51,681 bases of DNA, from the NCBI GenBank assembly GCA_964355365.1, contig CAYHEX010000001.1:1-51681 (forward strand), in the 5' to 3' direction. The notes under the pieces were generated by a model. It searched no databases. It was not told the origin of the DNA and was given only the letters and a program-made list of their open reading frames with translations. Each line of letters starts with the position of its first letter. The stretch's first letter is position 1. Made by a program: the position numbers and the translations under genes. This DNA comes from an uncultured Solibacteraceae bacterium. GTDB taxonomy: Bacteria; Acidobacteriota; Vicinamibacteria; Vicinamibacterales; SCN-69-37. This document shows, one piece after another, positions 1-51,681 of this stretch.

Positions 1-520
1 GATCTCGACACGACGGGCGTCCTGACGATTAGAGGGAACGGCGTCGGCAACACGGTGGGTTCGTCGGTGGTCTCGTCGAAATTCGGGCGGAAATCGACAG
101 TGTCCTTGTCGAGGTCCGACATCATGGCTTCGGCGAGCGACTTCAGGCGGGCTTCGGTGTATCGGTAAGCGGCGGGCGGATCACCGTCCACTGAACCAAA
201 ATTGCCCTGGCCATCGACGAGGACGTACCGCATCGCAAAGTCCTGCGCGAGACGGACGAGGGTGTCGTACGCCGACGCGTCGCCGTGCGGATGGTAGTTG
301 CCGATGACTTCGCCGACGATCTTGGCGCATTTGCGGTGGGCGCGGTTCGAGACCAGACCCATCTGGCGCATCGCGAACAACACGCGCCGGTTGGCCGGCT
401 TGAGTCCGTCGCGAACATCAGGCAGCGCTCGTCCAATGATTACGCTCATCGCGTAATCCATGTACGACCGCTTCATTTCATCTTCGATGTTGACCGGAAT
501 GCGATTCGAAAGCTGATCCA

Positions 521-521
<1 letters not shown>
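1..521 (-). CDS. gyrA: DNA gyrase subunit A, N-terminal ~173 codons (runs off left edge of window)
   Basis: Own translation of the reverse strand from ATG at 521-519 gives [51 protein letters not shown]...[22 protein letters not shown]...[23 protein letters not shown], with the active-site Tyr context. The ATG shares one base with the gyrB TGA (TGATG). It is absent from the ORF track because there is no stop codon in the window. Confidence 0.9.
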
Positions 522-4163
<3,642 letters not shown>

Positions 4164-4432
4164 GGGCAGGGCGACCTCACTCTCGAGCCATGTTGATTAA
4201 TCAATAACTAGAAGATCAGAGAACCAAAGAATTATAACAAAAGTAAGGACCTGTTAGTAACTGAAACTATCGAGTTTTCTTGTTTATTTTCAGAGACTTA
4301 GGCTGTGGACGGACCTGTGGGTATCGTCGCGGGTATTCCGTGTGTAAACCGCGGAAAACAGCAGCGCTGGACCCTTCCACAATCCGTCCACAGCCCGGCC
4401 GTCTTCAGGCTGTGGAAAACAGACCGCGGCGT
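4164..4432. other. Candidate oriC module: AT-rich stretch (~4190-4300) plus DnaA-box cluster (4304-4419) in the dnaA-dnaN spacer
   Basis: Region 4190-4300 is far more AT-rich than anything else in the window and contains the 12-bp palindrome TTGATTAATCAA (4193-4204). DnaA-box-like 9-mers: TGTGGACGG 4304, TGTGGGTAT 4316, CCTTCCACA 4373, CCGTCCACA 4384, TGTGGAAAA 4411. Confidence 0.6.
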
Positions 4433-5794
4433 CTATCGAAACGACTCCAACAGGGTGTTGATAAGTGTGTTGAACACCGAATCGTTCTTGCGCAGATCCT
4501 CAACCTTTCGAATGGAGTGAATCACCGTCGAATGGTGCTTTCCCCCAAAACTCCGTCCGATCTCCGGCAGCGACGCATTCGTCAACTGCTTGCAGATATA
4601 CATGGCCACCTGCCGCGGCATCGCAATCGACTTCGAGTTATTTCGAGACTTCAATTCAACCAGCTTCATTTGGTAGTAGTCCGCAACGAACTTCTGGATC
4701 ATGTCGATCGTCACCGCGCGATCGTCATGGCTCAACACATCCCGGAGCACTTCCTGGGCCAACGCCAACGTCAGGTCGCGACCCGTCAACGATGCGTACG
4801 CCAGGAGCCGAATGAGCGCGCCCTCGAGCTCCCGCACGTTTGACTTGATCCGGCCGGCAATAAACAACGCCACGTTGTCCGCCAGCGGCACGCCCTCAGA
4901 ATCAGCCTTCCGCTTCAAAATCGCGACCTTGGTCTCCAGATCAGGAGACTGAATGTCTGCGATCAAACCCCACTCAAAACGGCTCCGCATGCGTTCTTCG
5001 AGTTCCGCAATCTGATGGGGCGGAACGTCGCTGCTGAGCACGATCTGCTTCTGTGCGTCATGCAACGCATTGAACGTGTGGAAAAACTCCGTCTGTGTCC
5101 GTTCTTTGCCGGCAATAAACTGCACATCGTCCACCAACAACACATCCACAGATCGGTAGCGCTCGCGAAACTCAAGGATGCGGTCGTAGCGCAAGGCGTT
5201 GACGACTTCGTTCATGAACCGCTCGCCGGACACGTAGGTGAGCTTGGTCTGCGCGTTGTGCTTGAGCACGTAGTCGCCGATGGCGTGCATCAAGTGGGTC
5301 TTGCCCAAACCAACCCCACCGTAGATATACAGGGGGTTGTATGAGCGTGACGGCGCTTCAGCCACAGCCCGGCAGGCCGCATGGGCAAATTGATTGGAGG
5401 CGCCAACAATGAACGTGTCGAAGGAATACCGAGGGCTGAGGCCGACAGCGTCGGACGGCAGACGCACGTCGTCAATACTGACAGGCCTCGACTCGGCGGC
5501 CGGTTCCATGTACTCGATCGGAGCCAGCGTCTGGGGAGTGGCACCGTCAGCCGGCACAAACATGACCTGGGCGCCCGCTCGACCGACCTCTGTCAACGCC
5601 TCAGCGATAACCCCGGCGTAATGCCGTGTTAGCCACTCCACGACCGTCTGGCTGGGGACCTGGACCCGCAGACCAGCAACCCCCTCGTCGCTCAGGAGCG
5701 AGGTGCTCTTGAACCACGAATGGTAGGTGTGGGCGTTGACTTTCGTCTCGACCCGGCGGAGAACATCGTCCCAAATAGTTGAAAATAAAGACAC
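4433..5794 (-). CDS. dnaA: Chromosomal replication initiator protein DnaA
   Basis: 453 aa. Walker [17 protein letters not shown]-terminal DNA-binding domain [43 protein letters not shown]. Confidence 0.97.
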
Positions 5795-5952
5795 TTACGG
5801 TTTCCACAGTTTTTTCCACAGGTGTGGAAAACTTCCGAAGGTGCGCCGGCCGGGCGGAAGGAAGCCGAATCTACCACAGTTTGAAACCCCGCTGCCGACT
5901 CACTCGGTCGTTGACAGGTTTTCCCTTCCTTCGCTATGCTCGGTTGTTTCCT
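5795..5952. promoter_or_regulatory. Second DnaA-box cluster in the divergent dnaA/rpmH promoter region (possible second half of a bipartite oriC)
   Basis: GTTTCCACA 5800-5808, TTTTCCACA 5812-5820 and TGTGGAAAA 5824-5832. The last two form the inverted repeat TTCCACAggTGTGGAA. A weaker CTACCACAG lies near 5871. Gene orientation switches here. Confidence 0.6.
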
Positions 5953-6093
5953 ATGAAGCGCACCTACCAACCCAATCGTCGTCGGCGTAGCAAGACTCAT
6001 GGTTTTCGCGTGCGAATGAGCACGAAGAATGGCCGGATTGTCCTCGCGCGCCGCCGCGCAAAAGGTCGCAAGCGTCTAACGGTTTCCTCGTAG
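5953..6093 (+). CDS. rpmH: 50S ribosomal protein L34
   Basis: Internal ATG of ORF 5779..6093 gives [46 protein letters not shown] (46 aa), the canonical L34 sequence. Confidence 0.95.
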
Positions 6094-6108
6094 CGCGCAC
6101 AGCGCGCG

Positions 6109-6468
6109 GTGTTCATGTCTCAGTCCTTTGGCCGGCACGTCAGGCTGCGCTCACGCGCAGAATTCGTCGCTGTTCAGGATAACGGACGCCGTGTTGCCAG
6201 CCGCCACATGACCTTGTTAGCCCTGCCGAACAGCCATGGCGTCGATCGCCTCGGGGTTGTTGCATCACGACGCCTTGGCGGTGCCGTGATGCGCAATCGC
6301 GCCAAGAGGCGCGTCCGCGAAATGTTCCGCGTCGGGCACCCTGACGTCCCTCAGACCGCCCGTTCGTTTGATATCGTCGTCATCCCGCGTCGCGAGGTGA
6401 CAACTCTTGCGTTTTCTGAGCTCCAATCGGAATTCGATGCCGCGCTCCGTAAACTTCGCTCACGCTGA
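6109..6468 (+). CDS. rnpA: Ribonuclease P protein component
   Basis: 119 aa basic protein immediately after rpmH. RLRSRAEFVAVQDNGRRVASRHMTLL is RnpA-like. Conserved rpmH-rnpA-yidD-yidC synteny. Confidence 0.85.
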   Translation: MFMSQSFGRHVRLRSRAEFVAVQDNGRRVASRHMTLLALPNSHGVDRLGVVASRRLGGAVMRNRAKRRVREMFRVGHPDVPQTARSFDIVVIPRREVTTLAFSELQSEFDAALRKLRSR

Positions 6469-6490
6469 TTCACACCCCGCGTCCCTGACA

Positions 6491-6712
6491 GTGGGCGTCC
6501 GAACGGCATTGGTGTGCGTACATGCGTATCAGTTGCTGCTGGCGCCTTTTGCCGGCGGCGCCTGCCGGTTCTCGCCGTCGTGTTCCGCGTATGCCATCGA
6601 AGCGTTGACGCAACACGGCGTGTGGCGGGGAAGCCGACTGGCGTTGGCCCGTGTTTCTCGCTGTCATCCCTTCGGTTCGTCCGGCGTGGATCCTGTGCCG
6701 CCGGTCGAGTGA
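6491..6712 (+). CDS. yidD: Membrane protein insertion efficiency factor YidD
   Basis: ORF 6407..6712 contains YQLLLAPFAGGACRFSPSCSAYAIEALTQHGVWRGSRLALARVSRCHPF (YidD signature). I place the start at the in-frame GTG 6491 to avoid the overlap with rnpA. The start is uncertain. Confidence 0.85.
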   Translation: MGVRTALVCVHAYQLLLAPFAGGACRFSPSCSAYAIEALTQHGVWRGSRLALARVSRCHPFGSSGVDPVPPVE

Positions 6713-6732
6713 TGTTGAGTCAGACCTAAATT

Positions 6733-8364
6733 ATGGAAAAGCGCGTATTCCTCGCCATCGCTCTGTCGTTACTGGTACTGACCCTGTATCAGACGTTCGT
6801 TGCGCCGCCCCCGCCGGTCACGTCGGCGCCGGCAGCCACCGCGGCCGCAGCTCCCTCGGCGCTGCAGCCAGGTTCGGCAGCGGCGCCCGCGGCTCCGGTC
6901 ACGCCGACGACGACGCTGGTTGCTGATCCGTCAGCACGCGACATCATCGTAGAGACCGAAAGCGTGCAGGCGGTGTTCTCCACACAGGGCGCGGTGTTGA
7001 AGCACTGGCACTTGAAGCACTACACGAACAACTTGGGCGAACCGCTGGATTTGGTGCCGGTGCAAATCCCCGCGTCGATGTCGCGGCCGTTTGCGCTGTC
7101 GACGACGGATGCGGGATTGACGGCAGCCATGGCGTCGGCGATCTATCAGCCAAGCGCCGGCAATCTGTCGCTGGGCGGCAATCCCGGTGTTCTGAGCTTC
7201 GACTACCGCGATGCGACGAGTGGACTGAACGTCCACAAGAGCTTCCACTTTCAGCCGAAGAACCAGCCGTACGTGATCAATGTTGAGGCCACGATTGATG
7301 TGGCCGGCGCGGCCAAGCCCGTCACGATTGACCTCGGCCCGTCCGTGGGGGTCGGCTACAGCGAACAGGGCCGCTATGGGTATCCCAATCAAGCGGTGTT
7401 GTCTCGCGCGGGAAAGGTTGAGCGGCCCGCAACGACGGATCTGCCCGCCACGCCGACGTATGACGGTCCCTTCCGCTTTGCCGGGGTCGGTGATCATTAC
7501 TTTCTGAATGCGGCCCTGCCGGGCGACAAGAGCGTCAAGGTCACGTTCGCTCCCATCGAAGTGCCCGTGCCGTGGACCGACCCCGAGAATCGCAAACGCG
7601 TGTTTATCGGCTTCAGCGTGACATCACCCGGCGCGGCATCGGTCCCGTTCTTTTTCGGCCCCAAGGCGTTTGACATACTCAAAGCCGTCGACGTCGAGTT
7701 GGTCCGCACGATCGACTTTGGGATGTTCGCATTCCTGGTCGTGCCGTTGCTCCAGGCGTTGAAGTGGGTCAACGGCTTCATCGGGAACTACGGTTGGTCG
7801 ATCATCGTGCTGACGATCTTGATCAACGTGGTGTTGTTCCCTTTGCGGCACCGAAGCATGGTGTCGATGAAGAAGATGCAGTCGCTGCAGCCGAAGATCA
7901 AGGTGATTCAGGATCGCTACGCCAAATACAAAGTGACCGATCCGGAACGCCAGAAGATGAACCAGGAAGTGATGGGGCTCTACAAAGAGCACGGCGTGAA
8001 CCCGGCCAGCGGTTGCGTGCCGATGCTCTTGACGCTGCCGATTCTCTTCGCGTTCTACTCACTGCTCGCGATGTCGATCGAGATTCGACATGCGCCGTTT
8101 TTTGGCTATATTCAGGATCTGTCCAGACCCGACCAGTTCTACATCACGCCCGTGTTGATGGGCGCGACGATGTTCTGGCAGCAGCGCATGATGCCGTCGA
8201 CGGCTGATCCGGTGCAGCAGAAGATGTTCCTGTTCATGCCGATCATCTTCACCTTCAGCTTTCTCTGGGCGCCCGCGGGCCTGGTGTTGTACTGGCTGTC
8301 GAGCAATCTGATGGCGATCGGCCAGCAGTACGTGACCAATAGAATGATCGGAGCCAAGAAATGA
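6733..8364 (+). CDS. yidC: Membrane protein insertase YidC
   Basis: 543 aa. N-terminal TM, large periplasmic domain, and C-terminal 60-kDa IMP core LQPKIKVIQDRYAKY...GVNPASGCVPMLLTLPILFAFY. Confidence 0.9.
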   Translation: MEKRVFLAIALSLLVLTLYQTFVAPPPPVTSAPAATAAAAPSALQPGSAAAPAAPVTPTTTLVADPSARDIIVETESVQAVFSTQGAVLKHWHLKHYTNNLGEPLDLVPVQIPASMSRPFALSTTDAGLTAAMASAIYQPSAGNLSLGGNPGVLSFDYRDATSGLNVHKSFHFQPKNQPYVINVEATIDVAGAAKPVTIDLGPSVGVGYSEQGRYGYPNQAVLSRAGKVERPATTDLPATPTYDGPFRFAGVGDHYFLNAALPGDKSVKVTFAPIEVPVPWTDPENRKRVFIGFSVTSPGAASVPFFFGPKAFDILKAVDVELVRTIDFGMFAFLVVPLLQALKWVNGFIGNYGWSIIVLTILINVVLFPLRHRSMVSMKKMQSLQPKIKVIQDRYAKYKVTDPERQKMNQEVMGLYKEHGVNPASGCVPMLLTLPILFAFYSLLAMSIEIRHAPFFGYIQDLSRPDQFYITPVLMGATMFWQQRMMPSTADPVQQKMFLFMPIIFTFSFLWAPAGLVLYWLSSNLMAIGQQYVTNRMIGAKK

Positions 8365-8813
8365 GCGAACTCGACGAACGTGTCATCACCTTTCTTCAGG
8401 ATGTGACTGGCGCGATGGGATTGACCCTTGATGTCGCCACGGAAGAGACACCGGATCATGTTCGGCTCAATCTGACCGGTGATGATGCCGACGTGTTCCT
8501 GCGCCGCAATGGCGAGCCTCTTGACGCCCTCCAGGTGATCGTCAACACGGCGTTTCGCCGGGACGAACGAGGTGACCGCCACTACGTCGTGGACGCGGTC
8601 GGCTTCCGCAAGGATCAGGATGAAGCCCTGCGGACGAACGCCCGCACCTTGGCCGCGAAGGTGCAGGCGAGCGGCGAATCTGAAGAACTGGGTCCCCTGA
8701 ATCCATACGCGCGCCGGATCGTGCACATGGCCGTGTCGGAAAACCCGGCCGTCAGCACCGAGAGCCTCGGCGACGATTTCATGAAAGTTGTCGTCATCTC
8801 TGTGAAACGGTAA
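8361..8813 (+). CDS. jag: Jag/KhpB-like RNA-binding protein (KH + R3H domains)
   Basis: 150 aa. 4-nt overlap with the yidC stop. C-terminal R3H-like RRIVHMAVSENPAVSTESLGDDFMKVVVI. Conserved position after yidC. Confidence 0.8.
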   Translation: MSELDERVITFLQDVTGAMGLTLDVATEETPDHVRLNLTGDDADVFLRRNGEPLDALQVIVNTAFRRDERGDRHYVVDAVGFRKDQDEALRTNARTLAAKVQASGESEELGPLNPYARRIVHMAVSENPAVSTESLGDDFMKVVVISVKR

Positions 8814-8870
8814 CTGCGCCCACGGTGCGCCGCCGTGTGTCGGCCGCGCCGGCGCACGACGGCAGCCCGT

Positions 8871-10238
8871 ATGTTTTCCACTGACGACACCATCGTCGCC
8901 ATCGCGACGCCCGCCGGCCGCGGGGGCCTCGGGGTGATTCGTCTTTCCGGACCGAACGCCGTCAACATTGCCCAGTCGCTGACGCGCACCACGCGTTTCG
9001 ACGCGAGGCGAGCGACGGTCTCGCACGTCGTTGAACCTGTCGACGACCACATCCTTCGGAATGTGGATGAAGTGGTGGTGACCTGGTTTGAGGCGCCCCA
9101 CTCGTACACCGGCGAGGATGTCGTCGAGATCAGCGGACACGGCAGCCTGGTATTGCTCGAGCACATCGTGGCGCTGGCCATTCGCGCCGGCGCGCGGCTG
9201 GCCGAACCTGGCGAATTTACATTGCGTGCGTATCTCAATGGCCGCCTGGATCTGGTGCAGGCGGAGGCGGTTGGTGACCTGATCAACGCGGTGACACCGG
9301 CGCAGGCCCGCGTGGCAATGGATCAACTGGACGGCACCATCACCGGGGCCATCGGTCAGGCGGATGCGTCGCTGTTTGCCCTGATTGCGAAATGCGAAGC
9401 GTCATTGGATTTTCCCGAAGAGGGCTTTCACTTCGTCCAACTCGATGAGATCCGGGACACGCTCGGGCAAGTGGTTGTCGCGTTGAATGCGCTCTTGGCG
9501 ACAGCGGCTCGGGGCCGGTTGATCCGTGAAGGCCGCGTTGTGGCGATGTCGGGGAGACCCAACACGGGAAAGTCGAGTCTGTTCAACGCCCTTCTTGGGA
9601 GGGGCCGAGCGATCGTGACCGAGGTTCCCGGCACGACCCGCGACCTCCTGACGGAACGAGTCGACCTGTCGGGGGTGCCCGTGACCTTGATCGACACGGC
9701 CGGTATTCGGGCGTCTCTGGACCCGATTGAGCGCGAAGGCGTGAGTCGCGCGCGTGCAGCGCGCCTGTCAGCGGAGATTGCTCTGGTTGTTCTGGACGCC
9801 TCGGTTCCACTCACGGATGTCGACCAGCAACTCCTTCTTGAAACCATGTCGGTGCCGCGCGTGATCGCCGTCAACAAGAGCGACTGCGCGGCGGCGTGGA
9901 GTGCCGCCGATCAGTCGTGGTCGGCTGACACGGTCTTGACCTCTGCTTTGACCGGCGACGGGCTTGATGCCCTTCGCGGGCGAATCGTCCGGGAATTGTC
10001 GAGTCACGAACAGTGGCGCGAAACTCCAACGCTGACCAATCTGCGCCACATCACGTTGGTGGAGGCCGCGCACGAAGCGGTGCTGCGCGCGCAGACCGCT
10101 CTTGATTCCGGCGCAACCGAGGAACTCCTTCTGGTGGATCTGCACGACGCACGCAGGCATCTGGAAGAGGTGACCGGGCGTCGGAGCGCCGAAGATCTTC
10201 TCCGCCATATTTTCTCCACGTTCTGTATTGGCAAGTGA
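8871..10238 (+). CDS. mnmE: tRNA modification GTPase MnmE (TrmE)
   Basis: Internal ATG 8871 of ORF 8835..10238 gives [28 protein letters not shown]1 motif [16 protein letters not shown]. Invariant C-terminal FCIGK. Confidence 0.95.
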
Positions 10239-12082
10239 TGGCTACTCCGGATTTCGACGTCGTCGTCGTAGGAGCTGGCCATGCGGGATGTGAGGCTGCG
10301 TGGGCGGCGGCGCGAATGGGTGCGCGTGTCGGGATTTGCACGATCTCGGCAGACACGGTGGCGCTGATGCCCTGTAACCCGGCGATCGGCGGGACCGCGA
10401 AGGGCCATCTTGTTCGCGAGATCGATGCGCTCGGTGGGTTGATGGGGCTGGCCATTGACGCGACGGGCATCCAGTTCAAGCTGCTCAATCGGAGCCGCGG
10501 ACCCGCGGTCTGGTCGCCCCGGGCTCAGGCGGACAAGCGTCGCTACGGCGCCTGGATCCAGAAACGGTTATCGGCGGAGCCCAACATCACGTGGCTGATT
10601 CGCCGCGCCGGTGCTATTCGCATTGATGGCGGCGAAGTGACGGGCCTCGAGTTCGAGGACGGCGGTTCGGTGTCGTGCCGATCATTGGTCGTCACAACCG
10701 GGACATTTCTCAATGGCCTCCTGCATGTCGGCGATGAGCAGCATCCAGCGGGCCGTACCGGCGAACCGCCGACTGTTGCCCTCGCAGAGTCACTACGCGC
10801 CGTCGGTTTCGAAATGGGCCGATTGAAGACCGGGACACCACCGCGCTTGTCGCGACGGAGCATCGATTTTTCGAATTTCACCGAGGAGCGTGGCGACGAT
10901 CCGATCGTGCCGTTCTCCTTTGTGACTCGGCAGAGCGCGTTGTCGCAGCGGACACAGATCTCCTGCCACGTGCTCTACACGACGGACGACACCCACAATC
11001 TCGTACGGCAACACATCGCCCGATCGCCGCTCTATAACGGCCAGATCCAGGGTGTGGGTCCACGGTACTGCCCGTCATTTGAAGACAAGGTGATGCGCTT
11101 TCCGGACAAGTCACGCCATCAGATCTTCCTCGAGCCTGAAGGACCGGACGTGGACGAGATCTACGTCAATGGGCTCTCCATGAGCCTGCCGCGTGTCGTC
11201 CAGGACGAGATCATCCATGCGTTGCCAGGGCTCGAGTCCGCTGTGGTGCTCCGTCACGCCTATGCGGTCGAGTACGACTTCGTGCAACCGACGGAGTTGA
11301 CGACTGCGCTGGAAGCCAAGCGAGTGCCGGGTCTGTTTCTGGCCGGGCAGATCAATGGCACGTCCGGCTACGAGGAAGCCGCTGCGCAGGGACTGATGGC
11401 CGGAATCAACGCGGTCCAGAGAACCCGGGACAAAGCGCCAGTTGTTATCGGGCGGGACGAGGGATACATCGGGATTCTTGTGGATGATCTGGTGACACAG
11501 GGTTGCGTGGAGCCTTACCGCATGTTCACATCCCGGGCGGAGCATCGATTGGTGTTGCGGATCGACAATGCGGATGTCAGGTTGACGCCGCGGGGCCGGG
11601 TGGTGGGATTGGTCGACGATGAACGATGGGCGGTGCACGAGAATCGGATGCGTCGGCTGGAACGGAATCGGCTCCATGCGAGCGAGACCAGGATCCGGGT
11701 TCGTGATGCCACGATGACCGTTGGCCAGGCGATTGCGCGGCCCGATGTGCCGATGGGGGAGATCGTGGCTTTGGGTGCGGATTTTGTGGTTGATGCAGAG
11801 TTCTCTGCCATTGACCTGGCTACGATCGAGGCCGAATTTCGGTATGAGGGGTATTTGAAGCGAGACGGCGCTCAGTTAATTAGGGTTCGCGCCCAACATG
11901 ATCGCAAAATTCCAATGGATTTTTCGTACGTGGGAATTCCTGGTCTTTCACGCGAAGTGATCGAACGTCTCACCGCGGTCCGACCAACCACAATCGGGCA
12001 GGCTGGCCGGGTCTCTGGAGTGACACCTGCCGCGTTGGCAATTGTGGCGTCTCGGGTGGCTCGAAGGAGTTCGGTGTTCTAA
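10235..12082 (+). CDS. mnmG: tRNA uridine 5-carboxymethylaminomethyl modification enzyme MnmG (GidA)
   Basis: 615 aa. FAD fold [21 protein letters not shown]. GidA core [11 protein letters not shown]. Start is GTG 10235 or ATG 10238, overlapping the mnmE TGA. Confidence 0.97.
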
Positions 12083-12720
12083 TGGTCAATATTTTGACAC
12101 AAACACTAATCTCTGATCGTCTTTCTGCGGCTGGAGTGAGCGGACCATTGAACATCGCTGCTCTTGCCGGGTATGTCGATCTCCTGGTCAAGTGGAACAA
12201 GAAGATCAACCTGACTTCGCTCGACATCGATCCGCTCACGGATGCCGCGATAGACAGGCTGATTGTTGAGCCGGTTATTGCGTCTGGATTCGTTCCAAGG
12301 CCTGATCTCTCCGTTATTGACCTTGGATCAGGCGGTGGATCGCCAGCTATCCCTTTCAAACTCCAAATTACGGATTCTACGATCAGGCTTGTGGAGTCCA
12401 GATCGCGCAAGTGCGCGTTCCTCAGGGAGGCCGTGCGCCATCTCGGTTTGGATCGAGCGAATGTGGAAGAAAGTCGTTTCGAGTTGCTTAACCAGCGCAG
12501 GCATCTGGCTCATTCGGCCGACCTCGTCACGATCAGGGCCGTCAGGGTAGATGACGACCTGGTTGATCTAGTTCGCTGGCTCCTGTCTCCGGGTGGATTG
12601 ATTTTCAGGTTTGCGACGAGCGGGGACACCGCCTTGCCTTCGTGTCTTCGAATTACTGATTCGCATCCACTAATCAGCGGAGTCGAAAGCGAACTCCAGA
12701 TCATCCGCCTCATCTCCTAG
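12082..12720 (+). CDS. rsmG: 16S rRNA (guanine527-N7)-methyltransferase RsmG (GidB)
   Basis: 212 aa. TAATG overlap with mnmG. SAM motif DLGSGGGSPAIPF. Conserved mnmG-rsmG-parAB synteny. Visibly lower GC than its neighbours. Confidence 0.85.
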   Translation: MVNILTQTLISDRLSAAGVSGPLNIAALAGYVDLLVKWNKKINLTSLDIDPLTDAAIDRLIVEPVIASGFVPRPDLSVIDLGSGGGSPAIPFKLQITDSTIRLVESRSRKCAFLREAVRHLGLDRANVEESRFELLNQRRHLAHSADLVTIRAVRVDDDLVDLVRWLLSPGGLIFRFATSGDTALPSCLRITDSHPLISGVESELQIIRLIS

Positions 12721-12748
12721 TTTCAGTCAGCCAATTAGTCTGTCTGTT

Positions 12749-12764
12749 TGTTCCACGTGGAACA
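12749..12764. promoter_or_regulatory. parS centromere-like site (perfect 16-bp palindrome)
   Basis: TGTTCCACGTGGAACA at 12749-12764 matches the parS consensus tGTTNCACGTGAAACa and is perfectly palindromic. It lies 93 bp upstream of parA and is nested between 7-bp inverted arms AGTCAGC (12725-12731) and GCTGACT (12771-12777). Confidence 0.85.
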
Positions 12765-12856
12765 TGAACTGCTGACTTACTTGACCTTGGCTGTTTGTTG
12801 GAGTGAGAATGAGCCGATCGGAAATGGCCAATATTGTATTGGTCTTGTGACCTAAA

Positions 12857-13639
12857 ATGTCTAGAGTTATCAGCATCGCCAACCAAAAAGGCGGCGTCGC
12901 CAAGACCACCACCGCCATCAACCTCGCCTCGTCTCTCGCGCTGGCGAAACAGCGCGTGCTGCTGATCGACATGGATCCGCAGGCCAATCTGACCAGTGGT
13001 ATTGGCCTGAAAGGCCAGGCGGCACCAGGTGGAACCATCTACGACGCGCTCACGGCCAACAGCGTCAACGCGGATGCGTTCGTGCTGCCGACGGCGATTG
13101 ACTACCTCTCTTTGATCCCCGCGGACCGCAACCTCACGGGGGCGGAAATCGAACTCGTCTCGATGCCGGACCGCGAGCGCTGCCTTCGCACCATCACCAA
13201 TGTCCTGCGCAACAAGTTCGACTACGTCTTCATCGACACGCCGCCATCGCTCGGCTTGCTCACGCTGAATTCTCTCGTGGCTGCTGACTCGGTGCTTGTG
13301 CCGTTGAACTGCGAGTACTTCGCCCTCGAGGGCATCGCGGAACTGATGGCGACAATGGAGCGGGTGAAAGCCGCATTCAACCCGGAGTTGACGCTCGAAG
13401 GCGTGCTGCTCACGATGTACGACGAGCGCACGAATCTCGGCCAGCAAGTCAGCGGGAATATCCGGGAGTTCTTCGGGGACAAGGTCTACACCACTGTGAT
13501 TCCACGGAACATTCGTCTCGGCGAGGCGCCGAGTCACGGCGTTCCCGTCATCCTCTACGACGCCCGTTCCCGGGGCGCCGAGGCCTACATTTCACTCGCG
13601 AAAGAGTTTCTCGCTCGCGACCAAGCGGATCGAGCGTAG
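12857..13639 (+). CDS. parA: Chromosome partitioning ATPase ParA/Soj
   Basis: 260 aa. Deviant Walker A ISIANQKGGVAKTTTAINLA. Confidence 0.93.
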   Translation: MSRVISIANQKGGVAKTTTAINLASSLALAKQRVLLIDMDPQANLTSGIGLKGQAAPGGTIYDALTANSVNADAFVLPTAIDYLSLIPADRNLTGAEIELVSMPDRERCLRTITNVLRNKFDYVFIDTPPSLGLLTLNSLVAADSVLVPLNCEYFALEGIAELMATMERVKAAFNPELTLEGVLLTMYDERTNLGQQVSGNIREFFGDKVYTTVIPRNIRLGEAPSHGVPVILYDARSRGAEAYISLAKEFLARDQADRA

Positions 13640-13648
13640 GAGAGACAC

Positions 13649-14536
13649 GTGGCAGACAAACGACCAGCTCTCGGCCGGGGACTGAGCGCCCTCATCCCAC
13701 AAAGCGCGCCGCCTCCAGTCAAAGCGGCGGCGGATCGAGATCGTCCTCCGGTGGAGCTCGACATCGATCGGCTGATCCCCAATCCCCGCCAACCGCGGAC
13801 CGTGATCGACGAGTTGAAGCTCGACGAGTTGGCCCAGTCCATCCGCGCGAACGGCGTCATCCAGCCTGTCATCGTTCGGAAATCGCCAGGTGCGGCCGCC
13901 ACCGGCTCGGAACAATACGAAATCATCGCCGGCGAACGCCGGTGGCGGGCGGCACAGCGCGCAGGCTTGCTCAAGGTACCGGTTGTTGTTCGCGAGGTGC
14001 CCGACGACAAGCTCCTCGAGGTCGCGCTCATCGAGAACATCCAGCGCGAAAACCTGAATCCAATCGAAGAGGCGCAGGCCTACCGTCGGCTGGCCGACGA
14101 CCACCGACTGACGCAGGATCAGATGGCGATTGCGGTCGGCAAGGACCGGGCGACAATCTCTAACTACATGCGTTTATTGAAGTTACCAGTTGAAGTGCGC
14201 AACGACGTCGCCGCCGGAAGCTTGTCCATGGGACACGCTAGAGCGCTGCTGGGGCTCCCAGATGAGGCCGCCCAGCGCCGACTTGCCCGAGAAACCGTGT
14301 CGCGTGGCCTCTCGGTCCGTGAAACGGAAGTCTTGGTTCGCCGGGAGAACGAGCCTGCGGCAGTTGTTGAGCCGGTCAGACCGGACGCCAACACTCGGGC
14401 TGCTGAGGAAAAGCTCCGCCTCACCCTGGGCACCCGTGTCCGGATCGTCCGCAAGGGCAAGGGTGGGCGGATCGAAGTGGATTTCGTTAACGAGGACGAG
14501 TTGCAGCGGATCTACGAACAGCTGACCGGAAGCTGA
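13649..14536 (+). CDS. parB: Chromosome partitioning protein ParB/Spo0J
   Basis: 295 aa, GTG start. IPNPRQPR, EIIAGERRWRAAQRAGL (ParB box/CTPase motif), LIENIQRENLNPIEEA and an HTH region. Confidence 0.93.
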   Translation: MADKRPALGRGLSALIPQSAPPPVKAAADRDRPPVELDIDRLIPNPRQPRTVIDELKLDELAQSIRANGVIQPVIVRKSPGAAATGSEQYEIIAGERRWRAAQRAGLLKVPVVVREVPDDKLLEVALIENIQRENLNPIEEAQAYRRLADDHRLTQDQMAIAVGKDRATISNYMRLLKLPVEVRNDVAAGSLSMGHARALLGLPDEAAQRRLARETVSRGLSVRETEVLVRRENEPAAVVEPVRPDANTRAAEEKLRLTLGTRVRIVRKGKGGRIEVDFVNEDELQRIYEQLTGS

Positions 14537-14563
14537 TTTTTAACCGCGCCACATGGTATAAAT
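14534..14563 (+). promoter_or_regulatory. Possible sigma-70-type promoter for the atp cluster (weak call)
   Basis: TATAAAT at 14557-14563 in the 61-bp parB-atp spacer, with a poor -35 (TGATTT) 17 bp upstream. A GGAGG SD at 14584-14588 precedes the TTG start at 14598. Confidence 0.3.
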
Positions 14564-14597
14564 TAATGTTTCTCACGTTGCGCGGAGGCGCGTTCTC

Positions 14598-15023
14598 TTG
14601 CTACCGGATCTCTCGGTCTTTTGGGTCGTTTTCTTTGTTCTGCTGCTGACGTTGATCCTTGACCGCCTGTTCTTCCGTCCGCTGCTGGCCATCATCAAGC
14701 AGCGCGAGGATGCAGTCGGTTCTGCCAAGGCGCTCGCCGATCAAGCTGCGGCTGAAGCTCGTCGCGCGACGGAAGAGTTTGACCGGCAGACGGCTGCTGC
14801 GCGCGCTGAGGTCTATCGTCAGATGGACGAAGTGCGGCGTACGGCGCTCGACGATCGCGCGGCGCTGGTGGAGGCGACTCGCAAAGAAGTCGAATCGACC
14901 CTGGCGAAGGCGCGAGCTGATCTGGCGAACGATGTGGCGGACGCCCGTGCCCGGCTCGACACAGACGCGGACGCACTGGCGGCTGACGCCGCGTCGCAAA
15001 TTCTCGGACGCCGCGTGTCATAA
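14598..15023 (+). CDS. F0F1 ATP synthase subunit b' (second b-type stalk subunit)
   Basis: 141 aa, TTG start after GGAGG. Single N-terminal TM (VFWVVFFVLLLTLIL) followed by a long Ala/Arg/Glu-rich helix. First of two tandem b-type genes preceding atpH. Confidence 0.75.
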   Translation: MLPDLSVFWVVFFVLLLTLILDRLFFRPLLAIIKQREDAVGSAKALADQAAAEARRATEEFDRQTAAARAEVYRQMDEVRRTALDDRAALVEATRKEVESTLAKARADLANDVADARARLDTDADALAADAASQILGRRVS

Positions 15024-15044
15024 CGCGGTGCCTTACACCACACT

Positions 15045-15626
15045 GTGACTACCGTCATGACGCATCGAATCCGCCTCCTCTGCGCCTTCGCGCTGACGCT
15101 GCTTGCGTCCACGCCGCTTCTAGCCTTCTCTGAAGAGGGCGGCGCGGCTGAAGCCGGCTGGGCGCCTACCATCGCCAAGTTCATCAACTTCGCAATTCTG
15201 GCCGCCATCATCGTCTACTACGGTCGCGGTCCGATCGGCGAATACCTTCGCACCCGGTCAACTACGATCCGCAAGGACCTGGTTGATTCCAAGGCGCTGC
15301 GCGCCGACGCCGAACAGCAATTGGCCGGTGTGCGGCAGCGGCTGTCGGTGTTGCCCGGCGAACTCGCCGACATGAAGCGTCGCGGCGAAGAGGAATTGGC
15401 GGCCGAGAAAGTCCGTCTCGCAGAAGCCACCGCGCACGAACGTCAGCGCCTGATCGACCAGACACACCGCGAGATTGAATTGCAGTCCCGCCTCGCGCGT
15501 CGCGACCTGGTGCAGCACAGCGTTGACGTGTCCATGTCGATCGCGCGAACGCGCATCGAGAAGGCCATCACGCCAGACGATCAGGCGCGATTGATTGATC
15601 GGTATGCTTCGGGGGTGCGCGCGTGA
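15045..15626 (+). CDS. atpF: F0F1 ATP synthase subunit b
   Basis: 193 aa. TM segment INFAILAAIIVYYG followed by a charged coiled coil. Immediately upstream of, and overlapping, atpH. Confidence 0.75.
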   Translation: MTTVMTHRIRLLCAFALTLLASTPLLAFSEEGGAAEAGWAPTIAKFINFAILAAIIVYYGRGPIGEYLRTRSTTIRKDLVDSKALRADAEQQLAGVRQRLSVLPGELADMKRRGEEELAAEKVRLAEATAHERQRLIDQTHREIELQSRLARRDLVQHSVDVSMSIARTRIEKAITPDDQARLIDRYASGVRA

Positions 15627-16174
15627 CCCTGCAATCCGTTGCGCGCCGGTACGCCGGCGCACTGTTTGATGTGGTGAAGAAGAACGGCACGGTCGATACG
15701 GCGTATGCGGGCCTGGCGGCGTTTGCCGACCTGATCGCGCAGTCCCCGGAGTTGACGAAGGTGCTGGCGTCTCCCGCGGTGCCCGCGGCCAAGAAGCGCG
15801 TGCTGGCGGAAACTTTGGCGACCCAACTGGGTGTGGCTCCGGAAGTGTCCCGCTTACTGGGCGTGATGGGCGATCGCGATCGCCTTGGTCTGGTGGCGGG
15901 TGTGGCGTCGGCGTTCGAAGCGCGCGTGATGCAGGAGCGCCAGATCCTTCAGGCCCAGGTGACGACGGCGGTGCCACTGACGACCGAGGCGTCGGCCGGG
16001 TTGTCGGCCGCGCTGGGGCGTGCCACCGGCGGCACGGTGAAGATCGATGCGCATGTGGACCCCGCCATCATCGGCGGCGTCATCGCGCGCGTCGGCAGCA
16101 TGGTGTTTGACGGCAGCGTGACGCGCCAACTCGAGATCATGAAAACGCAGCTCATTAACGCTCAGAACAAATAG
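15623..16174 (+). CDS. atpH: F0F1 ATP synthase subunit delta (OSCP)
   Basis: 183 aa. N-terminus LQSVARRYAGALFDVV and C-terminus IIGGVIARVGSMVFDGSVTRQL are typical of OSCP/delta. Confidence 0.85.
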   Translation: MTLQSVARRYAGALFDVVKKNGTVDTAYAGLAAFADLIAQSPELTKVLASPAVPAAKKRVLAETLATQLGVAPEVSRLLGVMGDRDRLGLVAGVASAFEARVMQERQILQAQVTTAVPLTTEASAGLSAALGRATGGTVKIDAHVDPAIIGGVIARVGSMVFDGSVTRQLEIMKTQLINAQNK

Positions 16175-16189
16175 AGCCCAGGGATACAG

Positions 16190-17713
<1,524 letters not shown>

Positions 17714-17715
17714 CC

Positions 17716-20147
<2,432 letters not shown>

Positions 20148-20570
20148 ATGGCGATCCCGAAGTCCATCCGTCTCGAGTTCGTCACGCCCGAGCGGTCGAT
20201 TGCTCATCAGGACGTGGACGAGGTCGAACTGCCGGGCGAGGAAGGCTTCTTCGCCGTCCTGCCCGGCCATGCCCCGTTGCTCGCCGCGCTCAAAACCGGC
20301 CCGGTCTGGTACCGGAGCGGCGGCGAAAAGCACTACGCCTTCATCGGGGGCGGTTTCGCCGAAGTGACGGCGGACCGCGTCAGTGTGCTGGCCTCGGTCG
20401 CCGAACGCGCGGAAGATATTGATATTGCCCGTGCTGAAGCCGCCAAGCGACGTGCGGAAGACCGCCTCGCCAAGCCGGTGACGGACATCGACATGGAACG
20501 CGCCCGCATCGCGATGCTGCGCGCCATTGCCCGCCTCCAACTTGCAAAGGTCAGCCGCACGCGCGGGTGA
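20148..20570 (+). CDS. atpC: F0F1 ATP synthase subunit epsilon
   Basis: 140 aa. ATG abuts the atpD TAG. Beta-sandwich N-terminus (LEFVTPERSI...VELPGEEGFFAVLPGHAPLL) plus a helical C-terminus. Confidence 0.9.
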   Translation: MAIPKSIRLEFVTPERSIAHQDVDEVELPGEEGFFAVLPGHAPLLAALKTGPVWYRSGGEKHYAFIGGGFAEVTADRVSVLASVAERAEDIDIARAEAAKRRAEDRLAKPVTDIDMERARIAMLRAIARLQLAKVSRTRG

Positions 20571-21363
20571 TGCGCTGCCGTTGATCATCGTCACATCGGC
20601 CGTTGCCACCCACCCAGGTTTGCGACGGGAGGGCAATGAAGACGCCTCCTGTGTTCGGGCCGGTCTTGGTTTGTACATCGTCGCCGACGGGATGGGTGGC
20701 CACGCAGCCGGAGAAGTGGCATCGCGTCTCGCCGTGGAAACCATCGAGTCGTTCATCGCTGATACCCGTCACGCGGACCTGTCGTCAACGTGGCCGCTGC
20801 CGTATGACACCGAACTGAGCCTCGACGGCAACCGACTGAAAGCTGCGTTTCAACTTGCCAATCGACGTCTGACGGCGGCGATGGGCGACAACGACCAGTT
20901 GCGAGGGATGGCGACCACCGCTGTGGCGATTCTCCTGACTCCACTCGGAGCCACGGCAGCGCATGTCGGTGACAGCCGCGCTTATCGGCTGCGCGGCGGC
21001 GTGCTGTCGGGACTGACCGAAGATCATTCGTGGGTCAATGAACAAGTGCGCGGCGGCCTCATGACGGATGCGGATGCACGACGGCACCCGTGGCGGAATG
21101 TGGTCACGCGCGCGATTACCGGCGGTGACGACCCGCAGCCGGAGATTTCACCTCTCACGGTCGCGACCGGTGACCGCATCCTCCTGTGCTCCGACGGCCT
21201 CTCGTCCGTCATTTCCAATGAGCAGATTTGCTCGCTGCTCTCTGCCGATCGGTCGCTCGACCAGATCTGCGCCACGTTGATTGCAGCGGCCAATGACGCC
21301 GGTGGGCCGGATAACATCACCGTCGTGCTCATCCAGGTGGAGAACGCCGGCGATGTGGACTAA
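20527..21363 (+). CDS. PP2C-family (PPM) Ser/Thr protein phosphatase
   Basis: Motifs REGNEDA, VADGMGGHAAGEVAS, LLCSDGLS and GGPDNITVV. Start uncertain: TTG 20527 overlaps atpC by 44 nt; an alternative in-frame TTG at 20581 lies 10 nt after the atpC stop. Confidence 0.85.
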   Translation: MPASNLQRSAARAGDALPLIIVTSAVATHPGLRREGNEDASCVRAGLGLYIVADGMGGHAAGEVASRLAVETIESFIADTRHADLSSTWPLPYDTELSLDGNRLKAAFQLANRRLTAAMGDNDQLRGMATTAVAILLTPLGATAAHVGDSRAYRLRGGVLSGLTEDHSWVNEQVRGGLMTDADARRHPWRNVVTRAITGGDDPQPEISPLTVATGDRILLCSDGLSSVISNEQICSLLSADRSLDQICATLIAAANDAGGPDNITVVLIQVENAGDVD

Positions 21364-22147
21364 CCTCGCGCGACTGTTCCGCTATCGCGGGTTGATTCAG
21401 AGTCTGGTGGCTCGAGAACTGAAAGCCAGATACCGCGGCTCCGTGCTGGGCTTCTTCTGGTCCTTCGTCAACCCCCTCCTGCTCCTGTCGATCTACTCGT
21501 TTGTCTTTACCGTGGTGATGCCCGGACTGCATCCGAAGGAAATCGAGCCGTACGCGCTGTTCATGTTCTGCGGCATCCTGCCGTGGACGTGGTTTTCGTC
21601 CTCGCTGACGGAAGCATCCGCGTCCTTGATTGCCGGCGGCAACCTCATCAAGAAGGTTTTGTTTCCCGCCGAAATCCTGCCGCTCGTCAATGTGCTGGCG
21701 AACATGATTCACTTTTTTCTTGGGCTGCCGATCCTGATCGGGTTCCTGATCTGGTACCAGAAGTCCCCGGACGGACTGGATCTCATCTGGTTTCCGGTCA
21801 CCGTCCTGATCCAGCTCGTCTTCACCGCCGCGCTCGGCCTGGTGCTCTCGGCTCTCACCGTGCACTTTCGTGACCTTCGCGACATTCTCTCGAACGTGTT
21901 GACGCTCTGGTTCTTCGCGACGCCGATCATCTATCCGATGGGCCTGGCGGTCGGTTTGAGCAAGCGCGTGCTCGACATGAACCCGATGACGCACCTGATC
22001 GTGTCGTATCAGGAGATCTTGTTCTACTCCGGCGACATCGGGCACTGGAAGTGGTTGCTGGTGTTTGGCGCGGCCTCCGTCCTGTTCTTCCTCGCCGCCT
22101 ACTGGCTGTTTGACCGTCTGCGCGACTCGTTCGCGGAGGTGGTGTGA
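21353..22147 (+). CDS. ABC-2 type polysaccharide/O-antigen export permease (Wzm/TagG-like)
   Basis: Internal ATG 21353 of ORF 21281..22147 gives MWTNLARLFRYRGLIQSLVARELKARYRGSVLGFFWSFVNPLLLL plus six predicted TMs. It overlaps the PP2C stop (ATGTGGACTAA). Confidence 0.85.
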   Translation: MWTNLARLFRYRGLIQSLVARELKARYRGSVLGFFWSFVNPLLLLSIYSFVFTVVMPGLHPKEIEPYALFMFCGILPWTWFSSSLTEASASLIAGGNLIKKVLFPAEILPLVNVLANMIHFFLGLPILIGFLIWYQKSPDGLDLIWFPVTVLIQLVFTAALGLVLSALTVHFRDLRDILSNVLTLWFFATPIIYPMGLAVGLSKRVLDMNPMTHLIVSYQEILFYSGDIGHWKWLLVFGAASVLFFLAAYWLFDRLRDSFAEVV

Positions 22148-23487
22148 TGACTGCCGGCCACGCGATTGAACTGGCGAACGTCTCGAAGGTCTACCGGCGA
22201 TTCAGCGGAAAGCAGTTTGCCACGCTCAAGAGCGCGCTCCTGCAGCGCAGCATCTTGCGCGACCTGCAGCCGAGAGAGACGTTTCAGGCGCTTGACGATG
22301 TGACGTTCTCTGTGCCGAAGGGCTCGACCTTCGCGGTGATTGGGCGAAACGGATCGGGCAAGAGCACGGCGCTGAAGCTTGTCGCAGGCATCACAAAACC
22401 CACGAGCGGTACCGTGCAGGTTGACGGACGGATTTCTGCGCTCATCGAACTCGGTGCCGGATTCCACCCGGAGATCTCCGGTCGGGAAAACGTCTTTATC
22501 AACGGCATCATGCTCGGTTTGACGAAGCACGAGATCAAGGATCGCTTCGACGAGATCGTTGAATTCGCCGAAATGAAAGACTTCATTGACGCGCCGGTCA
22601 AGACGTACTCGTCGGGCATGTACATGCGGCTGGGCTTTGCCGTGGCGATCCATGTTGATCCCGAAGTGCTCCTTGTGGATGAAGTGCTGGCCGTCGGCGA
22701 CGAAGGCTTCACGCACAAGTGTCTCGATAAGTTCGCGGAGTTCAAACGCCGAGGCAAGACGATCCTTCTCGTCACGCACTCACTCGGCCTTGTCGAGCGT
22801 TTTTGCGACGACGCCGTGTGGCTCGACCACGGCAAGACGCTGGCTCAGGGCGACCCCAAGCGAGTGATTGGCGCCTACCTCATGGATGTCGAGTCATCCG
22901 AAGAGGGCTATCTCGCTCAGGCAGACGCGAAGGCCAAAGAAGACGTTTCAGAGACCGATCCGGCGCCCGGTCCTGATGTGCCCACTGCGGAAGCTGAAGA
23001 CTCTGGCCCACAGAACATGTTTCAAGCCGACGAAGGCCGCTGGGGCTCCGGCGGTGTCGCGATCACGGGTGTGACACTTCGCGATTCGGCAGGCGAGGCC
23101 GGGCACGTGTTCCACAGCGGCGAGCGACTCGACATCGAGATCGGCCTGAAGGCGGACCGTCCGTGCGATGACTTCGTGTTCGGCATCGCGATGTTCAACA
23201 CCGAAGGCACCTGCGTGTACGGCACCAACACCGATATCGAGAAGTACGTCGCGGGTGAGTTGTCCGGCGACGCGACCGTGACGTTTGTGATCGAGGCGCT
23301 CGATCTGGTCGAAGGTACCTACAAGCTCGACGTGGCGGTCCACAAAAAAGACGGAGCGCCGTACGATTACCATCGGCTGCTCTACACCTTCCGCGTGAAG
23401 TCTCGAACGAAAGATGCGGGCATCTACCGCCCTCGGCACCATTGGGAGTTCTCGCCTACCGTAAAGCTGACACGGACGGACGAATGA
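22144..23487 (+). CDS. Polysaccharide/O-antigen ABC exporter ATP-binding protein (Wzt/TagH-like) with C-terminal carbohydrate-binding-type domain
   Basis: 447 aa. Walker A GRNGSGKST, signature YSSGMYMRLGFA, Walker B LLVDEVLAVGD. An acidic linker precedes a ~150-aa beta-rich C-terminal domain (GVTLRDSAGE...TYKLDVAVHKKDG), as in Wzt. Confidence 0.88.
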   Translation: MMTAGHAIELANVSKVYRRFSGKQFATLKSALLQRSILRDLQPRETFQALDDVTFSVPKGSTFAVIGRNGSGKSTALKLVAGITKPTSGTVQVDGRISALIELGAGFHPEISGRENVFINGIMLGLTKHEIKDRFDEIVEFAEMKDFIDAPVKTYSSGMYMRLGFAVAIHVDPEVLLVDEVLAVGDEGFTHKCLDKFAEFKRRGKTILLVTHSLGLVERFCDDAVWLDHGKTLAQGDPKRVIGAYLMDVESSEEGYLAQADAKAKEDVSETDPAPGPDVPTAEAEDSGPQNMFQADEGRWGSGGVAITGVTLRDSAGEAGHVFHSGERLDIEIGLKADRPCDDFVFGIAMFNTEGTCVYGTNTDIEKYVAGELSGDATVTFVIEALDLVEGTYKLDVAVHKKDGAPYDYHRLLYTFRVKSRTKDAGIYRPRHHWEFSPTVKLTRTDE

Positions 23488-23966
23488 CCTCCGGTGTGCT
23501 CTCGCTCGACGCCGGCGCCAATATGGCCGAGCACCTGCGTTCTCTTGGACAGCGCGTCGTGTTCACCAATGGCGTCTTCGACCTCCTCCACCCAGGCCAT
23601 GTGCGATATCTGCAGTCCGCTCGCGCGGAAGGCGACGCCTTGATCGTTGGCGTGAACTCCGACCGGTCGGTTAGAGCGCTGAAGGGACCGTCACGGCCCA
23701 TCACGCCCGAGCAGGAGCGTGCGGAGATCCTTGCCGCGCTGGATTGTGTGACTGCGGCGGTCGTGTTTGATGAAGACACACCGGCAGAGATCATCCGACG
23801 CATCCAACCGGACGTCCTCGTCAAAGGCGCCGACTGGGCCGCCGACGCCATCGTTGGCAGAGATACGGTCGAGGCCCGCGGAGGCCGTGTCGTGCGGATG
23901 CCGATCGAAGAGGGGTGGTCGACGACGTCGATCGTGACCGCCATTCACACGCCCAGCGGCAAGTAG
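23484..23966 (+). CDS. hldC: D-glycero-beta-D-manno-heptose 1-phosphate adenylyltransferase (RfaE domain II only; cytidylyltransferase fold)
   Basis: ATG 23484 overlaps the wzt TGA (ATGA). VVFTNGVFDLLHPGHVRYLQSARAEGDALIVGVNSDRSVRALKGPSRPI...VLVKGADW. Confidence 0.82.
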   Translation: MTSGVLSLDAGANMAEHLRSLGQRVVFTNGVFDLLHPGHVRYLQSARAEGDALIVGVNSDRSVRALKGPSRPITPEQERAEILAALDCVTAAVVFDEDTPAEIIRRIQPDVLVKGADWAADAIVGRDTVEARGGRVVRMPIEEGWSTTSIVTAIHTPSGK

Positions 23967-23979
23967 CCGCGCCCCAACC

Positions 23980-26900
23980 GTGCTTCACCCATCGTCATCC
24001 CTCGCGTTTCGGTCGCTGCTGAAGACGGCCGCGATCAACAGCGCGCTCGCCAAGCCCCAGGTGTCGATCAGTGGTGTCACACCCCAAGCCGCGGCGCTGC
24101 ACGCGGCGATGGCCGCTCAGGACGCCACGGTCTTCCTGATCGTGCCTGCCGATGTGGACGTGGAGCAGTTTGTTGCCGACACGCGGTTCTTTCTCGGTGC
24201 CGTCCAGGGGCTCAGCGACGACGCGGTCGACCGGCAGGTGCTGCCGTTTCCATCGCAGGAAGTGGATCCATATCGCGGGCTGACACCGCATCTGGAGGTG
24301 GCATCCGCCCGTGCCCGCGCGCTTCATGCACTCGCCACTCGCACGGCCAGAATCATTGTTGCCTCCGCGCGCGCGTTGCTGCCGAGGCTGAGCGCGCCCG
24401 AACGTCTTGCGGCGACAGGTCTGGTACTCCGGCCCGGCGGTGAAGTGGCACCGCGGGATCTCGGCGAGCAATTGGCCCGAGCCGGGTTCTCGCCGGAAGA
24501 TCCAGTTGACGAACATGGAGAGTTCTTTGTCCGCGGCGGTGTTGTCGACATCTATCCGGCGGCCGAATCACAGCCAGTTCGTCTGGAATTCGTCGGAGAC
24601 ATCATCGAGTCGTTGCGGCGTTACGACGCGGCGACGCAGCGTTCGCTGACGGCACTCGATCAGGTCACGATTGCGCCGCAGCGTGAACTGCTCGATGACC
24701 CTGACGCGCCAGATGATCCACTGAGATTCGACCGGTCGTCTCACATCATCGACTACGTCCGTTTGGCCGGCGCTCAAGTGCTCGCTTTCGAACGGGAAGA
24801 TATCGAAACCCGCGGTCGTCAACTGGAAGAGCAGTGGCGCGCCAGCGCCGAGGACGCGATTGTTCGCGGCCGCCCCGCTCCGCCGTTGTCGCAGCTTGCG
24901 CTCGACTGGGACTCGATTGCCATCTGGCTGCAGTCGGCGCGTCACCTGACGGCGCTGGCGCTCGATAACACGGCCGGCATTCACGTGTCGTGTCAGCCAG
25001 CGCCTGAGTTCCGCGGACGCATTGCCGACTGGGTCGCCGATATTCGCCAGGCCCGCGAGCGCAACGAAACCACGATCTTTGTGGCTGCCACGTCGGGGCG
25101 AGCTGAGCGAACAATGGAACTGCTGGCCGACTACGACGTCCGCGCGCGCGCGATCGGCCAGTCCGACGACCTGTACGCGGCTGCCGTGTTGGTGACCACC
25201 GGCCGGTTGTCGAAGGGATTCCGGCTTCCGGAGGCCGCGCTTCAGGTCTTCAGTGAGTCGGACCTGTTTGAAGAAGAGCGACGCGTTCATGAGCGCCGCA
25301 AATCGGCGTCGAGCACGTTCCTGTCGGATTTCCGTGACCTCAAGGTCGGCGACCTCGTCGTGCACGTCGACAATGGCATCGGCCGCTTTGTCGGGCTGAA
25401 GCAGATCGGCGTCGGCGGCGGCGGCACGGAAGCCCACGAGTTCATGGAGCTTCGGTACTCCGGGGAAGACAAGCTCTTCGTCCCGGTTGAGCGGTTGGAC
25501 CTCGTCCAGAAGTACACCGGTGGTGCGTCGCCATCTCTGGACCGGCTTGGCGGCACGACCTGGGAAAAGGCCAAGACCCGCGTCAAGAAGGCCATGCGCG
25601 ACATGGCGGAAGAGCTGTTGAAGCTCTACGCCGCGCGGAAGGCTGCCGGCGGATTCGCGTTCAGCCCGAATACGCACTGGCAGCAGGAGTTCAACGACGC
25701 GTTTGAGTACGACCTCACGCCGGATCAGCAATCGGCCATCACGGACATCACGCGTGACATGGAGGCAGGCCTCGCCATGGACCGTCTGCTCTGCGGCGAC
25801 GTGGGGTACGGCAAGACCGAAGTGGCGATGCGCGCGGCTTTCAAGGCCGTGATGGACGGTAAGCAAGTGGCGCTGCTGGCCCCTACGACCGTTCTCGCTT
25901 TTCAGCACCTTCGAACACTGCGCGAGCGTTTTACGGGCTTCCCGGTTCGGATCGACATGGTGAGCCGCTTCCGCACCAAACAAGAACAGAAAGAAACGCT
26001 TGTCAAACTCGCGGCCGGCCAGCTCGACATCATCGTCGGCACACATCGCCTGCTTTCGAAGGACGTGATCTTCCGGGATCTGGGTCTGCTGGTTGTTGAC
26101 GAAGAGCAGCGGTTCGGTGTGTCGCACAAGGAACGCATCAAGCAGATTCGCAAGCGCGTGGACGTCCTAACGATGACGGCTACGCCCATTCCGCGCACGC
26201 TGAACATGTCGTTGGCCGGCATTCGCGACATGTCGGTGATCGAGACGCCGCCACGCGACCGGCTGTCGATTCAGACGCACGTCGTCAAGTTCGACCAGGA
26301 TGTGATTCGACGGGCGATCGGCACTGAACTCGAGCGCGGCGGCCAGGTCTACTTCGTCCACAACCGTGTCGAGTCCATCTTCTCGATCGCCAACCTCATT
26401 TCCAGACTCGTGCCTGACGTCAAACTCGGCATCGGTCATGGCCAAATGGGCGATGAAGAGCTCGAACGCGTCATGGTGGATTTTGTGGCGAAGAAGTTCG
26501 ACGTTCTTGTGGCGACCACGATCATCGAAAACGGGCTCGACATACCGAACGCCAACACGATCATCATCAACCGCGCGGACCGCTATGGGTTGTCGCAGCT
26601 GTACCAACTGCGCGGCCGAGTTGGTCGCGCGGATCGGCGTGCCTATGCGTATCTGCTGGTGCCTCCGACGGATGCGCTTTCGCCTGTGGCTAGAAAGCGT
26701 CTTGCGGCGATTCGTGAGTTCAGCGATCTTGGCAGCGGATTCCGTGTGGCGGCTCTCGACCTCGAGATCCGTGGCGCCGGAAATCTCCTGGGCGGCGAGC
26801 AGAGCGGACAGATCGAAGCCGTCGGCTTCGACATGTACATGAAGCTGCTCGAGGAGACGATCAAGCAGCTCAAGGGCGAAGATCTCGAGGACGATCGGCG

Positions 26901-27504
26901 CGCGATCGTCAATCTCCGGCTCGATTTCCGGATCGACGATGAAGTGATTGGCGACATGAACCAGCGCCTGTCGGTGTATCGCCGGATGGCGGGGGCGCGG
27001 TCGATGGAGGAACTGGAGCGGTTGCTTGAAGAACTGCGCGACCGCTACGGGCCGCCGTCCCCGTCCATCCTGAATCTGGCGGAGTTTGCGCGGCTCAGGA
27101 TCCTGGCGGATGGCATCGGCCTCGAGAGCGTGGAGCGTGAAGGCCGCGTGGTGATGTTGAAATTCCGGCCGGACGCCAAGCTTGATCCTGCCTGGCTGTT
27201 CAGCGCTGTCAAAGCTCGGGGTGATCTTGTCCTGTTGCCGCCAGCCATCCTGAAGCTGGACCTAAATCGGCCGGCTGAGCCACCAGAGACGGCCCCGCGA
27301 GCGGATTTGCGGTCTAAGAAGAAGCCCACTCAGACGTCGGCGTCGTGGTGGACCACCCGGGCGAAGGCCGGGGAGGTGACTCCGGGGTTCAGCCGGGAGG
27401 TCATTCTGGCGCCCGGAGCCATCGATCCGAGAGCTACGGGGGGCCTGTTTGAACGGCTCGGCGACGTCCTGACCGAGTTGAGCCGCGGTATCAAAGCAAG
27501 CTAA
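23980..27504 (+). CDS. mfd: Transcription-repair coupling factor Mfd
   Basis: 1174 aa. CarD-like RID region (VGDLVVHVDNGIGRFVGL), helicase motifs GDVGYGKTEVAMRAAF and LLVVDEEQRFGV, and a TRG region. Confidence 0.95.
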   Translation: MLHPSSSLAFRSLLKTAAINSALAKPQVSISGVTPQAAALHAAMAAQDATVFLIVPADVDVEQFVADTRFFLGAVQGLSDDAVDRQVLPFPSQEVDPYRGLTPHLEVASARARALHALATRTARIIVASARALLPRLSAPERLAATGLVLRPGGEVAPRDLGEQLARAGFSPEDPVDEHGEFFVRGGVVDIYPAAESQPVRLEFVGDIIESLRRYDAATQRSLTALDQVTIAPQRELLDDPDAPDDPLRFDRSSHIIDYVRLAGAQVLAFEREDIETRGRQLEEQWRASAEDAIVRGRPAPPLSQLALDWDSIAIWLQSARHLTALALDNTAGIHVSCQPAPEFRGRIADWVADIRQARERNETTIFVAATSGRAERTMELLADYDVRARAIGQSDDLYAAAVLVTTGRLSKGFRLPEAALQVFSESDLFEEERRVHERRKSASSTFLSDFRDLKVGDLVVHVDNGIGRFVGLKQIGVGGGGTEAHEFMELRYSGEDKLFVPVERLDLVQKYTGGASPSLDRLGGTTWEKAKTRVKKAMRDMAEELLKLYAARKAAGGFAFSPNTHWQQEFNDAFEYDLTPDQQSAITDITRDMEAGLAMDRLLCGDVGYGKTEVAMRAAFKAVMDGKQVALLAPTTVLAFQHLRTLRERFTGFPVRIDMVSRFRTKQEQKETLVKLAAGQLDIIVGTHRLLSKDVIFRDLGLLVVDEEQRFGVSHKERIKQIRKRVDVLTMTATPIPRTLNMSLAGIRDMSVIETPPRDRLSIQTHVVKFDQDVIRRAIGTELERGGQVYFVHNRVESIFSIANLISRLVPDVKLGIGHGQMGDEELERVMVDFVAKKFDVLVATTIIENGLDIPNANTIIINRADRYGLSQLYQLRGRVGRADRRAYAYLLVPPTDALSPVARKRLAAIREFSDLGSGFRVAALDLEIRGAGNLLGGEQSGQIEAVGFDMYMKLLEETIKQLKGEDLEDDRRAIVNLRLDFRIDDEVIGDMNQRLSVYRRMAGARSMEELERLLEELRDRYGPPSPSILNLAEFARLRILADGIGLESVEREGRVVMLKFRPDAKLDPAWLFSAVKARGDLVLLPPAILKLDLNRPAEPPETAPRADLRSKKKPTQTSASWWTTRAKAGEVTPGFSREVILAPGAIDPRATGGLFERLGDVLTELSRGIKAS

Positions 27505-27529
27505 CATATTGATTCATAGGAACTTAGAC

Positions 27530-28603
27530 ATGAAACCACTGACTGCGTTTTTTGCCGCCTTTGTGCTCGTTGCTTCGGCGCCCGTGTTCACACAGGGCGT
27601 GATCCTCGAGCAGGTGCTCGTAAAGGTGAACGGCGAGATCTTCACCAAGACCGATCTTGAGCAGCGGCAGATTACCGCGTTGAGGGAAGGGAATCGTCAG
27701 GTGAACAGCCCTGGCGACCTCAAGAGTGACGCGACGCTCAAGGCGGCGCTGGCGGAGCTGACCCCCGGCTTGATTGTGGACGCGATCGACGAATTGTTGA
27801 TGGTGCAGCGCGGCAAGGAGCTCGGACTTCAGCCCAATTCGACCCAGTTGAAAGACACCGTTGACCGGATCAAGAAGCAGAACAACATCACCACGGATGC
27901 GCAGTTTCGGACGGCGCTCACGCAGTCCGGCATGTCCTACGAAGAATTCGAGAAGAATCTCGAGAAGGAATACATCAAGGCGCGCGTCCAGCAGCAGGAG
28001 ATCATGACCAAGATCCAGCTGACGGAGGAAGAATCCAAGGAGTACTACCGAACGCACACCAAGGAGTTCGAGAAGCCCGCCTCGATTTCCATTCGCGACA
28101 TCTTCATTGCCGTGCCGACTTCGGTGCAGGGTGGTCAGGTCGTGACCAATGTTGCCGCCGATGACGAAACCGCCAGGAAGATCGCTGATGTTCGCGCGCG
28201 AATCCTGAAGGGCGAGGATTTCACCAAGCTTGTCGCCGAAGTGTCGGAGTCGCCGTCGAAGGCCAACGGCGGGTTGATCGGCCCGATCAACATCTCGGAA
28301 CTGGCTCCGCAAGTGCACGAGTTGCTCGACAAGATGAAGGTCGGTGAAGTTTCGGAACCGATTCACACCCAGACCGGCTATCAATTGATCAAGCTCGAGA
28401 CGCGCACGGCGCCCACGCCGGAGCCGTTCGAGTCGGTACGTGACGACATCGCCAATCGGATTGGCTCGTCGCGGCTCGAAGCGGAGCAGAAGAAGTACAT
28501 CGACCGGTTGCGCGCGCAGGCGATCATCGAGTGGAAGAACGACGAACTCAAGAAGCTGTACGACCAGAAGATGGCCGGCGGCGTGGTCCCGGATCGTCCG
28601 TGA
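27530..28603 (+). CDS. Periplasmic SurA/PrsA-like peptidyl-prolyl isomerase (SurA-N chaperone domain + one parvulin domain)
   Basis: ATG 27530 gives signal peptide MKPLTAFFAAFVLVASAPVFTQG. Parvulin segment ISIRDIFIAV...GGLIGPINISELAPQVHELLDKMKVGEVSEPIHTQTGYQLIKL. Confidence 0.75.
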   Translation: MKPLTAFFAAFVLVASAPVFTQGVILEQVLVKVNGEIFTKTDLEQRQITALREGNRQVNSPGDLKSDATLKAALAELTPGLIVDAIDELLMVQRGKELGLQPNSTQLKDTVDRIKKQNNITTDAQFRTALTQSGMSYEEFEKNLEKEYIKARVQQQEIMTKIQLTEEESKEYYRTHTKEFEKPASISIRDIFIAVPTSVQGGQVVTNVAADDETARKIADVRARILKGEDFTKLVAEVSESPSKANGGLIGPINISELAPQVHELLDKMKVGEVSEPIHTQTGYQLIKLETRTAPTPEPFESVRDDIANRIGSSRLEAEQKKYIDRLRAQAIIEWKNDELKKLYDQKMAGGVVPDRP

Positions 28604-29088
28604 GCCAGTGGTACGCCATCTGGACCCGCTCGCGCCACGAGCAGGTGGTCCGCGAGCAACTCGAGCGCAAGGGGATGGAGGCATTTCTGCCCACCGTCAC
28701 GCGCTGGAGCCGATGGAAGGACCGTAAGAAGCAGGTCGACTGGCCGCTGTTCCCAGGGTATTGCTTCGCGAAATTCGAAATCAACGACCGCCTGGCGGTG
28801 ATGAAGTCGACCGGTGTTGTCAGCATCGTCTCGTTTAGTGGCGAACCATCGCCCATCCCGGAGCATGAGATCAGCAGCATTCGCACGCTGATCGATACCG
28901 ATCTGCAGTTCGACCCATGTCCAATGATCAAGGAGGGCATGATGGTGGAAGTGACGCACGGCCCGTTGCGCGGCGTTGTGGGCCGGCTGGTCCGTAAGGG
29001 CGCACACGCCAGGCTGGTGCTGTCGGTGGCATTGATCGGGCAAGGTGTTTCTGTGGAAGTGGACGCGGCGGACGTCAAACCGTACTGA
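28600..29088 (+). CDS. NusG-family paralog (UpxY/RfaH-like specialised transcription antiterminator)
   Basis: GTG 28600 overlaps the SurA-like TGA (GTGA). NGN domain WYAIWTRSRHEQVVREQLERKGMEAFLPTV...LFPGYCFAKF. KOW EGMMVEVTHGPLRGVVGRLV. Only 162 aa and not next to secE/rplK, so it is not the housekeeping nusG. Confidence 0.8.
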   Translation: MSQWYAIWTRSRHEQVVREQLERKGMEAFLPTVTRWSRWKDRKKQVDWPLFPGYCFAKFEINDRLAVMKSTGVVSIVSFSGEPSPIPEHEISSIRTLIDTDLQFDPCPMIKEGMMVEVTHGPLRGVVGRLVRKGAHARLVLSVALIGQGVSVEVDAADVKPY

Positions 29089-29090
29089 CA

Positions 29091-30173
29091 ATGAAGATCG
29101 GATCAATCACCCTCGAGCATCCGGTCGCGCTGGCGCCCATGGCCGGCATGACGGATACCGCGTTTCGCCGATTGGTGAAGCGCCGAGGCGGGTGCGGACT
29201 TGTGGTCACGGAGATGGTCAGTTCTGAGGGACTGGTCCGTGGCATCGATCGCACGCTCGAGTACGCGGAGTACACCGAGGAAGAGCGTCCGGTGTCGATT
29301 CAGATCTTCGGCGGCGACCCCGAGAAGATGGCGGACGCGGCGCAGATCGTTGAGGGCATGGGGGCCGATGTTGTTGACATCAACATGGGCTGCCCGGTGC
29401 CGAAGATTGCGAAGCACAACGCTGGCTGCAGCTTGATGCGCGAACCCGCGCACGCCGCCGCCGTGGTGCGTGCGATGGCGAAGGCCGTCAAGATCCCTGT
29501 CACCGTGAAGATGCGCGCAGGCTGGAATGAGCGCGAGATCAATGCGCCGGAGTTGGCGCGCATGGTGGAAGATGCCGGCGCCGCGGCCATCGCGGTACAC
29601 GGTCGAACGGCGGCCCAGTCGTATTCCGGCGAATCAGACTGGGACTTGATTGCCCGCATTGCCGCGAGCATCAAAATCCCGGTGTTTGGGTCCGGCGACT
29701 GTGTGGAGCCGGGGCAGGTCATCTCGCGACTCGAACATAGCGCTGTGGGCGGCGTGCTTGTTGGTCGGGGCGCGCTACGGAATCCGTGGATTTTCCGTCA
29801 GGCCGCTGAGATGGCATCCGGCCGGACTCCCGAGCCCGTCACACTGGAAGAGCGCGGCCGGTTCTTGCTCGACTACATGGATTTGCTGATCACTGAGCGC
29901 GTCGATGAAGCGAGTGGATTTCGCCATTTGGCGCCAGGGCAGGGCGATGAAGTCCCGAAGGCGCGCGGTCGTGAGAAGTGGGTCATCAACAAGCTTCGGG
30001 CGTTGAATTCCTGGTACACGAAGGGATTGACCGGTGGATCTCAGCTGAGGGTGTCCATCAACTCAGCTGAGTCCATCGATCAACTGCGATCAATAATTGT
30101 TGATTTTTTTGTCATTAACCCAAAAACAGTCAACATCGACGATCATCGTGCGCTCGCAGTGCTGCCAGAATAG
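29091..30173 (+). CDS. dusB: tRNA-dihydrouridine synthase (DusB-like)
   Basis: 360 aa. LAPMAGMTDTAFRRL, DINMGCPVPK (catalytic Cys), VKMRAGW and AIAVHGRT. Confidence 0.88.
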   Translation: MKIGSITLEHPVALAPMAGMTDTAFRRLVKRRGGCGLVVTEMVSSEGLVRGIDRTLEYAEYTEEERPVSIQIFGGDPEKMADAAQIVEGMGADVVDINMGCPVPKIAKHNAGCSLMREPAHAAAVVRAMAKAVKIPVTVKMRAGWNEREINAPELARMVEDAGAAAIAVHGRTAAQSYSGESDWDLIARIAASIKIPVFGSGDCVEPGQVISRLEHSAVGGVLVGRGALRNPWIFRQAAEMASGRTPEPVTLEERGRFLLDYMDLLITERVDEASGFRHLAPGQGDEVPKARGREKWVINKLRALNSWYTKGLTGGSQLRVSINSAESIDQLRSIIVDFFVINPKTVNIDDHRALAVLPE

Positions 30174-30437
30174 CTGCCCGACCTTGACGTGCAGCGGATG
30201 GTCCAAATAGACCTTGAGGCCATCGATGTCATCGAATTCAACCACAGAAGCATACGAATAGGCTGTATCACCAATTCTGGCTTCGTATGAGATTCCTATC
30301 TTCTGCCTCAAGCCAATAAATGACCGCCTGACGGTATCGATGTCGCTGAAAGTTACCCGCAGTAACTCGATGAAAGCGTCCCTCTCGGACATGGTGGTGC
30401 TGCTCTTGGGCTCAAAGAGCACGACATGCGCGATCAT
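30090..30437 (-). CDS. Dabb (stress-responsive alpha/beta-barrel) family protein
   Basis: 115 aa. IAHVVLFEPK...YSYASVVEFDDIDGLKVYLDHPLHVKVGQLF is typical of Dabb. ATGA overlap with the upstream repeat-protein gene. Visibly low GC. The 3' end overlaps the dusB 3' end by 84 nt. Confidence 0.8.
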   Translation of the reverse strand: MIAHVVLFEPKSSTTMSERDAFIELLRVTFSDIDTVRRSFIGLRQKIGISYEARIGDTAYSYASVVEFDDIDGLKVYLDHPLHVKVGQLFWQHCERTMIVDVDCFWVNDKKINNY

Positions 30438-31531
30438 TCCTTTGGCCTCCTCGGTCCTTTCGCAGCACCCATAGTGCCAAACGGCTTACGGGCACCAAAT
30501 GGCTTGCCGGCGCCGAACGGTTTTCGTGCGCCAAACGGCTTGCTGGCTCCGAACGGCTTGCGCTCCCCAGCGGGCGGGCCTTCCCGGCGCGGTCCGTCAA
30601 AGGGTTTGCGGTCTTCAAACGGCTTTTTGGCCGCAAACGGCTTCTTGTCGCCCCACGGCTTCCGTTCGCCAAACGCCTTCTTCTCTGCCCACGGCTTGCG
30701 TTCACCGGCTGGCGGGCCTTCACGCCTCGGGCCATCGAACGGCTTTCGATCGCCAAACGGCTTCTTGGCCGCAAACGGCTTCTTGTCGCCCCACGGCTTC
30801 CGCTCGCCGAACGTCTTCTTGTCCGCCCACGGTTTCCGCTCGCCGGCCGGTGGGCCTTCCCGCCGGGGACCGTCCGCATCGAACTTCTTCGGACCGGCCC
30901 AGGGCTTCTTCTCGCCGTACGGCTTGCGCTCGCCGAATGCCTTCTTCTCGCCGTAGGGCTTTCGGTCACCGAACGGCTTCTTGTCACCAAACGGCGCTTT
31001 GGCCTCGTACGGTTTCCTCTCGCTGAACGGCTTTCGCTCCGTATTGAACGCACGCTTCTCGCTGAACGGCTTCCGTTCACCGAACGGCTTCTGTTCTGCG
31101 TAGGACTTCCGCTCTGCAAACGGCTTCCGCTCGCGAAATGGTGGCTGTTCCGGGCGCGGTGCGCTTGACTCTTCCGGCGGTTTGGTCGTGCCGGCCTCAT
31201 CGGCGCGGCTGTTCATCACGAGCCGCTCCTTAAAACGTGCGCGGCGCACATCGCGGGTAATTTGGTACTTCGCGCGCGGATCCTTGTGATCGCCGCCCGG
31301 CCGCCAGTCCTTCTTGCGTTCCTTGCGGAACCCGTCCCGCTCGCGACCCCGCGCATCCGCCTGGTCCTGCGTTTCAAAGAACCGCGTGCCGTCGAACCAG
31401 CGGATGACGGCATCCGGCTGCTTGCGCTGCAACTGCTTCAGCGTCGGCGTCAGCGTTTCCTGATCGCGCGCGCGAAACGACGTCGGCACGTTGCCGACCA
31501 CAATCACCCAGTACATTCCTGCTCGGGCCAT
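30434..31531 (-). CDS. Hypothetical protein: ~115-aa N-terminal globular region + ~235-aa highly basic tandem-repeat tail of (D/E)(R/K)KP(F/W/Y)(G/A) units
   Basis: 365-aa ORF with AGGAAG SD ~10 nt upstream of the ATG. About 35 hexapeptide units (ERKPFG, DKKPFG, ERKPWG...). A 46-aa super-repeat GPRREGPPAGERKPW... starts at aa 221, 267 and 313. I recognise no family for the N-terminal part. Confidence 0.7.
   Translation of the reverse strand: MARAGMYWVIVVGNVPTSFRARDQETLTPTLKQLQRKQPDAVIRWFDGTRFFETQDQADARGRERDGFRKERKKDWRPGGDHKDPRAKYQITRDVRRARFKERLVMNSRADEAGTTKPPEESSAPRPEQPPFRERKPFAERKSYAEQKPFGERKPFSEKRAFNTERKPFSERKPYEAKAPFGDKKPFGDRKPYGEKKAFGERKPYGEKKPWAGPKKFDADGPRREGPPAGERKPWADKKTFGERKPWGDKKPFAAKKPFGDRKPFDGPRREGPPAGERKPWAEKKAFGERKPWGDKKPFAAKKPFEDRKPFDGPRREGPPAGERKPFGASKPFGARKPFGAGKPFGARKPFGTMGAAKGPRRPKE
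30554..30871 (-). repeat. 138-bp higher-order tandem repeat (2 full copies + partial third) inside the repeat-protein CDS
   Basis: aa 221-266 and 267-312 are near-identical (GPRREGPPAGERKPWA[D/E]KK[T/A]FGERKPWGDKKPFAAKKPF[G/E]DRKPFD). A third copy starts at aa 313. The DNA copies differ at scattered positions. Confidence 0.85.
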
Positions 31532-31545
31532 GTCAGTTCTGCTTC

Positions 31546-32964
31546 CTAGCGCTGTTCAAGGCGCTTCAACTTCTCAATCAATGTCGTGCGTTTGAGCCCG
31601 AGCAATTCGGCGGCTTGCCGTTTGTTGCCTTTCGTTCTTACGAGGGCCTGGCGGATGCGGCTGTGTTCGTACCGCGATACTTCGTCGTCGAGATTGGTAC
31701 CGGCCTCGGGCAATTCCAGATCGTCGGCCGGACGGGGCGCCTGCGCGCGCTGCACTTCGTCCGGCAGGTCGCTCGCCTCGATCTGCGCGCGGCCGGGTGA
31801 GAGCGAAAATGCGCGCTCGATCACGTTCTCGAGGTGGCGAACATTACCCGGCCAATCGAACGCCATCAGCGCCTGTTGCGCTTCTTGGGACAGCGTCACG
31901 CGACCCCGTGCCGGGACTGACTGTTTTGCCAACTGGTCCAGAAAGTACTGCGCGAGGAGCGGGATGTCCGCGCGCCGCTCGCGCAACGATGGCAGCCGGA
32001 TCGGAATCACATTCAGCCGATAGAACAGGTCTTCGCGAAATGTGCCGGCTTCGACCATCTTTTTCAGATCAGAGTTCGTGGCGGCCACCACGCGCACATC
32101 CACGCGAATGGTCTGCGAATCCCCGACGCGTTCAAATTCTCTCGACTGCAACACCCGCAACAATTTCGCCTGCAATGCCGGGCTCATCGTCCCGATTTCG
32201 TCGAGGAACAGCGTGCCCCGATGCGCCTGCTCCAATCGGCCCTGACGATTTGCGATCGCGCCCGTGAACGCGCCCCGCACATGTCCGAATAATTCCGCCT
32301 CGAGCAGGGTTTCGGGAATCGCGCTGCAGTTGATGGCGACAAACTTCTGCGCACGACGCGGACTGGCGTCATGCAGCCCACGCGCGGCGAGCTCTTTGCC
32401 TGTGCCGGTGTCACCCGTGATCAACACGGTGCTGGTCGTGACGGCCACCGTGTCGAGCAATTCGAACAGCTTCATCATCACCGGCGTGCGGCCAATCATG
32501 CCGTCGATGCTGTAGCGATCGCGCAGCTGCGCGCGCAGGTAGGCATTTTCCGCGCGCAGTTTGCGTCGTTCGATCGCCGTGCTCAATTCGTGTCGGAGCT
32601 CTTCGAATTGAAACGGTTTCGTGATGAAACCTTCCGCGCCCTGTCGTGTGACTTCGACCGCCTCGCGGACCGTGCCGAACCCGGTGATGACGATCGCGAT
32701 GATGTCGGGGTATCGCGCCAGCGCTTCGTCCAACAACTGCCGGCCGTCGACGCCCGGCAGGCGCAGGTCAGTGATCAAGATGTCGAAGGCGAATTCCGCC
32801 AGACGTTCCAGCGCCAGTTCTCCGGTGCCGGCCTGTTCGACCGTGAACCCCTGTTCCGCGAGTTGCTCGGCGATGGCCGTGCGGAACCCCTCCTCGTCAT
32901 CGACCAGGAGCAGGTGGGTGGGGTTGTCCGGGGCGATCATCAGGATGACGACATTTTGACACAC
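31546..32964 (-). CDS. Sigma-54-dependent response regulator (NtrC family: REC + AAA+ + Fis-type HTH)
   Basis: REC LLLVDDEEG...DILITDLRLPGVDG. AAA+ GDTGTGKE, GAFTGA (sigma-54 contact loop), LFLDEIG. C-terminal RQAAELLGLKRTTLIEKLKR. Start is GTG 32964 or ATG 32940. Confidence 0.92.
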   Translation of the reverse strand: MCQNVVILMIAPDNPTHLLLVDDEEGFRTAIAEQLAEQGFTVEQAGTGELALERLAEFAFDILITDLRLPGVDGRQLLDEALARYPDIIAIVITGFGTVREAVEVTRQGAEGFITKPFQFEELRHELSTAIERRKLRAENAYLRAQLRDRYSIDGMIGRTPVMMKLFELLDTVAVTTSTVLITGDTGTGKELAARGLHDASPRRAQKFVAINCSAIPETLLEAELFGHVRGAFTGAIANRQGRLEQAHRGTLFLDEIGTMSPALQAKLLRVLQSREFERVGDSQTIRVDVRVVAATNSDLKKMVEAGTFREDLFYRLNVIPIRLPSLRERRADIPLLAQYFLDQLAKQSVPARGRVTLSQEAQQALMAFDWPGNVRHLENVIERAFSLSPGRAQIEASDLPDEVQRAQAPRPADDLELPEAGTNLDDEVSRYEHSRIRQALVRTKGNKRQAAELLGLKRTTLIEKLKRLEQR

Positions 32965-33014
32965 CGCGATGGTCTATAGCTGTTTCACGCGCGGGCCGAT
33001 AGTTCCAATCGAAT

Positions 33015-33233
33015 ATGAACACCGTCGAGCGTCAAACAGTTTCCATCCCCCGCGCATGTGAGTTGGTCAGCGTGAGCCGCCGCACCATCTACAACTGGAT
33101 GGCCAGCGGAAAGGTCCATTACGTCAGGACCGCCGGTGGCTCCGTGCGGATCTTTGCCGACACGCTGTGGCGAGGGCCCGAACCGGCGTCGGCCGACACC
33201 TGGATCGAAGAACCGCTGCGCCGGGGCGCGTAG
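33015..33233 (+). CDS. Small excisionase/MerR-superfamily HTH (HTH_17-like) DNA-binding protein
   Basis: 72 aa. VSIPRACELVSVSRRTIYNWMASGKVHYVRTAGGSVRIFADTL is the typical excisionase-family HTH. No obvious SD. Confidence 0.7.
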   Translation: MNTVERQTVSIPRACELVSVSRRTIYNWMASGKVHYVRTAGGSVRIFADTLWRGPEPASADTWIEEPLRRGA

Positions 33234-33437
33234 GTGACGGAGCCAGAACTCAGCAAGCTGTTCCATCAACTGAACAACCAACTGGGCGTCATTCTCGCTA
33301 ACGCCGAGTTGCTGGAACAGCGGTTGGCTGATCCAAATCACAAGTCCCGCGCCGGTCAGGTTGTCGCGGGGGCCCTTGACGCCATCAGCACGGCGAAGCG
33401 GATCAAGCACTTGACGAGTGCCTTGGACACGCCATAG
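33234..33437 (+). CDS. Stand-alone histidine-kinase DHp (HisKA H-box) mini-protein, 67 aa, no ATPase domain
   Basis: GTG directly abuts the TAG of the HTH ORF, in the same frame. LFHQLNNQLGVILANAELLEQRL + loop + AGQVVAGALDAISTAKRIKHLTSAL forms a two-helix hairpin. Its H-box resembles that of the neighbouring kinase (VAHELNNPLATVLACAERL). Confidence 0.5.
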   Translation: MTEPELSKLFHQLNNQLGVILANAELLEQRLADPNHKSRAGQVVAGALDAISTAKRIKHLTSALDTP

Positions 33438-33621
33438 CTCCCGTCAGGACCATGACTCTTCGATCAATAAACAGCCAATAATTTGACGGCCATTGCCACT
33501 TCAGCACGCCATTTCACACCGCTGCACAGGCCGACAATATTCGTCTAAACCATTGTACCAATTGGCCTTACTGACAAATTCTCCTCAAGTCTGATTTTCG
33601 CTATATTTTCGCATATCCGGA

Positions 33622-33636
33622 TGGCACTGCCATTGC
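33622..33636 (+). promoter_or_regulatory. Sigma-54 (-24/-12) promoter
   Basis: TGGCACtgccaTTGC matches TGGCAC-N5-TTGC with correct GG/GC spacing. It lies 51 nt upstream of ATG 33687 (GGAGG SD at 33676-33680) and 0.66 kb from a GAFTGA-containing EBP gene. Confidence 0.7.
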
Positions 33637-33686
33637 GGAAGGGAAGGGCATGGGGCCTCTTCCCGGGGCCTTCTTGGAGGTTCAGA

Positions 33687-34496
33687 ATGCAAATCGCCCC
33701 ACTCGCCGCCCATCAGCAAGACCGCGTCATTGCCAGTCTTCCCTTTGTGGAGTCGCTGGCACGCCGCATGGCGTCGACGATGCCCCACTCGATCAGTTTG
33801 GGGGACCTGGTTCAGGACGGCGTGCTGGGCCTCATGGACGCGGCGCACCGGTTCGATGAAGGCCGCGGCATCAAGTTCGAGACATTCGCAGAGCGTCGCG
33901 TGCGCGGCGCCATGATCGATGCGCTGCGTCGGGACGCGTGGCCGCGTGGCGTCCGTCGCGTGCGCCGCGAACTCGAGGCGGCTCGCGAGCAACTGCGACG
34001 CGAACTGGGTGCGGAGCCCACGCTGGCCGACCTGGCCGCGCGCGTCGGCACGGACCCGGCTCGTCTCGAGCGCACCATCGTGCGCATCAACACGATCGAG
34101 TCCACATCGGCCCTCGCAAATCTCGACACGATCGACGCGGCCACTCTCCCGGCTGTGCTCGTTCCGAGCGAGCCGATGGCGCCGGACGTCAGCTATCAGC
34201 AGGTCGAGGTGCGCGAGAAGATCCGCGCGGCCATGCGCGCCATTCCTTCCCGCGAGCGCAAGATCATCTCGATGTACTACTTCAACGACGCCACCATGAA
34301 GGAGATTGGCGACGCGATCGGGGTGAATGAGTCTCGCGTGTCGCAGTTGCACGCGCGGGCGATCGGCCGTCTGAAGATTGCGCTCGGCGTGTCCGTTGAC
34401 GCGTTCCTTACGCCCGCGCCCGAGAAGAAATCGAAGGCGGCAAAGCCGGCTACCCGACTGTCTCTCGTGCGACGCGGACGAGATCTCGCAGCCTGA
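33687..34496 (+). CDS. FliA/WhiG-type (sigma-28 group) RNA polymerase sigma factor
   Basis: Start chosen at ATG 33687 (good SD; the upstream track start would swallow the promoter). Region 2 LGDLVQDGVLGLMDAAHRFDEGRGIKFETFAERRVRGAMIDALR. Region 4 RERKIISMYYFNDATMKEIGDAIGVNESRVSQLHARAIGRLK. Confidence 0.85.
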   Translation: MQIAPLAAHQQDRVIASLPFVESLARRMASTMPHSISLGDLVQDGVLGLMDAAHRFDEGRGIKFETFAERRVRGAMIDALRRDAWPRGVRRVRRELEAAREQLRRELGAEPTLADLAARVGTDPARLERTIVRINTIESTSALANLDTIDAATLPAVLVPSEPMAPDVSYQQVEVREKIRAAMRAIPSRERKIISMYYFNDATMKEIGDAIGVNESRVSQLHARAIGRLKIALGVSVDAFLTPAPEKKSKAAKPATRLSLVRRGRDLAA

Positions 34497-35991
34497 ACGG
34501 TTTTGCCAGCCAGCGGCAGCCGGATTCCTCGAGGAATCGCTCCGCGTCCGTTCCCGCCACGTCTCCCGTCACAAACACCATGCGCTTGCTCAGCGCCGTG
34601 TGTGTGACGGCGAGTTGTCTGTAGAGAGACGGACCGTCGAGTCTGGGCATCTTCAGATCGCAGATCACCAGGTCGTACGTCTGACGCGCGATCCAGGCGA
34701 GGGCTTCCTCGCCGTTTGCGGCGCGATCCACCACAAATCCGGCGTCACCGAGCGCGTCGGCGACGGCCTGGCCGAGCGCCGCTTCATCTTCGACCACCAG
34801 TGCGCGAGTTCCTGTCGGCACTTCGGGCGCCGGGCGTACTGCGGCCGGCACGCTCATCCGCAGCGGTGACCCACCGACCGGCAACTCCAGCGTGAAGGAC
34901 GCACCGCGTCCACCGCTCGACGCGACGCTCAAACTGCCGCCGTGCTCCTGGGCGATTGCATACGCGACGGTGAGGCCCAACCCGGTACCTTTTCCAACTT
35001 CCTTGGTTGTAAAAAACGGGTCGAAGATCTTCGCCTGCACATCCGGCGGCACGCCGGGGCCGTCGTCGCTGACCTCCAGCTTGACGGCATCATGCTCGGC
35101 GTCGTGCCACGATCGCAGGATCAGCGTGCCGCGACCGTGGGCGCCCAGCATGGCCTGTTCGGCGTTGATGATCAGGTTGAGCAGCACCTGTTGAATCTGA
35201 TGCGGATCGGCAAACACCAGTGGCAGACCGGACGCCAGCGCTTCAAGAATCACGACGTTGGCCACGCGTTGTTCGTACGCGCGCAGCGCGAGCGTGTCAC
35301 GGACCACGTGGTTGAGGTCCACCATTGTGCGCGTGGTGTGCCGTTTGCGCGCGAAGGTCTGGAGGTTTCGGACGATGCGCGCCGCGCGTTCAGCGGCGTT
35401 GTGGATGGCGTCCAGATCGCGTCGCGTCGTGTCGTCGAGCGGTTTGCCCGTCAGCCGTTCGGCGCAGGCGAGTACGGTTGCGAGCGGGTTATTCAGTTCG
35501 TGCGCGACGCCGCTCATGGTCTGACCGAGCGACGCGAGCTTCTCGGCCTGCAACAGTTGGTGATAGAGATCGCGCGCCTGGTCCTCGAGCTTCTTCCGCT
35601 CCGTGACGTCGCGCATCACGGCTTCAACTCGCAGCGCGGTGTCTGACGGGATCACCTCGGCGCGCGCCGTCACTTCGACCCACATCGCGGATCGGTCAGC
35701 TCGACGGAGGCGAAGCAGGTAGTCTCTGGCGTTGCCATCGCGCGTCAACTGCTGAACGAACGATGCCCGCGCCTGCTCGTCCACGAAGTGGGCCGGATCG
35801 AACGGTCGCACGTCCTCGAACGGCACGTCATCGGCCCAGCCAAACATCAAACGCAGATGCGGATTGGCGGCCAGGGTGGTGGTGGGGACGGACGCGTCGC
35901 TGATCAGACCGATGTACACGCCTTCATGAACGGCTTCGAACAGCCGCGCGAACGCGTCGCTCGGCAGTGAGGCGTTTCGCGCAGGCGCCAC
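34450..35991 (-). CDS. Cytoplasmic hybrid sensor histidine kinase (PAS + HisKA + HATPase_c + REC)
   Basis: 513 aa, GTG start 9 nt after the upstream stop, no TM segment. H-box GVAHELNNPLATV. N/G boxes LLNLIINAEQA, DDGPGV, GTGLGL. C-terminal REC ALVVEDE...LVICDLKMPRLDG...KPF. Confidence 0.9.
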   Translation of the reverse strand: MAPARNASLPSDAFARLFEAVHEGVYIGLISDASVPTTTLAANPHLRLMFGWADDVPFEDVRPFDPAHFVDEQARASFVQQLTRDGNARDYLLRLRRADRSAMWVEVTARAEVIPSDTALRVEAVMRDVTERKKLEDQARDLYHQLLQAEKLASLGQTMSGVAHELNNPLATVLACAERLTGKPLDDTTRRDLDAIHNAAERAARIVRNLQTFARKRHTTRTMVDLNHVVRDTLALRAYEQRVANVVILEALASGLPLVFADPHQIQQVLLNLIINAEQAMLGAHGRGTLILRSWHDAEHDAVKLEVSDDGPGVPPDVQAKIFDPFFTTKEVGKGTGLGLTVAYAIAQEHGGSLSVASSGGRGASFTLELPVGGSPLRMSVPAAVRPAPEVPTGTRALVVEDEAALGQAVADALGDAGFVVDRAANGEEALAWIARQTYDLVICDLKMPRLDGPSLYRQLAVTHTALSKRMVFVTGDVAGTDAERFLEESGCRWLAKPFRLRDLVRVARETVG

Positions 35992-36000
35992 TGTGGCTTT

Positions 36001-36549
36001 CTAGTCCTGCGATCCGCCGCTGCGTGGCGCAGGCGGTGTGGGCGTGTGCCCTTCGTACAGATTCGCGTACTTCTTCTCGATCACCTGCCGGATCTGGGCC
36101 ACGCTGGCCCCCGCGTTGTGCATCTGCATGGTTTCGGTCGCCACGTCGAGACAGATCTCACAGCCGATCCCATGATTGTCCCAGGTCACCGATGTGCCGC
36201 GACGACCCGCGATGAAACACGACTCGTTGCTCGTATGACCACCTCGTTCACAACCGCAGAAGCAGGGCATGTAACTGATGACTTCCGGGTGTCTGGCGGC
36301 GAATTCGTATGCGGCCTTGACGACGGACATCGGTCGCGGCGCTGACGGCGCGCCGGCCGGCAGGAGCGGAAGATCGTCGGCGATGAACAGGGGGTTCTCG
36401 CGTCCGGTGCCGGGCGTCGCCCGAGTGGCCGACATGGTGGCGCCCGGTGCGGTCGCGTCTGGCGGCGTCGCGTTCTTTGAACACGAGGCCACCGTCAGCA
36501 CGGCAAGGATCGCCAAACACAGTCGTGAGCGCATGCGAAATCTTAGCAT
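36001..36549 (-). CDS. PCYCGC-motif lipoprotein (putative metal-binding)
   Basis: Internal ATG (36549, or 36534) gives MLRFRMRSRLCLAILAVLTVASC (lipobox VASC). Contains MPCFCGCERGGH plus a later GCEIC. The longer track ORF (to 36705) would overlap the divergent SDR gene. Confidence 0.72.
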   Translation of the reverse strand: MLRFRMRSRLCLAILAVLTVASCSKNATPPDATAPGATMSATRATPGTGRENPLFIADDLPLLPAGAPSAPRPMSVVKAAYEFAARHPEVISYMPCFCGCERGGHTSNESCFIAGRRGTSVTWDNHGIGCEICLDVATETMQMHNAGASVAQIRQVIEKKYANLYEGHTPTPPAPRSGGSQD

Positions 36550-36570
36550 CTGGCGATACACTGAAAGTTC

Positions 36571-37368
36571 ATGTTCACAGCGGATTTGCTTGCCGGACAG
36601 ACGGCCATCATCACGGGAGGCGGCACCGGGCTCGGGTTGGCGATGGCTCAGCGCTTTGCGTCGCTCGGCGCGAATGTCGTGCTTGCGAGTAGCACGCAGG
36701 CGCATCTCGATGACGGCGCGGCGGCGATCGTGGCGAATGTTCCGGATGCCGGCGTGCTGACGGTGGCGACGGACGTCCGCAGACCTGAGGACGTGGATCG
36801 CATGGTCGCCGCCGCGGTCTCGCGGTTTGGCCGGGTGGATATCCTGATCAACAACGCGGCCGGGAATTTTGTGTGCAAGGCTGAGGACTTGTCACCGAAC
36901 GGTTGGAGTTCGGTGATCAACATCGTGCTCAACGGCAGCTTCTATTGCTCGCGTGCCGTCGGGCGGCACATGATCGCGTCCGGGCACGGTGGGTCGATCG
37001 TGTCCATTTTAGCCAACTACGTGTGGACCGGCAGTGCGGGCACGATTCATTCAGCGGCCGCGAAGGCCGGGGTGATGTCGATGACGCAAACGCTGGCGGT
37101 GGAGTGGGCGCGCCACAAGATCCGGGTCAACGCCGTTGCGCCCGGTCCAATTGAATCTCCAGGGGCGGCGAAACAGCTTTGGGCATCGGAGGCCGATGTG
37201 GCGCGTATTACAGACATGGTGCCGTTGAAACGGTGGGGACAGCCGAGCGAAGTGGCTGACGCGGTCACGTTTCTCGTGTCGCCGCTGTCTGCGTACATCA
37301 CCGGCGATGTGCTGACGGTTGACGGCGCCGCATGGCTTGGGCGCGGCACATTCGGGTTCGTGTCGTAA
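36571..37368 (+). CDS. SDR-family oxidoreductase (2,4-dienoyl-CoA reductase-like)
   Basis: 265 aa. ITGGGTGLG, NNAAGNF, active-site region HSAAAKAGV and RVNAVAPGPI. Confidence 0.85.
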   Translation: MFTADLLAGQTAIITGGGTGLGLAMAQRFASLGANVVLASSTQAHLDDGAAAIVANVPDAGVLTVATDVRRPEDVDRMVAAAVSRFGRVDILINNAAGNFVCKAEDLSPNGWSSVINIVLNGSFYCSRAVGRHMIASGHGGSIVSILANYVWTGSAGTIHSAAAKAGVMSMTQTLAVEWARHKIRVNAVAPGPIESPGAAKQLWASEADVARITDMVPLKRWGQPSEVADAVTFLVSPLSAYITGDVLTVDGAAWLGRGTFGFVS

Positions 37369-38333
37369 TGGCGATCTTTCGTCTTCCTCCCATCGCGGAA
37401 ATCGACGGCGCGGCTTCGGGCTGGGGTTTCTTTCTCTGTGCACAAAAGGACCTGCGTCCGACAAAGAACGGCGGCAGTTACCTGTCGCTGATGCTGCAGG
37501 ATGCCACCGGAGAAATTGCCGGGAAGGTGTTCGACGGCGCCGAGTCGCTCAACGGCCAGTTCAACAAGGGCGATTTCGTCAAGGTTCAGGCGCGCGGCAA
37601 TGTCTTCAAAGGTCAGACGGAACTCGTGGTCGAGAATCTTCGCCGGGTGAATCCGGCCAAGGATGCCGCGGACGGGTTTCGCGAGGAAGACTGCATTCGC
37701 AGTTCGCCACGTCCACTGGCCGAGATGTGGCAGGAACTGCACGACCGTGTCGCGGAGGTGCAGCGTCCGGAATTGCGTGCGCTCCTCGAGCGGATCATCG
37801 CGAAGCACGGCGATCGTCTGCGGATCTGGCCCGCAGCCGTCACGGTACATCACGCCTATCGCGGTGGACTCCTGGAGCACCTGCTCAAGATCATGGAAGT
37901 CGGCACATTTCTGGCCGGCGCTTACGGCGTCGATCGCGACATGATCATCGCCGGCGCGGTCCTGCACGATCTGGGCAAGACCGAAGAACTGACGTACGAA
38001 GGCGCGACCGGCTACTCTGTTGCGGGTAACCTCATCGGCCACATCGCGATCGGTCTGGGGATGTTGCGCGATGCGATTCGCGAAGATCCGTCATTTCCGG
38101 ACGACCTTCGCATGGCGCTCGAGCACATCGTGCTCTCGCACCATGGCGCCCGCGAGAACGGCTCTCCGGTGTTGCCGCTGACGCTCGAGGCCTTCATCTT
38201 CGCGACCGCTGATGATCTGGACGCGAAGATGTTTCAGTTCCGGAAGCACATTGCCGATGACGACGGCGATGGGGCGTTCACGCAGTACAGCAAGCGGCTC
38301 GACCGCATGTTGTTCAAGCCACCGCCGGCGTAA
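37368..38333 (+). CDS. OB-fold + HD-domain phosphohydrolase (YhaM-like 3'-5' exoribonuclease family)
   Basis: ATG 37368 overlaps the SDR TAA (TAATG). OB fold GSYLSLMLQDATGEIAGKVFD. HD domain HHAYRGGLLEH and GAVLHDLGK. Confidence 0.8.
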   Translation: MAIFRLPPIAEIDGAASGWGFFLCAQKDLRPTKNGGSYLSLMLQDATGEIAGKVFDGAESLNGQFNKGDFVKVQARGNVFKGQTELVVENLRRVNPAKDAADGFREEDCIRSSPRPLAEMWQELHDRVAEVQRPELRALLERIIAKHGDRLRIWPAAVTVHHAYRGGLLEHLLKIMEVGTFLAGAYGVDRDMIIAGAVLHDLGKTEELTYEGATGYSVAGNLIGHIAIGLGMLRDAIREDPSFPDDLRMALEHIVLSHHGARENGSPVLPLTLEAFIFATADDLDAKMFQFRKHIADDDGDGAFTQYSKRLDRMLFKPPPA

Positions 38334-38341
38334 CAGCGCGC

Positions 38342-39253
38342 GTGACGTCCGAACATCACACCCGTCGCGCGTGGCTCGCCTGGCTGGCGATTTGCGTCAT
38401 CTGGGGCACAACCTACCTGGCCATCAAGGTGGCGCTCGTCACCATTCCGCCGTTGCTGCTTGGCGGGTTCCGCTATCTGCTGGCGGCCGCGATCATGATT
38501 GCCGGCCTGAAGGTGCAACGGCATCGATTGCCGCCCATGTCCGCGTGGCCGACGCAGGCGGTGCTGGGCTTCTTCATGCTCGCGCTTGGCAACGGCGGTG
38601 TGGTGACCGGCGAGGGCTACCTGAGCAGCGGATTGACCGCCGTGCTGGTGGCGACGAGTCCGTTCTGGATGGTGGGCATCGATGCCCTGTTTCCTGGCGG
38701 CGGGCGCTTGCATCCGCGTCAACTCCTGGGAATGTGCGTCGGATTTCTTGGCATCATCCTTCTGGTCTGGCCCGACCTGTCTCTGGGTGGTGCGAGAGGG
38801 CGCGATGTACTGCTGGGCGTCATTGCCGTGCAGGTGGCCTGTATCGGCTGGTCGATTGCCTCCTCGTACACGAAGCGCCACGTAATGTCGGGCGACGTGC
38901 TGGGCGCGGCCACATTGCAGATGCTCTTTGGCGGACTCTTCATGACGCTCGGCGGCAGCGTGCGCGGCGAATGGGCGCACCTGTCGTTTACGACATCGAC
39001 CACTCTGGCGTTGTGCTATCTGACCCTGCTGGGGTCGGTCGTCGCGTTTGTCGCGTATTCCTACGCGCTGAAGCATTTATCGATCGCGGTCGTGTCGCTC
39101 TACACCTACGTGAATCCTGTGATCGCCGTCGCGCTCGGCATTCTCCTGCTGCATGAGCCGTTCGACCTGCGTCAACTTGCCGCCGCCGCCGTGATTGCCG
39201 TCGGCATGCTGATCGTTCGCCCCGGCAAGGCGCCTGAGGGGGAAGTGTCGTGA
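38342..39253 (+). CDS. EamA/DMT-family transporter
   Basis: 303 aa, ten predicted TMs in two EamA-like halves (VIWGTTYLAIKVAL...; ...SLYTYVNPVIAVALG). Confidence 0.85.
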   Translation: MTSEHHTRRAWLAWLAICVIWGTTYLAIKVALVTIPPLLLGGFRYLLAAAIMIAGLKVQRHRLPPMSAWPTQAVLGFFMLALGNGGVVTGEGYLSSGLTAVLVATSPFWMVGIDALFPGGGRLHPRQLLGMCVGFLGIILLVWPDLSLGGARGRDVLLGVIAVQVACIGWSIASSYTKRHVMSGDVLGAATLQMLFGGLFMTLGGSVRGEWAHLSFTTSTTLALCYLTLLGSVVAFVAYSYALKHLSIAVVSLYTYVNPVIAVALGILLLHEPFDLRQLAAAAVIAVGMLIVRPGKAPEGEVS

Positions 39254-39870
39254 CGGCGCCCGCCAGCCTGGCGCTGCTGTTTGTGTTGTTGCCGACCGTG
39301 GCCCATGCCCAAGTGCCCGTCCGCAGAACGTTTTCCCTGCTGGCTGGTGCGGCGACGGGGCTGGTGGTGCATGAATCTGGTCATGTGATGACCAGTGCGC
39401 TGTTTGGTGCGCAGCCGGGTACCAAGCCGATTCGTTACGCGGGCATTCCGTTCTTTGCCGTCACGCACGAACCGGTGACGCGCCGGAAGGAGTTCGTGGT
39501 GTCGTCCGCCGGGTTCTGGATGCAGCACGCCGGATCGGAGTGGTTGCTGTCGGTGCGCCCCAAGTTGCGCCGGGAGTCGGCGCCGTTTCTCAAAGGTGTG
39601 CTGGTGTTCAACATCGCGACATCGGCGATGTATGCGGGCGCAGCGATTGGAGGCCTGGGGCCGCCGGAACGGGACCCGCTCGGCATGGCCAATTCGCTGG
39701 GAAGAAAAGGGTGGCCCGAACCAGCTGTCGGCGCGCTCATTCTGGCGCCGGCGCTGCTTGATGGGTATCGCTATCTGAAGCCCGACCAGAAATGGGCGGC
39801 GTGGACATCGCGCGGCCTGAAGGCCGCGTTCGTGGCGCTAACTCTCTTCGCCGGCCGGCCGCTCCCCTAA
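39250..39870 (+). CDS. Hypothetical membrane protein with HExxH motif (putative small zinc metalloprotease)
   Basis: 206 aa. GTGA overlap with the EamA gene. Signal peptide MTAPASLALLFVLLPTVAHA. GLVVHESGHVM at a TM boundary. Several further hydrophobic segments. Confidence 0.5.
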   Translation: MTAPASLALLFVLLPTVAHAQVPVRRTFSLLAGAATGLVVHESGHVMTSALFGAQPGTKPIRYAGIPFFAVTHEPVTRRKEFVVSSAGFWMQHAGSEWLLSVRPKLRRESAPFLKGVLVFNIATSAMYAGAAIGGLGPPERDPLGMANSLGRKGWPEPAVGALILAPALLDGYRYLKPDQKWAAWTSRGLKAAFVALTLFAGRPLP

Positions 39871-40347
39871 CGCGAACGTCATCGTCCCGTGGCAGACGAC
39901 CTTGCCATTTACCCGTGCGCGGCCGCTCAGCACGCCCATGCGGCTGCGCAGCCGCCGCACAATGGCTTCAATCTCGACGACATCGCCGGGGTGTACGGGC
40001 CGGTGAAAGCGCACACGCTCGATGCCCATGAAGTAGATGAGCTTCTCGCGATTCTCCGGCTTCGACAGGATCAGGATCGCGCCCACTTGCGCGACCGCCT
40101 CGGTGAGAATGGTCGGCGGCAGCGACGGCGGCTCGCCAGCGGTGCGTGCCAGGAACCGCTCATTCAACGAGATATTCTTGATTCCCACGATGCGCTTGTC
40201 GGGTTCGAGTTCGGTCACGCGATCGACAAGGAGGAACGGATATCGGTGGGGCAAAATCCGTTCGATGGCTGTGTAGTCCAGCGGCAAGGTCAGCACGCTC
40301 CAAGTATAGTTAAAGGTAATGAGTGAACGGGACATTCTCCTGACCAT
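39838..40347 (-). CDS. fabZ: 3-hydroxyacyl-[ACP] dehydratase FabZ
   Basis: LPHRYPFLLVDRV, ...MGIERVRFHRPVHPGD... hot-dog fold. Start uncertain: 40347, 40335, or GTG 40296, which gives the usual N-terminal length. Confidence 0.88.
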   Translation of the reverse strand: MVRRMSRSLITFNYTWSVLTLPLDYTAIERILPHRYPFLLVDRVTELEPDKRIVGIKNISLNERFLARTAGEPPSLPPTILTEAVAQVGAILILSKPENREKLIYFMGIERVRFHRPVHPGDVVEIEAIVRRLRSRMGVLSGRARVNGKVVCHGTMTFALGERPAGEES

Positions 40348-42052
40348 GTTCGATTTGGGGCGTCAGGTGACCGCGGTGCTGGACGTCAACGAGCTGCTGC
40401 AGAAGACCCCAGAACTGATCCGCCGGTTGATTCCGTTTGACGCGTTCGCGGTCTATCTGCTGGATGCCAAACGTAACGAACTGTCCATTGCCTACGCCGT
40501 TGGGTATCCCGACGACCGGTCCTTCCGTGTACGTGTCTCTGAAGGCATCGTGGGGCGGGTCGTGGAATCCCAGCAGGGTCTGGTGATCGGCGACGTCTCG
40601 GCGGATCCGCACTACATTGCGGTCGTGCCGGGCATGGCATCGACGCTGGCCGTGCCGCTCATCCACAAGAAGAAGTCTCTCGGTGCGCTGAATGTTCTGA
40701 GCCGGACGCAGGATCAGTACACCGATCAGGACGCCGCCATTCTCCGTCAGTTCGCCGCGCACGTGGCTGTGGCGCTGGCGAATGCGCGGTTGTTCGAACG
40801 TGAACGGGCGGACGCGGATGCGTTCGAAATGCTCGCCGAGATCGGCAAGGAAGTGGCCGCGGTTCTGGATCTCGACCAACTGTTGTCGAACATCGCGCAG
40901 CTCACACGGCGCGTGGTGGACTACCGCACGTTTGGCATCCTGCTCTACGACGAACCACGACAGGAACTTGAAATGAAGGTCGCCGTGCAATACGGCGAGA
41001 AATTCGAAATTCCCACCGTCCGGCTGGGTGAAGGCATCGTGGGCTACGCGGCGTTGCATCGGGAAGCTGTGCTCGTGCCGGACGTCTCGAAGGATCCGCG
41101 CTACATCAAGGCCGTGGATGACGTGCGGTCTGAGCTGGCCGTGCCGATGTTGCTGAAAGATCGCTGCATCGGCGTGTTCGATTTGGAGAGTCCGGAACTC
41201 GACGCCTTCTCAAAGCGCGACGTGGAAATTCTCACGCTGCTCGCCAGTCAGGCGGCGGTGGCCATCGAGAATGCGCGACTCTACGAAGCCGTGTCGGCGT
41301 CGGAAGCGCGCATGGAGAAGGAACTGCACTTCGCCAAACGCGTGCAGGCCGCCTTGCTGCCGGCGCAACTGCCCAAGAAGCTCAAGGGCGTCGACATCTC
41401 GGCGTCGTTTGCGTCGGCGCGCGAACTGGGTGGTGACTTCTACGACTTCCTCGTGCCTGATTCCAACACGTTGATCGTGGCGCTCGGCGACGTGTCGGGC
41501 AAAGGCGTGCCCGCCGCGCTGTACAGCGTATTTGCCGGCGAGTTGGTGCGCGGCCGCACGTTCCGCCGCCGCTTCATGCCGGAACAGTCCACGCCGAAAG
41601 CCGTACTCGAATCGATCAACTCGATCCTGCACGAGCGGCAGCTCGAGGAGTACTACTGCACGTTGTGTTATGTGGTGTTTGATCTGAAGCGTCGGACCGT
41701 GACGCTGTCGAACTCCGGCGTGCCGTACCCGATTCGTGCCACGGCCGACGGCGTGGCGCAGATCGAGTCACCCGGCGTTCCGCTCGGGTCGTTCTACGGG
41801 ACAACCTATGACGAAATCGTGCTTCCTCTTGGGCACGACGAGGTGTTTGTGTTCTGTTCGGACGGGGCGTCGGAAGCCATGAACATGAAGAGCGAGGAAT
41901 TTACGAGCCCGGGCATCATCAAGGTCGTGGAGGCCTCGCGATCGCTGCCCGCGCGGGAAATCATGCACAACATCATCAATGCCGTCGAGGATCATCGCGC
42001 CGGCGCCCCGCCCAACGACGACATGACGGTGGTTGTTGTGCGATTCAGTTAG
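40319..42052 (+). CDS. GAF-GAF-PP2C (SpoIIE/RsbU-type) protein phosphatase
   Basis: 577 aa. Two GAF domains (...VGYPDDRSFRVRVSEGIVGRV...; ...GEGIVGYAALHRE...). SpoIIE domain ARELGGDFYDF, ALGDVSGKGVPAAL and PNDDMTVVVV. Confidence 0.88.
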   Translation: MSERDILLTMFDLGRQVTAVLDVNELLQKTPELIRRLIPFDAFAVYLLDAKRNELSIAYAVGYPDDRSFRVRVSEGIVGRVVESQQGLVIGDVSADPHYIAVVPGMASTLAVPLIHKKKSLGALNVLSRTQDQYTDQDAAILRQFAAHVAVALANARLFERERADADAFEMLAEIGKEVAAVLDLDQLLSNIAQLTRRVVDYRTFGILLYDEPRQELEMKVAVQYGEKFEIPTVRLGEGIVGYAALHREAVLVPDVSKDPRYIKAVDDVRSELAVPMLLKDRCIGVFDLESPELDAFSKRDVEILTLLASQAAVAIENARLYEAVSASEARMEKELHFAKRVQAALLPAQLPKKLKGVDISASFASARELGGDFYDFLVPDSNTLIVALGDVSGKGVPAALYSVFAGELVRGRTFRRRFMPEQSTPKAVLESINSILHERQLEEYYCTLCYVVFDLKRRTVTLSNSGVPYPIRATADGVAQIESPGVPLGSFYGTTYDEIVLPLGHDEVFVFCSDGASEAMNMKSEEFTSPGIIKVVEASRSLPAREIMHNIINAVEDHRAGAPPNDDMTVVVVRFS

Positions 42053-42319
42053 GCACACACAACAGGTGCGGGCGAGTGCGATCCGGTGCGCGCGGGTGCG
42101 AAAGCGGAAAGAACCGCTCGGACGACCTGGAGCGGACGGGATGCGGCGATGCCAGCGCCTGCCTGTCGGTTGTTGACGCACCCCGCTTGCCGAGCGGTTC
42201 CGCTATCTTCGTAATCAAGACGCGTGCCGTCCTTCGGAGGCCGAAGGGGTCCTCGCGCTCGGGAATTGTGGACGTTTGGGAGGACGCGTGTCTCCGGGGC
42301 AAGACAGCCCGGTGTCTGG

Positions 42320-43504
42320 TTAGCTGGAAGCGCCGGCAGACTTCGACGGGGCCGACGATCCCGGGCCCACGAGCGTTGCGAGTTGGGCGGCGATCATCCG
42401 CGCGACGGCAAAGCGGGTATCACCCGGTTTGGCGCCCTGGACTTCAGCGGCGAGAACGCCCACGCAGCCGCTGGCGGTGAGGAGTGGCACGGCGATGGCG
42501 CCGTGGCCGTCGAACGTGCTGCGGAGCACCTGAGGCTGTCTTGAGCGGAATGCGAGTGACGTCACATTGTCGCCGTCAGCCGGCAGCGTGCCCATACGTT
42601 GCAGCACCCGGTCCGAGTAACCGTGGGCCACAGATGGTCGCAGCACGGTGCCGTTACCTTCGCTGACCCACAGGACTAACCCCTTCGCTTCAAGGACATC
42701 TGCCGCGCGTCCCATCAATGCCGGCAGGTCTCGGCCGTCAAGGACGCGGCCCAGGTCCACGCAGAGTTCGGCCGCGCCGGACAAATCAACGGTTGGCGCC
42801 ACGAACGGATCCACGAACGGCTCTGGGGCCTCAACGGCCTTGGGTTCCGGTGCGCTCGCTTCGGTGTGGAGACTCAGTCCTTCAGTAGACGGTTCAGCCG
42901 ATGTTGATCGTGGTGTCCGCGCACCGAATGCGATCAGCACCAGGCCGATCGCCAGTGCCGCGCCATTCGCGCTCAGGCCGATCAGACCAAGTCTTGCCGC
43001 GGATTTCTCAAACACAGCCATCTCGCTGTCGCGAGCTGCGGCCAATTCGACCGCCATCTTTCTTGCCGGTTCGACACCCTCCTGAAAGAGGATGTCCGCC
43101 GCCACGAGCTGTTGACCTGAGACTACGAACTCCCGGCCGCGCTTGTCATTCGCGGTCAACTCAGCCACCAGCGTGGCGGCCAGCGCATAGTGCGGCTGCG
43201 CGTCGGGCGCGGTGGTGGTGAGACCGCCAAGCACGTTGACGGCGCTTTCGAGTTGCACGGCGGAGGCAGTGGCCCGATTCATCCACTCATCGGTTTTGAG
43301 TCCGGCCGCCAGGTACCCGGCCTGCGCGCCCCGGAGTTCCGACAGGCCCTGCTCGGCCAGGCGCAGGTGATCATTGATTGACGCGGCCATCTGTCGCCCA
43401 TCGCGTCGCGCGATGTCGAGCCGCCAATTGCCGCCAAGGGTGATGAGGGCAAGCGTGAGGAAGCCGAGGACAAACGGCGTCGATGATCCAGCCTGTCGCG
43501 ACAT
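42320..43504 (-). CDS. Membrane sensor-like protein: TM, periplasmic helical (CHASE3/4HB-like) region, TM, C-terminal GAF domain; no output domain
   Basis: 394 aa. TMs FVLGFLTLALITLGG and GAALAIGLVLIAFGA. C-terminal GAF-like LVLWVSEGNGTVLRPSVAHGYSDRVL...GAIAVPLLTASGCVGVLAAEV. Confidence 0.62.
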   Translation of the reverse strand: MSRQAGSSTPFVLGFLTLALITLGGNWRLDIARRDGRQMAASINDHLRLAEQGLSELRGAQAGYLAAGLKTDEWMNRATASAVQLESAVNVLGGLTTTAPDAQPHYALAATLVAELTANDKRGREFVVSGQQLVAADILFQEGVEPARKMAVELAAARDSEMAVFEKSAARLGLIGLSANGAALAIGLVLIAFGARTPRSTSAEPSTEGLSLHTEASAPEPKAVEAPEPFVDPFVAPTVDLSGAAELCVDLGRVLDGRDLPALMGRAADVLEAKGLVLWVSEGNGTVLRPSVAHGYSDRVLQRMGTLPADGDNVTSLAFRSRQPQVLRSTFDGHGAIAVPLLTASGCVGVLAAEVQGAKPGDTRFAVARMIAAQLATLVGPGSSAPSKSAGASS

Positions 43505-43529
43505 TCGACGCTAACTATAACATCGGCCC

Positions 43530-45263
43530 TCAGCGCGGCTTGACGATCCCGTAGGCCGGCAAACCCACGGCATTAAGGCGCTGCATGACGGCCTTTGTGG
43601 CCGGCGCGTCGGGGTCTTCGGCCTGGAGTTTGATCTTCACATAGCCGGCGAGCGCCGCTTTCACCCGCGGATCGGCCAGCGTCGTCTTGTCCATCGTGAG
43701 GCAGTTCTTGCACCAGGTGGCCCACATATCGACCAGCACAGGCTGGCCAGCGGCCTGCGCAACACGCAGGCCGTCGTCGAGCGACGAGTACCAGCCTTCA
43801 CTGAGTTTCTCCGCTGTGCTGGCCTGGACGTCCGCCTGATTCACCCAGCGGCTCGATACGATCTCATACGCCAGGTATCCGTAGTACGCGGCCATCGCCA
43901 GAATGAACACGCCGAAGGCGTACTTCACTCGGTTCATCCAGGCGCCGGGCTTCGGCAGTTTCGACAACCCCGCGCCGGCAATCGGCCATGGCAGCGCCAT
44001 GCCCAGGCCCAACACAAGCGGCAGGGCGAGCGCGATCGACGAGCCCTTGGCGTATAGATCGCTGGCGAACACGATCACCTGGATGACCACTGGAGCCACG
44101 CACGCGCCGGCCAGCAGCGCCGCCACCGCGCCCATACCGAACGCCACGGCAAACGTGCCGCGGCCACCGTCGCTAAATCGGATCTTGCTGGAGAAGCGTG
44201 AGAAGTCGATCGCGCCGATGTCGAACATCGCGAGGCCCAGCACGACGAAGAGCAGCGCGATGCCGGCGTTGAACCAGGGCGATGCGTTGATTGTGCCGAA
44301 TGTGCCGGCCGTCAGGATCACGATCAGCCCGAGTACGCCGTACACGAGCGCCATCGCGGCGCCGTACGCCGAACCGAGCAGGAAGCCGCGGCCTTTGCCA
44401 GCCGAACCGGCGTTCGGCCCAACGTTTCCTCGTGCCCCGGCTCCAATGATCGCGAGGTTGATCGGGATCATCGGCAGCACGCACGGCGTGAGGTTCAGCG
44501 CGAGGCCCCCGAGAAACACGAGCAGCAGAATGGCGATCGGGCCCTGATCCGCGAACATGCCCTTCGCCGTGACGCCGGCCTCCGCGTCACGAATGAAGGC
44601 CAGGAACGTATCCGCGTTCATGTAGCCGCCGGCGGTACCGGTGACGGCAAACGCATCAAGCGAGACGTTCGCGGGCGCAACGATGGGCGCGGGCGCTGCC
44701 GGTGCCGTATCGTGAGCCACAACAGCCGGCTCGCCTGTACCGAACGCGAGCGCGGCGAACACCGCGGTCTCAGCTGGCACGGGCGTCGTGTCGGGCATCG
44801 CGACCGCGACGATCCACTGCACCGGCACGGTCACCGGGCGAAAACACATCGTGTTGTTGCAGGGCTGATATCGCAGTCGGGCGTTGATGGTGATCGATGA
44901 GCCCGGTGCGGCCGACGATGCGATCGCCACACGAGCGCCGATGATGAACTCCCGCTCGAACACCAGAAGGATGTCCCCTGTTTCCAGTGTGAACTCGCGC
45001 GCCGGGGGGAACACCACTTCTTTCGGCGTCACGTTCGCCGACGGCTCGAACGTCAGGGTGGTTGGAACCAGCCCCTCGTCTTTCGGTTTGTTCGATTGCG
45101 AGTGCAGATCGTCCGGCAACGTGACGCGCACTGCGAGGTCGATCGTCGCGCCGGCGCGTGCGGCCGACGCCGACACGAGCGGTGAGACGGAGGCAACGGT
45201 CTGCGCGACCGCGAGCGCTGGCGCGGCCAGAAGCGCGATGAGGAGTAAGAAGACTCGCTTCAT
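43530..45263 (-). CDS. dsbD: Thiol:disulfide interchange protein DsbD (alpha, TM beta, and thioredoxin gamma domains)
   Basis: 577 aa. Signal peptide. N-domain CNNTMC. TM core LTPCVLPMIP and AGACVAPVV. C-terminal WATWCKNC. Confidence 0.9.
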   Translation of the reverse strand: MKRVFLLLIALLAAPALAVAQTVASVSPLVSASAARAGATIDLAVRVTLPDDLHSQSNKPKDEGLVPTTLTFEPSANVTPKEVVFPPAREFTLETGDILLVFEREFIIGARVAIASSAAPGSSITINARLRYQPCNNTMCFRPVTVPVQWIVAVAMPDTTPVPAETAVFAALAFGTGEPAVVAHDTAPAAPAPIVAPANVSLDAFAVTGTAGGYMNADTFLAFIRDAEAGVTAKGMFADQGPIAILLLVFLGGLALNLTPCVLPMIPINLAIIGAGARGNVGPNAGSAGKGRGFLLGSAYGAAMALVYGVLGLIVILTAGTFGTINASPWFNAGIALLFVVLGLAMFDIGAIDFSRFSSKIRFSDGGRGTFAVAFGMGAVAALLAGACVAPVVIQVIVFASDLYAKGSSIALALPLVLGLGMALPWPIAGAGLSKLPKPGAWMNRVKYAFGVFILAMAAYYGYLAYEIVSSRWVNQADVQASTAEKLSEGWYSSLDDGLRVAQAAGQPVLVDMWATWCKNCLTMDKTTLADPRVKAALAGYVKIKLQAEDPDAPATKAVMQRLNAVGLPAYGIVKPR

Positions 45264-45287
45264 ATTCGCGGACCTGAAGGTCCGCGA

Positions 45288-47081
45288 CTACTTCACTTCT
45301 TTGAGCGGAATCACATCAGCGCGCGGCGACGGACCGAAGTCGTCACCGAACTTGATGGGCGGCAGGTCCTGATACATGAAGTCCCACTTCCAGCGTTCCG
45401 ATGGGTTGGACGCCTCGAGCCAGCTCTTCGCCGACAGCGGTCGCGAGAACGTCATCGTCGCCAACGCGGCATAGGCGGGGTTCGTGCCCAGGGCCTGCGC
45501 GATCGCCGCGCGCACTGCGCCGGACGACGTGTAGGAAACCGGCACGCCGAACACGACGGCGAGCTTCGCCAGAATCTGCCAGTCTTCGACGGCTTCTCCC
45601 GGCGGGTTGATCACCCGTGCGGCGCCCTGCACGTGACCGGTCATGTTTGTATAGGTGGCGTCCTTCTCAACGAAGGCGCATCCGGGCATCAGAATGTCGG
45701 CGGCGGCCGTCAGCGACGAATGCAGCACGGCTTGCACCACCAGCGACTTGATCTTGCCGGCCTTGCGCGCGGCGATGACCCACTCGACATCGCCCAACGT
45801 GCCGTCGGGTCCCGGATCAATGACATACAGCAGCTTCACGAGGCCCGCGTCAACCGCCGACTTCAGCGCGGAGATGTTCGCTTCGCCGGTCGTCGCCGTG
45901 TTGAAGCCGAGGTCCTTCGCGCCATGCAGGTTCGGCGCGTCGACCGCCGGAATCACGAACTTGGTTGCGGCCGGCTGCGGCTTCAGGCGATGCCGCCAAT
46001 TGAACGTGACGCCGCCGGTATTACCGGCGAACTGTTTCAGGATGAAGAGTTCCTCGAGCGACGCGTGGCCCGACACGAGGAACTGCGCGTGCGTGGGTCC
46101 GCCGACCGCGTCGACCGCATCTTTCACGGCCACCAGTGCCACATCCCAAGGCGCGACTGACGCCGCGCCTTCATGTCCCTCTGCAGGTTTCACGTGCGCC
46201 TGATTGATGCGGCGGTCGCTTTCGATCCAGTGGTAGTCGAAGCGGCCGATGTCGCACATCCAGTAGCTGTTGATGGCTTCGTTCAGCCGCGGCGTGGTGC
46301 GGATGAGTTGTGTGCCTTTCGCCCACTCCGGCTTGGCTTTGATCCACGCCGTGGTGTTACAGCCCTTCTCGCACAGGGTGCAGATCGTATCGACGGCGTT
46401 CGGGTTGTCCCACGGACGCGACTTGAAGCGATAGTCGCGCGTGGTGAGCGCGCCGACCGGGCACACATCCATCAAGTTGCCCGAGAGCAGCGACACGACG
46501 CCCTTCTCTTCGAACGTGGAGATTTCGCTGTGGACGCCGCGGTGGGTGATGCCAATCTGCGCGTCGCCGTCCACTTCCTTCATGAACCGCACGCAACGGG
46601 TGCACAGAATGCAGCGGTTGCGGTTGAGCATCAGCGTGGGGCCGAAGTCGATGTCGGCTTTCACGCCCTCGCCGTCGAACGTGCGTCGCTCGAACGACAT
46701 GCGGCTGCGTTCCGGACCATAACTGTAGGAAAAATCCTGCAGCGGACATTCGCCGCCCTTGTCGCACACCGGGCAATCGAGCGGATGATTGATGAGCAGG
46801 AACTCGAACACGCTGGCGCGCGCGGCTTCCACATCCGGTGTGTTGGTCGACACCACCATGCCCTCGCCCGCGGGCGTCGAGCACGACGTCTGCAGCTTCG
46901 CCATCTTCTCGATTTTGACGATGCACACGCGGCAGGAGCCGTCGACGCCAATACCGGGGTGGTAGCAGTAGTAGGGGATGTGGCCGCCGGACTGAAGAAC
47001 TGCCTCGAGAACTGTCTTGCCCTTCTCGACTGTAACCGGCTTGCCGTCGATGGTCAGCGTAACCGTTTCCATAAGTAACAA
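45288..47081 (-). CDS. nuoG: NADH-quinone oxidoreductase subunit G-like Fe-S protein (NuoG/75-kDa family)
   Basis: 597 aa. 2Fe-2S CYHPGIGVDGSCRVC...TSC. HPLDCPVCDKGGECPLQD. CILCTRCVRF...CPVGAL. CTLCEKGC plus a molybdopterin-oxidoreductase-like C-terminal half. No other nuo genes are adjacent. Confidence 0.82.
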   Translation of the reverse strand: MLLMETVTLTIDGKPVTVEKGKTVLEAVLQSGGHIPYYCYHPGIGVDGSCRVCIVKIEKMAKLQTSCSTPAGEGMVVSTNTPDVEAARASVFEFLLINHPLDCPVCDKGGECPLQDFSYSYGPERSRMSFERRTFDGEGVKADIDFGPTLMLNRNRCILCTRCVRFMKEVDGDAQIGITHRGVHSEISTFEEKGVVSLLSGNLMDVCPVGALTTRDYRFKSRPWDNPNAVDTICTLCEKGCNTTAWIKAKPEWAKGTQLIRTTPRLNEAINSYWMCDIGRFDYHWIESDRRINQAHVKPAEGHEGAASVAPWDVALVAVKDAVDAVGGPTHAQFLVSGHASLEELFILKQFAGNTGGVTFNWRHRLKPQPAATKFVIPAVDAPNLHGAKDLGFNTATTGEANISALKSAVDAGLVKLLYVIDPGPDGTLGDVEWVIAARKAGKIKSLVVQAVLHSSLTAAADILMPGCAFVEKDATYTNMTGHVQGAARVINPPGEAVEDWQILAKLAVVFGVPVSYTSSGAVRAAIAQALGTNPAYAALATMTFSRPLSAKSWLEASNPSERWKWDFMYQDLPPIKFGDDFGPSPRADVIPLKEVK

Positions 47082-47089
47082 ATGATATC

Positions 47090-49474
47090 TCAGAGCCCCC
47101 GCGCGGGTTTTGGTGCCGGCAATTCGGCCATCCCCAGGACCCAGTCGTCAAAGAACCGTCCGAGGGGCTGTTTGGCCTCGATCTCGAACGCTCGTCGCAG
47201 GTCGTCCGTCCCGGCCTTCTGGAATTTCCGCTCCTGATAGAACCGCCGAAGGCCGGCCGTGAACGCCTCGTCTCCGATCAATTCCCGCAGCATATCGAGC
47301 ACGATGACCGACTTGTTGTAGACAATGGCGCGGACATTGGCGCCGTTGCCGACCGCATGGCCGAGGCGATACCCGAGCGAGATGGGGCCGCTGTTGCCGT
47401 AGCGCTGCACTGACCGGCGCATGCGCTCGAAGAGGCTGCTCTGGACCGCGGGTCCGCGATCCGCTCCCGCGTAGAGATAGGCGAAGTACTGTGCGAGCCC
47501 CTCGCTGATCCACTGCTCGTGGTAGTTCTTCACGCCCACCGCCTGGCCCCACCACTGGTGCGCGACCTCATGCGCGAGATAGAAATTCGGAAAGGTGTCG
47601 TCGAAGGCGATCGGGTCGTTCCGCCACGACAGCGTTGTTGATGGCATCGGTTCGTCGACCACGGCCAGATACGCCGGGCTGTGGCCACCGGGCACGTCGG
47701 CTTCGAGCGAAAGCAGCGTGAAGCTCGGGTAGGGCGCCTCACCCATGATCGACACGTAGAACTTCATGATCTCCGCTGCGCGAGACGACAACGTCTTCGT
47801 GCCGCCCAGTTTCCGGGGATTGGACCGTGCGTCGATCAACATCGTCTGTCCCGACGGCAACGTGATGCGGCTCTGGGGCAACGGCACGAGTCGCGAAATG
47901 ATCGTGGACAAGTACCGCGCGGGCGTATCGGCGGTAAACGCGGCGACGCGGTCTGCGCCCGTGACGGTATCTTCGAGCAACCGTCCGGAGCTGACGGCCT
48001 GGAATTCTGCGGGGACGACCACGCGCATGCGCGCCGTCGCATAGTCGGTGACGGTCGACTGGGGATACCAGAACGAGTTGTTGCTGTACGCGTAATTCGG
48101 CTCCGGCGCCATCGGGTCGTCGGATGATGGCTGGCCGACCTCCACGGCATCTGGCCCCTCGCGCGACAGCGACTGCGGCGGCAGGCGTCCGGCGTAGGTC
48201 AGACTGAGCGTGAGTGTCTTGCCCACCGGTTGCGGTTCCGGGAAGCTGATGATCAGGCTGTCTTGGCCGACGATTCTCAAGTGCAGGAGCCGTCCGTATG
48301 CCGGGCTCGTCAATGACGTGACGTCGAGCGGTTCCGCCAGCTTGAGCGTGATGGTGTCAGTGTCGTGATGCAGCAAGCGGATGCGCATCGTGGCCGTGCC
48401 GTTGATGAGGTTCCGCTCCGGGTTGAACCGCACGTTCAGTTCGTAGTGCTCCACGTCAAACACGCGGTCGTCGTCTTCGCTATAGAACCGCCCACGGGTC
48501 GCGATCTTCGACGGCGACGCGTAGAGGGAGATGTTCTTGTGGTTGTCGCGATCGAACAGCATCACGTCTTCCTGCTGACTCATGGCGCGCGAGTACGTCA
48601 GCCACTTGAATCGCCGCGTCAACATGTCGGCCAGTGCGTCACCGGGTGCCGGCAGCAACGTCCAACGCTCGCTGCTGAGGTCGCCGAGCGCGATGTTGTA
48701 CGACCGGCCCGCCCATTGGTTGAAGATCGCGGTTGCGCGCTTCACTTCGGCGTTCATGGCGACGATCGGCGTCAGGCTGCCTTCGGCGATGCGCGCCTCG
48801 TACTCCCACGGGCTGATTCGCACGAACGCTGCCTCAACCGGTTCTTTCATGGCGTCCGCGCGCGCGAATCGGACCAACTGATGTCGTTCAATGGCGTCTG
48901 CCGGCTCGAATCGCATCTCGCCGCGTCCGCGCAGCACGATGCCGGTGATGCCCTCGGAGGTTTTCGCCAGGAAGGCCGTGCCGGACGCCATCGTCAAACG
49001 GAAATCCGTGGCGGTGAACAGGAAGTTGTGCACCGCAAAGGCGGCGGACGTATCGAGCTCGAGCCGGTGCAGTCCGCTGATGGAGGACACCTGGCGAAGG
49101 CTCGCGATGCGCAATGATCCACCGATATTCTCGAGGCCGATCTGCCAGGTGGCGATCTGGCCCGCGCCGCCGCGATCGACCAGGAACTCGGCCAACAGGC
49201 GCATGCCGCCGGCGTGCACCTCACGGTCGCGCTCGCGGACGATGGCCGCGGTCGCGCCACCACTCAGCAGCGATCCCTGGAAGCCGAGGCTGTCGTCCTC
49301 GGTCAAGCGCGGTCCGGCCAGCGCGCGAAAGGCGCCGATGTTGTTCGCGGCGATGGCCGTTTGCAGCGACGCGAGCAGTGGTGCGACCGGATCTGGCGCG
49401 CCGGTGGCCTGCCGGGCAGGGGTGGTCGCTCCGGCCATGAGTGCCAGCAGCGTCACCGCGCAGAAGAGGCGCAT
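47090..49474 (-). CDS. Secreted M1-family zinc metallopeptidase (aminopeptidase N-like)
   Basis: 794 aa. Signal peptide MRLFCAVTLLALMAGATT. HEVAHQWWG...WISEGLAQY (HExxH-x18-E). Confidence 0.9.
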   Translation of the reverse strand: MRLFCAVTLLALMAGATTPARQATGAPDPVAPLLASLQTAIAANNIGAFRALAGPRLTEDDSLGFQGSLLSGGATAAIVRERDREVHAGGMRLLAEFLVDRGGAGQIATWQIGLENIGGSLRIASLRQVSSISGLHRLELDTSAAFAVHNFLFTATDFRLTMASGTAFLAKTSEGITGIVLRGRGEMRFEPADAIERHQLVRFARADAMKEPVEAAFVRISPWEYEARIAEGSLTPIVAMNAEVKRATAIFNQWAGRSYNIALGDLSSERWTLLPAPGDALADMLTRRFKWLTYSRAMSQQEDVMLFDRDNHKNISLYASPSKIATRGRFYSEDDDRVFDVEHYELNVRFNPERNLINGTATMRIRLLHHDTDTITLKLAEPLDVTSLTSPAYGRLLHLRIVGQDSLIISFPEPQPVGKTLTLSLTYAGRLPPQSLSREGPDAVEVGQPSSDDPMAPEPNYAYSNNSFWYPQSTVTDYATARMRVVVPAEFQAVSSGRLLEDTVTGADRVAAFTADTPARYLSTIISRLVPLPQSRITLPSGQTMLIDARSNPRKLGGTKTLSSRAAEIMKFYVSIMGEAPYPSFTLLSLEADVPGGHSPAYLAVVDEPMPSTTLSWRNDPIAFDDTFPNFYLAHEVAHQWWGQAVGVKNYHEQWISEGLAQYFAYLYAGADRGPAVQSSLFERMRRSVQRYGNSGPISLGYRLGHAVGNGANVRAIVYNKSVIVLDMLRELIGDEAFTAGLRRFYQERKFQKAGTDDLRRAFEIEAKQPLGRFFDDWVLGMAELPAPKPARGL

Positions 49475-49545
49475 GAATCATTAGACGCTGACGCGGCCCT
49501 AAATCGCCACGCCGCCGCCCCTGATTTTTGGTGATCCGACCCGAT

Positions 49546-50568
49546 TTACGTGCGACTCAGCACCAGGACGGTCAGGTCGTCGCCCAAACGCGCGTCGCCG
49601 GCGTGCTCGTCGACCGCGGCGAGGATGGCGCGGCCGAGTTGCTCGGGTTCGTGGGTGCCGGCGGCCGTGATGGTGGCGGTGAGGCCGGCCTCGTCGAACG
49701 CGGTCCCGCTCGTGTTCTCCGCTTCGGTGATGCCGTCGCTATAGAGGATGATGGCGTCGCCGGGCCGGAGTTCGGCGCGGTGCGATTCGTAGGTGGACCC
49801 CTCGAACATGCCGAGCGCGATGTTGCCGCTCGTCAGCGGCTCGAACGCGCCGTCCGCGCGATGGATGATCGGCGGCAGATGCCCGGCATTCACATATTCA
49901 AGCTGTCCCGTGCGCGGGTCGTAGAGCGCGTAGAACAGCGTGATGAAGCGCGAGCCCGGGCTGTGCCGCACGATCTGCACGTTGAGTCGCGCGAGCAACT
50001 TTGCCGACTCAAGGCCTTCATCGACCAGCGTGCGCATCATCGCAAGGAGCAGCGCCATCAGCAGCGCCGCGGGGCTGCCCTTACCGGCCACATCGCCGAC
50101 GGTCACGATCACGCGGCCATCGGGGAGCGGCAGGATGTCGTAGAAGTCGCCGCCGACCGTGTTGGCCGGACGGGTGAGCCCGCAGGCGGTCGCGCCGCCG
50201 AGGTCTGAGACGCCACGCGGCAGCATCGCCAACTGAATATCGCGCGCGATCTCGAGATCGCTCTTGAGCGACAGGCGGTCGGCGATTTCCATCAGCATGA
50301 GCAATTGCATGGCGATGAAGCCAAGGAACAGCTTCATCGTGCCGGGCGCCCACCGCGGCAGCGGCAGTGAGACGTCGAACGGGAAGAGCAGGACGCCGGT
50401 CTGATGCACGCCGCGGAACAACTCGAGCATGCCGACCAGTGTGAAGATCAGGGCGAACGCGTAGAGCGCGCGGCGCGCGGGCGACAACCGCATCGAGAAC
50501 CGCACGAAGAGCTCGCGCGTGTAGATCCACCAGCGCCGGTACCACGGCTCGCGGCGAATCTTCTCCAC
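49546..50568 (-). CDS. Membrane-anchored SpoIIE/PP2C-family phosphatase (true start probably further upstream, up to 50691)
   Basis: 340 aa from GTG 50568. TMs ALYAFALIFTLVGMLELF and LFLGFIAMQLLMLMEI. NTVGGDFYD and TVGDVAGKGSPAAL. An in-frame, coding-looking 41 codons upstream lack ATG/GTG/TTG (see findings). Confidence 0.85.
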   Translation of the reverse strand: MEKIRREPWYRRWWIYTRELFVRFSMRLSPARRALYAFALIFTLVGMLELFRGVHQTGVLLFPFDVSLPLPRWAPGTMKLFLGFIAMQLLMLMEIADRLSLKSDLEIARDIQLAMLPRGVSDLGGATACGLTRPANTVGGDFYDILPLPDGRVIVTVGDVAGKGSPAALLMALLLAMMRTLVDEGLESAKLLARLNVQIVRHSPGSRFITLFYALYDPRTGQLEYVNAGHLPPIIHRADGAFEPLTSGNIALGMFEGSTYESHRAELRPGDAIILYSDGITEAENTSGTAFDEAGLTATITAAGTHEPEQLGRAILAAVDEHAGDARLGDDLTVLVLSRT

Positions 50569-50687
50569 GTCGAGGCCGCGCGTGAAGAAGCGATAGGCCT
50601 CCGGCGTGTCACGCGTGAACAGGCGCTGGACGTCTTGCGACGTCAGTCCCTGCGTGTATTCATCGAAGAAGTGCCTCGTCCGCTTTT

Positions 50688-51681
50688 TCAGATTAGCCCC
50701 AGCTCTGTACCGACCTTCTGAAAGACGTCGAGCGCGTACTGAAGTTCCTCGCGTGTGTGCGCGGCCGTCACGATCGTTCGCACACGGGCTTTGTCGCGAG
50801 CCACGGTCGGGAAGGCGATTCCGGACGCGAACACGCCTTCCTGAAACAGGCGATCCGACAGTTTCATGGCCAGCGCGCCTTCGCCGGCGATGACCGGCGT
50901 GATCGGGCTGTCACTGATGCCGGTGTTGAAGCCCGCGTCCTGCAGACCCTTCTTGAAGAAGCGCGTGTTGTCCCAGAGCCTGTCGATCAGTTCCGGTTCG
51001 TTCTCGAGAATGTCGATGGCCGCGATGCAGGCTGCCGCCACACCGGGCGGGTGCGACGTCGAGAACAGGAAGGGACGCGCGCGATGGTAGAGGAACTCGA
51101 TGAAGTTCTTCGTGCCCGCGACGTAGCCGCCCAGCGAACCGAGCGCCTTCGACAGCGTGCCGACCTGCACGTCCACGCGTCCGTGCATATCGAAATGATC
51201 CACGGTGCCGCGGCCGTTCTTGCCAAACACGCCGCTCGCATGTGCATCGTCGACCATCATGATGCAGCCGTACTCGTCGGCGATGTCGCAGAGCGCAGGT
51301 AGCGGACCGAGGTCGCCGTCCATGCTGAACACGCCGTCGGTGATGAGCAGCTTGCGCTGGCCGGACGGCAGGTCCTTGACGATCTTGCGCGCCGCGTCGA
51401 CGTCCTTGTGCGGAAACACCTTGATCGGCGCTTTGCTCAACCGGCAGCCGTCGATGATGCTCGCGTGGTTCAGTTCATCGGAAATGATGACGTCGTCTTT
51501 GTTGAGGAGCGACGACACGGTGCCCGCGTTCGCCGTGAAGCCGCTTTGAAAGACGACGACCGCTTCGGTTTTTTTGAAGACGGCGAGCCGACGTTCGAGC
51601 TCCATGTGGATCGACATCGTGCCGGCGATCGTGCGCACGGCGCCTGAGCCGACGCCGAATTCGAGCGTGGCTTTCACCATC
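50688..51681 (-). CDS. kbl: Glycine C-acetyltransferase / 2-amino-3-ketobutyrate CoA ligase (alpha-oxoamine synthase family), 5' end beyond window
   Basis: At least 330 aa. ISDELNHASIIDG, ITDGVFSMDGD, DDAHASG, GTLSKALG (PLP lysine). Collinear with my recollection of E. coli Kbl to the C-terminal LG(V/L)I. BioF cannot be strictly excluded. Confidence 0.85.
   Translation of the reverse strand, partial: MVKATLEFGVGSGAVRTIAGTMSIHMELERRLAVFKKTEAVVVFQSGFTANAGTVSSLLNKDDVIISDELNHASIIDGCRLSKAPIKVFPHKDVDAARKIVKDLPSGQRKLLITDGVFSMDGDLGPLPALCDIADEYGCIMMVDDAHASGVFGKNGRGTVDHFDMHGRVDVQVGTLSKALGSLGGYVAGTKNFIEFLYHRARPFLFSTSHPPGVAAACIAAIDILENEPELIDRLWDNTRFFKKGLQDAGFNTGISDSPITPVIAGEGALAMKLSDRLFQEGVFASGIAFPTVARDKARVRTIVTAAHTREELQYALDVFQKVGTELGLI

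Follow-up and report, generated by a model that had tools for sequence, protein, structure and literature searches.

A conserved Vicinamibacterales gene cassette with sigma-54 and sigma-28-type promoters and a small DHp-like protein that may shuttle phosphoryl groups

Background on Caulobacter's CckA-ChpT-CtrA/CpdR phosphorelay is given in PMC9981736 and PMC3433190, and PMC10597470 covers developmental regulation by CtcB-CtcC/sigma-54 and sigma-28 in Chlamydia. These systems are among those closest to the locus studied here, which also recalls the Spo0F-Spo0B-Spo0A relay of Bacillus, the isolated domain A of EnvZ, flagellar hierarchies, and the BldC/lambda Xis family.

For a hybrid kinase, direct phosphorylation of a separate regulator is possible. 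Histidine mutants of NtrB and EnvZ retain phosphatase activity, isolated DHp fragments of EnvZ or NtrB and Spo0E-type hairpins act as phosphatases, and RetS forms mixed bundles with GacS that block autophosphorylation. Domain A of EnvZ, a 67-residue DHp fragment said to have been engineered in work by Park in 1998, Tomomori in 1999, and Zhu in 2000, is reportedly a stable dimer that, in vitro, takes up phosphate, hands it on to OmpR, and acts as a phosphatase on OmpR-P. Willett and Kirby reportedly found in 2012 that the acidic residue beside the His is needed for kinase activity only, and Thr or Asn at H+4 for phosphatase activity. FliA-type sigma factors read promoters of the TAAA-N15-GCCGATAA type.

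Composition and conservation of the cassette

The window, that is, the whole 51.7-kb stretch of DNA analyzed, belongs to the core genome of a bacterium of the Vicinamibacterales (Acidobacteriota) and lies close to oriC; its gene content (gyrB, dnaN, dnaA, yidC, mnmEG, and parAB) is typical of conserved core regions. A sequence-only reading had described a regulatory island of six adjacent elements within approximately 6.5 kb. Open reading frames and searches of Pfam and NCBIfam located every element where it had been placed (Table 1).

Table 1 Positions of the genes and regulatory elements in the window.
Feature	Position	Strand	Evidence
Dabb (stress-responsive alpha/beta barrel) gene, last in the EBP operon, accessory	30090..30437	-	PF07876, E 1.7e-14; 38/66 loci
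Orphan basic repeat protein, 365 aa, accessory	30434..31531	-	57/68 loci
NtrC-family sigma-54 enhancer-binding response regulator (EBP), REC-AAA+-HTH_8	31546..32940	-	Pfam, NCBIfam
Conserved ATTTTGACAC element, EBP/HTH divergent region	32947..32961		Conserved across many loci
HTH-mini operon promoter, sigma-28 (FliA/WhiG)-type: -35-like TATAG, spacer, -10 GCCGATAG	32975..33002	+	Motif conserved
HTH_17/excisionase-type winged-helix DNA-binding protein, 72 aa	33015..33233	+	PF12728, E 1.2e-7
Mini protein, 67 aa, stand-alone DHp-like helical hairpin	33234..33437	+	Near-invariant His11, motif FHxLNNQLGxILANAELLE
Two palindromes GTCA-N6-TGAC, candidate EBP upstream activating sequences	33443..33487		Conserved alignment columns
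Three direct repeats GCAC(A/G)/TCACA, 10-11 bp period	33504..33528	+	Conserved columns
Sigma-54 promoter TGGCACTGCCATTGC (-24 TGGCAC, -12 TTGC) of the sigma gene	33622..33636	+	The window's sole exact match
FliA/WhiG-like alternative sigma factor, 269 aa	33687..34496	+	Sigma70 r2, r3, r4; 78/78 loci
Soluble hybrid histidine kinase (weak PAS, HisKA, HATPase_c, REC)	34450..35991	-	Pfam
PCYCGC-motif lipoprotein, accessory	36001..36555	-	PF13798, E 1e-25; 41/74 loci

The sequence-only reading was to be refuted by a loss of synteny in relatives, but the core genes stay together there. The EBP, mini protein, sigma factor, and hybrid kinase, with the strands of Table 1, form a four-gene core. It occurs in practically all of 80 species loci, and also in four loci that are more divergent and whose flanks differ. 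Among the assessable species loci, the EBP was present in 73/73, the sigma factor in 78/78, and the kinase in 75/77. The core was also intact in divergent loci in which the left flank is swapped for glycosyltransferase, PA14, or NUDIX genes. The HTH gene accompanies the cassette in 71/76 species loci and is missing from one clade. The repeat protein, Dabb, and PCYCGC genes are accessory, at the frequencies given in Table 1. Synteny of the flanking housekeeping genes is almost as high as that of the cassette itself (Dus, 55/59; FabZ, 58/65), so that gene order alone is weak evidence within the order Vicinamibacterales.

No flagellar or chemotaxis genes were detected in the window or in any locus examined, and cultured Vicinamibacteraceae are described as non-motile. 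In nine annotated loci, none of the called genes carried an Hpt domain. Comparative sequence evidence establishes the gene set and its conservation, as well as both promoters and the palindromes described below. The locus appears best explained as a lineage-specific core-genome regulatory cassette of Vicinamibacterales-type Acidobacteriota, a soil lineage.

The hybrid kinase matched HisKA (2.8e-13), HATPase_c (8e-25), and REC (4e-20), and no hydrophobic segment was visible in its N-terminal region, in agreement with the soluble PAS-HK-REC protein proposed earlier; its PAS match was weak (PAS_9, E 3.6e-4), under the Pfam cutoff. Its best NCBIfam matches, EspC and CckA, were both far under their cutoffs. 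The H-box H-E-L-N-N-P did not vary among the orthologues (78/78), whose REC motif FVTGDVAGT was near-invariant; in the kinase of the window, the H-box VAHELNN includes His164. The 3′ end of the kinase gene overlaps the sigma gene by 47 bp. Upstream of the kinase gene and in the same direction lies the expected PCYCGC lipoprotein gene, whose lipobox VASC was read directly from the sequence.

The EBP, recognized earlier as a sigma-54 response regulator, matched Sigma54_activat (2.2e-71), REC, and HTH_8, and GAFTGA was read directly from its sequence. Its receiver has a complete active site, with Asp58, Thr86, and Lys108 retained by 57-62 of 62 orthologues. Comparison of the orthologue upstream regions places its likely start at the ATG at 32940. 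The kinase-EBP link is the sole link in the cassette resting on adjacency alone. The repeat protein and Dabb genes follow the EBP on the same strand, as had been proposed, with a gap of 14 nt after the EBP gene and a 4-nt overlap of the Dabb start with the repeat-protein stop. Dabb is retained in the divergent loci L091-L093. The repeat protein has a conserved N-domain of approximately 100 aa with an invariant WRPGGxHxDP and a variable, basic tail of hexapeptide repeats (K-P-F/Y/W-G-D/E-R/K), and its gene holds 18-bp and 138-bp tandem repeats. Its 108 homologues, of 100-214 aa, are all hypothetical, and the earlier term "giant" overstates a protein of 365 aa whose relatives measure 100-394 aa. 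It had no match in Pfam, NCBIfam, or PDB, and its AF2 model (pLDDT 79.5) had no Foldseek match.

Two conserved promoters and neighboring sites

The sigma-54 promoter lies 50 nt upstream of the sigma gene ATG at 33687, which is preceded by the ribosome-binding site GGAGG at 33676-33680. A 291-aa reading frame starting at 33621 was rejected as spurious because it overlaps this promoter. Every locus has TGG[CT]A-N6-TTGC upstream of the sigma gene save one, in which the -12 element reads TTGA, and 76/77 matches in 1.13 Mb from the 80 species loci were at this position. The earlier suggestion of a link from sigma-54 to a sigma-28-type factor was thus supported. The sigma factor scored 187.5 bits with TIGR02479, just under the cutoff of 189.6.

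The two palindromes (33443-33456 and 33474-33487; centre-to-centre, 31 bp) are conserved columns in an alignment of 27 upstream regions. Of 357 matches to the palindrome motif in the 80 loci, 210 were 100-400 nt past the start of the mini gene, spread over 71/80 loci, and the pair lies 140-175 bp upstream of the sigma-54 promoter in 71/80 loci. The palindromes also occur in L087 and L091-L093. They are putative binding sites of the EBP. Additional G[TC]CA-N6-TGAC matches lay 400-600 nt upstream of where the mini gene starts. The conserved element between the EBP and HTH genes might serve as a third half-palindrome of the EBP type, as an extended -10 (TGTCAAAAT) of the minus-strand EBP operon, or as both. 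The three direct repeats lie between the palindromes and the sigma-54 promoter, where 40/44 strict matches in the 80 loci were found. The HTH_17 protein or some other factor may bind them; for the HTH protein such binding is probable, and it is the weakest of our inferences.

Nearly all loci have a sigma-28-type promoter, TAAAG-N15-CCGATA, ahead of the HTH-mini operon. TA[ACT]AG-N14-16-CCGATA was upstream of the HTH or mini gene in 76/82 loci, with near-variants in the others. The motif in the window is the sole match on both strands (expectation, 0.015), and all 70 strict matches in the 1.13 Mb were upstream of the HTH or mini gene. In the clade lacking the HTH gene, the promoter directly precedes the mini gene. 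The small HTH protein noted earlier before the mini gene scored above the TIGR01764 cutoff (32.5 bits; cutoff, 28.8), and the stop codon of its gene abuts the GTG start of the mini gene. Its assignment to BldC was rejected (24.5 bits; model cutoff, 77).

This arrangement suggests that the mini protein is itself an output of the sigma cascade, which would close a feedback loop. The sigma-54 to sigma-28-type cascade of the sequence-only reading is supported, but the mini protein, whose gene follows a sigma-28-type promoter, would be a product of that cascade and not simply an upstream relay step. The transcriptional wiring is well supported; adjacency and co-conservation point to the neighboring sigma factor, rather than another FliA-type factor, as the one that reads this promoter.

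The mini protein and its possible role

The mini gene is protein-coding: diversity at codon positions 1/2/3 was 0.25/0.15/0.55. Its product belongs to a large family without annotation (285 matches, small proteins only), with 345 clusters at 50% identity (the best 150 are 55-182 aa) and at least 8000 at 90% identity (the best 120 are 63-96 aa). Seeming fusions of HTH and mini proteins trace to a contig in which broken genes abound. No Pfam or NCBIfam model was matched over threshold. HisKA was the top sub-threshold Pfam match, in register, for 29/40 family members; the DHp assignment scores 16 bits, under the Pfam threshold of 26.9. BLASTP aligned His11 on His164 of the kinase. The mini profile was aligned by hhalign with the DHp alignment of 77 kinase orthologues and the kinase of the window at 94.7% probability (E 6e-8), His on His, over helix 1 only. 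Helix 1 of the mini protein is thus homologous to the H-box of the neighboring kinase by sequence comparison. AF2 gave a helical hairpin (H3-30/H38-64; pLDDT 84.5), which Foldseek does not distinguish from any other hairpin, and searching PDB sequences with a profile yielded no kinase. The DHp hairpin with an intact His seen in the sequence-only reading is in line with these results.

The His is present in 368/369 members. H+3/H+4 is Asn-Asn in all 369 strict-motif members, as the search pattern requires; the pattern left out 18 members, a few of which swap one Asn for Thr, Ser, or Gly. H+1 is R/Q/K/T/A, with the kinase-essential Glu in 2/369, and H+5 is Gln instead of Pro in 356/369. Surface residues near the His (N14, N15, N23, and E25) are invariant, as are the interface residues, which therefore offer no covariation. 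The retained His and H+4 Asn and the lost H+1 Glu and H+5 Pro would fit a shuttle and a phosphatase equally.

We propose that the hybrid kinase and the EBP form a two-component pair. EBP-P would bind the palindrome pair and, with sigma-54 RNA polymerase, activate the promoter of the sigma gene, whose product would transcribe the HTH-mini operon. The mini hairpin would dimerize into a four-helix bundle, and its His would exchange phosphoryl groups with the receivers of the kinase and the EBP. It would thus be a ChpT/Spo0B-like shuttle without a catalytic domain, in which flow could go either way, depending on whether the hybrid kinase acts as a kinase or as a phosphatase, and the output of the cascade would feed back on its own input. 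This is our best explanation of the locus, held at somewhat less than even confidence. Phosphotransfer by the mini protein is plausible, and the protein probably feeds back on the same signaling proteins. The assignment of proteins to binding sites, the kinase-EBP pairing, the dimerization, phosphorylation of His11, and the sign of the feedback are inferred. Contrary to the earlier premise, a hybrid kinase does not strictly need an Hpt; since hybrid kinases can phosphorylate a regulator directly, a shuttle is not required. In addition, the mini gene would need the sigma factor and the sigma gene the EBP, so an obligatory forward relay would need basal expression to start.

A negative-feedback circuit would start without such expression. 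The mini protein would then never carry phosphate, acting either as a DHp phosphatase on EBP-P or as a DHp mimic that blocks kinase autophosphorylation in mixed bundles. A mini gene that is the output of the cascade has the classic layout for this role, flgM being sigma-28-dependent, and the sigma factor that induces the mini protein would be shut off by it indirectly, giving a pulse or set-point rather than a switch. The mini protein has kept the phosphatase-critical H+4 Asn and lost the kinase-critical H+1 Glu, and its helix-1 core positions match those of the neighboring kinase, compatible with mixed bundles. Yet the His, dispensable for the phosphatase activity of NtrB and EnvZ and irrelevant to a pure mimic, is nearly invariant; since the His mutants keep that activity, its strict conservation argues for a phospho-His intermediate. 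The invariance also spans the surface residues and not the core alone, and the family members gave no Spo0E or FlgM signal in Pfam. We regard this reading as rather unlikely.

Action on transcription rather than on receivers is improbable. The mini protein would be an anti-sigma factor for the adjacent sigma factor (FlgM- or RsiG-like) or a dimerization or co-factor subunit of the translationally coupled HTH_17 protein, its H-box likeness being a relic of origin. Its gene does lie directly upstream of the sigma gene under a sigma-28-type promoter, like flgM, and RsiG-type anti-sigma factors are helical hairpins. The abutting HTH and mini genes, found together in 71/76 loci and also in L089, a short contig in which no sigma gene follows, would suit a joint function. 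However, one clade keeps the mini gene, promoter, sigma factor, EBP, and kinase without the HTH gene, the fusions stem from the broken-gene contig, no FlgM or anti-sigma Pfam match was found even at E 10, and neither role explains the invariant H-box His and Asn-Asn. That the kinase, EBP, sigma factor, and mini protein serve separate pathways and are neighbors through frozen oriC-proximal gene order, as the near-equal synteny of the unrelated flanking Mfd, SurA, Dus, FabZ, and GAF-SpoIIE genes and the core content of the window might suggest, is very improbable, as two conserved promoters physically link three of the units (the palindromes and sigma-54 promoter at the sigma gene, the sigma-28-type promoter at HTH-mini) and the cassette is intact where the left flank is replaced.

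Comparison with known systems

The HTH protein resembles the BldC/lambda Xis family, winged-helix-only DNA-binding proteins of approximately 70 aa. Members of that class occupy direct repeats in a head-to-tail arrangement, and the three repeats of the window stand before its sigma-54 promoter; the HTH protein is under the BldC cutoff, and binding of the repeats is putative. In the flagellar hierarchies of Vibrio (FlrA) and Pseudomonas/Legionella (FleQ), a sigma-54 EBP activates the sigma-28-family gene fliA, much as is proposed for the sigma gene here. Unlike in those hierarchies, the sole conserved local target here is the HTH-mini operon. Chlamydia (PMC10597470) offers a likeness: a non-flagellate bacterium in which a two-component sigma-54 activator and a sigma-28-family factor both serve a non-motility programme. 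It differs from our locus in phylum and gene layout and is not known to have a DHp-only protein. We know of no described direct sigma-54 promoter on its sigma-28 gene.

In Spo0F-Spo0B-Spo0A, a four-helix-bundle DHp-like His phosphotransferase acts between two receivers, as proposed for the mini protein, and relay genes are transcribed by the alternative sigma factor sigma-H, whose level depends on the relay output, a precedent for positive feedback. Unlike the mini protein, Spo0B has an extra alpha/beta domain; the kinases of that relay are non-hybrid, there is no sigma-54 step, and spo0B itself is not the gene that depends on the sigma factor. Domain A of EnvZ has the size and predicted fold of the mini protein and indicates that a bare DHp hairpin can be a dimer, a phosphate acceptor and donor, and a phosphatase. 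That fragment was made in the laboratory from a complete kinase and has the canonical motif H-E-L-R-T-P, whereas the mini family is natural, carries H-[RQK]-L-N-N-Q, and has no cognate catalytic domain in the same polypeptide.

The CckA-ChpT system likewise has a hybrid kinase whose receiver is C-terminal and which lacks an HPt domain, and CckA is among the best, far sub-cutoff NCBIfam matches of our kinase. Its connector is a DHp-derived dimeric His phosphotransferase, and its flow is reversible, following whether the hybrid kinase acts as a kinase or as a phosphatase; we propose both features for this cassette. ChpT has approximately 225 aa and a degenerate catalytic-like domain, whereas the mini protein is a bare 67-aa hairpin, and the kinase receiver reads FVTGD instead of the FATGUY motif of the CckA type. 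The terminal regulator is a sigma-54 EBP here and an OmpR-type factor there and, unlike in CckA-ChpT, the connector gene here would be transcribed by a sigma factor that the pathway induces.

Gene content and conservation of the cassette

ORF calling with Pfam and NCBIfam searches placed eight genes within a 6.5-kb stretch (table). The sequence-only reading had named six elements here, from a hybrid kinase, an NtrC-family sigma-54 enhancer-binding response regulator (EBP) and a DHp-only protein to a FliA/WhiG-type sigma factor, and all six were present, with three corrections. The repeat protein, described as giant, is 365 aa long. In the kinase, claimed as PAS-HK-REC, Pfam recognized HisKA, HATPase_c and a C-terminal receiver, as in hybrid kinases, and the PAS match was weak (E 3.6e-4). 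The DHp-only protein (mini protein) kept its hairpin and H-box homology, and no curated model reached threshold for it. The start codon of the sigma gene is an ATG served by the ribosome-binding site GGAGG; a 291-aa ORF starts within the sigma-54 promoter and is therefore not the genuine start.

Positions of features in the window, with presence of the cassette genes in related loci
Feature	Position	Strand	Basis	Assessable loci with the gene (tblastn)
Replication-origin neighbourhood: gyrB, dnaN, dnaA (-), then yidC, mnmE, mnmG, rsmG, parA, parB	521-14536
Perfect palindrome GTCAATATTTTGAC at mnmG/rsmG junction	12085-12098
ORFs taken to be the ATP synthase operon	15045-20147		Sizes and order only
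PP2C/SpoIIE-type phosphatase genes (three)	20527-21363; 40319-42052; 49546-50568
Wzm/Wzt-type ABC transporter pair	21281-23487
UpxY-family NusG paralogue	28603-29088
Dabb	30090-30437	(-)	ORF, Pfam	37/66 (HMM recount 38/66)
Dabb/dus convergent 3'-end overlap, 84 bp	30090-30173
Repeat protein, 365 aa	30434-31531	(-)	ORF	58/68 (HMM recount 57/68)
Repeat-protein tail	30476-31137
EBP, NtrC-type sigma-54 response regulator	31546-32940	(-)	ORF, Pfam	73/73
Conserved ATTTTGACAC	32947-32961
Sigma-28-type motif	32975-33002
HTH_17/excisionase-type protein (HTH), 72 aa	33015-33233	(+)	ORF, Pfam/NCBIfam	71/76
Mini protein, 67 aa	33234-33437	(+)	ORF; GTG start abuts HTH stop codon
Two palindromes GTCA-N6-TGAC, 31 bp apart	33443-33456; 33474-33487		Upstream alignment
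Three direct repeats GCAC(A/G)/TCACA, 10-11 bp period	33504-33528		Upstream alignment
Exact sigma-54 consensus TGGCACTGCCATTGC	33622-33636	(+)
FliA/WhiG-like sigma factor	33687-34496	(+)	ORF, Pfam, NCBIfam	78/78
Sigma/kinase convergent 3'-end overlap, 47 bp	34450-34496
Hybrid histidine kinase	34450-35991	(-)	ORF, Pfam	75/77
PCYCGC lipoprotein	36001-36555	(-)	ORF, Pfam	41/74 (HMM recount 41/74)

The EBP has the composition of the NtrC family, namely REC, AAA+ with GAFTGA and a Fis-type HTH (Pfam, sequence). No equivalog model matched it at cutoff, and it therefore belongs to an unnamed subfamily. The sigma factor contains r2, r3 and r4 and scored 187.5 bits against TIGR02479 (cutoff 189.6), by far its best-matching family. 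Flagellar, chemotaxis and sporulation septation genes were not found in the window or in the loci examined. The HTH protein passes the general excisionase-domain model TIGR01764 (32.5 bits vs 28.8) and is not a member of the BldC family (NF033787; 24.5 bits vs a cutoff of 77).

Judged from the active sites of the kinase and the EBP, the cassette encodes two complete receivers. Asp445, Thr475 and Lys497 of the kinase receiver are kept in 76-77 of 77 orthologues, and the kinase H-box reads H-E-L-N-N-P in 78/78. Kinase residues 473-499, which form beta4-alpha4-beta5 of the receiver, are near-invariant (FVTGDVAGT...EESGCRWLAKPF); this is unusually strong conservation, given that this face varies in CckA-type intermediary receivers. 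The FATGUY class (PMC9981736) was considered for this receiver, and its motif, FVTGD, is similar but not identical, giving no clear assignment.

One genome per species was scanned; relatives of the mini protein occurred in 260 species, and 80 loci were kept. These are labelled Vicinamibacterales or unclassified Acidobacteriota, except for a few evident mislabels. The window proteins were searched against the 80 species loci by tblastn, and only loci long enough were counted. The EBP and the sigma factor were never missing, both misses of the kinase were fragmented hits, and the HTH protein was missing from one five-locus clade. The window is oriC-proximal core genome, which also holds mfd, surA and dus, and the strong synteny of the flanks follows from the short distance of the cassette to dnaA (~28 kb). 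The housekeeping flanks were nearly as constant as the cassette (Dus 55/59, FabZ 58/65), so gene order within the order is weak evidence alone. Stronger evidence comes from loci in which the left flank is replaced and the core is intact, such as L001 (glycoside hydrolase, aminotransferases), L087 (marine, NUDIX), L091 (O-antigen-type glycosyltransferases) and L092 (PA14, lipase). The core genes occur together across the species loci and in those with a replaced left flank, and the loss of synteny that would have spoken against the sequence-only reading was not seen.

The repeat protein, Dabb and PCYCGC are accessory. The repeat protein (100-394 aa across species) combines a conserved N-domain of ~100 aa, with an invariant WRPGGxHxDP, and a basic hexapeptide-repeat tail of variable length; in the window, the tail consists of 18-bp units (K-P-F/Y/W-G-D/E-R/K), and a higher-order repeat of 138 bp (82% match) is present as well. 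Pfam, NCBIfam, PDB sequence, AF2 plus Foldseek and homologue searches returned no function and no matching fold for it, and it is an orphan. Dabb closes the EBP operon in divergent loci too, where other genes, e.g. DUF218, can intervene, and PCYCGC, for which our searches yielded no function, lies upstream of the kinase in about half of the loci.

Several further features were observed around the cassette. The sigma and kinase genes overlap at their 3' ends, as they do to the same extent in L004/L005, and Dabb overlaps dus; antisense or transcriptional interference could arise at both places. The NusG paralogue lies between surA and dus (117 bits vs a cutoff of 100). Such a NusG paralogue also lies directly 3' of a divergent mini gene on the short contig L086 (736-1230), and on another short contig, L089 of a divergent subfamily (3-1576), a HicB/nucleotidyltransferase gene replaces the sigma gene 3' of the HTH-mini pair. 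The latter hints that the pair is possibly found outside the cassette too; as alternative contexts of the mini gene, both contigs were set aside as too short for interpretation. One of the three PP2C/SpoIIE-type genes, encoding GAF-GAF-SpoIIE, is conserved in most loci, divergent ones included, at 6-7 kb from the right-hand side of the cassette; its product may be a partner-switching regulator. The Wzm/Wzt-type pair (polysaccharide export) is upstream of mfd, and Wzy and O-antigen-type glycosyltransferases adjoin the cassette in the divergent L091. An Rfam scan of 29500-37500 found nothing with E as high as 0.1, and terminator and sigma-70 promoter scans stayed at chance level.

Two promoters within the cassette

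The consensus sigma-54 promoter claimed ahead of the sigma gene was confirmed: it is the sole exact match in the window, lies 50 nt before the sigma ATG and is conserved in relatives. Every locus carries TGG[CT]A-N6-TTGC ahead of its sigma gene, the -12 element being TTGA in one. When the 80 loci (1.13 Mb) were scanned on both strands, 76 of the 77 matches to the strict motif fell at the sigma-gene position. Alignment of 27 upstream sequences revealed the two palindromes and the direct repeats, followed on the 3' side by an AT-rich TAA...TTA segment, a T-rich tract and the -24/-12 element. Matches to GTCA-N6-TGAC were concentrated here as well, with 210/357 in the sigma-gene upstream region (71/80 loci). 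Together, these elements make the usual anatomy of an EBP-dependent promoter, and a conserved promoter of this kind with paired palindromes upstream is the candidate target of the EBP.

The region upstream of the HTH gene contains a second conserved element, which was absent from the sequence-only reading. It is bipartite, TA[ACT]AG-N14-16-CCGATA (typically TAAAGTC-N13-GCCGATAG), and agrees with the sigma-28/FliA/WhiG consensus TAAA-N15-GCCGATAA if the spacing is allowed to differ by one base. This motif was detected in 76/82 loci, with near-variants in the remainder, and in the HTH-less clade it lies ~105 nt ahead of the mini gene. The window contains a single match, against an expectation of 0.015, and all 70 matches in the 80 loci were at the HTH/mini position; the motif adjoins the sigma gene and is found nowhere else in the 1.13 Mb. 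The divergent loci L087 and L091-L093 retain both the CCGATA -10 element and the sigma-54 promoter. Most simply, this promoter would be recognized by the FliA/WhiG-like sigma factor encoded beside it.

The stretch that separates the EBP start from the sigma-28-type promoter contains a conserved ATTTTGACAC. On the minus strand it forms an extended -10 (TGTCAAAAT) a few bases ahead of the EBP ATG, and it doubles as a half-site of the GTCA-N6-TGAC palindrome. The EBP may accordingly regulate its own gene, or the transcripts to either side may be near-leaderless. The palindrome at the mnmG/rsmG junction is the same as the best upstream-site consensus and is probably a chance occurrence, because no sigma-54 promoter is near.

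The mini protein and its H-box-like motif

A first search recovered 285 relatives of the mini protein (59-108 aa), and an exhaustive HMMER search gave 345 clusters at 50% identity, the best 150 of which were 55-182 aa long. Among the matches listed, family members were 55-182 aa (median 81), and the extra length of the longer ones consisted only of low-complexity tails or gene-calling extensions. With a profile built from divergent members, at least 8000 candidates were obtained, the best 120 of them 63-96 aa long. Nucleotide diversity of the mini gene was 0.25, 0.15 and 0.55 at codon positions 1, 2 and 3, and its product is a genuine, conserved protein. Apparent fusions of the HTH and mini proteins (P0140, P0174) were rejected as Rosetta-stone evidence; a frameshift artefact is likely, because the P0140 contig has many truncated genes.

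AF2 predicted a confident two-helix hairpin (H3-30/H38-64, pLDDT 84.5) with a phospho-acceptor-type His, His11, on helix 1. The window protein scored 16.1 bits against PF00512 (HisKA), below the gathering threshold of 26.9; HisKA was the top sub-threshold Pfam match, in register, for 29 of 40 members (best E 0.004). In BLASTP, His11 paired with the phospho-acceptor His of the kinase encoded nearby (E 2e-4). The same pairing was obtained by hhalign against the DHp regions of 77 kinase orthologues and of the window kinase (94.7% probability), in a match spanning 31 columns of helix 1 only. Homology to the kinase H-box is supported but not strong. A PDB sequence profile search with the mini alignment returned no kinase, the best matches being an F-BAR protein and a GAF helix (E 0.4-1). 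Foldseek with the hairpin model returned generic helical hairpins only (HK853 was 47th, E 2.9), so the fold cannot decide the DHp question.

The His is present in 368/369 members, and Asn-Asn is retained at H+3/H+4 in the 369 members under the strict search motif. H+1 is R/Q/K/T/A in 365/369 and Glu in 2, and H+5 is Gln, replacing Pro, in 356/369. The family therefore lacks the kinase-competent H-box H-E/D-x-x-T/N-P. An acidic residue at H+1 is required for autophosphorylation only, and Thr/Asn at H+4 is required for phosphatase activity. PF01627 (HPt) matched none of 40 members even at E 10, the motif being HxLNNQ, not HxxKG, and Hpt-domain genes were not called in any of nine annotated loci. 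Nor did any of these 40 members match the FlgM or Spo0E Pfam models, with E allowed to reach 10. Our literature search found no description of DHp-only proteins, for which there is no Pfam or NCBIfam model either, which suggests that no natural family of this kind has been described.

Proposed circuit and comparison with known systems

The transcriptional wiring of the cassette is well supported: the EBP with sigma-54 would activate the sigma factor gene, and the sigma factor would in turn transcribe the HTH and mini genes. The role of the mini protein is inferred. It would act as a phosphoryl shuttle between the kinase receiver and the EBP receiver, reversibly as in CckA-ChpT-CtrA. A phospho-His intermediate is suggested by the near-absolute conservation of the His. 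In histidine kinases, the DHp hairpin is central to the chemistry, and excised DHp fragments retain transfer and phosphatase activity in vitro; the EnvZ DHp of 67 residues, on its own, forms a stable dimer active in both. We tentatively favour the full mechanism, shuttle included, at somewhat less than even confidence. That the mini protein is a natural free-standing DHp dimer and a true histidine phosphotransferase, which would be a third structural class, is possible and leans towards doubtful. Covariation of the mini protein and the kinase DHp with the two receivers was uninformative, because the interface positions are invariant.

The main rival is that the mini protein provides negative feedback as a phosphatase or as a mimic of the kinase, without ever carrying phosphate itself. 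We consider this somewhat unlikely. It fits the circuit logic better than the shuttle because basal expression is not required, but it explains the His conservation less well; His mutants of NtrB and EnvZ show that the His is dispensable for phosphatase activity. It is improbable that the mini protein is an anti-sigma factor or a co-factor of the HTH protein, a role weakened by the HTH-less clade and by the invariant H-box-like residues. That the genes are neighbours through frozen synteny only is contradicted by the two promoters and very improbable.

If the shuttle mechanism is true, the cassette would be a sigma-54 to sigma-28-type switch that reinforces itself or, in a reversible form, drains itself, and it would control a programme unrelated to flagella in a bacterial lineage that is among the most abundant in soil. 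Since the terminal sigma factor of the pathway would drive production of the mini protein, the relay would build its own connector. The two candidate partners of the mini protein are products of neighbouring genes, which makes the function directly testable with three purified proteins. Even if the shuttle fails, a phosphatase or kinase mimic that is DHp-only and induced by a sigma factor would represent a novel kind of two-component accessory protein. The mini family has many members, is strongly conserved and keeps to one genomic context, and the circuit is legible from kinase, EBP and sigma-54 promoter to sigma factor, sigma-28-type promoter and feedback protein. Its hosts, the Vicinamibacteria, are abundant in soil and scarcely described in their regulation; our literature search on their sigma factors and two-component systems found nothing relevant.

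The design of a sigma-54 EBP to sigma-28-family cascade is known, as are DHp-derived phosphotransferases; the DHp-only family is apparently undescribed. As in flagellar hierarchies, a sigma-54 EBP would drive a sigma-28-family gene. Unlike in those hierarchies, the FliA/WhiG-type sigma factor stands without flagellar genes near, and the sole conserved local target is the feedback operon. HPt domains are monomeric, whereas the proposed mini protein would be a DHp dimer without an additional domain. Spo0B and ChpT combine a DHp with a pseudo-catalytic domain; the 67-aa mini protein has no degenerate catalytic-like alpha/beta domain of this type and consists of the hairpin alone.
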